NCBI GenBank assembly: GCA_030390025.1
Contig: CM059432.1
Coordinates: 86,926,001-86,990,000 of the forward strand
Origin: Squalus acanthias
Taxonomy: Eukaryota
DNA length: 64,000 nucleotides
Direction: 5' to 3'
The position numbers were made by a program, and so were the translations under genes. The notes below the pieces were generated by a model. The model saw only the letters and a list, made by a program, of their open reading frames with translations. It was not told where the DNA came from and ran no database searches. Of the stretch, positions 1-64,000 are shown in pieces (within the stretch, counting starts at the first letter, position 1; every line of letters begins with the position of its first letter).

Positions 1-1074
1 TTTCATCTATTTTTCATTTTCTTTTTAGCATCATTCAATTTATTCCAAACAGTATCAAAAATATACCAGCACAGCTCAATAATATATTCTGCATCACATT
101 CTTATAAAACTGCGTATCCTGTGACTTACTATAATTAATGCAATGGGAGATCCCCCTGTTATATATATTTTGAGTCTGTCACACTTCTAAAAAAATCATA
201 GTTTAAAGTGTTACACATTGCATAAAAATGAATTAAAATGTACATAAATCGGAATAAAGCCATTCATTTATGGTTGCTTCTTCTGAACTTCAGCATGAGC
301 CAAACATTTACAAGCACCTGCTAATCTACAGAGAAATAATTATCTTTTAATTGACCTCACGATATACCTATTAGGCCTTGTGCCTTGAAGGGACAGACCA
401 GGCTACACACAGCTTCAGTATAGCAGCGGGATAATATATTATGTGTTACACGGTATAACCCTTCTGTCATTGTAAAACAGTCTGCCATCCAACTTGCCAT
501 GAGAAATGCCATGGCGGATCTGCTGGTATGGTATAAAAGCACTTTTAATGATACCACAGTATCACTGGCATTAAAACAGCAGAGATCAATCAGCTAGCTC
601 AGCACAGATCAGGTATCAAATCTGGAATCTTCCTGGTCCGTACGGCTGAGTATCACTTCCAGCATTGCATTTAACCACTGAGAACAATTATATTCTAACC
701 CTTTATATAATTTTTTTTTTTTTTTTTTACAAAAAGCAAGCTTCTTCCCTTTCAGTTGATTCACAAGCACAAACCAAAGTGACTGATGAGGTGTGGATCA
801 CACTATATTTTCCTCATTAATGTTCCCCCATGTATGGCATTGTGCAGGTGGGTAAAGCTGGTAATGAAGTGCTGTAAGTGCCATAAATGAAAGTAAGCTT
901 TCATGTTAAATATCTGCAAATACCAATGTTGCTTAGTGTTGAAACTGCACAAATAAAACCATATGAAAATTTGCTCAGTGTACCCAAAAGGTACAATGCA
1001 ATTATTTAACTTTGGAAAATGCCTTTTTATTAAGTCATCACTTTTTCCATTTTCTCAGCAGAGGTGTACTGTAT

Positions 1075-1782
1075 CTTCTTCTTCTTCTTCTTAGGCAGTC
1101 CCTCGGAACCGAGGATGACTTGCTTCCACGCTAAAAATGAGTTCTCAGGTGACTGATGAGTCCAGTGCGGGACCTACAGTCTCTGTCACAGGTGGGGCAG
1201 ACGGTGGTTGAAGGGGCGGGCGGGGTGCTTGGGTTGACGTGCGCTCCTTCTCGTCTGTGGCTTCCAGTGTTGGGGCGTACGCACTGATAACCATAGCACA
1301 TTGGTTCCGGGCTAGGGTGAGCCGTAGAGTCATGAGGTGTTCGTTTATTCCACAAGGAGTCTCCGAGACGTTCAACTAGCTCATTTTTTATGGTGAAGCC
1401 TACCCAATGGAGGCAGCGTTCTTCTTCAGGTTTGCCTTTCCAGAAAAAGGTGTAACCACCGCCTTGCTCCTTGAACTGGCCTTCCCCTGCCTGCCGGGTC
1501 TTGCTTAGGGCAGCGATGTCTATGTCGAAACGTCTGAGCTACCGGGCAACGATAGCAGTACGGCGTTCTGGTCTGTCGCTGTTGGGGATGTCCATGAGGG
1601 TCCTGACGTTCCAGGTCCTGAACTTCATTTTAAAGGGTGGAAGATGCCTGTGTGTGAATTCTTTTAATGTGGGGTGGCCGTTGCACACCAGCTACCACAC
1701 GGGCTTGACAGAGCAAGGTCTTGGTCCAATGGCAAGGGGATCCAAGATGATTGGAGACCAGGCTCTGCTACATCGGCCTAGC
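1075..1782 (-). mobile_element. RTE-clade LINE, internally deleted (5'UTR + APE N-terminus joined to C-terminal C2H2 finger and (GAA)n tail)
   Basis: Minus strand from ATG 1628 reads MKFRTWNVRTL...DIAALS...GYTFFW...SAYAPT (APE). After a junction near 1250 comes CPTCDRDCRSRTGLISHLRTHF, and there is a (CTT)n tract at 1075-1092. Confidence 0.85.
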
Positions 1783-1967
1783 ACACACATACACACAAAC
1801 ATACTCCTACTGTCCTCCTCCCTCCTTCCCGCAGGTCCTCTCTGCCTGGGTTTTATAGGCTACAGTGTGGTCCTCCCGACCCCACTGCTGGTCCACGCTG
1901 CGCCACTCCTGGGCTCGTCCTCACTCCTGGGTCCTGTCCTCGCTCCTGGGTCCCGGCCTCCTTATAG

Positions 1968-2067
1968 TGTGTCTCCTTCTAGTGAGTGCGTCCCGCGGTG
2001 TCTCCTTCTAGTGCGTGCGTCCCGCGGTGTCTCCTTCTAGTGAGTGTGTCCCGCGGTGTCTCCTTCT
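1968..2067. repeat. 29-bp minisatellite, about 3.4 copies (agtgagtgcgtcccgcggtgtctccttct)
   Basis: Direct copies at 1981-2009, 2010-2038 and 2039-2067 plus a partial copy before them. Confidence 0.9.
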
Positions 2068-2279
2068 CAATCTCAGTATAACCACATCAGCGCAGGCCCC
2101 CCACAGACACTTCAGCCGCTACGCTCACCCCCCTTGCCGGCCCACCAACAATCTCTACCTACCATCACACACACCCACATCTCACAGCTTGCACACAATG
2201 ACAGCTAGTCAACTATGGCAGGCACATCACCCAAACACATTGCTCCACACTCACTCACACACTTTCCTTTCTCTTGCAG

Positions 2280-2439
2280 GCCAAGGTGGCTCACAACAGG
2301 AGGGAGCAGAAGCGCACAGGTGGGGGACAAGCCGACACCCAACCACTGTCTACGCTGGAAAATAGAGTGCAGCAGATTATTGGGCACCAAGTGGTGGGCG
2401 CCGTGGTCACTGGCGATGTTGACCCCCTTGGGGACAACA
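2280..2439 (+). mobile_element. Exon of a PIF/Harbinger Myb/SANT-like accessory gene (AKVAHNRREQKRTGGGQADTQPLSTLENRVQQIIG...); transposon remnant about 1790-2580
   Basis: KxAxNRRExxxTGGG...LxxLExRVxxIIG is the typical C-terminal extension of Harbinger Myb/SANT proteins. Intact ttttctcttgcag| acceptor and |gtatgt donor. Confidence 0.7.
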
Positions 2440-3336
2440 GTATGTTCATCCCAATGTTCATCCCAACTCCTTCTTCTCACATCCCACTTCCCCCTCACCC
2501 CACAAGCCTTTCGCACTTTCCAGCTAATCATGCTGTATGCATGCATTTCTCCCTTCCTGTACTGTATGCCAGGTTAGCATCAACAAGCAGTAATAGAAGC
2601 TGCTTGCCCATTACATCCATACAATAGCTGCATCACCAACGTGTGCATGTTTAAATAGACTGAATGTAACAAATATTTAGAGTGTTTTGACTATAGTTCA
2701 GATTGTCATTGCATAAAGTTTGATGCATAGTGAAACTGGCTTCATATTTCTTTTAGAAAACATGGCTAGGAACAGTTTTTTTCCCTACCACTTTATTCTG
2801 AACAATATTTTTGCAAGAAAACCAAGCCAATATTTTCAAGCAAATTAAGTAACAACTTGCATTTATATAACACTTCACATCTTTAGGACACTCCAAAGTG
2901 GTTCACAGCTAATTAGAAGTATAGTGACTGTTGTTTTGCAGGCAAACTAAATTATCAATTTTTCTTCTAGCCACCTCTTGTCTAAATTACTGTTATACTG
3001 TTTAATTATACCTGACAATATGAATACAAAGCCATAAAACTATGGTCTCCATTGTCAGCTTGAAGGTTCATTGATCCAGTCACTACAATATTATAAATAG
3101 AGCAGGAGGTAAAGAAGTGCACTTGTTAAAAATGTTTTCTACTGTTTTCTTGACGGTATCAAATCCTGCATTTTTTTCTAGCTCTTGTACTAGCCTTTCC
3201 TAGCAATATATTTCTTGTAGCCAAGAGAGCAGGAGAACCTGCTCCCAGGCAGCTACGAGTGCTACTCTGAATCAGCCATTAGAAGCTTGCAATGACTTGT
3301 TATTCAGCTAGAGAAGACCCATTCTTATGACATATT

Positions 3337-4098
3337 GGCCCAGATATTCCGATCCCTACGGGTGTGTACGTGCTGTGTTGACCCACCCGTAGGGACATCG
3401 GAAATGGTGGTTTCAGGCATGCACAGCACATGCGCTGAAAACCGGTATTTCAGATCTGTCAAGAATGCTCTTGACAGATCGGACGCCTGCCCTGGAGAAG
3501 GGCCTCTGGGGGTGAATAGTTCCGCTTTCTGGAGACCCTCCGCCTGCAGAAAACCCTTAGAATTCTTACGCCTGGTAAAAGCAGGCACAAGGCCTGCTTT
3601 TACCTGGATAAGAGTTGAAAAAAAGTTTAAAAAAAATAATTTTTCAGTCATTTATCCTTTAAAAATACTTTAAAAAAAGGTAAGTTTATTTTTAGCCTGT
3701 AAAAAACTAATTATTTCTTTCAAAAAATTAAATTTTTGTTTAAAATAATTAATTTATTGTAATTTCAACTAATTTTAAAAAGGTGATGGTTTTTAAAAAA
3801 TGTATTTAAAGTTTTAAAGTGTTTTGTCATTGATCTCCATTCATATATTTGACAGGTCTATCTATCAAGTGTATGAAGGGAGATTCCCTTCTTTGATTGG
3901 CTCCCCATGGCCCACGTGATCCCAGGGACGCTTGCGAACCGCATGCACCCCTGGGACACGTAGGCCCTGCGTACTTGGAGTTGGAAAGGCCCAGCATCGG
4001 AACTATATGCACCTCGGGAGCCCTCAGGTAAGTGAGTAGATTTTTTTCAGATCGGAGGCCTCTGCATGAGGGAAGCCTCCGATCGGAAAATACGGCCC
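3337..4098. mobile_element. PIF/Harbinger-type MITE, copy 1
   Basis: TIRs ggcccagatattccgatc / gatcggaaaatacggccc, 3-bp TSD ATT, several internal hairpins, AT-rich core shared with copies 2-4. Confidence 0.8.
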
Positions 4099-5191
4099 AT
4101 TAAGCCCTCCTCAACCAGCGGACATTACAAGGATTGAAGACCTCTCTGGTCATGGGTGCTGATCACAACACAAAAGCACCATTAAAAAGTTCAATATTAG
4201 GCTGAATTAGATTGCAGGGTTTCCGGAAAAGTACCTTAGATCGAAAGTGATGGTGAAACCAGTGAATGTTCGAGGAAATACATTTTATATATAAAATTTA
4301 AATGATCTGAGCACAACACTATCAGGATTTAATTGTCCTGTGAGCTGTGTACTACATGAACTAATAAACCTGTGAAATATAAAATAATTATATTCAAGAT
4401 TTATTTGCATTGTGTACAACATTCATCTTATGTAGGGCAACAGGATTCAATCTCTAATACCTCTATGAAGGAATCTCTGGGATTATGGAAAAATGGATTT
4501 CTGCAAAGTATGTAATTTATTTACAAACACAATGCATTTCAAGTGGTGAAATAATGCTACAGATGTTACATGATTTTCCACTATGAAATGAATCACATGG
4601 TACATTAATTTTGAAGTCTACATCACTTATTAGGACAAAAGAGGCTTATAGTGAGGCATGTCTCTGCTTTTGCGTGTCTGCTTCTAAAAGCTTGCTCGGC
4701 AGCAGTTCTTATTCTCAATTCCACAAATAGGGTGCTAAAAAGTACCTATTTTACACACAATCAGACAACTGACACTGATCTATGCACACCAGCTCAATTG
4801 CTGTCACTATGTCAAATAAACAGCTGCTGGTCTAGTTGATATTATAATTCAGTTTGACATGAACATTTATGCTACTTTTTATTTGAAATGACTCCAAAAT
4901 CACAAAATGCGTATTGGATTATTGCATGATCTCTGCTGATAAAGGTTTCTTTAGTATAGAAATTATTTGGCACTAGTACAAATACTGTGACACACAGATT
5001 AAAAACATGGTAGTAAACCCTTTCATATTTCACTAGAAAGATAATTTCAGCAGCAAATATACACCATGCAGTTAAAACTTCAAATGTGGCTGTCAACTTG
5101 CTATTTTAAATAACTTCATAGTTTATTAAGTATTTTTTTTAATTCACAGTGAAATGCCACATTTAAAAAGCGACATGACTGGGCAACCACA

Positions 5192-6130
5192 GAATGACCT
5201 TCCGTCCATCATAAGGTCAGAAATGGGGATGTTCGCTGATGACTGCACAGTGTTCAGTGCCATTCACAACTCCTCAGACAATGAAGCAGTCCATGCTCGC
5301 ATGCAACAAGACCTGGACGACATTCAGGCTTGGGCTGATAAGTGGCAGGTAACATTCGTGCTACGCAAGTGCCAGGCAATGACTATCTCCAACAAGCGAG
5401 AGTCTAACCACCGCCCCTTGACATTCAACGGCATTACCATCGCCAAATCCCCCACAATTAACATCCTGGGGATCACCATTGACCAGAAACTTAACTGGAC
5501 CAGCCACATAAATACTGTGGCAACAAGAGGTCAGAGCTAGGTATTCTGCAGCAAGTGTCTCACCTCCTGACTCCCCAAAGCCTTTCCACCATCTACAAGG
5601 CACAGGTAAGGAGTGTGATGGAATACTCTCCACTTGCCTGGATGAGTGCAGCTCCAACAACACTCAAGAAGCTCAACACCATCCAGGACAAAGCAGCCCG
5701 CTTGATTGGCACCCCATCCACCATCTTAAACATTCACTCCCTCCACCACCGGCGTACCATGGCTGCAGTGTGTACCATCTACAAGATGCACTGCAGCAAC
5801 TCGCCAAGGTTTCTTCGACAGCACCTCCCAGACCCGCGACCTCTACCACCTAGAAGGACAAGGGCAGCAGGCGCATGGGAACACCACCACCTCCAAGTTC
5901 CCTTCCAAGTCACACACCATCCTGACTTGGAAGTATATTGCTGTTCCTTCATCATCGCTGGGTCAAAATCCTGGAACTCCCTCCCTAACAGCACTGTGGG
6001 AGTACCTTCACCACAAGGACTGCAGCGATTCAAGAAGGCGGCTCACCACCACCTTCTCATAGGCAACTAGGATGGGCAATAAATGCTGGCCTTGCCAGCA
6101 ACGCCCACATCCCATGAACGAATAAAAAAA
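5192..6130 (+). mobile_element. LINE family A (CR1/Jockey group), 5'-truncated 3' part
   Basis: RT motifs MFADD...WADKWQVTF and IYKAQVRSVMEY; 3' tail gggcaataaatgctggccttgcc...aataaaaaaa. Confidence 0.9.
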
Positions 6131-6204
6131 TACCACTATGATGATCACTTAGGTCAAATAGTAACCAAATTCTGAAATATTATGCAATGCTGCATTAGAA
6201 TGTC

Positions 6205-6813
6205 ATGATGTGGAGATGCCAGTGTTGGACTGGGGTGGACAAATGTGAGAAGTCGCACAACACCAGGTTATAGTCCAACAGTTTTATTTTAAATCACAAG
6301 CTTTCGGAGCGCTGCTCCTTCGTCAGGTGAAGTGAAGAGATGTATATCGGCACAGCATATATAGTCAGAGAACACTGCCAGACGATTACAGTTAATCCCT
6401 CTAACTGCCCTTTATCACACCTCGGCAGAGAGACAATCACGGCAATCAAAGGTGTGAATGTTGTTCAAACAGGTCAGTCAGGAAAACATTACATCAAAGA
6501 CAATGAGGTGGGGTCACAAGGGGTCAAATGTGGCAGATGCTGGGGTCTGTATGGAAAACAAAAAACCATTGTTCGCAGCAAATTACCCAGCTTTCAGGAG
6601 AACAGCGACCACGACACCACACAACCCTGCCACGGCAACCTCTGCAAGACATGCCAGATCATCAACACAGATACCATCATCACACGTGAGGACACCACCC
6701 ACCAGGTACATGGTACATACTCATGTGACTCGGCCAACGTTGTCTACCTCATACGTTGCAGGAAAGGATGCCCCGGAGCATGGTACATCGGCGAGACCAT
6801 GCAGACACTGTGA
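6205..6813. mobile_element. Penelope-like element: inverted terminal repeat (minus, about 6205-6565) plus GIY-YIG ORF fragment (plus, about 6566-6813)
   Basis: PCHGNLCKTC...YSCDSANVVYLIRCRKGCPGAWYIGET is a PLE GIY-YIG endonuclease signature; hammerhead motif at 6295-6329 (minus). Confidence 0.88.
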
Positions 6814-6983
6814 CAACGTAAAGGGTTGCTGTTACAAGAAATAGGAATTGTTGTGAGGGTTCCATTATTAGATACAGGAGCAGAAGCTGTGCAGAGGGGA
6901 TAATGTCAATGATTTACAGTGGATAAACTAGGCTGGAATGGCCATTCCATTCTTGCTTCATTGAGTTTTGTAGCACCTGTTGA

Positions 6984-7431
6984 GTGTTAGCTGTGGGTCG
7001 CACTCTCGCCTCTGAGTCAGAAGATTGTAGGTTCACAGTCCCACTCCAGAGACTTGAGCACAAAAATCTAGGTCGACACTCCAGTGCAGTGCTGCTCTGT
7101 TGGAGGTTCTGTCTTTCGGATAAGACATTAAAAACAGAGACCCCGTCTGCTCTCTCAGGTGGATGTAAAAGATCCCATGGCACTATTTCGAAGAAGAGCA
7201 GTGGAGTTATCCCTGGTGTCCTGGCCAGTATTTATCCCTCAATCAACATCACAAAAACAGATTATCTGGTCATTATCACATTGCTGTTTGTGGGAGCTTG
7301 CTGTGCGCAAATTGACTACCATGTTTCCAACAACAGTGACCACACTTCAAAAGTACTTCATTGGCTGTAACACGCTTTGGGACATCTAGTGGTCGTGAAA
7401 GGCGCTATATAAATGCAAGTCTTTCTTTCTT
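6984..7431 (+). mobile_element. tRNA-derived DeuSINE (SacSINE1/AmnSINE1-like)
   Basis: tRNA head, central aaagatcccatggcactatttcgaagaagagc...cagattatctggtcattatcacattgctg domain, L2-like tail aaaggcgctatataaatgcaagtctttc. Confidence 0.8.
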
Positions 7432-7987
7432 TAAGAACATAAGAAATAAAAGCAGAAGTAGGCCAAACGGCCCCTCGAGCCTGCTCCGTCATTCAATAAA
7501 ATCATGGCTGATCATTGATCTCAACTCCACTTTCCCGCCCGATCTCCATACCCCTTGATTCCCCTAGAGTCCAAAAATCTATCTATCTCAGCCTTGAATA
7601 TACTCAAAGACTCAGCATTCACAGCCCTCTGGGGTAGAGAATTCCAAAGATTCACAACGCTCTGAGTGAAGAAATTCCTCCTCATCTCGGTCTTAAATGG
7701 CCGACCCCTTATCCTTAGACTATGCCCCCAATTCTAGACACTCCAGCATCTACCCTGTCAATCCCCTTCCGAATCTTGTATGTTTCAATGAGATCACCTC
7801 TCATTCTTCTAAACTCCAGAGAGTATAGGCCCATTCTACACAATCTCTCATCATAGGACAGCCCTCTCATCCCAGGAATCAATCTAGTGAATCTTCGTTG
7901 CACCACCTCCAAGGCAAGTATATCCTTCCTTAGATAAGGAGACCAAAACTGTGCACAGTACTCCAGGTGTGGTCTCACCAAGGCCCT
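7432..7987 (-). mobile_element. CR1 LINE 3' fragment
   Basis: VRPHLEYCAQFWSPYLRKD...RRMRGDLIETYKI; ttcttatgttctt tail. Confidence 0.9.
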
Positions 7988-8470
7988 GTCCTACTCCTCC
8001 ATCTTGCTGCTCATCTGGTTCTGTTCCCAAGTGCTGCTCACAGCCTGGTTCTGTTTCAAAGTCCTGCTGTATAACATGCTTCTGCTCCCAAGTACTGCTC
8101 ACATATTCCTGATAGCATTTTAGAGTGGGAACAGGTACTACTAGGTAGTAGGACTTGATATTGTGAGGTACACCAATTATATTAAACTTAAGGATATTTG
8201 CTAGAATTAATTTACAAGTCAAGTAGAAGATAATACTATCTATTAGATGGTGATGGTTAATATTTTACTTTGAATTGAATGTGACAAACAAAATCATTTT
8301 AATAGCTTTAATGCAATATTTGAAGCTGTTCTCTGCAGAGTGTGCTAAAGGTAGGTAATTTTAAATGATACATTTAACACTGGTTCACTTGTCAAATCTA
8401 TTACAAAATCAAAAAAATTGTTTGAAAAATCTAAATCTATTTCTATGCATTCTTCAGTTTACGCAATTCA

Positions 8471-10311
8471 TACAAAAAGCAGGACAAATCCAATCCGGCC
8501 AATTACCGCCCCATCAGTCTACTCTCAATCATCAGCAAAGTGATGGAAGGTGTCGTCGACAGTGCTATCAAGCAGCACTTACTCACCAATAACCTGCTCA
8601 CCGATGCTCAGTTTGGGTTCCGCCAGGACCACTTGGCTCCAGACCTCATTGCAGCCTTGGTCCAAACATAGAAAAATCATAAATCGTTACAGCACAGGAG
8701 GAGGCCATTCGGCCCATTGAGCCCATGCCAGCTCTCTGCAAGAGCACTGCAGCTCGTCCCACTCCCCTGCCCTATCCCCGTAGCCTTACAAATTTTTTTC
8801 CTTCAGGTACTTACCCAATTCCCTTTTGAAAGCCACCATCGAATCTGCCTCCACCACCCTTTCAGGCAGTGCATTCCAGACCATAACCACTCACTGCGTA
8901 AAAAGATTTTCCTCATGTCGCCTTTGGATCTTCTGCCAATCACCTTAAATCTGTGTCTTCTGGTTCTCAACCCTTCCGCCAATGGAAAAGTTTTGCTCTA
9001 TCTACTCTTGTCTAGACCCCTCATTATTTTGAACACCTCTATCAAATCTCCTCTCAACCTTCTCTGCTGTAAGGAGAGCAGCCCCAGCTTCTCCAGTCTA
9101 TCCACGTAACTGAAGTTCCTCATCCTTGGAACCATTCTTGTGAATCTTTTTTGCACCCTCTCAAGTCTTCACATCCTTCCTAAACATGGACAAAAGAGCT
9201 GAATTCCAGAGGTGAGGCGAGAGAGAAGTCAATGGGGATCAGTCAATGAAAATTCTCCACTGGCTGGAGTCATACCCAGCACAAAGGAAGATGGTTGCGG
9301 TTGTTGGAGGCCAATCATCTCAGCCCCAGGACATCGCTGCAGGAGTTCCTCAGGGCAGTGTCCTAGGCCCAACCATCTTCAGCTGCTTCATCAATAACCT
9401 TCCCTCCATCATAAGGTCAGAAGTGGGGATGTTCGCTGATGATTGCACAGTGTTCAGTTCCATTCGCAACTCCTCAGATAATGAAGCAGTACATGCCTGC
9501 ATGCAGCAAGACCGGGACAACATTCAGGTTTGGACTGGCAAGTAACATTTGTGCCACACAAGTGCCAGGCAATGACTATCTCCAACAAGAGAGAGTCTAA
9601 CCACTGCCCCTTGACATTCAATGACATTACCATTGCCGAATCCCCCACCATCAACATCCTGGGAGTCACTATTGGCCAGACACTTAACTGGACCAGCCAC
9701 ATAAATACTATGGCTACAAGAGCAGGTCAGAGGCTGGGTATTCTGTGGAGTGTCTCACCTCCTGACTCCCCAAAGTCTTTCCACCATCTACAAGGCATAA
9801 GTCAGGAGTGTGATGGAATACTCTCCACTTGCTTGCATGAGTGCAACTCCAACAACACTCGACGCTCGACATCATACAGGACAAAGCATCACGCTTGATT
9901 GGCACCCCCATCCACCACCTTAAACATTCAGTCCCTCCACCACCGGTGCACCATGGCTGCAGTGTCTACCATCTTCAAGATGCACTGCAGCAACTCGCCA
10001 AGGTTTATTTGATAGCACCTCCCAAACCAGCAACCTCTTCCACCTAGGACAAGGGCAGCAGGCACATGGGAACACTATCACCTCCAAGTCACACACCATC
10101 CTGACTTGGAAATATATCGCCGTTCCTTCATCGTCGCTGGGTCAAAATCCTGGATCTCCCTCCCAAGCAGCACTGTGGGAATACCTTTACCATGTGGGCT
10201 GCAGCTGTTCAAGAAGGCGTCTCACCACCATCTTCTCAAGGGCAGTTAGGGATGGGCAATAAATGCTGGCCTTGCCAGCGACGCCCACATCCCATGAACA
10301 AATAAAAAAAA
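8471..10311 (+). mobile_element. LINE family A fragment interrupted by a CR1 (8670-9181, minus)
   Basis: GVPQGSVLGP...MFADD and the same 3' tail; the inserted CR1 is flanked by duplicated aaacat. Confidence 0.88.
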
Positions 10312-10691
10312 GTTAATGGAAGTAATGATCAAATAGATTAGTTGAAACATTTTAGATTGCACAACATTTAAAAAAAAAGTTAAAAAAAAATAAAATTGAG
10401 TTGAAAGTTGTAGAGCAGCTTTGGAATGAGCTTTCCTGGTCTAAAACGGGGTGCTATTTTTGGGAAACTGATGATGAATCTTAACAAATGAGAAGGATAA
10501 CAAAAGAGCTTAATTATTTTGAATGATTATTTTTGTCTCCAATTTATGAACAACTTCATTTCTATTTTTTAAATTAATCCTAGTTATTGGCCACATAATT
10601 TTAACATTTATATAAATCTTCACAATCATTAAAACCTGAAAATATATCATGTGTCCTAATCATTTTCACTCCACTGGAAGATATTAATTAC

Positions 10692-10955
10692 TTTTTTTCA
10701 TTTATGGGATGTAAACATCACTGGCAAGGCTGTAATTTATTGACCATTTCTAGTTGCTTTTAGCGGTTCAAATACAACGGAGTGGCTTACTAGGCCACTT
10801 CAGAGGGCAGTTAAGAGTCAACTGCGTTGGTGTGGAATTGGAGTCACAAGTAGGAGAGACTGGGTAAGGACATTAGGTTTCTTTCCCTAAAGCACATTAG
10901 TGAACCAGTTGGTTTTTTTCCCCCCTAACAATCAAACAGCTTAATGGTCACTTTT
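10692..10955 (-). mobile_element. Short non-coding derivative of LINE family A (5'UTR joined to 3' tail); related pieces at 14410-14527 (head only) and 28275-28472
   Basis: Sequence matching 26800-26980 is joined near 10760-10770 to a diverged family A 3' tail with no ORF between. Confidence 0.7.
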
Positions 10956-11167
10956 ATGGGCATCCCCCAACCACTTAAAATGTCCATGTTTAAAATGGGA
11001 AGTCGCTTATATCGGCCCAAAAGCAATAACCATGAGCCATTTGCATTATCAATTTTAAATATGCCAGTTATAATGTCTTAAGTGCTCCGTTTATTCCGGG
11101 CAGAAACATTTGTGCTTACAGTGATATTGTACAAGTGAAGTACACATGACAATATATATATAATAGC

Positions 11168-12140
11168 AAAATACTGCGGATGCTGGAAATCCGAAATAAC
11201 AACAGAAAACGCTGGAAAAACTCAGAAGGCCAGGCAGCATCCGTGGAGAGAGAAACAGAGTTAATAGGCCAGAAATTAGGCACTTGCCGGGTGAGTACGC
11301 GCTGTGTACTCACCCGTAAGGCCTCCTGAAGTGCCGGTTTCCTGCATGCACGGGAAACCGGAACTTCCGGTTTCATGAAGGGAGTGGTTCAGAGGTGAAC
11401 CGCGTGCGCGGGAGAGGCTGCGTGCACGCAGCGAACGTAGGTTTTTTTTCAGGTTTCTCCGGGAAGGTAAGTATGGAAGAAGCTGCGCTTTTAAAAAGGA
11501 GGCGCAAGACCCGTTTTTAACAAGGTAAGTGGTTAATTAATTACAATTTAAAATTTTTTTCAACAGGTTTATCTTTTTTAGATACTTTAAAGAAAGGTAA
11601 GTTTATTTTTAGCACTGTTAAAAAGTATTTTAATTTTGTCAAAAATTTAAATTTTTGTTTAAAGTAGTTAATTTATTTAACTTATAGTTATTTTAAAAAT
11701 GTGATGGTTTTTTAAAAAATTTATTTGAAGTTTAGGTGTTGTTTTGGGGCTGATTTCAATTCATAGATTTGACAGGTCATCCTGTCAAATCTATGAATGA
11801 AAGATGGTCTGCTGCCATTGGCTCTCCATGGCCCATGTGATCCCAGGGGACGCATCGCACTAACTACGCCCCGGGATACACAAGCACTGCGCGCCGGCAG
11901 CTGCAGGAGGCCCAGGAGCTGAAGTCCCCGTGGGCCCAGAGGTCAACGGCAGGCGCAGTAGGTAGGTGCGCGCGCGATCATTGCACCCGCGGGAAGCCAG
12001 GGAGCCTAATTTCTGGGCCAATGTTTCAGGTCGAAGACCTTTCGTCAGAACTGACGAAAGGTCTTCGACCTGAAACATTAACTCTGTTTCTCTCCACGGA
12101 TGCTGCCTGGCCTGCTGAGTTTTTCCAGCGTTTTCTGTTG
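11168..12140. mobile_element. Second-family Penelope-like palindromic remnant (split by MITE copy 2)
   Basis: Arms 11168-11265 + 12023-12048 versus 12051-12140; core CTGACGAaaggtcttcgacctGAAA. Related scraps at about 15945-16040, 22850-22918, 48280-48365 and 55440-55594. Confidence 0.75.
11266..12019. mobile_element. PIF/Harbinger-type MITE, copy 2 (inserted into a Penelope remnant)
   Basis: TIRs aggccagaaattagg / cctaatttctgggcc; TSD AAT (11263-65, 12020-22); the host sequence rejoins cleanly across the insertion. Confidence 0.85.
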
Positions 12141-12143
12141 ACA

Positions 12144-12145
<2 letters not shown>

Positions 12146-12176
<31 letters not shown>

Positions 12177-12195
12177 TGTATGTATGTATGTATGT
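12146..12195. repeat. (TATG)n microsatellite
   Basis: About 12 direct units. Confidence 0.95.
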
Positions 12196-12216
12196 ACACA
12201 CACACATAAAAATAAT

Positions 12217-12972
12217 GGCCCAGAAATTAAACAGTGAGGGTTCCCGCGGGGGTAAGGATTCCCCGCGATATCGCACCTACCTTTTTGCTCCGGGCCCACA
12301 CGAACTTTAGTTTGAAAGGCTCTCTCTCTTGGAACCGTGCAGTGCTTGCGTGACCCAGAGACGCAATTAGTTCGTGCGAGCTCTGGGATCACGTGATTCA
12401 GTTAGAGCCAATGGCAGCACACCATCTTTCATTCATAGTTTTGACAGGAAGACCTGTCAAAGCTATGAATACTACACCCCCCCAAAAGAACAGCTAAACC
12501 TCAATTAAATTTAAAAAAAGCCATCACATTAATAAAATAAGTATAGTTAAATAAATTAACCACTTTAAACAAAAAATTAAATTTTTGAAAAAATTTAAAA
12601 TCTTTTTAAAAGTTATAAAAATAAACTTACCTTTCTTTAATGTCTCTAAAAAAGATAAACCTGTTGAAAATTTTTTAAAATAACACTTAATTAACTACTT
12701 ACCTTGTTAAAAGGGGGTCCTACGCCTGCTTTCTTTGTGTGTAAAATCTTCACCACTTACCTGCGCGTTCAAAGCTGAAAAAATAACTAAGTGCACTGCG
12801 TGCGCACAGCCTGTAGTGGGCACGCGGTTCACTTAGGAACCGCCCCCTTTTGAATTCACGAAGTGCCGGTTTCCCGCGCATGCGCAGTGCATGCAGGAAA
12901 CCGGCAATTCGGGATCTAATACGCGAGAGTACACAGTGCGTACTCTCGCGTATTAGGTTTAATTTTCGGGCC
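12217..12972. mobile_element. PIF/Harbinger-type MITE, copy 3 (opposite orientation to copy 2)
   Basis: TIRs ggcccagaaattaaac / gtttaattttcgggcc; TSD AAT. Confidence 0.85.
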
Positions 12973-13469
12973 AATGTCAAATTGTCAGGGAATTGCAGAG
13001 AGGGTAAACACTATACTCCCTTCGCAGCAACCTTGCTGGAAAATTAAATGCAAAAAAAATCTACTCGAAGCTCTGGATTGTAATGACACCATGCCTGTAA
13101 ATGACGCAATTCAGTTTCTCTGCCCTGGGGAAAGGACCTGCCTGTCGCTATTCAGATTATGAAGCATCACTGTTTAGTATGTCAAAGTTTAGTATTGAGC
13201 TATGCTTCCCATATGAGACAACAAAAGGATAGTGAAAAGGCAGCCTTGATCAGATTTTGTTTGGGGCGTTAGAGAGAGACGGGTTCTAGGTCGCTGGAGA
13301 GTGACAATTCCAGAGGAGAAGGGGGAAAAGCTGGAAAGGACTGAAATAAGTTAGTCCTTGGTCAGGTCTGGGTTCCGGCAGTAGGGAGGTACTACCTTTC
13401 AGGTAGTGGTTTAGGGAGCTGCGAATGCTGATGAGTGACGACAACACACACACATAATATATATATATT

Positions 13470-14211
13470 GGCCCAAAAATTCGTGAGGAAGCCTTCGTGC
13501 GAGGGTAAGGCCTCCCCGCGATCTCTCACTCCGCATTGGCTTTTTCAGTTCCAGCTCGCACGAACTTGATGTTCTGGACAGCTGCTGTGCTGGGCTTGCG
13601 TATCCCACCGGCGTAGTTAATTCGTGCGAGCTGTGGGATCACGTGACTCAGTTAGAGCCAATGGCAGCACACCATCTTCCATTCATAACTTTCACATAAG
13701 TGCTGTGAAAGTTATGAATACTATAGCCCCCCAAAAGAACCGCTAAACCTCAATTAAATTTAAAAAAAAAACCATCACATTAATAAAATAAGTAGTTAAA
13801 TAAATTAACCATTTTAAATAAAAAATTAAATTTTTGAAAAAATTTTAAATCTTTTAAAAAGTTATAAAAATAAACTTACCTGTCTTTAAAGTCTCTAAAA
13901 AAGATATACCTGTTAAAAAAAATTCAAAATAATACTTAATTCACTACTTACCTTGTTAAAAGTGGGTCTTACTCCTCCTTTTTTTATGTGTAGAATCTTC
14001 CGTACTTACCTGCGCGTTGAAACCACTAAGTGCACTGCGTGCGCGCAGCCTGTAGCGCGCACGCGGTTCACCTAGGACCCGCCCCCTTTTCCATTCACCA
14101 AGTGCCGGTTTTCAGCGCATGCGCAGTGCATGCAGAAAACCGGCAATTGGAGACAGAATACGCGAGAGTACGCAGTGCGTACTCTCGCGTAGCGGGACTA
14201 ATTTTTGGGTC
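13470..14211. mobile_element. PIF/Harbinger-type MITE, copy 4 (same orientation as copy 3)
   Basis: TIRs ggcccaaaaatt / aatttttgggtc; TSD ATT/ATA; closely similar to copy 3. Confidence 0.82.
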
Positions 14212-14222
14212 ATAATATATAT

Positions 14223-14328
14223 GAGAAGTCGCACAACACCAGGTTATAGTCCACAGTTTTATTTGAAATCACAAGCTTAAAGCATGTGTGACTTCTCACA
14301 TTTGTCCACCCCAGTATCTCCACATCAA
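14223..14328. mobile_element. Tiny Penelope terminal remnant with inverted end
   Basis: Same terminal sequence as 6205-6300; truncated at the AAGCTT of the hammerhead. Confidence 0.7.
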
Positions 14329-16811
14329 CATATATATATATCTCTACCACGTTATACCAACCTTTGCATATATGCAGTGGGGACTGTATCAGGTTATTTT
14401 CATATTTTTTTTAATACTGAATTCCAATTCTCAAACTGCTACAGCGAGATTTGAACTCACATTCTCCAGATCAGTGATCTAGTCCGCTGGGTTATTAGTC
14501 CAGTAACGTAACCACTGCACCACCGCATATAAAAGCAAATTCGTTCTTAAAAATCAGTTATGCCCACTCGAGTACTGCTGTGCATTTAGTAAAGACTGAC
14601 ATTTCCTGGCTTACACTTCCCTGGGTACCATGTCCGTCCTTCACATCAATTTCTAGGCAACCCAGAATGCATCTTTAAGTTACACAATCTGAGTTTCTCC
14701 CGGGAGTGAGAAAAGGTGTGCTGCTGGGATGGATGGATGGGATTATTGGAATTTTAGAAAGAAAATTAAAATAGCTTCAAGAATGTTTTTAACAACAGAA
14801 AATATAAATGAGTAAGGAGAGGCTGGAGATAAAACTGTGAACAAGAGAAGGGGTGACAGTTACAAAAGAGCTGGACTTCAGATGAGTGGAAATCCAAGTC
14901 AGTTTGGAAAGCAAGGAAAAAGTAGTAATTGAAACCGGATATAGGCTATTAGTGAAAACAAGGAAACTGAAATGGTCTTACAATGGAACTGCCACAGCAT
15001 CCACATGGTTAGTTTCGTTTTCATTCCACCCGACAAATTTGGGAAGTGACTTATCTACACTGGATTTTACAGCAACTAGAAGTCTGAAAAGAACAAACTG
15101 ATTTCTCAACATGGAGAGATGACACTGTTGAATGTGAGCAATGACAGCAACTTTAGAGGGCCCTATTTTATTGCTGCATCGCATTCCATGTTATGAGCAG
15201 CAACATATGAAGGAACAGCAGAGGAACCAGAAATTATTAAAACAAAGCACACAATACATAAGGTAAATGGAATTAACTGAAAAGAACTACACTTTGTAAG
15301 GTTCTGGAGCAGCCATGCATTTAAACAAACTTAGTGAATCAGTGCTTTGACTTTCTCCACAACACAAATATCACCCTTCTTTCACTCTGTTGCTACTACA
15401 TGCAAGCTATTTCAAACACAATGCAGTAAATAACACTCAGAAATCCATGACAATGTCAGTGAATTTATATGAAAACTTGTATTGAGAAAAGACCATTGGG
15501 CCCATCAAGCCTGTTCCTTCCATAACTCCTGCAAGACAACCTCAATTGTTGACTCTCTACCCACTCCACGTTCTTGAAGGCAAATCTAACAAGTATTGAA
15601 GTCTTAATTTCCTTTTTAAGTGGTGGGACTGCTGGAGTTTGGCAGCACAGAGGATTTTTTGTAGGGGGGGAACCAGAGGGTTGGCAGAAGGGAGCACGGA
15701 TGGGATGTGGCAGTTGGCTCATTGGAAAGGCCTCAAGTTTATCAGCAGGGAGAGGAAGGGGAAGAGCATGAGCTTGATAACATTGGATGGGACCAGCACT
15801 GGTTTGCAACTTTCAGAGATCTCAGCCAGCAGTAAAATCTGTACTTTACTTCTAGGGCCATCATAAGTTTGTCTCTCTCTCTCCAGACAGAACAGACAGT
15901 TTGAGACATTTTGGGTGTGTACCATTTATCAGGACTGAAGACGGTTCTGATGAAAGAGACACACCTGAAATGTCATTTTTTAAATATACAGATGCTGAGC
16001 GACCTGCTGTGTATTTCCAGCATTTACAGTTTTTCTTTTACTTCTAACCATCATCAAAACACAGGAGATAATTAGAGGCTTTGTTTGCTTTCAAAATGTA
16101 ATTTGTTTTAAAAATTGAAATGAGGTTGAGGAAAAACAATATGGCTTAGTCATCCAGCCCACCCCCACCCTTCTATTTGGATGCATCTCCAGGGAATGGG
16201 ACTTTTGCACACCATGGACACGCACCCTGACCCAGCTGACTTTCTGGGCTCTACCAGGAAGCCCGGTCATAAAAAGTGCAGAGTTCTGCCTTGGCAGGCC
16301 TGCTGCAGTTTGGCCAGGCCATGTGAGCACTTGCACAGGCCCCATCAGAATTTATTTCCTGCCCTTTCCACCAACCACTAAATGCTGGATACATGGGCCA
16401 AACAAGACAGCCTTTACATCCAGCAGCCAATCAGTGCATGTATTTCCCTCATTTGCATACTGTTTACATCCCCCTCCCCATGTGAATGAATGTATTCTGC
16501 ACTGACAGAACTGACCCTGTAAAATAGGATGGGTCGGGAGAGGGGGTGGCGGGTAATAGAAGGTACACACAGGCAGGAACACTAGAATACAACCTCCGAT
16601 CTTTGTGTTTCGCTCTCTGTCTCACAATGTTAGTAATTTGAATACTATATTTCCTATCCATTAACAAAACACAGGTGATAATTAGAAGCTTTGCTTGATA
16701 TAAACGTAACCTGTAGAAAAAATTCAAATTAGGAAGAGGAAATACATTGTTTTTCAGCTGAATGTTTTGAAGTTTATAAAGTATCTATCACATCAGTACT
16801 AATTTAATCAC

Positions 16812-17260
16812 GATGTGGAGATGCCGGCGTTGGACTGGGGTGGACAAAAATGAGAAGTCGCACAACACCAGGTTATAGTCCAACAGATTTATTTAATTTT
16901 ACAAGCTTTCGGAGCTGTTCGCTCCTTCCTCAGGTAGGTTAGCAGTGAGAGAATCTCCCAGAATTCACAATTTAAACACAGACAAAATCTATTCAAATCT
17001 TTCCCTACATCAAAGACACACTAAGAGCACAGCCAAGACAATGAGATGTCCTTGGACCCCCTGGGACACATCTCATTGTCTTGGCTGTGCTCTTAGTGTG
17101 TCTTTGATGTAGGGAAAGATTTGAATAGATTTTGTCTGTTTAAATTGTGAATTCTGGGAGATTCTCTCACTGCTAACCTACCTGAGGAAGGAGCGAACAG
17201 CTCTGAAAGCTTGTAAAATTAAATAAATCTGTTGGACTATAACCTGGTGTTGTGCGACTT
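16812..17260. mobile_element. Palindromic Penelope-like terminal-repeat insertion
   Basis: About 200-bp near-perfect inverted arms, flanking 13-bp direct repeat ctaatttaatcac (16799-16811, 17261-17273), and a hammerhead in each arm. Confidence 0.88.
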
Positions 17261-19740
17261 CTAATTTAATCACTGCAATGTTGTCATTTTCTCACAGACA
17301 CGTATATCTTAACCCAAATACAAACTACCTGAATAAACAGAGAAGCATTATCACTTATTTATCCAAATGCTAGATGCATCCTGCAAAATTGAGCAGACTG
17401 CATATGCTCAAGTTGCAGGACCTGCCTTCAGCTAACAAACTCACCACCATGGGCAAAAATATCAAGTCCATTCCACAGCTTTAGGGGAGGCTGAGGCCTT
17501 CAAGTAAAGACTTTAATGCAGGTACCATGATATGGTAAAATGTCATTGTTATTTGTTTAAAATCTTACTTCGGATATTAGAAATTTGAACCGAGAAAAAA
17601 TGGCAGCTGATTTTTTTTTAAATTGAGTGATTCAATTGGTTCATTAACAAACCATTACAACGGTATACATGGGGAAATGCTAATATAAAATGTTTACATA
17701 GGTAGCTTCAATGTTAATAAACACCAACAATCACAACAGGCAGTAAGGTTTGTGGACAGGAAGTGCACATATATGCAGATTTTTTAAAAATACAGATGTT
17801 AGAACTCAATGTTTAAATTAAACAATCTATTTACCTCTACCTTATCTACACCATTCATTATTTCAAAGGCTCTGGTCGTCATATCTTAGTCTCTGAACAG
17901 GTTTGAGCTTTGTTCATCACTTAGTCCCCGAAGGCTTGGAACCATCCTTCTCTGAACATTTTAATAGATTTATATCCTTTTTAAGGAAAGGCGACCAAAA
18001 CTGTACACCATACTCGAATCTGTTTCACTGACAAATTCAGCAGTCAAAAATAGTTGTTTCCTCTGCCGCTATTTATAAATTTCTTCTCATCACCGCAGCA
18101 AAACACACCAAAGCTGGCATGTAGGAGGTAGCAGAGGGTTTGGACTTTAAAACAAATGGTAGAGCTGTACTTAATAAAACACCAGGAACACTAAACCGAA
18201 ACACTGGTATCTGGACTTAAATGTTGGAGTGGAAGGTTCTGCAGGAACCCACGGTTGAAGTTGACTTGATGGTCGAATAACAATTTTTAAAACGCTGTAC
18301 CTGGTGGGCGAGGCGCCATGATACAAGAGAACTGCGCCCCATGGGGGGAAAGGGTAAACAACCCAACTAAAAATTTAGTTCCCAGCTGATGGCCGTCAAC
18401 CTGCAGGCAAAGGCTGACAGGTGATGGAAGGTTTTAAATATTTAGCAGCACATTTTGGAAAGGTCAGTTGATTGAAGCATAAACCTCAGATAGATGGAGT
18501 AGCACCAGAGATGGGAGATGGAACAATTAAGCTGAGAGGACCAGAGGTCAGATTGGAAGAATCAGCCAGAGGTTAGTATAAGTGGTAAGCTTGGCAATAA
18601 GTGATCTGTAATGTGACACAAGGTGTGCAACAGTAGTAGTGACACAAAGGGTGAAATGTACAGGTCATATGAAATGTACAGGAAAGGTGTGGTATACGCA
18701 AAACTTTTAATAAATGTTTGTACTGGTAAAAGTAAAAATGTACACACAAAAAGCCTTTGCAGCAGAACAGCTCTTTGAATTAAAATTCCCAGTATTTATT
18801 ATGTCATTGTGCAAATGTAGAACAGTGTTTAAATGGGAACAGCAGTTTGTTGTACCAGTTTAGTATGGAGGGAAAACTACGACACATGATGCTTTTAACA
18901 GGACTAACTAGTTTATTGGACAACACCGCAAGAATTGGAACTTTAAAACTAGCAGTTATAAAATTTGTCATTGAGATATGAGCCCAATTGAATCAGCTTA
19001 TCTTTAAACACACAGCCATCTGCATTCAAATTTGTCAGACATGAGATCTGAAAGGTTCAATATCCATTTTGTCTATTAAAAAAGTTTTTCCACATAGATT
19101 GTTTGCTGGGCAGGGCGGGGAAAGGGACTTTACAGGTTCCCCACTGAGAGCTACCACTGTAACTAGAGCAGCTTCAGTCTAGCCACATATGAATTCCTAT
19201 ATTCAGCCTGAATAACATCAAGTTTTGTATAAAAATATAAAAGTAAATAGTGCAATGCAAAGTATTTGGTAATAGTACATGAGATTATTAGTTTAAATCA
19301 GAGTAGACTGTTAATGACTAGATACCAAGTACTGAACATCTTAGAATCTAAACGATGATTTTTCTTCTGCTGAGAGCCTTTTAAAATAATTTGACACTTA
19401 TTCTTTCCTACCCTCCTCCATTCCCAGTTGAGGTGCGCCCAAAACTTTGCCAATGCTACTCTCGCAAGCATAAAAGCACTCCAGGGTGCTTTATCCACCT
19501 ATTGGCGCGACAATCTTGTGGTACTCTTCTAGTGTATACTTGGCACTTGAACAATCAGATGTGGGCATGAATCGACTGTAGTGGAATGGAGTGGTGCATC
19601 AATTGTAGTACTGAGAACTTTCACCATCAGCTGGAAGCATTCAATATGAAGTGAATTTTGGACAGCCTCAACCCAATTCTTAGTGGGCATGAGCTCATAG
19701 TTTGGTACTAATCTTGCCCAGAGAACTCACAAAAAGATAG

Positions 19741-20266
19741 CTTATCTGAGGAAGGATGTTCTTGCCATGGAGGGAGTGCAGCGAAGATTCACCAGACTGA
19801 TACCTGGGATGGCAGGGATGACGTATGAGGAGAGATTGGGTCGATTGGGCTTATATTCGCTGGAGTTTAGAAGAATGAGAGGGGATCTCATTGAAACCTA
19901 TAAAATTCTAACAGGACTAGACAGACTAGATGCATGTTCCCGATGGTGGGGGAGTCCAGAACCAGGGGTCACAGTCTAAAGCTAAGGGGTAAGCCATTTA
20001 GGACCGAGAGGAGAAGGAATTTCTTCACCCAGAGAGTGGTGAACCTGTGGAATTCTCTACCACAAAAGGCAGTTGAGGCCAATTCATTAAATATATTCAA
20101 GAAGGAGTTAGATATATTTCTTAAGACTAAAGGGATCAAGGGATATGGGGAGAAAGCAGGGACAGGGTACTGAATTTGGATGATCAGCCATGATCTCATT
20201 AAATGGCAGAGCAGGCTCGAGGGGCCGAATGGCCTACTCCTGCTCCTATCTTCTATGTTTCTATGT
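19741..20266 (+). mobile_element. CR1 LINE 3' fragment
   Basis: EGVQRRFTRLIPGM...RTRGHSLK...FFTQRVVNLWNSLP; ttctatgtttctatg tail. Confidence 0.92.
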
Positions 20267-21335
20267 AAAAGAAATAGAAAATTGACACTTGTGCAATAGA
20301 ATGTTTTTTCAGGTTAGAGCCACAAAGGAGGAGCTTTACTCTTCATTGTGTCTATTTATAGTTAAATTGAGTGCCTGATACAGATACTGGGAGTAAAATG
20401 TAGATGAGTTCCATTCCCTAGTACAGACATCCTACAACCTGAACACAAAAGTTCACCATAAGTACATAAATTTCAGAACTGTAAAATAAAGCAGATGCTC
20501 TACAGAAACTTCAAATATCGCAGAGATACGGTCCCCAGTAATGGATGGATACGCAAAGAGATCCCTCTGGCCCTCATCAGGTTTGAATTCTGCTTTTTGA
20601 AAGTTGTGTCAATGAAGCTTTTTTTTAAAAAAAATGAAACTAGGAAGGTATTCAGTAAACTTAATACTTACCTGTAGTCACACTCTCAACTAAAAAAGAT
20701 TTTTTGGGGCGGGGGGAAAAAATGTTATCTTGGCACATATATGGAGAAACTTGGATTTAAGAACTGTTTAGTTAATAGCAACTTCAGGTAGGGATAAAGG
20801 AATAGAAAAGGAAACCTATGACTTATTATTAAACTACTAGAAAAGTGAAATTTCAGTTTTGATAGAAGCTCCATGATGTGTGCAGAGCCAATGTAGTTAC
20901 ATACTAATACAATATGGCTACAGTACTTTTAAGACACTTTATTACTAGTCAATTCTATAGGGGTAGCGGATGGAAATTCAGCTGGGAACTGTATCAGCGC
21001 AGTAACAGTACATTACGGATATATAGAGTACAACAATTGTTAACTTTCCTCAATTTTCAAGAAAAATTAACAGCTGGAAACCATCAGCACACCAATATAG
21101 AACATTATGGGATAGGAGAAAATGTCTAATTTATGTAATGTACAAGCCAAAGGAACCCTATTATCTTTACTTAACTCTTGGGAAAAAAATACATCTCAGA
21201 CAAAAGAAAAAGATTTTGGTGCGAGTTATCAGACATATATGCAACACCATTTCAAAGTCACTTATTAATTGTGCAAGTAGTTAAATACAGAAGCTTAACG
21301 TCTTATTTTGGGTTATAAGTTACATTTTTTATTTT

Positions 21336-21632
<297 letters not shown>

Positions 21633-24087
21633 TTAAGTGGTTGTACAAAACTCCTATGCACTAAAAAAGGTATAAGTTTGCTTTTTTTTTTATAAATACA
21701 AAACTCTTCCAACTGTAGACACTGCCAGCCATGCCAGGAATCAGCAAATTAGGAGGTTATCACCAAGATACACACCACTACTGATGTCAAATGTATTATA
21801 ATTAAAAAGCAGGAGGTTAGCAATTACCAGTAACCATCCTTTTGTTCTTCTAACCATGCATCCTGCTCAGTTATCCTCCTCCAGCTGGAGGTGGGAGCAT
21901 GCTGCTGTATGTAGTGTGCTGCAGACCTCTCCAGGACTGAAAGAGTCAATGCAGGTTAACTTGGTTTTACTTTGACACAGCTACCCAGCAGCATTGGTTG
22001 AGAACTTAAACTCAGCCAAGACACAAACAAACATCCTGCTGTTTGAGACAATTCCTGAACCTTCAGTTGGAATTTGCAACCTGAAAGTAAAGGGGTACAG
22101 TTTTTCTTCTTCCTGACTAAAACCCAAATATTTTGTTGCTGAAGCAGCTATTTTAGTTGTCAGGAAGCTTTAATACATAATTTGCAATCCAAATCCAGCA
22201 TTTAGGTTTAACCTTACATAAAAATGACTGATAGACCTTCAAATTTAGGAGAATCAAGACCATGGTACTTGCCATGGATATAGTCAAAAAGGAAATGGCC
22301 AAATCCCAATCCCACAGGTCTGGCAACTGGGGATTAAAAGAAAATTGATACCTTCAGCCAACCAATGATAGTGACCAGGTTAGCAGATTGGAAACTAATG
22401 CACAAACTAAAAACTCTTTTGGACTACTACACTAATTAGCTTATAGTGAATTCTGTCAGTTGGCATATTATACATATCCATATGGAGAGTACTGGAATAT
22501 GAAGACAATAGCATGCTCTAATTTTTTTTCACAAACTATTTCAGAACATAAACCTGTTAAACCACACCCACTTCCTGTTCCTACTTCTCAACCAGCAAAT
22601 AGAAAGTGCAAATCAGAAATGGCTTGCTGGTTTTGGCCATTCATCTGCAATTTCAGTTGTTACTAGCTGATCTCCTATGGTGTGCTCACAGGTAGCATGA
22701 GGTTCAGAACAAACATAGCTGCTAAAAGGGAGCCGTGTTTAATCTGGCCTGTCCCTTTTAAGGCATTGTTCAGTTACTCCTTTGGGGAAGTCATCTAAAT
22801 AAGCTTTGCCTGGATGTCAATTAGAGGAAAGTTTCAAATAAAAAAACCCAGAAAATGCTAGAAATACAAGATATAAACCAAATTAATGTTTTGCCTATAT
22901 ACCCTTCATCAGAACTGAAAACATAGGGAAGTTTCTAGAGATTGGTAGTTGCTCCTGCCCCAGCAGAGAGCCCAGGTTATCAGGGAGAGAAAAATCAGCA
23001 GAAAGAAAAACACTTATAAAAACACTTCATATGATTGTTTTGAGGTGCAATTCTGACTAACCATAGGTACTGAAATTGCAAGCACAATCAGAGGAGATAG
23101 CAACATCTGTAATCATTGTATAGTGGTACCTCTGTTTTACAAAAAGAGCAACAGAACAGATGGGCAACCCATCATTTCTTTGTTTTGGTTCTTAGTTGTC
23201 TGAGGCAGTGGACCCTAAAACTCCAATTTAATCTCATGATTTAGGGAATAATGCAGTTCAGTCCAAATCATGGGGAAGGATGCCAATCAAGTAGATTTAT
23301 AAAGCTTTTGTAGACAATATTCGTTCTTCAATTTTAGAAACAAAAGCTTAAACATTCATGTGTGTCTTCGGATCATTTTTTTTGAAAGCAGTAAGCTTAC
23401 ATTTTAGCAGACAATAGTTTGTATGAAATATCCACTTCATTCCACAGAAACTTAAAAAAAAAGGGGGTTGGCAAAAACAAACTTATTTGTAATCCCAGTG
23501 AATAATTTTTTGATATTTATGTCATTATAGTAACGAGTTTACTTTCATGAAAGTTTTCTTCTGAAAAACTATATAGAACTCCACATGTATATTAAGGTTT
23601 AGCAGATGTTTATGTTTAAGCACAGAAGAGGGAAACAACCCCTATACATGAAATATTTCCAGTAAATGAAAGCATAGGGCTGTGAAGTATTGACAAAGAG
23701 GGTTAAGAGATTCAACAATATAGATAATCCCATGTAACTTTAAAGATGTCAATTTCCAGCTGTTACGCATCACTACTGCAGTGCTCAAGGATGGGTATGC
23801 TTGAACAGAGCACTCTTCGAACACTAATAATATACATTTCTAGGAAGCAGTTAATGTTGACAATTAATGCAGAAGCCTCTTAAATATTGTAATACTTTTG
23901 GAAGCCTATCTTGCAAATAAAGGTTTTTTTTCATAACAGGGGGAGGGGTGTCAAGAATCTGGGGAGAGGAGATTAGGGAAAAGTGGCATCCTATTCCATG
24001 AGGAGCCATGTTTGAGTTGGGGGGGGGGGGGGGGGAAGGAATTAGAGGTTTCAAATGTATAGAACCCTTGATCCAGCATTAAAAAAA

Positions 24088-27000
24088 ATTATGGGGACGT
24101 GGGCGTCGCTGGCAAGGCCAGCATTTATTGCCCATTGCTAATTGCCCTCGAGAAGGTGGTGGTGAGCCGCTGCCTTGAACCGCTGCAGTCCATGAGGTGA
24201 GGTTACTCCCACAGTGCCGTTCCAGGATTTTGACCCAGTGACGATGAAGGAACAGTGATATATTTCCAAGTCAGGATGGTGTGCGACTTGGATGGGAACT
24301 TGTAGGTGATGGTGTTCCCATGCGCCTGCAACCCTTGCCCTTCTAGGTGGTAGAGGTTGCGGGTTTGGGATGTGCTGTCGAGGATTCCATGGCAAGTTGT
24401 TGCAGTGCATCTTGTACATGGTACACGCTGCAGCCACGGTGTGCTGGTGGTGGAGGGAGTGAATGTTTAAAGTCGTGGATGGGGTGCCAGTCAAGCGGGC
24501 TGCTTCGGCCCGGATGGTGTCGAGCTTCTTGAGTGTTGTTGGAGCTGCACTCATCCAGACAAGTGGAGAGTATTCCATCACACTCCTGACTTGTGCCTTG
24601 TAGATGGTGCAAAGGCTTTGGGAAGTCAGGAGGGGAGTTACTCACCGCAGAATACCTAACATCTGACCTACTCTTGTTGCCACAGTGTGTGGCTGGTCCA
24701 GTTAAGTTTCTGGTCAATGGTGACCCCCAGGATGTTGATGGTGGGGGATTCGACGATGGTAATGTCACTGAATGTCAAGGGGAGGTGGCTAGACTCTCGC
24801 TTGTTGGAGATAGTGATTGCCCAGCACTTGTGTGTCCTGAATGTTATTTGCCACTCATCAGCCCAAGCCTGAACATAGCTCAGTTCTTGCCGCAGCAGCA
24901 TGGTTTGCTTCATTATCTGAGGAGTTGCGAATGGAATTGAACACTGTGCAATCATCAGCGAACATCCCACTCTGACCTTCTGTTGGAGGGACAGTCATTG
25001 ATGAAGCAGCTGAAGATGGTTGGGCTTAGGACACTGCCCTGAGGAACTCCTGCAGCGATGTCCTGGGGCTGAGATAATTGGCCTCCAACCACCACAACCA
25101 TCGTCCTTTGTGGTAGGTATGACTCAAGCCGGTGGAGAGGTTTCCCCGATTCCCACTGACTTCAATTTTACTAGGACTCCTTGATGCCACACCCAGTCAA
25201 TTGCTGCCTTGGGCAGTCATTCTCCCCATCCCTCTGGAATTCAGCGCTTTCGTCCATGTTTGGACCAAGGCTATAATGAGGTCTGGAGCAGAGTGCTCTT
25301 GGCAGAACCCAAACTGAGCATCGGTGAGCAGGTTATTGGTGAGCAAGTGCTATGTGAAAACAGCACCGTCAACAACCCCTTCCATCGCTTTGCTGATGAT
25401 TGAGAGAAGACTGATGGGGCGGTAATTGGCCGAATTGGATTTGTCCTGCTTTTTGTGGACAGGACATACCTGGGCAATTTTCCTTTGTCAGGTAGATGCC
25501 AGTGTTGTAACTGTACTGGAATGGCGTGGCTAGTTCTGGAGCACGTCTTCATTGTAGCCAGGATGTTGTCCAGGCCCACAGCCTTTGCTGTATCCATTGC
25601 GCTCAGCCATTTCTTGATATCACGTGGAGTGAATCAAATTGGCTGAAGACTGGTTTCTGTGATGGTGAGGACCTCAGGAGTAGGCAAAGATGGATCATCC
25701 ACTCAGCACTTCTGGCTGAAGATGGTTGCAAACGCTTCAGCCTTGCCTTTTGCACTTGTGCTGGGCTCCGCCATCATTGAGGATGGGGATGTTCATGGAG
25801 TTTCCTCCTCCTGTTAGTTGTTTAATTGTCCACCACCATTCACGACTGGATGTGCCAGGACTACAGAACGTTGACCTGATCCGTTGGTTGTGGTTCACTT
25901 AGCTGTCTATAGCATGCTGCTTCCGCTGTTTATCATGCAGCTTCACCGGGTTGGCACCTCATTTTTAGGTGCAACTGGTGCTGCTCCTGGCATGCTCTTC
26001 TACACGCCTCATTGAACCAGGGTTGGTCGCCTGGCTTGCTGGCAATGGTAGAGTGAGGGATATGCGGGGCCACGAGGTTTCATATTGTGGTGGAATACAA
26101 TTCTGCTGCCGCTGATGGCCCAGAATGCCTCATGGATGCCCAGTTTTGAGCTGTTAGATCTGTTCTGAATCCATCCCATTTAGCACGGTGGTAGTGCCAC
26201 ACAACACAACTGAGGGACTCTTCAGTGTGAAGACGGGACTTTGACTTCAGTAGTGATGCTATCAAGCCACACTTGGTGATGGACATTAAAGTTCCACACC
26301 CAGAGTACATTCTGTGCCCTTGTTACCCTCAGGGCTTCTTCAAATGGTGTTCAACATGGAGGAATACTGATTCATCAGCTGAGGGAGGGCGGTAGGTGGT
26401 AATCAGCAGGAGGGTTTCTCGCCCAGGTTTGACCTGAAGCCATGAGACTTCATGGTGTCCAGAGTCAATGTTGAGGACTCCCAGGGCCACTCCCTCCTGA
26501 CTGTATATCACCTGTGGTGGGTCGGTCCTGCCGGTGAGGCAGGGCATACCCAGGGATGGTGATGGAGGAGTCCGGGCCGTTGGCTGAAGGGTATGATTCT
26601 GAGTATGACTGTCGGGCTGTTTCTTAACTAGTCTGTGGGACAGCTCTTCTAATTTTGGCACAAGCCCACGGATGTTAGTGAGGAGGACTTTGCAGGATCG
26701 ACTGGGCTGTGTCTACCTTTGTCGTGTAAGAATCCGATGCCTCGGTCGATACCGGGTGGTCCGTCCGTTTTATTCTGATTATACTTTGTCGTAGTGGTTT
26801 GATACAACCGAGTGACTTGCTAGGTCATTTCAGAGGGCAGTTAAGAGTCAACCACATTGCTGTGGGTCTGGAGTCACATATAGGCCAGACCAGGTAAGGA
26901 CAGCAGATTTCCTTCCCTAAATGACATTAGTGAACAAGATGGGTTTTTACGACAATCCGGTAGTTTCATTATCACCATTACTGATACTAGCTTCCTTTTC

Positions 27001-27119
27001 CAGATTTATTTAAAAAACTGAATTTAAATTCCAAAGATACCATGGTGGGATTTGAACTCCTGTCTGCAGATCAGTGGTCCAGGCCTCTGGATCACTAGTC
27101 CAGTAACAATTATGCTACC
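24088..27119 (-). mobile_element. LINE family A, near full-length decayed copy (tRNA-like head, short 5'UTR, APE-RT ORF, 3' tail) in an ELOC intron
   Basis: APE fragments (PKLEELSHRL...TTYRPPSADES) from about 26700, RT fragments 24138-25600, tail near 24090-24140, head about 27040-27119. Confidence 0.9.
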
Positions 27120-27162
27120 ACATGTCACCAATTGCTGATAGTTAAGTGACTGCACAACTTAC

Positions 27163-27306
27163 CAGGGCCACTTAACATAGCTTTAATAGTGCCAGAAGTC
27201 AATGCATGTTCTCGCTTTACAATAAATTCATGGCCATCAGAGGAGATCAACTTTACATACATAGCATCAGGGCCTTCACAGCCTCCATAGGTCCTCTCTT
27301 CTCCAT
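27163..27306 (-). CDS. ELOC: Elongin C, middle coding exon, 144 bp ((D)[47 protein letters not shown](G))
   Basis: Hand translation of the minus strand; acceptor ttgcag|AT and donor CCTG|gtaagt. Not in the ORF track because it is short. Confidence 0.97.
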
Positions 27307-28763
27307 CTGCAAGAGGTCAACAATGTTTAATTAAACATTCTACAATTAATTTAAATCAGTTCAAATCTACTCTAAACCAGCATCAAAACACATGATTCTA
27401 ATTAGTAGATACATTTAATTTACATTACAGACTGAAACATTGAATTTCAAAGTGTTTTTATCTAATTTCTACATTATGAGAGATGTCACAACAGATCGGA
27501 TATAACTGACTTGTAATTTTAAAACTTCTAACTCAGCTACAAAATACTTGAAAGACATGCACTAAAATAGTTGTCAAATGGCAATGATTAAAAAAAAAAT
27601 TTTAAAAAATCTTTCAAACGCAAAGATTAATTAGCAAGTGTTAAAGAAATATATTAGTGGAACTCGACTGTTGTGGCAGATACCCTCAAATGTCATGCAT
27701 ACAACAATTCAGTTCGAGGTATAAATTATGACAATATTTGAATTAAAGTTTACTTTTGTTGGAATGACATTTTGATAGGAACAGTATGTTTGTGCTGATT
27801 GAAGAATGCCACCTGAAAGCAAGACCTGGACAACACTTGTAGCACTACAGTGCTTCCATTCTTCCATGCATGCTTATAGGACTTCAGCATTTCAAACAAA
27901 TTGCATTTTTTTTTTTTTAAGTTGAAATTATTTATATACAGATACACTGCATCTAAACAGTATTATAGAATATCAGACAATCCAATTAGCAAGTGAAGTT
28001 AAAAATGTTTTTGGGATGAGGATGAATTCTATGTTCCAACTGATTGTATCAAGTGTTCAGTTCCCATGCACTGAAAGTTTAACCATCAAGACTTCCCAAG
28101 TCAGCAACAGCATGTTCAAGAGCACAGCTCAACACTGCCCAGTAAAGTACTTCAACCCAATCTCAGAAGAATTACTACCAAATTAACGTGAATTAGTGGG
28201 CCTGGGAGTGCTCAGTGTAACACTGGGTATCCAAAAAGCAGATACAGGGTCCATTCACTTGTACTGTAAAAAAATGTTTTTGGGATCTGGGTGGCACTGA
28301 AAAGGCAGTAATTATTACCCAGAGGGTGTTACAGCCAACCACGTAATGTGGGACCGGAGTCATATTTAGGCCAAACCAGTTGGGTTTGGTGGGTTCCCTT
28401 CTGAAAGGTGGTTTGACAATCATCAGTTTTCATAGACCCCACCCCCTACATAACCACTAGACTACTGTACCCACATCTCTTATCCCAAGCACAATAAAAA
28501 GCATTCAATAAGATTAAAAACTGCAGCATACTAAACAAAATACAAGTTATTTTCCAGAACTCTTATTGGAATGCAAGCATCAATATAACCATTTTACAGC
28601 CTATTGATCCACAAATTGAAACCGAACTAAGAGGTACCTAAACGTTAATGAAATTCTTATTTTCTTGACAAACTTTAAATATGGCATACAGCATATGCTG
28701 ATATAGGAAAAGATACACACTACACAACACATCATCCAACAAAGGTGCCAGGATAATACTTGC

Positions 28764-28822
28764 CCATTTTTCTAGAGTGACGAGCTATCAATTTTTCCAA
28801 AAGAAATTATTCAGGTAGGGTC
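28764..28822 (-). CDS. ELOC: Probable ELOC start-codon exon (59 bp, mostly 5'UTR; coding part ATG+G at 28767-28764)
   Basis: Polypyrimidine acceptor ttttgtttcctcttttag|G. The exon ends AAAAATGG|gcaagt and supplies exactly the 4 nt needed (4+144+191=339 nt = 112 aa + stop). The donor is GC, not GT. Confidence 0.7.
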
Positions 28823-29289
28823 CTAAAAGAGGAAACAAAAGAAAGTAGTGTGTTACCTGTAAATTATATTGATAAATGTGACCACCACCAGATGGGAAAC
28901 ACACATTATTGCAAGAGAAAGGTCATAATGGAATGGTACCTCTCTGAACCACTTCTCACGGTCAACAAAAATGACTCGCTGATAGCATTGGTATCTATAT
29001 AGCAGAGTATTACAAACTAGAAAGAAGCCTGCATACAATGGAATTGTCTGTGGAATTGTGACCTTTTAAGACGTTTTTTTAAAAAAAAGCTTTCCCAGTA
29101 TTCCATGCAAACCTGCCCAATAGATGCATCTCAAAAATGGAACTCATTTTTAGTCAACACATCTACAAGTGCAGCCTGAAACCTTGCTTTGTATTTCACC
29201 CCAGAGGGACAAAAACTGACAGAGCAAAAAAGATACGATTGAGTTGATGCAGGTGACTGAAGGCATAGTTCAAGGCATGGCTGAAATTT

Positions 29290-30170
29290 TCATCTATGCT
29301 TTTGTCACCTCCAAACTTGATTAATCCAATGCTCTACTAGCTGGCCTCCCATCCTCCATGAACTTCGACTCATCTAAAACTCTACTGCCTGTATCCGATG
29401 CCACACCAAGTTCCGCTTGCCCATCGCCGCCACCTGTGCTGACCAACAATGGCTCCCAGTTCCCTCAAGACCTCAAACTCTCATCCTTATGTTTAATTCC
29501 TTCTATGGATTCAACCCGTCCCATCTCTGTAACCTCTTCCAGACCCACAACTCCACACAACACCCCAGCCCCCTCCCACCCAAGCTCTTTCATCCTCTGA
29601 CTCCAGCCTCATGTATCCCTCTGCTTTCGTCGCTCCATAGGAAGCCATGCCTTCAACCAATTCTCAGGAATCGCCTTCCTAAATTGCTATGGCTCTTCAG
29701 CTCTTTAATACCCTCCTTAAAATCCACCAATCTGGCATTGCTTTTAGTCACCCCTCCGAATTGCCATTTTTTGGTTCATTGTCCATTTTCCCCTTACACT
29801 TCTGAAATGCCCGGAGGTAAATTTTAAGCAGTGTCTTAAAGGAGGAGAGAGAGAGGGTTTGGGGAGGGAATGCCAGAGCTTGGGGCCTAGACGACTGAAG
29901 GCACAGCTGTCAATAATGAGGCGAAGGAAGTGGGGGATGTACAAGAGGCTCGAGTTGTAGGAAGGCAGAGTTCGAGGGTTGTAGGGCTGGAGGAGGTTAC
30001 AGAGATAGGAAGGGGCAAGTCCATGGAGGAATTTGAACATGAGGATGAGAATTTTAAAATTGATGCGTTGGTGGTGCAGGAGCTAATGTAGGTCAGGGGT
30101 GATTGGCGAGCGGGACTTGGTGCGAGTTAGGATACAGGCAGTAGAGTTTTGGATGAGCTCAAGTTTATGG
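29290..30170. mobile_element. Two L2 3' fragments tail-to-tail (plus about 29290-29810, minus about 29815-30170)
   Basis: FKFLHGLAPSYLCNLLQPYNP...KLWHSLP on minus; homologous decayed text on plus. Confidence 0.75.
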
Positions 30171-32804
30171 GAGGTAATTTACAAGATAGTTAAAGGAATG
30201 GAAGCGGCAAATCGGTAAGATTACTTTAAATTAAATTGCGAGAGTAGGACAAAGGGACATGGGTTCAAAGTAGTCAAAGGTAAAGTTATCAGGAAGTTCT
30301 TGACAGAGAGAAATCAATACATGGAATGGACTCTAGATGCAGTAGTGGAGGTAAAAACCCTGAACTCATTTAAGAACCAATTTGCCACTGCAATGGGGAC
30401 TGTAGGGTCTTTCTGGACAGATCAGCTGAGATGGGTTGAATGGTCTCCCTCGTGTAATTATATTGAGATCTCTAATCAAACATGAGGCACCCTGAGGGAG
30501 TGCTTGAATTCTAATAGCACCAGAAGTCCAGATTCTAGTGGATTTTGGAATCAGACGTTGGATTAGCTACCTCCTGTGCTGGCCTGCTAAAGGTGTGGAG
30601 TTAGTTTTGTGCGTCCATGCACTTGCATTGTGACACAAACACAAGAAATTACTCCACAATCGATCCCCAGTCCTGGTACAGTCTAATGTTCCCATTTATA
30701 TGGTGCTACAAAATAGATTTGAAAATTATGATTTCAAAGTCCCTTTTCAACCCAAAGATGGCGTGTATTGGATTACAACGCAGAGAAAAACAAAAACAAA
30801 ATCATATGTAATCCAATACACGCCTTCTTCCATGCTGTAACCATTCTATGATTCTATAATACACTTCTACAATACTCTTTATTCACCATCTCAAGTTGTT
30901 ATCACCACTAGTCTTAACCATAATGCTGTACAGACACAACCCAATTTAGATGACAAATCTACAAATTAATTTCACTGCTGGGGAATTTCATTTCAATGGA
31001 GCAGAGTATGTTCATCTTACACACCCATCATAATGCTTTACTGAAAGCCTAACATCAATACTCTAAACAGCAAGTGCTGATCTCAAAAGGACAATTGGCT
31101 CAGTTAGTTACTAAAGCCAACAGTATGAGAGATACTACAGCTACAGTTATTAATTGATAGAGCTTCAGTCAATGACATCATTTTAGCTATAAATTTTAGA
31201 ATGAGGGGCTAACCACCCTGGTCACACTGCACTTTGGGAACTGGAATCATTCCAAATCTGTTGAAATCTGAGGTATAGGGCAAGATTTGTCAGAAAGTAG
31301 GTCGAACGGGAACAAAATGTGCATTATGCATTTGGCTACAGTATAGCTGCAAATAATTTTTGGTGCAGGACTGTGCCTCAGAATGCACTGCCACAGAATT
31401 GTGGTAAAAGTTTTTCACTAAGGCACTATAGCCAGCTGAAATTTAACCTATCGTTAATGCAACCAGGACCAGGCACAATGACCCCCCCAGAGCTGTGTCC
31501 AAGCTCGAAGACTGGCAAAGAAAAACCCGTGTCCACTGCAGGCTGGGTGTCAGCTTGGCTCAGTTGGTGGAACTCTCACCTTGAGCATAAAACCTAGGCT
31601 GTTACTTCAGTGGAGTATTGAGGGAGTGCTGGATCAGAGGCGCTGACCTTTGGTTGAGATGTCAAACTAGTGCCCTGGTCAACATTCCTCCCTCAAACAT
31701 CCAAAGTCACATCAATGCTATGTGCAAAATGGCTGTTCTATTAATCCACACAACAATAAGTGTGCATCATGTATGTGAAGCATTTTGGGACATTTGCGAT
31801 GCGATAGGTTCGATATAATTGCAACTTTGTGCATTCTTTAAATCTTTGGGAAACACTAAACTGAAAAAATTCACTGGGAACTGCTGCAGACAAGTGCCAG
31901 CTGAGATGGTGAGCCGTCTATGTGCTTTGAATGTTACTGGCGATCTGGAAGCAGTCAGCAGTTCAAAGTGACCCCCCTTTTCAGTCAGGAAGTGTCTGGA
32001 CTCCACTCTTTCCCCTTCTCTTCTCTTCTCCTCTCCTCTCCTCTCCTCCCCACCCCCCCAAACCACCCCTCAACAACTGCAGAGAACATTCAACCTACAA
32101 TTACTGAACAGTCTGTTGGGAGTCCAATATGTCACATCATCCATTAAAAGACATGCAGACAAAAACCATTACCAGTTCAGTTTACAGCACTTAAAATTGC
32201 TTTCCTCAACATGTCTTGGTTTTTAAAACAGCATCAGCAAGGTGAACTTCACTTGCCCCATTTATAATTAGTCTCAATTTGAAAAAAAATACTTGCAACA
32301 ACAAGCGACATCCTCCCTGGAGTCCAACATACATGGTTTCAACTGAGATTGCAACAGAGATAGTACACCACCTGCTATTATATTATTTTAACCTGAATAA
32401 AACCATGTTGACACTTGTCTAAAAATCCATACTTTAGTCTGTGGAGCACTGTTTATTTAAAAAATAAATTGATTTTCAAGTGGCACATGGAAAACATTTC
32501 CACATACCTTTTATTAAAAAAATTACTTCACAACCATTTGAGTAAATGGAGCACAAAAACTTAACTGCCAGAAATACATTCACAGGGACAATTGTGTACA
32601 AGAATGGTTTGTCAACACTCACTTGATGCCTAAGAAACATTTGTTTAAATTCCCAAAAACTATTTGAAATATATCCATTGGCCCCGTTTCTCAAGTCAAA
32701 ATTTCAAATTTGGTTTGAACAAGGAAATGTTGCCATTGTAAAAAAATAAAACTCCAGGCTTCACTGCTAAGATCCATTGACATTTACATAAATGTTGAAT
32801 CATA

Positions 32805-33161
32805 AAAAAGACTTGCATTAATATAGCGCCTTTCACGACCTCAGGATGTCCCAAAGCACTTTACGGAAGTACTTCTGAAGTGTAGTCACTGTTATAATGT
32901 AGGAAATGTAGCAGCCAATTTGCATACAGCAAGCTCTCACAAATAGTATTGTGATGATGACCAGGTAATCTGTTTTAGTGATGTTGGTCGAGGGATAAAT
33001 ATTGGCCAGGACACTGGGGATAACTCCGCTGCTCTTCTTCGAAATAGTGCCATGGGATTGTTTACATCCACCCGAGAGAGCAGACAGGGCCTCGGTTTTA
33101 CATCTCATCCAAAAGACAGCATCCTAGACAGTGCAGCACTCCCTCAGTACTGTGCTGGAGT
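32805..33161 (-). mobile_element. DeuSINE copy (5'-truncated)
   Basis: Reverse complement of the 6984-7431 family. Confidence 0.8.
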
Positions 33162-33829
33162 CTCTTCCTTCTTTAATCTTCTTTTCCCACCATTCTCCTC
33201 CTCTCCAAAAGGCAATAACTCCTTGCTGGTTTCTTGAGCTCCAGTCGACTTCCAATACCTCGCCATACGAGCCCAGACAGCCAGTGTCCACTGGGTATTT
33301 AACCCCTGGTGGGGAGTTTCATCACAGACAAAAACCTATCTTGTCATCTAATGTCACACTTAAATGTCACATAACAATCAGAACTCAGGATCCCGGCCAA
33401 TTTCCCCTTGCCTAACCCAGGACGGCCAAGACCCACTGCTGGAACCCCAGTTCTGAACCATTAGCTCATCAGATTAGGAACAAACTTGGGACCTTCCCGA
33501 TACGCATTTCTCTGCTACTCACTGACTTCAAGCCATTGAAGGAGGCAATCTCTCTTTTTCTGAAGAGCAATATGTGTGTTTGTCATCTTTCATTTTTGTA
33601 CTTTTGATCCTCTTCTCTGTCTGGCTTGGTACCTGCAGCTGAGACTCTTCGTGGAGACCAAGCCCCCTCTTCACACAGAGGACACCCTTCATCTTGTCGT
33701 GTGACATTACCACCATGCTAAGTGGGATAGATTAAGAACAGATTTGCAGTTCAAAACGGCTAGTCAGGATATGACGGAGTGATACTTGCAGGTGCTGGTG
33801 TTCCTATGCACTTGCTACCCTTGTCCTTA

Positions 33830-34272
33830 GTGTGTCAGCTGTGGTTCAGTGGGTAGCACTCCTGTGAGTCAGAAGGTTGTGGGTTCAGGGAACTTAAGCA
33901 CATAATCTAGGCTGACAGCCCAGTGCAGTATTGAGGGAGCACTGCACTGTCGGAGGTGCAGTCTTCCGGATGAGATGTTAAACCAAGGCCCCGTCTGCTC
34001 TCTCAGGTAGACTTAAAAGATCCCATGGCACTATTTCAAAGAATGCAGGGGAGTTATCCCTAGTGTCCTGGCCAATATTTATCCCTCAACCAACATCACA
34101 AACAGATTATCTGACCATTGTCACATTGCTGTTTGTGGGAGCTTGCTGTGTGCAAAGTGGCTGCCATGTTTCCTATATTACAACAGTGACTACACTCCAA
34201 AAAGTACTTCATTGGCTGTAAAGTACTTTGGGATAGCCAAAGGTCATGAAAGGGGCTATATAAATGCAAGTA
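33830..34272 (+). mobile_element. DeuSINE copy
   Basis: Same family; A box tggttcagtgggt. Confidence 0.8.
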
Positions 34273-35059
34273 TTTCAATTTTCATCCACCACGTGATTTA
34301 CCTATCTTAAGGGATTTATGAATTTCTCAGGTGATTAAGTGCAATATGAAATATGCAGCTACACAACAGGAAAGTTCCAGGCTCAACTCCTAGTCTGCCC
34401 AGAGTTTGCCAACCTTAGCTAGGCTGAGTGTGCTCCAATTGGGTTCAATGCCCCCGAGCTAAGGCTGGGAAAAATAAGCTACCGACCAGGGTTTTCACTT
34501 CTGATCACTGCTCACTTACCTCTGCTGGAAATGTGCATGGGCTGAAATGGCTTCCTCGCACGTTTGAATAGCCTATAAATGTCCAGGCTCACATACAAAG
34601 AACTGTCAGCTGGGAAAGGCATTAGATGCCTGCTGGCACCTGTAGATCTAAAACCCATAATCAGCAAAAAAGGGGAAAAGAGGAGGAAATGGGGTATCTT
34701 TTCCCATAAATACTCAAAAGATAAGACCACTGCGGGGCTTGCCATGGAGCATGTTCTTTTAATTTGCAGCAATGAAGTCCTTTTAATGTTGGTATTTATC
34801 TTCCCTCGCTCTTTCAGCTAAATTTTTGGGGGTAGGAGGATGTTTAGGATATTCTGATGACCGACAGATGCCCTTGGTTAAACTGACCGAGTGCGTTATC
34901 TGGACTAAACAAATCTGCACAGGGAGATCAGTGCAGCTTATTCACTGCTGAAGCAGTTTTGTTGTTATTTTCAACTTTTATTCATGGAATATTTATGCCA
35001 GACACTATTTGCAGAATTTTTTCAGGCCGTAGACATAGAGTAGTAAAGGGAAAGAACCC

Positions 35060-35640
35060 TAGTTTACAGCATAGGAGGCGGCCATTTGGCTCATCGTATC
35101 TTGTACCGACTCTGCACAAAAAAAAAATCCAGAAACTAATCCCACTGCCCTGCTCTCTCCCCATAGTTCTGCGTCTTTTGATTCAAATATTTATCCGCTC
35201 TTCCCTTAAAAGGTGCAACCTTACTACTTCGCATAGCAAAACATTCCATGTACCGACAACGCTGTGTGTAGAGAAACTTCTCTCTCCTCACTTCCTCAGT
35301 GACAATTTTAAATTAATAATCCTTTGTCACCGACTCCCCAACCAGAGGAAATAGTATTTTCCTATTCACTCAATCAAAACCACTTAAAAAAATCTCCATT
35401 AAATCTCCTTTTAGCCTTCCCTGCTTCATTGGAGATGGTCCCAGTATCTCAACTCTCTCCTCATAACTATAGCTTCTCGCCCCCGACATCATCCTGGTGA
35501 ATCTACGCTATACATGCTTTTACAGTTTGGTTTAACGTGCTATCTATAATGGGGCATCCGAAACTGTACACACTACTCTAAATGTGGCCTAACCATTGCA
35601 GTGTACAAATTTATTAGTCCTTCTACTCTTGTACTCTATG
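35060..35640 (-). mobile_element. Old CR1 3' fragment
   Basis: Diverged similarity to the other CR1 3' ends. Confidence 0.6.
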
Positions 35641-36246
35641 CTCCAATTTATGAAACCTGTAAAAGAAAAATAATTTAGATCTGCTGCATAATTATGAGCA
35701 ATGTTCAGAAGGTGGATCTGGTTTATGCTGATACCAATTCAGAATTTGCAATTCAGGCAATTTGTAGCAACAAATGGAGATCAGATTCTGCAACAAGATT
35801 ATCCTTTACCACGGTGGTTTGGTGAGAGGGGTAAGAACAGCAATCAGCATATAGAACAAATTACATTAAACATGCAACAAGCCTGGAGTTTTTACTGATG
35901 GTATGGAATTTTTAAAAGTAATTTCACAACTAATTTGTAAAAACTGATGGTCATTCAAGTGTCTAAATCGAGTAAACATTTTAAATATTTTTTCCTCGTA
36001 CCTGGAATTCTCCATGGAAAGATCAACCTAGCACAAGTGAATACAGATTGTAAATTAAATGCAAGCAAAACACCTCATTATTAGAGGTGTAAGATACTGC
36101 ACAAGACACTACATAAACTCACCAAAAAAAATTACTATCTTGGTAATCCTATCAGGCCCAGATTGCGCACCCCCATTCTTGCTGAGCTCCACTTGTCCCC
36201 GTCTTCATTTTCAAATCCCTCCAGTCATGCCCAAATTTTTAAAAAA

Positions 36247-39200
36247 ATATTCATTCACGGGATGTGGGTGTCGCTGGCAAGGCCAGCATTTATTGCTCAT
36301 CCCTAATTGCCCTCGAGAAGGTGGTGGTGAGCCGCCTTCTTGAACCGCTGCAGTCTATGTGGTGAACGCACTCCCACAGTGCTGTTAGGGAGGGAGTTCC
36401 AGGATTTTGACCCAGTGATTATGAAGGAATGGTGATATATTTCCAAGTCAGGATGGTGTGTGACTTGGAGGAGAACTTGGAGGTGGTGTTCCCATGCACC
36501 TGCTGCCCTTGTTCTTCTAGGTGGTAGAGGTTGCAGGTGCTGTCGAAGAAGCCTTGGCGAGTTGCTGCAGTGCATCTTGTAGATGGTACACACTGCAGCC
36601 ACAGTACGCCGATGGTGGAGGGACTGAATGTTTAAGGTGGTGGATGGGTGCCAATCAAGTGGGTTGCTTTGGCCTGGATGGTGTCAAGCTCCTTGAGTGT
36701 TGTTGGAGCTGCACTCATCCAGGCAAGTGGGGAGTATTCCATCACACTCCTTACTTGTGCCTTGTAGATGGCAGAAAGGCTTTGGGGAGTCAGGAGGTGA
36801 GACACTCGCTGCAGAATACCCAGCCTCTGACCTGCTCTTGTAGCCACAGTATTTATGGTCCAGTTAGGTTTCTGGTCAATGGTGACCCCCAGAATGTTGA
36901 ATGTCAAGGGGCGGTGGTTAGATTCTCTTGTTGGAGATGTCATTGCCTGGCACTTGTGTGTTACTTGCCACTTATCAGCCCAAGCCTGAACGCTGTCCAG
37001 GTATTGCTGCAGCAGGCACGGACTGCTTCATTATCTGAGAAGTTGCGAATGGAACTGGACACTGAAATCATCAGTGAACATCCCCACTTCTGACCTTATG
37101 ATGGAGGGAAGGTCACTGAAGAAACAGCTGAAGATGGTTGGGCCTTGGACACTGCCTTGAGGAACTCCTGCAGCAATATTCAGGGACTGAGATGATTGGC
37201 CTCCAACAACCACAACCATCTTCTTTTGTACTAGGCATGACTCCAGCCAGTGGAGAGGTTCCCTGATTCCCATAAACTTCAATTTTACTAGGGCTCCTTG
37301 ATGCCACACTCAGTCAAATGCTGCCTTGATGTCAAGTGCTGCCTTGATGTCAAGTGCAGTCACTCTCACCTCACCTCTGTAATTCAGCACTTTTGTTCAT
37401 GTTTGGACCAAGGTTGTAATGAGGTCTGGAGCCAAGAGTGGTCCTGCAGGAACCCAAACTGAGCATCGGTGAGCAGGTTATTGGTAAGTGCCGCTTGATA
37501 GCACTGTTGACGACACCTTCCATCACTGTGCTGATGATTGAGAGTAGACTGATGGGGTGGTAATTGGCCAGATTGGATTTGTCCATCTTTTTTGTGGACA
37601 GACATACCTGAGCAGTTTTCCATATTGTCAGGTAGATGCTAGTGTTGTAGCTGTACTGTAACAGCTTGGCTAGTTTTTATTTATTCGTTTATGGGATGTG
37701 GGCGTCACTGGCAAGGCCAGCATTTATTGCCCATCCCTAATTGCCCTCGAGAAGGTGGTGGTGAGTCGCCTTCTTGAACCATTGCAGTCCGTGTGGTGAA
37801 GGTACTCCCACAGTGCTGTTAGGGAGGGAGTTCCAGGAGTTTGACCCAGTGACGATGAAGGATCGGCGATAGACTTCTAAGACAGGATGATGTGTGACTT
37901 GGAGGGAAACTTGGAGGTGGTGGTGTCCCCATGTGCCTGCTGCCCATGTCCTTCTAGTGGAAGAGGTTGCAGGTTTGGAAGGTGCTGCCGAAGAAGCCTT
38001 GGCAAGTTGCTGCAGTGCATCTTGTATATGGTACACACTGCAGCCACGGTACGCCGGTGGTGGAGAGAGTGAATGTTTAAGGTGGTGGATGGGGTGCCAA
38101 TCAAGCGGGCTGCTTTGTCCAGGTTTGGTCCTCTCGCTTGCTGGTGATGGTAGAGCGAGGGATATACTGGGTCATTAGTTTACAGATTGGGGTGGAGTAC
38201 AATTCTGCTGCTGCTGATTGTCCACAAGGCCTCATGGATGCCCAGTTTTGAGCTGCTAGATCTGTTCTGAATCTATCCCATTTAGCACGGTAGTGCCACA
38301 AAACACAATGGAGGGTATCCTTAATGTGAAGATGGGACTTCGTTTCCACAAGGACTGTGCGGTGGTCAATCCTACCAATATTGTCATGGACAGCTGCATC
38401 TGCGACAGGTAGATTGGTGAGGACGAGGACAAGTAGGTTTTTCCCTTGTGTTGGTTCTCTCACCACCTGCCGCAGGCCCAGTCTGCAGCAATGTTCTTCA
38501 GGACTCGGCCAGCTCAGTCAGTCGTGGTACTACCGAGCCACTCTTTGTGATGAACATTGAAGTCCTCAACCCAGAGTACTTTGTGCCCTTGCTACTCTCC
38601 GTGCTTCTTCCAAGTGCTGTCCAACATGGAGAAGTACAGAGTCATCTGCTGAGGGAGGGCAGTAAGTGGTAATTAGTAGGATGTTCCCTTGTCCTTCCCT
38701 CTTATTTTATTTTCTGGTGCATGGACCCTTTTTAATTGGCTGCACGGCCCATTCAAATTTTTGCACATGCACAGTTTCTCCCGTATAAAAGATGGTGTGT
38801 GGCTTGTGCGGGACCTCCAGACTGTTGTGCAGCTTAACGGGAACATTGCTCCCAGAGCCACTCCCTCCCATCTGTGCCGCCACCTCTGGTGGGACAGGAC
38901 ATACGCAGGGACGGTGATGAGTAGTCCGGGACGTTGGCTGAAAGGTATGATTCTGTGAAAATCTCAGACTGTTGCTGACTAGTCTGTGGGACAGCTCTCC
39001 CAATTTGGCACAAGTCCTCAGATGTTAGTGAGGATGACTTTGCAGGGTCGACTGGGCTGTGCCTTTGTCGTCTCCGAATCCGGTGCCTAGGTCGATGCTG
39101 GGTGGTCCATCCAGTTTTATTCTTATTGTTTTTTGTAGCGTTTGATACAACTGAGTGGCTTGGTAGGCCATGTCAGAGGGAAGTTAAGAGTGAACCTCAT

Positions 39201-39460
39201 TGCTGTGGGTCTGGAGTCACATATAGACCAGATCGGATAAATATGGTAGATTTCCTTCCAAAAGGACATTAGCAAACCAGATGGGTTTTTATGACAATCT
39301 GGTAGTTTCATGGTCACCATGAAACCTGATACTAGCTTTTTTATTCCAGATTTATTTAATTAACTGAATTGAAATTCCTCAGGTGGGATTTGAACTTACG
39401 TTTATTAGTCCAGGCCTCTGGATTATTAGTCCAGTAACGTAACCACTATGCTACCGTTCC
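36247..39460 (-). mobile_element. LINE family A composite: full-length-ended copy with a second 3' end (about 37674-38123) and a hAT MITE piece inside
   Basis: Two 3' tails (near 36250 and 37680), RT and APE fragments in the ORF track, tRNA-like head at about 39380-39460. Confidence 0.88.
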
Positions 39461-41079
39461 CCTAAGTTAGATCCACAAATCTAAAATGACATATTGCACT
39501 GGGACCTATGTAATAGTCTGCCAGATCTGGTGTTAACTACTTAAAACATTTTGGTGAATATGTTTTTGTTCTGAATATTGTCAAAGAATTTGACAAAGCA
39601 AGACACTCCACACTTCAAAATAAGTTACCATCATTGCCTCCCCTACACTGCAATTCATGGCTTATCCTCTGGCTTTTTCCATTAGCTCAAGGATCCCCAC
39701 TCTGTTACTAATGATCTTCTCCACTCATCATCCAACCCTATTCACTCCTCATTTGCTTCTGATTCCAGTCTACAATCAACTTCCTTCAGATTGCCCATCC
39801 TCAGTTCATACAATTATTTCACTGCAATGATTGAATCGATATATCCAAGTCTCTTTCATGCCATGAGGGGCCTATTAAAAGCTTTAATGGTTAAGCTTTT
39901 TTGTGTTTTGCAAATCTTACCAACAGCTACCACCTTTGATGACTCCACCCTTGATCCTTCTGCACTAATGAATATTCTTAGCCTAACTGTCTCCTATCTG
40001 AATAGCCACTCACTCATGCAAACCCATATGCCGCAAAACCCCAAAACTATGCGTCACCAAGACCACCTATTCCCACATCTAAAAATTACTTGCCTCCATC
40101 CCTACCTGACCAGCACTGCCATACTTTCATCAGCTCCTAACTCAACCCCTTCAATTATCTCATTTATAGTTTATAGGACCTTGCTGTGCACAAATTGGTT
40201 GCCCCATCTGCTAATATAAGTGCCTGCATTTCAGAAAAGTAATTCACTGTCTGTTACATTATATATAATGCAAGTACATATGGGGCAAATTTGTTTTTTC
40301 ACACAGATAAACATACCAAACATTATGGTTCTGAGCCATGCAGAACAGGTTGGTCATCAGTTTAATCTCAGCTGGGATAGAAATGGGCCCATTTGTGGAA
40401 TAATGCTCGAGATTCTGATTTCTAATTGCAATTCAGTGACTCTAGCTGCATAGCTGGATGAAAGGCGAGGACAGGACCAAGTTTAGCTGTGATTTTCTTC
40501 CCAATATGGTCAAATGAACAATGGCCCCTTGAATAGGGTATTAGAGAGCTAGTGATCTACAACCTAGCATGAGTCACCATTTTCACCGAGGGGAGAAAAC
40601 GAACAAAAACCTCTTAATTGCTGAAACATACTTTGTTCCACTGTGTCAATGCTTTATCAGTTTACACAGAATCCATGTACAAAGAATCCTGATCCCACAT
40701 ATGTACAGAAAAATTCCAAACACTTAATATTTAGGTCAGGTTACAATTACTGCTAACACAACATTCAAAAAACTAGGCGAACTTTCTACTCTTTTTCAAA
40801 TAGTAGCATCAGATTTTCCACAGCCACCCGAATGAGAGATAGAACATCTCATCGAAGAGGGGGCAATGCTGCACTTCCACGACACTACAATGAAGTGCCG
40901 TCTTAGATTCGATGCCCTAGTCCTGGAGTGGGAATTGAGCCCAATATATCTTCGAACAGGTGAGCGTGCCATAGAGTTGAACTGGTATATAAAGTTGCAG
41001 TGTACGTGCGGAGATAAGACATTCACACACTCTGGTACATTTCAGAAAATAAAACCCCTCAACACGGATGAACGTGGAG

Positions 41080-41680
41080 CAGCGCCAGCCTCCCCGAGTA
41101 AAGGCCAGTGACTGGCAGCGCGTCACGGTGATTGAACAGGTTTTACCCTCACCGACAGGGCACGAAAGGCCCAGACCCCCTGAAACCGCCCCCCGCCAAA
41201 GACGAAAGACAGAAAGCTCAGTGATCACCTGCAAGTCGGTTATTAGAGGCCGGGGCCGCGGGCCCCGCTTCAGCTACCACTCGTTCACAGGACGGGCTCC
41301 GGCACTAATACAGGGGCGAGGCGGCGCTCGGGGCCTGTGCCGCTTTACCGAGAGCCGCGCTGCTGCCTCCAGACCCCCGGCCCGCACAGCGCCGAGCAGC
41401 CCCTCCACCCGCGCCCGCACTGGTCGAGTCGAGAGAAGGGCGAACATTTACCAAGAAAGGCGAACATTTACCAAGAAAGGGCGCCGACCCACGGCCTCCT
41501 CGTCCTCAGGATCCGTCCAGAGCTCTGACCTGGAAACACACACACCACTTCCGTCCGCCCGCCCTCACACAAAGAACAACACCAAGGGGCTCGCTCGGCA
41601 CTCCGTGTCACCGCTTTCTTTCTGTTGTTTGTAGAAATTGAGCCCTCGCCCCGGAAGGTGTCTGTGGGGCGGGAACATAA
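41080..41680 (-). promoter_or_regulatory. ELOC: CpG island; probable ELOC promoter and non-coding first exon
   Basis: CpG-rich non-repeat stretch upstream of the ELOC coding exons. ETS-type CGGAAGTG at 41546-41553 (minus), GC box, and several minus-strand donor-like sites (CAG|gtcaga near 41529, TTG|gtaaat near 41451/41471, G|gtgagg near 41152). The exact exon is not determinable. Confidence 0.7.
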
Positions 41681-42214
41681 TATGTCAATCACAGTGGAAG
41701 CAGGAGGGTGTTCCAGAGTGGGCAATGCAGCACCTGGGCAGGCTGGACTCAGTGAGGACTTGTTACTGGAGGGGCTAATATTGGGCAGGGTGCTTTCATG
41801 GTTTAAGCAAGCGGAACTGGGGGTGGGTGATAGGAAAAGACCATTTGGTCCATACAGCCTGTCCCATACAGACGCGGGGCACCTACATGCACCAACGATT
41901 GAATGAACAAACGATGCTAGTAGGACTGGCGTAAAACGGGTAGTAGTATATTTGTAGCATTTAATTGAATTATGATGGTGCTATGTGATTTGTACACTGA
42001 GGTGTTAAACTGTTTTCTTTTATGTGGAGTTTACCTTGAGATTTACTGTTTTAAATCTACAAAGTTTGTGTGAGATTATTTAAGGGTATTTGTACTGTAA
42101 ACTTTGTTGATTTATTTGTAAAATTTTATTAATGTATTTATATTGTTAATCGTAAAGCTGTTCTTAAGGCTTTATTGTTTATTGTGATCAATGAATGTAA
42201 TGGTTTACTACAGT

Positions 42215-43324
42215 GAGAAGTCACACAACACCAGGTTATAGTCCAACAGCTTTATTTGAAATCACAAGCTTTCGGAGCGCTGCTCTTTCGTCAGGTGAAG
42301 TGAAGAAATACATATGGGCACAGCATATATAGCCAGAGAACAATGCCAGACGACTACAGTTAATCTTTCTAACTGCCCTTTATCACACCTCGGCAGAGAG
42401 ACAATCACGGCAATCAAAGGTATGGATGGTGTCCAACCAGGTCAGTCAGGAAGACAATACATCAAAGACGATAGCAAAACACAACAAAGACAATGAGGTG
42501 GGGTCACATGTGGCAGATGCTGGAGTCTGTATGGAAAACAAAAAATGTTTTTACTTTTTTTGCTGGAAATCACAGCAGGTCCGGCCGTATCTGTGTAGAG
42601 AGAACAAGCCAGCGACGACTCGAGTCTGGATGACTCTACGTCAGGTGGGGTTACATGTAGCGTGACATGAACCCAAGATCCCGGTTGAGGCCGTCCTCAT
42701 GGGTGCGGAACTTGGCTATCAGGTTCTGCTCGATGATTTTGCGTTGTGTGTCTCGAAGGCCTTCGAATCATCGAGCAGAAACTGATAGCCAAGTTCCGCA
42801 CCCATGAGGACGGCCTCAACCGGGATCTTGGGTTCATGTCACGCTACATGTAACCCCACCTGACGTAGAGTCATCCAGACTCGAGTCGTCGCTGGCTTGT
42901 TCTCTCTACACAGATGCGGCCGGACCTGCTGTGATTTCCAGCAAAAAAAGTAAAAAAAATTTTTGTTTTTCATACAGACTCCAGCATCTGCCACATTTGA
43001 CCCCTTGTGACCCCACCTCATTGTCTTTGTTGTATTTTGCTATCGTCTTTGATGTAATGTCTTCCTGACTGACCTGGTTGGACACCATCCACACCTTTGA
43101 TTGCCGTGATTGTCTCTCTGCCGAGGTGTGATAAAGGGCAGTTAGAAAGATTAACTGTAGTCGTCTGGCATTGTTCTCTGGCTATATATGCTGTGCCCAT
43201 ATGTATTTCTTCACTTCACCTGACGAAGGAGCAGCGCTCCGAAAGCTTGTGATTTCAAATAAAGCTGTTGGACTATAACCTGGTGTTGTGCGACTTCTTA
43301 CTTTTGTCCACCCCAGTCCGCATC
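42215..43324. mobile_element. Large palindromic Penelope-like element
   Basis: About 525-bp inverted arms; the centre encodes a GIY-YIG C-terminus (KIIEQNLIAKFRTHEDGLNRDLGFMS). Flanking direct repeat atggtttacta (42200-42210, 43325-43335). Confidence 0.9.
43217..43251 (+). ncRNA. Minimal type I hammerhead ribozyme motif (other copies: 6295-6329 -, 16900-16936 -, 17179-17215 +, 42263-42297 -)
   Basis: CAC-CTGACGA-aGGAGC-agc-GCTCC-GAAA-GC-TT-GTG: conserved core, stem II, stem I CAC/GTG, and a palindromic AAGCTT in place of stem III. Confidence 0.78.
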
Positions 43325-43468
43325 ATGGTTTACTATGTGATTGATGAGCTGTGTAAGTACTATTGTACTTGAATAAAAGATTTACATGCACCAACAAACC
43401 CACCCCACACACTTTTGATCTTCCATCCGAGGCGATAAACCTCGGGCCAATTTGGAAAATACTCATGA

Positions 43469-44626
43469 GGCCCAAAATTCCATGGAGATATGCGCAATTG
43501 TAATGGTGCATCAATGTCGCAGCGCCCGATTGCCGGGACAAAAGTTCCTGGAAATTTTGGTGTAGGTAACAAACCATTACTTACGCCACTCCATAATTTC
43601 CTGAGAGTTTTGCACAGCTCCACCATTTCCCTCGCCAAAACAGTTGAACAGCTAAGTATCATACTACAACCCATTAAAATCAATGGAGAGATTGAGTTTG
43701 CTGAATTAAAACCACTGAGATTGCCACTGCCACTTAGATCGTTGCAGAATAGCACTGGTCAGGTGAGTGTACAGGAATCACAGCAGGAACGCATTTAAAA
43801 GAGGCAACATCAGCCCAGAAATTGCTGGAGTGGCGCATCTTGTGATGAGCGCTGTGAATTGGATTGTTGTTCCCTGACCCTTGAAGTCGTATTATTTTTG
43901 TGGCACAAATTGCTGGAAATGCCAATTGATAATGGTACAGTGACATCAACAAGGCAGCTGGCACCTCTTGAACGTCGGCTCCAATGGTATATCTTCTTAA
44001 CCAATGAACTTTCAGGATACAAAAAGAAACAGGGAACGACGGAGAAGGAAATAAGGTGAAGTAAAGTCAAATTAGTTACCGAAAGAGAAATTAAAGATAG
44101 GGAAAGAAAAATTGGATTAAAAGAGAGAGAGAGAAAAAGAGACAGAAAGGAAAAGTAATTAAAATAATTACAAATTTAAAAAACTTCTAGGAACAATTTT
44201 CTGACCTGCAGAAGTGAGACGCCACAGTTTAAATTGTTCCCTTCCTGGGCCGCCAAGGTTTAATGTCAGGGCCATAAATCACATCATTAACAGGGTCCTT
44301 ATGGCATGAAATACCAGCCCTAAATGTCTGTGGTGAGATTCATTCATATTTACTCATGGGGAGGTTAACGATGAGCTCCCGTTTTTGCGAAGCAGCAATT
44401 TGTGGCGATTCGCAACTCATGGCATTTCTCTTCCTTGCCACAAATTGCAGGGTTTATTATGCATTGGTGGCGGGCAACGTGAACTCGCCATTATTTTCCC
44501 AGCAATTTCTGGGCCATTATTTTTCCAGCAAATTGTGGTGTAAGTTCGCCAATGGAGATTGGGAAGCACAACGGTCTAACTTAAGGCGTTCATTGCCAAT
44601 ATCACCATTGCAGTGAATTCCGGGCC
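43469..44626. mobile_element. Nested Harbinger-type MITEs (inner 43812-44515 within outer 43469-44626)
   Basis: Inner TIRs agcccagaaattgctgg / ccagcaatttctgggcc with TSD ATC/ATT. Outer TIRs ggcccaaaattc / gaattccgggcc are weaker and lack a clear TSD. Confidence 0.55.
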
Positions 44627-44716
44627 AAACTTCTTCTCTGGCTCCTGAAGGAAATAGCAAGACCCCGGAAACATATGAAACATACAAAAAGTATTGGAAA
44701 ACTGGAAAATTTGAGT

Positions 44717-45137
44717 TTGTCAGCTAGTGGCTCAGTTGGTAGCACCCTTGCCTCTGAGTCAGAAGGTTGTGGGTTCAAGTCCCACTCCAGAGCCTTCAGC
44801 ACAAAAATCTAGGCTGTTGGAGGTGCCGTCTTTCAGATGAGACGTTAAACCGAGGCCCCGTCTGCTCTCTCAGGTGGTCGTAAAAGATCCCATGGCACTA
44901 TTTCAAAGAAGAGCAGTGGAGTTATCCCCGGTGTACTGGCCAATATTTATCCCTCAACCAACATAACAAAAACAGATTATCTGGTCATATCACATTGCTG
45001 TTTGTAGGAGCTTGCTGAGCACAAATTGGCTGCCGCATTTCCTACATTACAACAGTGATTACACTTCAAAAGTACTTCATTGGCTGTAAAGCGCTTTGGG
45101 ACGTCCGGCGGTCGTGAAAGGCGCTATATAAATGCAA
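44717..45137 (+). mobile_element. DeuSINE copy
   Basis: A box tggctcagttgg, B box ggttcaagtcc, Deu-like core. Further decayed copies at about 31545-31830, 45933-46327 and 57030-57227. Confidence 0.82.
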
Positions 45138-45749
45138 ATGGCATGTTGGCCTTTATTGCAAGGGGATTGGAGTACAAGAGTAAGGAAGTCTTACTACAAT
45201 TGTACAGGGCTTTGGTGAGACCACACCTGGAGTACTGTGCACAGTTTTGATCTCCTTATCTGAGAAAGGACATACATGCCTTAGAGATGGTGCAACGAAG
45301 GTTCACTTGCTTGATTCCCTTGGATGAGAGGGTTGTCCTATGAGGAGAGATTGAGTAGATTGGGCCTATACTCTGGAGTTTAGAAGGATGAGAGGTGATC
45401 TCATTGAAACGTATAAGATTCTGAGGGGTAGATGCTGAGAGGTTGTTTCCCCTGGTTGCAGAGTCCAGAACTAGGGGGCATAGTCTTAGGATAAGGGGTT
45501 GGCCATTTAAGACTGAGATGAGGTGGAATTTCTTCACTCGTTGTGAATCTTTGGAATTGTCTACACGAAAGGGCTGTGGATGCTGAGTTGTTGAGTGTAT
45601 TCAAGACTAAAAATTCTAGGGAATCAAGGGATATGGGGATCAGGCGGGAGAGTGGAGTTGAGGTCGAAGATCAGCCATGATCTTATTGAATGATGGAGCA
45701 GGCTCGAAGGGCCGTATGGCCTACTCCTGCTCCTAGTTCTTATGTTCTT
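45134..45749 (+). mobile_element. CR1 3' fragment inserted into the tail of a DeuSINE
   Basis: CR1 C-terminal coding sequence and tail; the remainder of the SINE tail (aagtcttttgctttc) resumes at 45750. Confidence 0.88.
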
Positions 45750-47089
45750 AAGTCTTTTGCTTTCTTTTTTGATGAAAATTAATTGAAAATATTCACATCG
45801 TAGGGCCAGGAAACTATTTGAATTTTATTTTAAAAATCAGGCTATGTGACTGGCTTACATTGTCCAGAAACTGGAAGGAGGCAACTCTAATATATACAAG
45901 GAAACTAAATGAATCTCTTTAATTTAGGCAAAGGTGTCAGTTTGGTTCAGTGGTAGCATTTACACTTCTGAGTCAGAAGGTTCTGGGTTCAGGCTCCATG
46001 TCAAAGTTTGAGCACATAATATAGGCTGACACTTCAGTGCAGTACTGAGGAAATGCTGCATTGTAGGATGAGGTATTAAACCAAGACTCTATTTGCCTGC
46101 TTAGGTAGATGTAAAAGATCCCATAGCACTATTTGAAGAAAAGCATTGCGTTCACCTGTTAATCATAACTGATTAAGAGTGCTTTATCTCATTACAAGAT
46201 CCCACAAACTGCAAATGAGAGAATTGTGTTTTGCTACAAAACAAGTGACTGCACTTCAAAAATAATGTATGGCTGAGAGTGCTTTTGTATGTTCTGAATC
46301 ATGTTATATACACGTAAGTTCTTTCTTAAAACAGTCAGATAAGAGGAAGGCATCATAAATCTGTTTCAGTAAAATAGTTGTTTAATCTGAATAAATATCT
46401 CAAATATAAATTTACTAAGGGTGTTATCAAATTATTTATTATAAAAGGTTGTTTCTAATGCCATCGATCACACTTATGGTTTGTTACAGATGCAAAATAA
46501 TCTTTAAAGAAAAACAGATTTTTTCCCTTTTTTAATTACAGGTATGCAGTGTCAGTGTCAAGCACTCCCAGGTCAGGTGTAGCACAGATAGATGGAGAGT
46601 AAAGCACCCTTTATTATGCCAGAACAATGTGCCTCAGCTCCAACTCAGAATAGCACCCCGTAATGCGCCAGTGTGGTATTTTTTCAATTTCCCACACCAG
46701 TCATTCTCAGGTCTGTCTGTTGCCATTGCTAATTAGCACTGAATTAATGGCAGTTTTTGTGCTGTAAACCCATGTCCACTAGGAAGTGGATTGAAATTGC
46801 CAAACTCATTTCACATAGGACCTTTACAGCCAGCGGAGCAAACATTCATCCCATCAGTCTGGGTTGGATCTAAAACCAAATCTCAGAGGTGAAAAGCTAA
46901 TATCTAGCCCACTGCCTCACCCTTTCACCAACACGTATTCATGTAGTGTTCCTTATGTGCAGAAAGACATCTCAAAATACTTTACAATAAGGAGGAAGGG
47001 ATATGGCGGACAGAAAAGAGCAAGTCCCCAAGTAGCTTTCTGCCTCCACCCACTTCAAAAAATCATCGGGGGATGCAATGTACCATGGT

Positions 47090-48040
47090 TACAGTCATTT
47101 GTGACTTTGGCTAGGGCTGTTTTGGTGCTGTGGGAGGAACAGAAACTTGATTAACGGAATTCAAATGGAGATGCAGGAAAAATGATCTGGGAGCTAACAA
47201 CATGTTTTAGGATCTTGGAGAGGAAAGGGAAGTTGGGAGATGGGATGGTGGTTAGTGAAAACAGATAGCTTGAGAGTAGGTTTTTTTTTTAGAATGGGGA
47301 TGATGCTGCCGGTTTTGAAAGGGAGGGGGACAGTTCCTGAGGCACTAAAAGGAGGAGTTTGGTGGGAAAGGGGTTGAGGGAATAGGAGGCAGGAGTTGAG
47401 TTTAGGATGGGCAGTATAACTGCACAATTGATTATTTTTTCTTTTTTACTATTAAAAATTTAAGTGACATTTGAATTTTCAACAGACCAACCAAACCCAA
47501 CTTACCAAAAGCTACCCTCCATAGTCAGTCTGTTAGCAGACATGGGCAGGAAAATGGTTAAATGTATTTTCAAAAGTACAACAGAAGTTGAACACAGAAT
47601 CTCATGCTTTTACTTTCCTTACTGGAATGCAAGCTGGGCCTAAAGAAAAAGATAAGCACTTGCATGCTTATGGCGTCCAGTATGAAAAGGCCCATACTGT
47701 GTGTAACTCAATGAAGTGGCTCCAGTGACCTAGAATGAGGAATGATAAGATGCAATGGGAAAGTGAAGAGAATGCATTGAGATCTCACCCATGTCAATCA
47801 ACAGTACAACTTTTACCCATTTTGAGTATTATATACAACTTGTATTTATTCACAGGAGTGTTATAAAACAAAATTTGACACTGAGCCACAAAAGGAAAAA
47901 TTAAGGCTGATGCTTGGTCAAAGAAGTAGGTTTTAAGGAGCGTCTTAAAGGAGAAAAGAGAGGTAGAGAGGTTTGGGATGGGAATTCCAGAGCTTAGGGC
48001 CTAGGCAACAGAAGGTACAGCCACCAATGGTTGATCGATT
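47090..48040 (-). mobile_element. L2 fragments (about 47090-47410 and 47835-48040)
   Basis: GTVPLPFKTGSIIPILKK...NHHPIS; reverse complement of the L2 3' end. Confidence 0.7.
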
Positions 48041-48369
48041 AAATATACATATATACCTTGTAGTTTAGGGAGATAGTTTCATGCCTTATAAGACATTTAG
48101 ATTACTGATTTATGGGTCAGAAAGGTATAAAAAGGGCCGAATTGTGACGGGACAGTGGATTTAAACCTGGAAAGTTTGAGCTCAAGAGCTGTATACTCGA
48201 TAGACCTGTCTCCCCGAATCAGGTTCGTTTGATTTGTAAGTATTTTACATTATTTGGAGAATTAAACTTTGAATAAGTGAAATAAAAACAGAAAATGCTG
48301 GAAATACTCAGCGGGTCAAACAGCATGTTTGGGGAGAGAAACAGAGTTGTGGGTCAGGTCAAAGGGCGC

Positions 48370-48800
48370 TTGGAGTAAGCGGCTTTGTGATTGGTGGCTG
48401 CCAGCGGCCAATGGGCTGTCGGGGTGTTTGGCGGTACAGGCGGCTGCACCGAAAATGGCGGCAGTGGGCCTAATCCTGACCCTCCGGGGCCGCTCCCTTA
48501 CCCTGAGCAGAGTGGGGATGGCGGCTGTGTGTACAGCTGCCCGGTCTCTCTGCACCTTCAGTGGCTACACAAACCGCTACACCTACCGGCTCCTGGACAC
48601 GCAGCGGCCGGACAGCGCGGGAGGGCCCCGGGTTACCGGCAGCACCAGAAGCGCACAGGTAGAGTAAGGGTAGGGGGACCCGGCCCGGGAGAGACGGTGA
48701 GGAAGGAGCTGGTCAGTGGCTTGTAAAGGGGCCTGGGCGTAGCTTAGGTATCTGAGGAAGGTCGCCCGCAAACAGTAATCGGCAGCGTCTCCGAGCACAG
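48370..48800 (+). promoter_or_regulatory. TMEM70: CpG-rich TMEM70 promoter/exon 1 region
   Basis: CpG-rich; ATTGG near 48390 and CCAAT near 48408; YY1-like AAAATGGCGG overlapping the ATG. Confidence 0.6.
48455..48658 (+). CDS. TMEM70: TMEM70 exon 1 (MAAVGLILTLRGRSLTLSRVGMAAVCTAARSL...; Arg/Ser/Ala-rich mitochondrial-presequence-like)
   Basis: AAAATGGCG Kozak context in a CpG-rich region; donor CAG|gtagag, phase 0, 204 nt; in frame with exon 2. Confidence 0.82.
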
Positions 48801-49009
48801 GGCAGGATGTGAGGGGGAACCGATGAGCAAATTGATCTTTGGAAAGTTTTTAAAGGTAGGAAAGTGAGAAAGTGGCATTGAGAAATTCCCACGGGTAGGA
48901 GCACGGTGGTTCCAAGATTGGTTGCTGATGAGGGAACAGGGATAAAGAAATGTTCCATCGTCAGAGGAGTAGAGGGTTAGACTGTGGCTTACTCTTTTGG
49001 TGATGCTGT

Positions 49010-49465
49010 AAACAAATAAACTGTAACTTAAAACATTAAAGGAAACAAATTGAAATTTGGTTGCCGGTGTTGTTAATGCACTCCAGTCCCTGCGGTGCCC
49101 ACCGGTCGCGGAAGGCCTCAAGCGTGTCGGCGGACACTGCGTGCTTCATCTCCAGGGCCACCCGGGCGCGAACGTGGCCGTGGAAGAGAGGCAGGCAGTC
49201 AGACCGAACGACCCCCTTGACCGCCTGCTGCCTGGACCAGTTGATGGCCACTTTGGCCAGGCCCAGGAGCAGTCCTATGAGGAGGTCTCCTCCGCACCGG
49301 GTGACCAAAGATCAGGAGCGTGGGACTGAAGTACAGCCAAAAATCGAGGAGCAGCCCCTTCAAATAGTGGAAGAGGGGCTGCAACCTCTCACACTCTGTG
49401 TATACATGGAACATGGACTCCTCCAGGCCGCAGAAAAGGCAGGCGGCCTGGGAGTAGACTGTGGT
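49010..49465 (-). mobile_element. Tx1/L1-clade LINE 3' fragment
   Basis: CLFCGLEESMFHVYTEC (CCHC knuckle) ...LLLGLAKVAINWSR...FRDRW. Confidence 0.8.
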
Positions 49466-50039
49466 GAAAGACTGGAAGGGATTTCCTAAATAAGGTTGAG
49501 CGAGGCTGTGAAGCGATTTTAAGGTGATGACCAGCATCTTGAAGTTAATTTGCTGGGACATGGGACTTATTGTGGATGTGGACTTGGCCACAGAGTTGAT
49601 TATAGAAGTTTTTAGCAAGTGGGCAAGTTTTTAGCCCATGAAGAGAATATTTGAGATTTAGTCCATGGTGGATGAAGCATAGAAAAGTTATAGCAGAGGA
49701 GAGGGTGAGGTAAGGGTGTAAAGTGAGAATTGTTCTGTATGTGGAAGAAGGTGGTCTTGTTGATTGGAAAGATGTTGGATTGAAGGCTTCGCTCAAGGTC
49801 AAACAATGCTAATTTTGCATATTGGTTTGGGCTGAGAAACTAGCCAAACATTAACCAGCTTTTTCTTCAAGACACATCTATTAATTTCCACTACAGTTGT
49901 ATTTTCTGTTTTTCTAGTTCATGGTATTTTGCTAGTTGGTTGTGAACTAAAAAAATGCTTTAGCACAGTTAGATTATTTTCCACTCAAATTTGGCTTGTT
50001 TCTGTAGAAAGAATTTTGAATAATGTAAAACTACATTGT

Positions 50040-50800
50040 AGTTAGAAAAACAGAATATTTTTTACATGGCGAGAAACTATTATGCTGGTGTTCAGAGGAA
50101 TTTGGGTGTTCTTATACACGAAACACAAAGTTAATATGCAGGTACAGCAAGCAATTAGGAAGGCAAATGGCATTTTGGCCTTTATTGCAAGGGGGTTAGA
50201 GTACAAGAGTAAGGAAGTGTTGCTACAATTGTACAGGGCTTTGGTGAGACTACACCTGGAGTACCGTGTAGTTTTGGTCTCCTTATCTGAGGAAGGATAT
50301 ACTTGCCTTGGAGGCGGTGCAACGAAGGTTCACTAGATTGATTCTTTGAATGAGAGGGTTGTCCTATGAGGAGAGATTGAACCTATACTCCCGAGTTTAG
50401 AAAAATGAGAGGTGATCTCATTGAAACATAAGATTCTTGGAAGGCTTGACAGGATAGATGCTGAGAGGCTGTTTCCCCTGGTTGGAGAGTCGAGAACTGA
50501 AGGGGGGGAGGGGGGGGCATAGTCTCAGGATAAGGGGAGGGGGGTGGGGCATAGTCTCAGGATAAGGGGCAGCCGTTTAGGACTGAGATGAGACAGTTCT
50601 TCACTCAGGGTTGTGAATCTTTGGAATTCTCTACCCCAGAGGGCTGTGGATGTTCAGTCGTTGAGTATATTCAAGGCTGAGATCGATAGATTTTTGGACT
50701 CATGGGGAATCGAGGGATATGGGGATCGGGCAGGAAAGTGGCTTTGAGGTCGAAGGGCCGTATGGCCTCCTCCTGCTCCTATTTCTTGTGTTCTTATGTT
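50040..50800 (+). mobile_element. CR1 3' fragment in TMEM70 intron 1
   Basis: QVQQAIRKANGILAFIARGLEYKSKEVLLQLYRALVR; CR1 tail. Confidence 0.88.
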
Positions 50801-51369
50801 AAGTTTTGTTGGTGGAAGCATGTGGAGCAGGTTGCCAGCAAGGTAATTCATTTGGGGGTCAATTAACACCTTTTAAAAGAGAGTTGGAATGATATCTGTT
50901 GTGATGAGGGATTGAGGGAAAAAGCACTGCTTGATTTTTTTTGTAGGTAGTGGCAAGCAGCTTGCATTCCGATCGTAATGGTTGGAAATTCATGATCGAA
51001 TAGTCATACAAGAACTCTAACTGGGGTGGACCTGATGGGCCAAATGGTATTTTGTTTCTGGACTTAACAGTCTGGAAATTCCTAGAGCAGTCCCTTTCTG
51101 CCTTTAGAACTTCTGCCTGACTAACGGATGTATCTGACTCCTTGAAGTCACTAAGTGACATGGTGTCAATGGCCAAGGATGTTTCAAAATTTGGAAACCT
51201 TAAACACTGACTGTCTGCTGTTGGGAAAGCAGCAAATTAAACAATCACTGATTAATAGCCATGCTACTAACATTTTACACAACTGTGGGCCCTGCTGTCC
51301 CCAGTATCTGATCCCGACGACCTATATATGCTTGCATGATGCTGGTGTCCTTAGCATTGGGCCTAGCCC

Positions 51370-52460
51370 TGAACTTGCATCTTTCTTTAGTTTTTCTCCC
51401 ATCTCCCCTCATGTCCTCTCTGAGCTCATCTTGTCCATGAGGCCCACCTCCTGCGTCCTCGACCATGTCCCCACCAAACTGCTGACCACCCAACTTCCCT
51501 TCCTGGCCCCCATGTTAGCTGTTAGTGTTAATGGTTCCCTCTCCTCTGGTACTGCCCCCCTCCCCTTCAAATCTGCTGTTATCACCCCTCTGCTCAAAAA
51601 ACTCACCCTTTATCCTTTTGTCCTTGAAAACTACCGCCCCATCTGCAACCTCCCATTCCTCTCCAAAGTCCTTGAATGTGTTGTCGACTCCCAAGTCCAT
51701 GTTTCCTGTAACTCCATGTTTGAATCCCTCTAATCAGGTTTCTGCCACTGTCTGAGGCTGAACCAGACAGTCCTCAACCTTGGTGTTGTATTTGACCCTG
51801 AGATGAGCTTCCGACGACATATTCGCGCCATCACTAAGACCGCCTATTTCCACCTCTGTGCCTGACTCCGTCCCTACCTCAGCTCATCTGATGCTGAAAC
51901 CCTCATCCATGCCTTTGCTACCTCTGCACTTCACTATTTCAATGCTCTCCTGGGCAGCCTCCCATCTTTCACCCTCCATAAACTTAAGGCCATCCAAAAC
52001 TCTGCTATTCTAACTCGCACAAAGTCTTGTTCACCCATCACTCCTGTGCTCGCTGACCTACGTTTTCTCCTGGTTAAGCAATGCTTCGATTTTAAAATTC
52101 TCATTCTTGTTTTGAAATCCCTCATGGTCTCGCCCCTCCCTATCTCTGTAATCTCCTCCAGCGCTCTGCGCCCCTCCAATTCTGGTCTCTTGCGCATCCC
52201 TGACTTTAATCGCTCCACCATTGGCTGCCGAGGCCCTAAGCTCTGGAATTCCCTCCCTAAACCTCTCCGTCTCTCTACCTCTTTTTCCTCCTTTAAGACG
52301 CTCTTTAAAACATACCTCTTTGACCAAGCTTTTGGTCAGCTGCCCTAATATCTCCATATGTGACTCGGTGTCACATTTTGTTTGATAATGCTCCTGTGAA
52401 GCGCCTTGGGATGTTTTACTACCCTAAAGGCGCTATACAAATGCATGTTGCTGTTGTTGT
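51370..52460 (+). mobile_element. L2 LINE, internally deleted 3' part
   Basis: AVITPLLKK...NYRPICNLPFLSKVLE; DFKILILVLKSL...KLWNSLP; tail aaaggcgctatacaaatgcatgttgctgttgttgt. Confidence 0.88.
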
Positions 52461-52576
52461 ACAGAAGTAATTCCTGCCTGGAGGAGTGTGGAAACAAGAA
52501 ACACCCACCCCCATTCTGGCAGAATTTGGAATTGCACAGAAAGGAGTAGAAATCTGATGTATCTGGGTCCCACAGC

Positions 52577-52723
52577 CAATGTTCCCTTGACCCGGCCGTG
52601 CAGCAATGGGAAAGGTCCCGCACAGACCACTCACTGGCCTCTCCATTGTAAATACCGCGCATGCGCGGAAATTTAAAGGGACCGCGCGCTAAAAGAACAA
52701 AGCGCAGCTTACAGGGAACATTG
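52577..52723. mobile_element. hAT-type MITE, 147 bp
   Basis: TIRs caatgttccc / gggaacattg and a perfect 8-bp TSD cccacagc. A partial relative lies at about 38695-38848. Confidence 0.82.
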
Positions 52724-53129
52724 CCCACAGCAAGTTCCTCCTCTGCATGCCCAGAAAACGGTGACACTGCAGCCAGGAATTTCAGGGCTTATGTTGTTCA
52801 TTTGAAATGATGAATTTAAAACACACGGTTTGAGCGCCGTCTAACTCACAATGCCAATCTTAAGTAAAATGTTCATACTATATAATTTGTATTAACATTT
52901 TTAAATTCCTTAATTTATATGTTAATGTATGAACATAAATGGATTTATGAATAAGATGTTAAGTGCAGATAAACATAGGAATTGCTAGATGAAAAAAGAC
53001 CATACATCTAATTCGCCTTCTACTATCCGAGCAGTCGCATGATACAATGCTAATAGAGTTGTTGATTAATCATAGCAAACAAAGAATTTGTGGTGTTTAC
53101 AGTTTACCAGAATAGTGGACCAGGGGTTC

Positions 53130-53765
53130 AAATACATAATTCTCCGAAAGAGCAAGATAAATTATACTTTTTTTTTCAAAAGCCAATACCATTTTTGGTT
53201 ATAAATTGGGATATAGACTGCAAAGGTAAACGTGTAATAAATTTGTCGAAGGCAATGGTTAGGCCAAAGTTGGAGTAGTGTGTACAGTTTTGGATGGCCC
53301 ACTATAGAAAGCGTGTTAATGGCTTGGAGATGGTAGTGTAGATTCTCCAGGATGATACCAGGGATGAGAAACTATTATGAAGAGACAATTAGAGAGTGGT
53401 ACTGTTTCATACTTGAGTAGAGCTGAATAAGATGATATTTAACAGATGTTTAAAAAAATTATGAACGGTTTTGAACAGGGAAACCTATTGCCTCTAGTTG
53501 GGGAGCTGGTGTTGAGGGGGATCGTCACTGGGAGAGAGGTTAGGAGAAAGTTCTTTATATAAATGCTTGTTTGATCTTTGTCACAGGGCGTGGTTGAGGC
53601 AGAGACTATTGCATATTTTAAGGGAAAAATGGATAAATATTTGAAGCAAAGGAAAGTACAGGGCGATGGGGAGCGCGCAGGGCAGTAGAATTAGTTTTGG
53701 ATTGCTCCAGCAAAGAGCTGGCACAGGCGTGATGGGCCGAACGGCCGCCTCTGTATTGTAAACAT
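53130..53765 (+). mobile_element. Old CR1 3' fragment
   Basis: MVRPKLE remnant and gggccgaacggccgcctctg 3' stem. Confidence 0.6.
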
Positions 53766-54351
53766 CTGTGCTAGTGATATCACTAGCCCAACGTAAGTGC
53801 ATCACAAGATGTGTATTGGCATATTACAATATCATTAAAATGCATTGGCTTAATTAGTATTTTTCCTATAGTGTATTGGTACCAATATCCTAAATAAACT
53901 AGTGACAATTGATCTCTAGTGAAATGTTCCTTGTGCTGAACTAAGAGAAAAGATTTTAATGCAGAGTAGGAGAGTTTGGGATCAGAAGTTACTTGAGATT
54001 AGTGGTAGAGCATGAGCTGAAAGGAGTCATGGCAATCTCACTCGAAGGTTGGTGCAGTAAGATGTACTATTCTGAGGATGAGGATATATTAAGGCAGAAG
54101 AAAGGATGCTTTGTCTTGCATCTAACCTGTGAATGCTTGATGCTGACCAGGGGAGAAATGTGGTTTTTAAAAAAAAAAAGAAATTCCATTCCATGCGTCC
54201 CTCAGCTAGCTGAGCAGAAATAAAAGTGGGTTGAGGGTCTAGTGACCGAGATTTTAGTATCTGACCTCCTTTATTGAAGTTAAAGACTTATTACTTGATC
54301 CTAGTTGTCCAGTTCTGTACAGATACTATAAGCACTTTCTTGTGTGTGCAG

Positions 54352-54454
54352 ATTAACCTTCCATTCAGTCAACCTTTTCGCTGCTTTTGCTCAGCTGGAA
54401 ACACTGTGGAGGGGCGATTGATTTACGCTGGAAACTTGGCCAGGGTAGTACTCG
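54352..54454 (+). CDS. TMEM70: TMEM70 exon 2 (INLPFSQPFRCFCSAGNTVEGRLIYAGNLARVVL(G))
   Basis: Contains the conserved GRLIYxGNLARxVxG motif of TMEM70; tgcag| acceptor and G|gtaaga donor, phase 1. Confidence 0.92.
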
Positions 54455-54841
54455 GTAAGAGATGAAATCTTTCTGCTCATTGTTTGAATACATGCTGCTA
54501 GAATTGGAGGAAGTGAAGGGAAATATGTCTGCATTCATGTTCTAACCTTTGCCTGAGGGAGAACATTTTTTTTAAGGACCGTATACTAAATGTAATTTTT
54601 CCCAAGCATGTAATACAGTATCTTCCTTGCACCATTTAATAATTTTTAATTATAAAGTACCTTAAATGTTCTGTAAATGTGAAACATTATAGTGCACTAA
54701 AATGGTTCATTGTGTTCATGGGGAATTTTTTTTAGCATTATTTCCAAATATTGTTTCTATATTGCTTTAAAAATTAAAATTTTTGATTGTGAAATTAGCA
54801 CTTTTTTTTCTAATGTCAAACATCTCGATTTCATTTTACAG

Positions 54842-55275
54842 GGGTGAAGTTCTTCTCCTACTCCACCAGTATTTTCAGTTTCTGTATGATGCCTTATATC
54901 CTCTTGCAGTCTGGCCTTGGAATTCAGAGCCCTGCATTGCAAATAGCTTTCTGTGGCATAATAGGGTTTTTTACTTTTTTAAGTCCTATGGTATTGCACC
55001 TCCTCACTAAAGGTTACGTAGTTCGTTTATATCACAATGCGGAAACTGACCACTACACAGCAGTCACTTACAATGTTCTACTCCAGCAGAAGAAAACTGT
55101 TTTTCATCAAAAGGATGTGAAGGTTCCAGGAGTCAGCAAGATGTTCACTACATTCTATGCAAACAAAAAGTCACTGCTAGTAAATCCAATACTGTTCTGG
55201 CATCCAAATGACTACAGCCACCTAATGGGTTATGATCAGCCCTTTTCCTTTAATTTGGATGAACTAAAAAAGTAA
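54842..55275 (+). CDS. TMEM70: TMEM70 exon 3 (VKFFSYSTS...[11 protein letters not shown]...[10 protein letters not shown]...MFTTFYA...[14 protein letters not shown]...*), ATP synthase assembly factor
   Basis: Characteristic TMEM70 motifs and two hydrophobic segments; acceptor ttttacag|GG; TAA ends at 55275. Spliced CDS is 741 nt = 246 aa. Confidence 0.96.
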
Positions 55276-58200
55276 CGAGAAGAAGAAGAAATGAACATTG
55301 GGAGAGGGAAGTTACTTCTACAGTTTGAGTTTATACAGTAAAATCGTTTCCTCGGTCTTCATTGGTAGTCAGCTAAGTGCTCCATTTAATTTTATGCACT
55401 TTGATTAAACAAAAGGATCTCCCTGTATGTGCCAAGAGAAAAATACTGCAGATACTGGAATCTGAAATAAAAAGAGAAAATGTTGGAAACACTCAGCAGG
55501 TCAGGCAGCATCTATGGAGCTGGTAGGTTGATGTTTTGGGTTTATGACCCTTCGTTAGAACCTGCTGAGTGTTTCCAACATTTTCTCTTTTATTCCCATT
55601 ATGTACTGTTGTGCAGCTACATTATTTACAAATTACTTTTAGTATTTTTGTTCCTGTATAAACTGCACCCATTTGAAGCTGTTCAATAGAGAGTGCTTGT
55701 GGTCATTGAGAACTGACTTAAGTCTCCTCTCGAACTTTCATTTCCTCACGTTGACCATGAACCAGCTGCGATCGAGAGGGTAAGCAACCAACCTGCACCC
55801 CGGCCTCTGCCATTGTTGCTTTGAACTAGTTGCTGGCCTGGTGATGACCCTCTATCTCACGTCCTTTGCTTCTGTAAGAAAGTGCCTGGTTGAGAACAGG
55901 AATGTAGTGACAGAGGATCAAATCTGTGTCCCACTGCTCCCATGCCACCTCATTTTATTTGCTTGTCTTTCCCATCTGGAGTGATTGGCAACTCCACTTA
56001 GGTGTGAGCTTTAGACCTACAGGCTTGTGACTGAAATGGCATCCTAATTTGCTGAACAATGGGACACTAAGAAATTGCTGTTGAGTGCATCAAAGAAACA
56101 TCCTTTATTGGCTTTCATAAACTGTTGAAATGGTCAATATATATTTCTAAAATACCCTGTTCATCCAAAATGTATTTTCCGGTTTCTATAAAATATTAGC
56201 TTGAATGACATAGTGATTGGGTAGAGGAAAAAAAACGTACCATTTGTTTCTATTGCACAGCCATCCTCTTCAATTATATTTTCCTGAAGATCAAGTTTTA
56301 AATATACACAAGAGTGGCAGGTAGGCTTTACTTTATTAAATCCAGTTTGGGCAAACAAAAGGGATATGTCATCATAAACACATTTTAAAATCTCCTTTGT
56401 CTTTTTTACTAAATGGACAACTATTACATAATATCAGTGCGTGCTGACAAGCTAGTTTCCATTGATTTAAATTTTACTGGTGATTTGTTTCTTAAATGGA
56501 TGAACATATAAAAATGACAGACCGGAAAAGACAAGCTGGTCCATCAAGCCGTCCCATAGTTTCATAGTGCAATTTATGCTCACCATATCTTACATCCACA
56601 TCCCCACCAGCCACCCGTGCAATTACCTGGGAGAGCCAAAAAAAAACCCTAGGTTGATTTAGAGGAAAGAAAAGCCGGGAAATACCTGTCCAACCCCACT
56701 GCTGTGTCATTCATACTCAGTTTTCACAGAAACTGGAAAATTATTTTTGGATGAACAGGGTATTTTAGAAATATATATATTAACCATTTCCAACAGTTTA
56801 TGAAAGCCAGCAAAGGATGTTTCTTTGCACTGAACAGCATGTATAAACCATTTCTGATTGTTTGTGGAAGCTAACAGAGATTTGTTTGAGACACAGAGGC
56901 AATTTTTTTTTTTTTTGCAGTGTCCCATTGGTCAGCAAATTAAAGACTCTCCAACTTGTCACCCTTGTGGTAAAGACTGATTATGCAGTGAATGAAAAAT
57001 GAGCCAATTTCATTATTGGAGTAAGAGTAAAAGAAAGACAGACTTGCATTTATATAGCGCCTTTCACAACCTCAGGATGTCCCAAAGCGCTTTACAGACA
57101 ATGAAGTACTTTTGGCGTGTAGTCACTGATGTAATGTAGGAAATGTGGCAGCCAATTTGTGCACAGCAAGCTCCCACAAACAGCAATGTGATAATGACCA
57201 GATAATCTGTTTACCATAATGTTGAAGATAAAAGTGCAGCTTACTTTCCTTTTCATTATGATGGGATTCTAGTTTTTAAAAAAATGTGGAACAAGTTGAT
57301 TAATGGATTGTCAGTGTGTGGAGTACAGGTTTAGCAGAAGCTTCAGTGACAGTTAAATGCATCCAAAACTTATTCTATATGTTACTTATTTATTACGACT
57401 TAAAGTCTGTGGACTTAACAATCAAATAAAAATTAGTCCATGACACATTTGCTAACCAAATAAATTTCTAATATGTTCCAATTTCAGTGGAATAAAGTGT
57501 ATGTGATTGATAATGGTTGATTTATTAAAAGGGGTAACTATTGCTATCATCACTGGTTAGTACTTATCAATTCCTTTCTTAGAATTTTTTTTTTTTTTTT
57601 AAACCTCCCCTCGATTTTCTCCCTTTTGCAGGTTCCCAAAGGTTTACATTTGCTGTAGGTCTGCTTGATTATCCGTTGTCAAGACTACATGAATCCTGTT
57701 GTTAAAGACCTTGCGAGGACCTGTGGGAGAATGGCTTTGTGACAATGACTATTTTCTCTCCAAGCGGGAATGTACATGGGTTCCTATTGGCACCTCCGCA
57801 TTGTAGCACAGCTGTGCTGCTAACTTTTTTACTTTTTAAAAAAAAACAAGCTTCTCCTGTAAGCATGCATTAGTTTTTGGAGCAGGAACTTTTAAGACAT
57901 CGTTGAGGGAAGGAGGAAATCTCTTAATTAGTCTAATGTGAATATTTGATAGAGATTTGAAGAAAGCACATTTTTTTGGCTGCCGTTGGTATATCATAAG
58001 CAGAACACTTAAGTTTCTGTGGCAGTGGTATAGAGGTAGGGAATCTGGTATCTCTAGCCTGTCCTCTCTGTATTGGAAACTCCATATTGGGCTCTTCTGG
58101 AAACCAATATAAATGAAGATTTTGCATTTATCTAAATCCTGAAATCAGTGATGGTATTGCCCAGAGATACCTTCTTTGTTGAATGTTGTGTACACATGTT

Positions 58201-59456
58201 TCTAATTAAAAAATGTCAGCGACTTAATGTGAACATAGATCATGAATTGAAAAAGCCAAAGGTGTTTTAAGATATTTACAGCGAGATCTGAGTGAACTAA
58301 AAGAAACACAATATTGTGACCAGTAGTTATGGAGATAAGACTTGTTCTTGCCTCGCTTCTGCTACTAAACATGAAAGTGGCAAGCTTTGTGATGCTGCTA
58401 CTTGAGGTTGGTGGCAGTTTTTAAGTGGTCTGATGTACTCAGCTAATAGTCATTATATTATATGCTAAATCAATGTGTTGAATAGTGCAGGTAAGCACTG
58501 GGATGTTGACTCTGCAGTGCTACATTTGAAGCATTTTTCAGTGTATTGCCACTAGGTGGTGAAAACACATTGTAATAAGCTCTGTAATGTTTCCTATTAA
58601 AGCACTGACGACATTTTAAATTGTAGACCACTTTATTTTAGACTGTATAATCATATAAAATACTGTAAATTACTTCTCCGTAACCTGCTAGAAAAAAAAA
58701 TGGTTAAACTACAGTACCTGTCCAGTGATGCACAAGTTGATGACTATTAACTGCTGTGTTACCTTTATACTCATTTCATTTTTGCATTTTTCTCATCTTG
58801 TTAATGTTACCTTATCAAAGGAACAGATCTGCGTGACTGAAAAACATATGGACCTGAAGCCCTAACACTTGTTTTTTTTTTAAATATCAGAGCTGCATTA
58901 ATAGTAAATTCTGCTAAAAAAAACTAAACATTCAGATAACTAGTAGTAATTTTGCTAGAAGTGTCTGAAAACTCCATTAAAAAATCCTCAATTACATTTT
59001 GCTGGTTTATGCAAAATGAAGCCCAACTCCCATAAGCATTCTTGTGAATAATATTGATGATCATGCATTTCTGTATTCCATATAATTTCTACCTTTTCTT
59101 ACCAAACACATTGCACTTGGTATGTAAGTCAGTGAATTTATAATGTGTAATATTTGCACATTACAACGACTGCTGAACTTGTAATTAATTTATAGATTTG
59201 TTTAATACTAAAGGCACAAAACATGCATTTAAAACAATTTATATATTTGTGTACCATACCCCTGTATGCCATTTTCAAATATATATTTATATTAACTGAT
59301 CCTCATGATGGTGAGTCAGAGGATGTGCTTCTTTATGGTATGTAACATTATTGGGGCCACAGACTTATGACAGTTTAATAAATGAAATTGTGTTATTACA
59401 AAGTAGTCTGGGAACATTAGCAGTATTTTCTGTTTTGAATTATGCGATTGTCAGTA

Positions 59457-59987
59457 CAGGAAACTTTCGTTTATCCGGCACCCAAATATCCGGAATTCTC
59501 GCTTAACCGGCAAAAATCAGGAGTAGGTTCAGGTAAGTTTTACTATACAGTCAAGACCCCGATTCTGACCTTTCGCCCCCACGAAAGGGGGGTCAACGTT
59601 CTTCCGACTCGGACCTGTCGCCGCCACGGAGGAAAAAGCCAGAGTCTCATGATTTGGAATACAGGACCGGCTCGGGGAGCTCAGACCCCTCGGCAGAGGC
59701 TGCCCTCCCGTAAGCCGGCTCCCTCAGGATATAAAGGGTGCGATGATGGTTGCGCTTGCCCCAAGCACTCTCTGCTCGGTTTCCACAAACTGTAAAACAA
59801 TTGGAATACTGTAAAGGTTTCCTCCCATCGTGTTAGTTTACTTTCCCTCTCCGGGTCCCAATTTTTAAACCTGTGGCCGTGTACGGGGCTCTCATACCTT
59901 GGTAAGTATACCTCTCTGTAATCCGGAACTTTCGATCAACCGGCACCACGCCAGTCCCATCGGTGCCGGATAAACGAAAGTTTCCTG
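59457..59987. mobile_element. Tc1/mariner (Tigger/pogo-like) non-autonomous element, 531 bp
   Basis: Perfect 26-bp TIR caggaaactttcgtttatccggcacc, TA TSD, subterminal repeats of the TIR motif, CpG-rich interior. Confidence 0.88.
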
Positions 59988-60512
59988 TAATTTTGTGGGA
60001 ATTATAAATTAGTGGCTTTGGTAATTGTATGTATATATGTCTACTTATGCAGTGAATTTTATGTCACACTTTAATAACATTAAAACATTCAAGGTCCAGA
60101 GGGAGATGATGGGAGATGTTGCACATATGTAGGGAGCTTGTAGATGTACCAAAGGAGGGCATGGGGTGATGTGGTTTGGTGATATTGGGAGGGTGGTGGA
60201 GTAGTGGAAGGATCGGGCAGTTGTTGCTGTGTTGAGGGTGGTGTCCTTGGGTGTCAGATTAGGGGGAGTTCCAGTGTCTGGAAGTACTGGGATTGATGTG
60301 TGATAATGTTGGAAGGATATTGGTGGGTGTGGGATAATAGTGGTGGAGTGAGGGAGCATTGAGGAGGAGAATTGATGCATGTGGGAGTACTGGGAGGGAA
60401 GTCCCAGGTGTGCGAACTGGGTTGTGGGGTGCTATTTGAGAAAAGCACTCTCGTCTCTTGCATCTCAGAACTGGCAATAAGTTCTTTAAGGTACTTACTA
60501 CGATCTGCAATA

Positions 60513-61135
60513 TAGGAACGTTAGGAGCAGGGGTAGGCCATTCAGCCCCTCAAGCTTACTCCGCCATTCAATTGGATCATGGCTGATCTGCACATCAGCT
60601 GCATTTATCTGTTTTGCTTCTTGATACCCTTACCTAACAAAAATCTATGTGTATCTCAGTCTTGAAAGCTTCACAGACTTTTGGGGAAGAAAGTTGTGAT
60701 TTCATTCCTGGACAGCCTAGCTCTAATTTTAAGATTATATCCCCTTGTTCTTGATTTCCCCCACCAGAGGAAATAGTTTCTCAATATCTACCCTATCAAA
60801 TCCTTTTAACATTTTAAATATCTCGATCAGATCACCTCTCAATCTTCTATACTCCAGGGAATGCAAGCCACATTTATGCAACCTGTCCTTGTAATTTAAC
60901 CCTTTTAGTCCCGGTATCATTTTGGTAAATCAGGGCTGCATCCCCTTCAAGGTCAATATACCCTTCCTGAGGTGCGGTGCCCTAAACTGAACGCAGTGCT
61001 CCAGATGAGGTCTGACCAAAGCTCTATGCAACTGAAGCATTATTTTCTCCCGTTTGTATTCCAGCCCCCTTGAGATAAAAATGAACATTCCATTAGCCTT
61101 TTTTTTATTGCTTTTTGTACCTTTTACTGATTTGT
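60513..61135 (-). mobile_element. CR1 3' fragment
   Basis: IPGLKGLNYKDRL...RRLRGDLIEIFKML. Confidence 0.85.
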
Positions 61136-61137
61136 GT

Positions 61138-63080
61138 ACTTGTGTGGCACTGCCACTGTGCTAAATGGGATAGATTCAGAACAGATCTAGCAGCTCAAAA
61201 CTGGGCATCCATGAGGCGCTGTGGGCCATCAGCAGCAGCAGAATTGTATTCCACCACAATCTGTAACCTCATGGCCCTACATATCCCTCACTCTACCATT
61301 AGCATCAAGCCAGGGGACCAACCCTGGTTCAATAAGGAGTGTAGAAGAGCATGCCAGGAGCAGCACCAGGCATACCTAAAAATGAGGCGCCAACCTGGGG
61401 AAGCTGCAACACAGGACTACATGCATGCTAAAAAGCGGAAGCAGCATGCTATAGACAGGGCTAAGCGATCCCACAATCAACGGATCAGATCAAAGCTCTG
61501 CAGTCCTGCCACATCCAGTTGTGAATGGTGGTGGACCATTAAACAACTAACAGAAGGAGGAGGCTCCATGAATATCCCCATTCTCAATGATGGTGGAGCC
61601 CAGCACGTGAGTGCAAAAGACAAGGCTGAAGCGTTTGCAACCATCTTCAGCCAGAAGTGCTGAGTGGTTGATCCATATTAGCCTCCTCCTGCGGTCCCCA
61701 CCCTCAGAGGAGCCAGTCTTCAGCCAATTCGATTCACTCCACGTGATATCAAGAAACGGCTGAGCGCAGTGGATACAGCAAAGGCTATGGGCCCTGACAA
61801 CATCCTGGCTATCGTGCTGAAGACTTGTGCTCCAGAACTAGCCGCGCCTCTAGCCAAGCTCTTCCAGTACAGCTACAACACTGGCATCTATCCGACAATG
61901 TGGAAAACTGCCCAGGTGTGTCCTGTCCACAAAAAGCAGGACAAATCCAATCCGGCCAATTACCGCCCCATCAGTCTACTCAATCATCAGCAAAGTGATG
62001 GAAGGTGTCATCGACAGTGCTATAAAGCGGCACTTACCAATAACTTGCTCAGTTTGGGTTCTGCCAAGACCACTCAGCTGCCGACCTCATTACAGCCTTG
62101 GTCCAAACATGGACAAAGAAGCTGAATTCCAGAGGTGAGAGTGACTGCCCTTGACATCAACGCAGCATTTGACCGAGTGTGGTATCAAGGAGCCCTAGTA
62201 AAACTGAAGTCAGTGGGAATTGGGGTAAAACTCTCCACTGGCTGGAATCATACCTAGCACAAAGGAAGATAGTTGTGGTGATTAACCTTCAATCATCACA
62301 GCCCCAGGACATCGCTGCAGGAGTTCCTCAGGGCAGTGTCCTAGGCCCAACCATCTTCAGCTGCTTCATCAATGACCTTCCCTCCAACATAAGGTCAGAA
62401 ATGGAGATGTTCGCTGATGACTGCACAGTGTTCAGTGCCATTCACAACTCCTCAGATAATGAAGCAGTCCATGCCTGCATGCAACAAGACCTGGACGACG
62501 TTCAGGCTTGGGCTGATAAGTGGCAGGTAACATTCGCACCACAGAAGTGCCAGGCAATGACTATCTCCAACAAGCGAGAGTCTAACCACCGCCCCTTGAC
62601 ATTCAATGGCATTACCATCACCGAATCCCCCACCATCAACATTCTGGGGGGTCACCATTGACCAGAAAATTAACTGGACCAGCCACATAAATACTGTGGC
62701 AACAAGAGCAGATCAGAGGCTAGGTATTCTGCGGCGAGTGTCTCACCTGACTCCCCAAAGCCTTTCTATCATCTACAAGGCACAAGTAAGGAGTGTGATG
62801 GAATACTCTCCACTTGTCTGGATGAGTGCAGCTCCAACAACACTCAAGAAGCTCGACACCATCCAGGACAAAGCAGTCCGCTTGATTGGCACCCCCTCTA
62901 CCAACTTAAACATCCACTCCCTCCACCACCAGCGTACCGTGGCTACAGTGTGTACCATCTACAAGATGCACTGCAGCAACTCGCCAAGGTTTCTTTGGCA
63001 GCACCTACCAAACCCGCGACCTCTTCCACCTAAAAGGACAAGGGCAGCAAGCGCATGGGAACACCACCACCTCCAAGTTC
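61138..63080 (+). mobile_element. LINE family A, internal ~1.9 kb fragment
   Basis: Successive frameshifted ORFs 61115-63112 covering the post-APE linker, RT and C-terminus. Confidence 0.9.
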
Positions 63081-64000
63081 CTTTCTATCTACCCTATCTA
63101 TGCCCCTCATAATTTTGTACACCTCAATCAGGTCCCCCCTCAGTCTTCTCTGCTCTAAGGAAAACAACCCCAGCCTGTCCAGTCTCTCTTCATGGCTGAA
63201 GCGCTCCAGCCCAGGTAACATCCTGGTGAATCTCCTCTGCACCCTCTCCAATGCAATCACATCCTTCCTATAGTGTGGCGACCAGAACTGCACACAGTAT
63301 TCCAGCTGTGGCCTAACTAGCGTTTTGTACAGCTCCATCATAACCTCCCTGCTCTTATAGTCTATGCCTCGGCTAATGAAGGCAAGTATCCCATATGCCT
63401 TTTTAACCACCTTATCTACCTGTCCTGCTGCCTTCAGGGATCTATGAACATGCACACCAAGGTCCCTCTGATCCTCTGTCCTTCCTAGGATCCTAGCATT
63501 CATTGTGTATTCCCTTGCCTTGTTAGTCCTCCCAAAATGCATCACCTCACACTTTTCAGGGTTAAATTCCATTTGCCACTGTTCTGCCCATCTAACCATC
63601 CCGTCTATATCGTCCTGTAGCCTGAGGCTTCCCTCCTCGCTATTTACCACTCCACCAATTTTCGTGTCATCTTCGAACTTACTGATCATACATCCTACAT
63701 TCATATCTAAATCATTAATGTACACTACAAACAGCAAAGGACCCAGCACCGATCCCTGCGGTACACCACTGGACACAAGCTTCCAGTCACAAAAACAACC
63801 TTCGACCATCACCCTCTGCCTCCAGCCACTAAGCCAATTTTGGATCCAATGTGCCAAATTGCCCTGGATCCCATGGGCTCTTACCTTCTTGACCAGTCTC
63901 CCATGTGGGACTTTGTCAAAAGCCTTACTGAAGTCCATGTAGACTACATCAACTGCACTACCCTCATCCACACACCTAGTCACCCCCTCAAAAAATTCAA
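63081..64000 (-). mobile_element. CR1 LINE RT region with an uninterrupted ~300-codon ORF; runs off the window
   Basis: DVVYMDFSKAFDKVPH...SGVPQGSVLGPLLF...KFEDDTK...LVRPQLEYCVQFWSP. Confidence 0.95.

Follow-up and report, generated by a model that had tools for sequence, protein, structure and literature searches.

LINEs and SINEs are divided in the literature by their promoter and by their coding capacity, and the requirements of Pol II and Pol III transcription have been suggested to conflict (Kojima 2018). The closest described relatives of the element analysed here are the Zenon LINEs of the CR1 group. According to the text and supplement of Stuart et al. 2026 (PMC13343379), Zenon occurs in five elasmobranchs with a mutual likeness of more than 84%, and all of these families are poly(A)-tailed and without ORF1. 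The same source treats the poly(A) tail and the absence of ORF1 as clade-wide traits, found in Zenon of all phyla, and puts the Zenon share of the genome at 0.7-6.8% in seven elasmobranchs versus 0.02% in a chimaera.

Here we analyse a stretch of 64,000 nucleotides from Squalus acanthias (the window), in which an initial annotation had reported a LINE with a tRNA-like head. Judged by its sequence, the window element is an elasmobranch Zenon LINE of Stuart et al. The annotation had left open whether the family was catalogued. The family is, as Zenon; the head is not described in PMC13343379, where "tRNA", "promoter", "polymerase" and "Pol III" have 0 occurrences in the main text and in that of its preprint. 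A whale shark preprint names CR1-Zenon once in the text available to us and does not mention the head. In the literature searched, no shark LINE with a tRNA head is described; an earlier description may exist beyond it, in Repbase or Dfam, in most of the subscription journals or in supplements on bioRxiv. Thus the family and its missing ORF1 are already known, and the head appears to have gone unremarked in the searched literature; like the head, the derived SINEs and an oddity of the start codon are not described in PMC13343379.

Results

The family in the window

The window is repeat-rich. It contains two headed copies of the family (A and B), five more coding fragments, one solo head and one body-plus-tail piece (Table 1 gives the main features). 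Three window motifs match solely Zenon rows in the consensus table of PMC13343379 (2, 7 and 5 matches), and copies A and B agree with the elasmobranch Zenon consensuses by eye over the first 400 nt of each row. The first bases of copy A are, by eye, the first bases of three SquAca_Zenon rows. The published consensuses also correct the unit length, first estimated at ~3.5 kb, to ~3.3 kb.

The window family has an APE followed by an RT in a single ORF. RVT_1 scored above its cut-off in two of eight window fragments (C and D). The APE was recognised by similarity to P0131, which is APE plus RT by Pfam and whose N-terminus is matched by the APE start of copy B (E 1e-10). In a quick tree, three window RTs fell inside a set of 21 rows (SH-aLRT 97), apart from 82 other rows; no row carried a Zenon label, and the placement as Zenon rests on PMC13343379. 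The best RT match of the window was a chimeric Heterodontus protein, and the shark ORF2 products returned by protein searches were chimeric or short, none of them being full-length. The APE-start motif had 0 matches in metagenome contigs in its 20-nt form and 0 in viral contigs in its 19-nt form.

Table 1. Positions of the Zenon features discussed in the text (window coordinates)
Feature	Position	Strand	Basis
tRNA-like head, forming the element's 5' end, copy A	39380..39461	-	motif positions, Rfam, A+B scan; start agrees by eye with SquAca_Zenon rows
A box of copy A, TAGCATAGTGG	39443..39453	-	motif check, A+B scan
Anticodon-like arm of copy A (first 5-bp stem/7-nt loop), CTGGA-CTAATAA-TCCAG	39418..39434	-	
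Remnant of second, duplicated arm, copy A	39402..39413	-	fuller in copy B and solo head; second hairpin by eye in 6/7 consensuses
B box of copy A	39385..39395	-	motif check, A+B scan
Non-coding body (5' UTR), copy A	39172..39379	-	common to SINE-like derivatives; not Meta domain by eye
Third small hairpin, holding the sole AUG in frame with ORF2 (39171; 26828 in copy B)	39155..39172	-	frames, consensuses by eye
Basic N-terminal stretch and APE start, frameshifted, copy A	38888..39154	-	alignment, P0131 similarity
206-nt stretch in place of part of the APE, copy A	38682..38887	-	no homologue elsewhere in window
3' half of APE and start of linker, copy A	38123..38681	-	
First 3' end of copy A: ORF2 C-terminus, stem-loop, AATAAA, A-rich tail	37680..38123	-	joined to linker across short shared motif
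Second piece of copy A: RT domain, C-terminus, 3' stem-loop, tail	36248..37675	-	
Copy B, almost full-length; A box lost or damaged, small APE deletion	24089..27107	-	
Solo head	14397..14525	-	A and B boxes; 79% to majority state
Bipartite derivative (SINE/SIDE): body end joined to last ~55 nt of LINE; head not preserved	10693..10918	-	
Fragment C: linker, RT, C-terminus	61140..63081	+	
Fragment D: 5'-truncated, tailed	5193..6133	+	
Fragment E: tailed; 8472-8672 may be an upstream part that a CR1 insertion has separated	9182..10311	+	

The interval 36247-39460 had been taken as one copy. Self-alignment of the window instead shows it to be composite, with 3' ends at two places and 206 nt of foreign sequence: head, body and APE start run from 39460 to 38888, the remainder of the APE follows the 206 nt and reaches 38123, and the sequence there jumps to a complete 3' end. 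We read this material as a decayed and rearranged elasmobranch Zenon copy, the unit being ~3.3 kb with APE, RT and a poly(A) tail and without ORF1. There is no clear target-site duplication around copy A, and its 5' 331 nt fold no better than shuffles (z -1.36).

In copy B, similarity starts at ~27107-27118. A possible 7-nt duplication, CATAATT, lies at both ends of this copy; it is ambiguous and overlaps element sequence. The alignment of copies A and B is continuous over head, body and APE start (80.7% over 580 columns), and their flanks are unrelated, which upholds the claim that head, 5' UTR and APE are joined alike in both. The apparent absence of ORF1 also stands, in that the ~400 nt between head and APE have stops in all frames and no ORF of at least 120 aa. 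An exon at 27165-27310 (minus strand), which we take to be a coding exon of Elongin C, ends ~55 nt upstream of copy B, so that copy B is sense-oriented just inside that intron.

Copy B was also mapped against contigs of four organisms, in one run each (184,777, 189,791, 236,917 and 7,537 contigs). In all four runs the contigs cover every bin from tail to head, and in the flank the depth falls to that of a single copy. Body and linker are bridged across 26768-26990 by one contig, which has 33 differences. A contig of run X6 spans the copy B head and flank (window 27003-27350) with 9 differences, marking a shared insertion. In run X9, a contig whose fit to the flank begins at 27111 may represent an empty site, which would fix the 5' boundary of copy B.

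A tRNA-like head at the 5' end of the element

The head is built of two tandem hairpins between an A box and a B box. In copy A, a motif check found A box, arm and B box on the minus strand where the initial annotation had placed them. The same head had been reported for copy B, where the arm (27103-27087) and the B box (27057-27047) were recovered and the A box is not intact; a relaxed A+B scan detects copy A and the solo head (at 14522), not copy B. The heads in the window are decayed and score under tRNA thresholds: ARAGORN called 0 tRNA genes, the Rfam tRNA score of the copy A head is 17.5 bits versus a gathering score of 29, and the copy B head has no match to Rfam tRNA. Lowering the ARAGORN threshold yielded 31 window matches, which we took as noise. 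An A+B scan of 80 related loci (288 kb) returned one match, which was antisense, and none upstream of L049, a Zenon-like metagenome element described below.

Against a viral tRNA panel that was chosen for the stem and is therefore biased, the best local scores of the heads were 45.5, 42.5 and 48, with shuffled maxima of 30, 34.5 and 32.5. The copy A head scored 45.5 with tRNA-Gln, 43 with Ser and 20.5 with Thr(AGT) in this small panel, in which 33 Gln stand against 2 Thr(AGT) among 63. With the arm masked, Gln leads for copy B and the solo head and Ser/Asp lead for copy A, in the same biased panel. The proposed tRNA(Thr/Ile) origin of the head is thus weak, Gln and Ser scoring far above Thr(AGT) within the limits of that panel, and the head looks more like a tRNA-Gln or Ser.

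The head, consisting of A box, arm and B box, opens all seven elasmobranch Zenon consensuses of the PMC13343379 supplement from base 1, as judged by eye from the first 400 nt. These rows are 2,886-3,314 nt long and represent five species (white shark, stingray, whale shark, catshark and, with three rows, dogfish). Over the same length and also by eye, the head is absent from the three non-elasmobranch Zenon rows, two from hagfish and one from coelacanth. Six B-box words compared with the whole supplement (~1,000 CR1-group consensus starts) gave 6 matches, all in elasmobranch Zenon rows; the B box of the stingray row is degenerate and matches none of the words. Because all seven consensuses begin with the head, it is in sharks and rays alike the 5' end that belongs to the element, as the annotation had held in calling it part of the architecture of the element and not a chance SINE insertion. 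The head had further been thought to replace ORF1. Zenon of all phyla is without ORF1 (PMC13343379), so the loss of ORF1 is older than the head. Judged by eye, the second hairpin almost repeats the first in the dogfish-type rows, keeps its pairing with other letters in three other species and is lost in the stingray row.

Runs of T on the sense strand

Pol III terminates at runs of at least four T. The annotation had proposed a check for such terminators on the sense strand; run on the window copies, it shows no ancestral TTTT run at any place covered by more than one copy. Nine family fragments (10,110 nt) contain 5 runs of four or more T (T4+), each private to one copy, and 12 other retroelement fragments of the window (8,258 nt), used as a control, contain 32. 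The majority state over 1,896 columns has 0 T4+, versus 7 A4+, 8 C4+ and 4 G4+. The family has 0.5 T4+ per kb in the window, versus a median of 7.3 and a minimum of 1.5 in the 66 of 80 related loci with a scorable span, loci that are richer in T than the window family and of which just two (L048 and L049) belong to the same RT clade. The deficit is partly compositional, since T makes up 21% of the element. Under a first-order model, 5 T4+ are observed and 11.2 expected, and G4+ (15 versus 29) and C4+ (32 versus 47) are also low. The copies are not independent, so the P values are overstated.

AATAAA lies ~45 nt ahead of the A tail, as in Pol II units, and also occurs within the 5' UTR, three times in copy A and once in copy B. 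L049 (1-4120), which comes from a metagenome, is Zenon-like and nearly complete; its 5' region measures 1.1 kb and holds a short direct repeat, and the element has a poly(A) end. It is without ORF1 or A and B boxes and has 16 T runs, and this combination fits a head and a T scarcity that would be special to elasmobranchs. From the boxes and the scarcity of T4, we think it somewhat probable that Pol III transcribes the whole Zenon unit.

The start of ORF2

RNA made by Pol III is uncapped. In copy B and in the consensuses, an amber stop is codon 3 from the hairpin AUG, the sole AUG in frame with ORF2 (Table 1). Followed upstream by eye, the APE frame passes first an Arg-rich stretch that resembles the P0131 N-terminus, then an A-rich one, and continues up to the motif AUG-codon-amber-CAA. 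Such an amber-CAA context is similar to those of leaky stops. The motif is present by eye in six of the seven published rows and in all five species; SquAca-3 has deletions there. Between the motif and the APE, or the visible end, the frame is unbroken in the consensuses of three of the five species, by eye over the first 400 nt; the whale shark row and the dogfish row are each one base off, the dogfish row having an additional stop as well. At the position of the hairpin AUG, the SINE-like piece reads GTG.

A tentative lead is that ORF2 starts at this AUG by read-through of the amber; re-initiation or a UUG four codons on are possible alternatives. The AUG motif is also part of a hairpin, so its conservation may be structural. 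The longest published ORF2s have 324-747 aa versus ~980 codons available, which fits either decay or a hidden start. A conserved ATG just past the A-rich stretch was considered as the start and rejected: by eye, it is out of frame with the APE in the HypSab row and is ATA in both window copies and SquAca-3, yet it is in frame in SquAca-2.

SINE-like derivatives

Among the joints listed, all four contig runs contain some that lead, at several breakpoints, from the body end (26802-26829) into the LINE's last 45-80 nt (24135-24170). The derivative in the window continues into the first ORF2-frame codons before it joins the tail. Because the derivative enters ORF2 codons, and because the joints occur in all four runs at several breakpoints, our data favour an origin of the SINEs from the LINE by deletion. 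The SINE-like pieces are 79-86% identical to the majority state versus 90-97% for the LINE pieces, which counts against a simple order of events. The consensus of 3' loose ends, among those listed, is a short GAAT repeat and an A run in all four runs; in the window, four of six tails are A-rich and two run into T tracts.

tRNA-derived SINEs (SINE2) have a 5' tRNA-related head with A and B boxes, and this family has one. They are also short and non-coding, as are the deletion derivatives alone (10693-10918 and the contig joints) and not the 3.3-kb APE-RT unit. We also considered a MetaSINE, with the 66-bp Meta domain in the body, and rejected it: the Meta consensus in the PMC7245038 supplement is unlike the body by eye, and five body motifs gave chance matches only.

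Other features of the window

A second, unrelated tRNA-headed repeat family lies at 44714-45137, 6993-7425, 33829-34276, 32804-33158, 57030-57212 and 45934-46148, with an A+B match at 44728, and is probably an ordinary shark SINE. Fragments of a canonical CR1-type LINE, which served as controls for T runs, are found at 7431-7989, 19741-20259, 45131-45751, 50106-50799, 60500-61033 and 63087-63995. We take the fragments at 6203-6850, 42213-42545, 42960-43319 and 16808-16935 to be Penelope-like, with a GIY-YIG-like frame at 6331-6813, and an open frame at 54814-55275 (plus strand) presumably resembles an exon of TMEM70. An inverted repeat (56076-56213 and 56702-56839; 141 bp, 84% identity, ~490 bp apart) is possibly a non-autonomous DNA transposon. 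Three related units of ~620-780 bp in mixed orientation occupy 11269-14212 and are similar to 3577-3931.

Discussion

The explanation that we favour, with modest confidence, is that Zenon gained a tRNA-derived head in sharks and rays, became a Pol III unit with a non-standard translation start and gives rise to SINEs by deletion. A Zenon already without ORF1 would have acquired the head before the split of sharks and rays; the simplest route would be that the template switched to the RNA of a tRNA or SINE. TFIIIC would be recruited by the internal A and B boxes, and Pol III could read the whole unit because there is no oligo-T terminator, stopping in the flank past the A tail. The uncapped RNA would then be translated from the AUG two codons before the amber, by read-through or re-initiation, or from the near-cognate UUG. 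ORF2p would bind the 3' stem-loop and insert the RNA by target-primed reverse transcription, and internal deletion of the headed LINE would produce a tRNA-headed SINE in one step. Against this reading stand the partly compositional nature of the T4 deficit, the AATAAA ahead of the tail, the scores of the window heads under tRNA thresholds, the need to translate an uncapped RNA whose 5' 331 nt, in copy A, fold no better than shuffles, the unbroken AUG frame in just three of the five species, and the lack of a clear target-site duplication around copy A.

Pol II could instead make the LINE RNA, from an internal promoter or by read-through. The head would still be the true 5' end but not a promoter of the whole unit, its fold being a signal for processing or protection, as self-cleaving ribozymes are for R2, RTE and Ingi, and Pol III would serve only the short SINEs. 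The AATAAA ahead of the tail would then have its usual role, ordinary translation would be possible on a capped RNA, and copy B is sense-oriented within a host intron. The lepidopteran Zenon and Persaeus are described as poly(A)-tailed without a Pol III promoter (PMC6740152), and the low counts of G and C homopolymer runs take some of the weight from the scarcity of T. However, A and B boxes are kept in five species while the stems of the head vary, the consensuses begin exactly at the tRNA 5' end, and no ancestral T4 was found. In addition, the AATAAA copies in the 5' UTR of both A and B could shorten a Pol II transcript. We regard transcription by Pol II as a genuine contender, if a rather doubtful one.

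Recurrent chimeras would explain the head in another way. Reverse transcription of a head-less LINE could switch to an abundant SINE that shares the body, and the autonomous master would have some other 5' end. Template switching is a described route of head addition (PMC4494074, PMC5786205), and the greater divergence of the SINE-like pieces implies that an old SINE exists. Against such events stand the identical junction in copies A and B and in all seven consensuses and the top published insertions, of 2.9-3.3 kb in six of seven families and 4.3 kb in one. The entry of the derivative into the first ORF2-frame codons and the several deletion breakpoints are also as expected for SINEs that come from the LINE, and we consider chimeras improbable. 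A local duplication, or the chance insertion of a SINE before a truncated LINE, might have been suspected from the presence of only two headed copies in the window and from the rearrangement of copy A. The different flanks and the ~20% divergence between A and B speak against it, and the same structure in five species refutes it, leaving it practically no chance.

In its fullest form, the proposal of a headed Zenon as a Pol III unit would make shark and ray Zenon an autonomous coding retrotransposon that is transcribed end to end by Pol III, purged of oligo-T over 3.3 kb, translated without a cap through AUG-codon-amber, present at several per cent of shark genomes and a source of SINEs by deletion. 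We hold this whole chain of claims tentatively, as a little short of an even call. If it is true, a coding LINE made by Pol III would break the rule that separates LINEs from SINEs, and would do so in a family occupying as much as ~7% of shark genomes. A LINE could then become a SINE in one step, and the translation of a long, uncapped Pol III RNA would have a natural model.

Among known systems, the published elasmobranch Zenon families (e.g., SquAca_Zenon-1) agree with the window element in 5' sequence, beginning at base 1 and continuing over body and linker, and are likewise ~3.3 kb long. They also have a single APE-RT ORF, no ORF1 and a poly(A) tail, and in the consensus portions compared we see no sequence difference from the window element. 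Two chondrichthyan SINEs, SacSINE1 (Deu) and CmiSINE (CORE), are also tRNA-headed. Their tails match L2-2_CM, no headed LINE is described with them in the text of PMC5499810, and we set them apart by that description. RTE-1_DAn and the elements related to it, which belong to the RTE clade, are LINEs with a tRNA-like sequence that matches SINE2 heads (PMC5786205), and RTE-1_DAn may be a precedent for a tRNA-bearing LINE.

The derivatives have parallels of their own. In Lepidoptera, as here, a ~3.3-kb Zenon LINE gave rise to derivatives (Persaeus) that keep its 5' and 3' parts, including the start of the ORF, and a poly(A) tail (PMC6740152). According to the same report, Persaeus has neither tRNA homology nor a Pol III promoter, whereas the shark derivative inherits its tRNA head from the LINE itself. 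Bov-tA with Bov-B, and SINE2-1_ACar with Vingi-2_ACar, share the plan of a tRNA head, a LINE 5' part and a LINE 3' tail. As these bipartite SINEs are described, however, the head was added to a derivative without coding capacity, with the LINE regarded as a Pol II product, whereas in shark and ray Zenon the head sits on the coding element (PMC5786205, PMC4494074).
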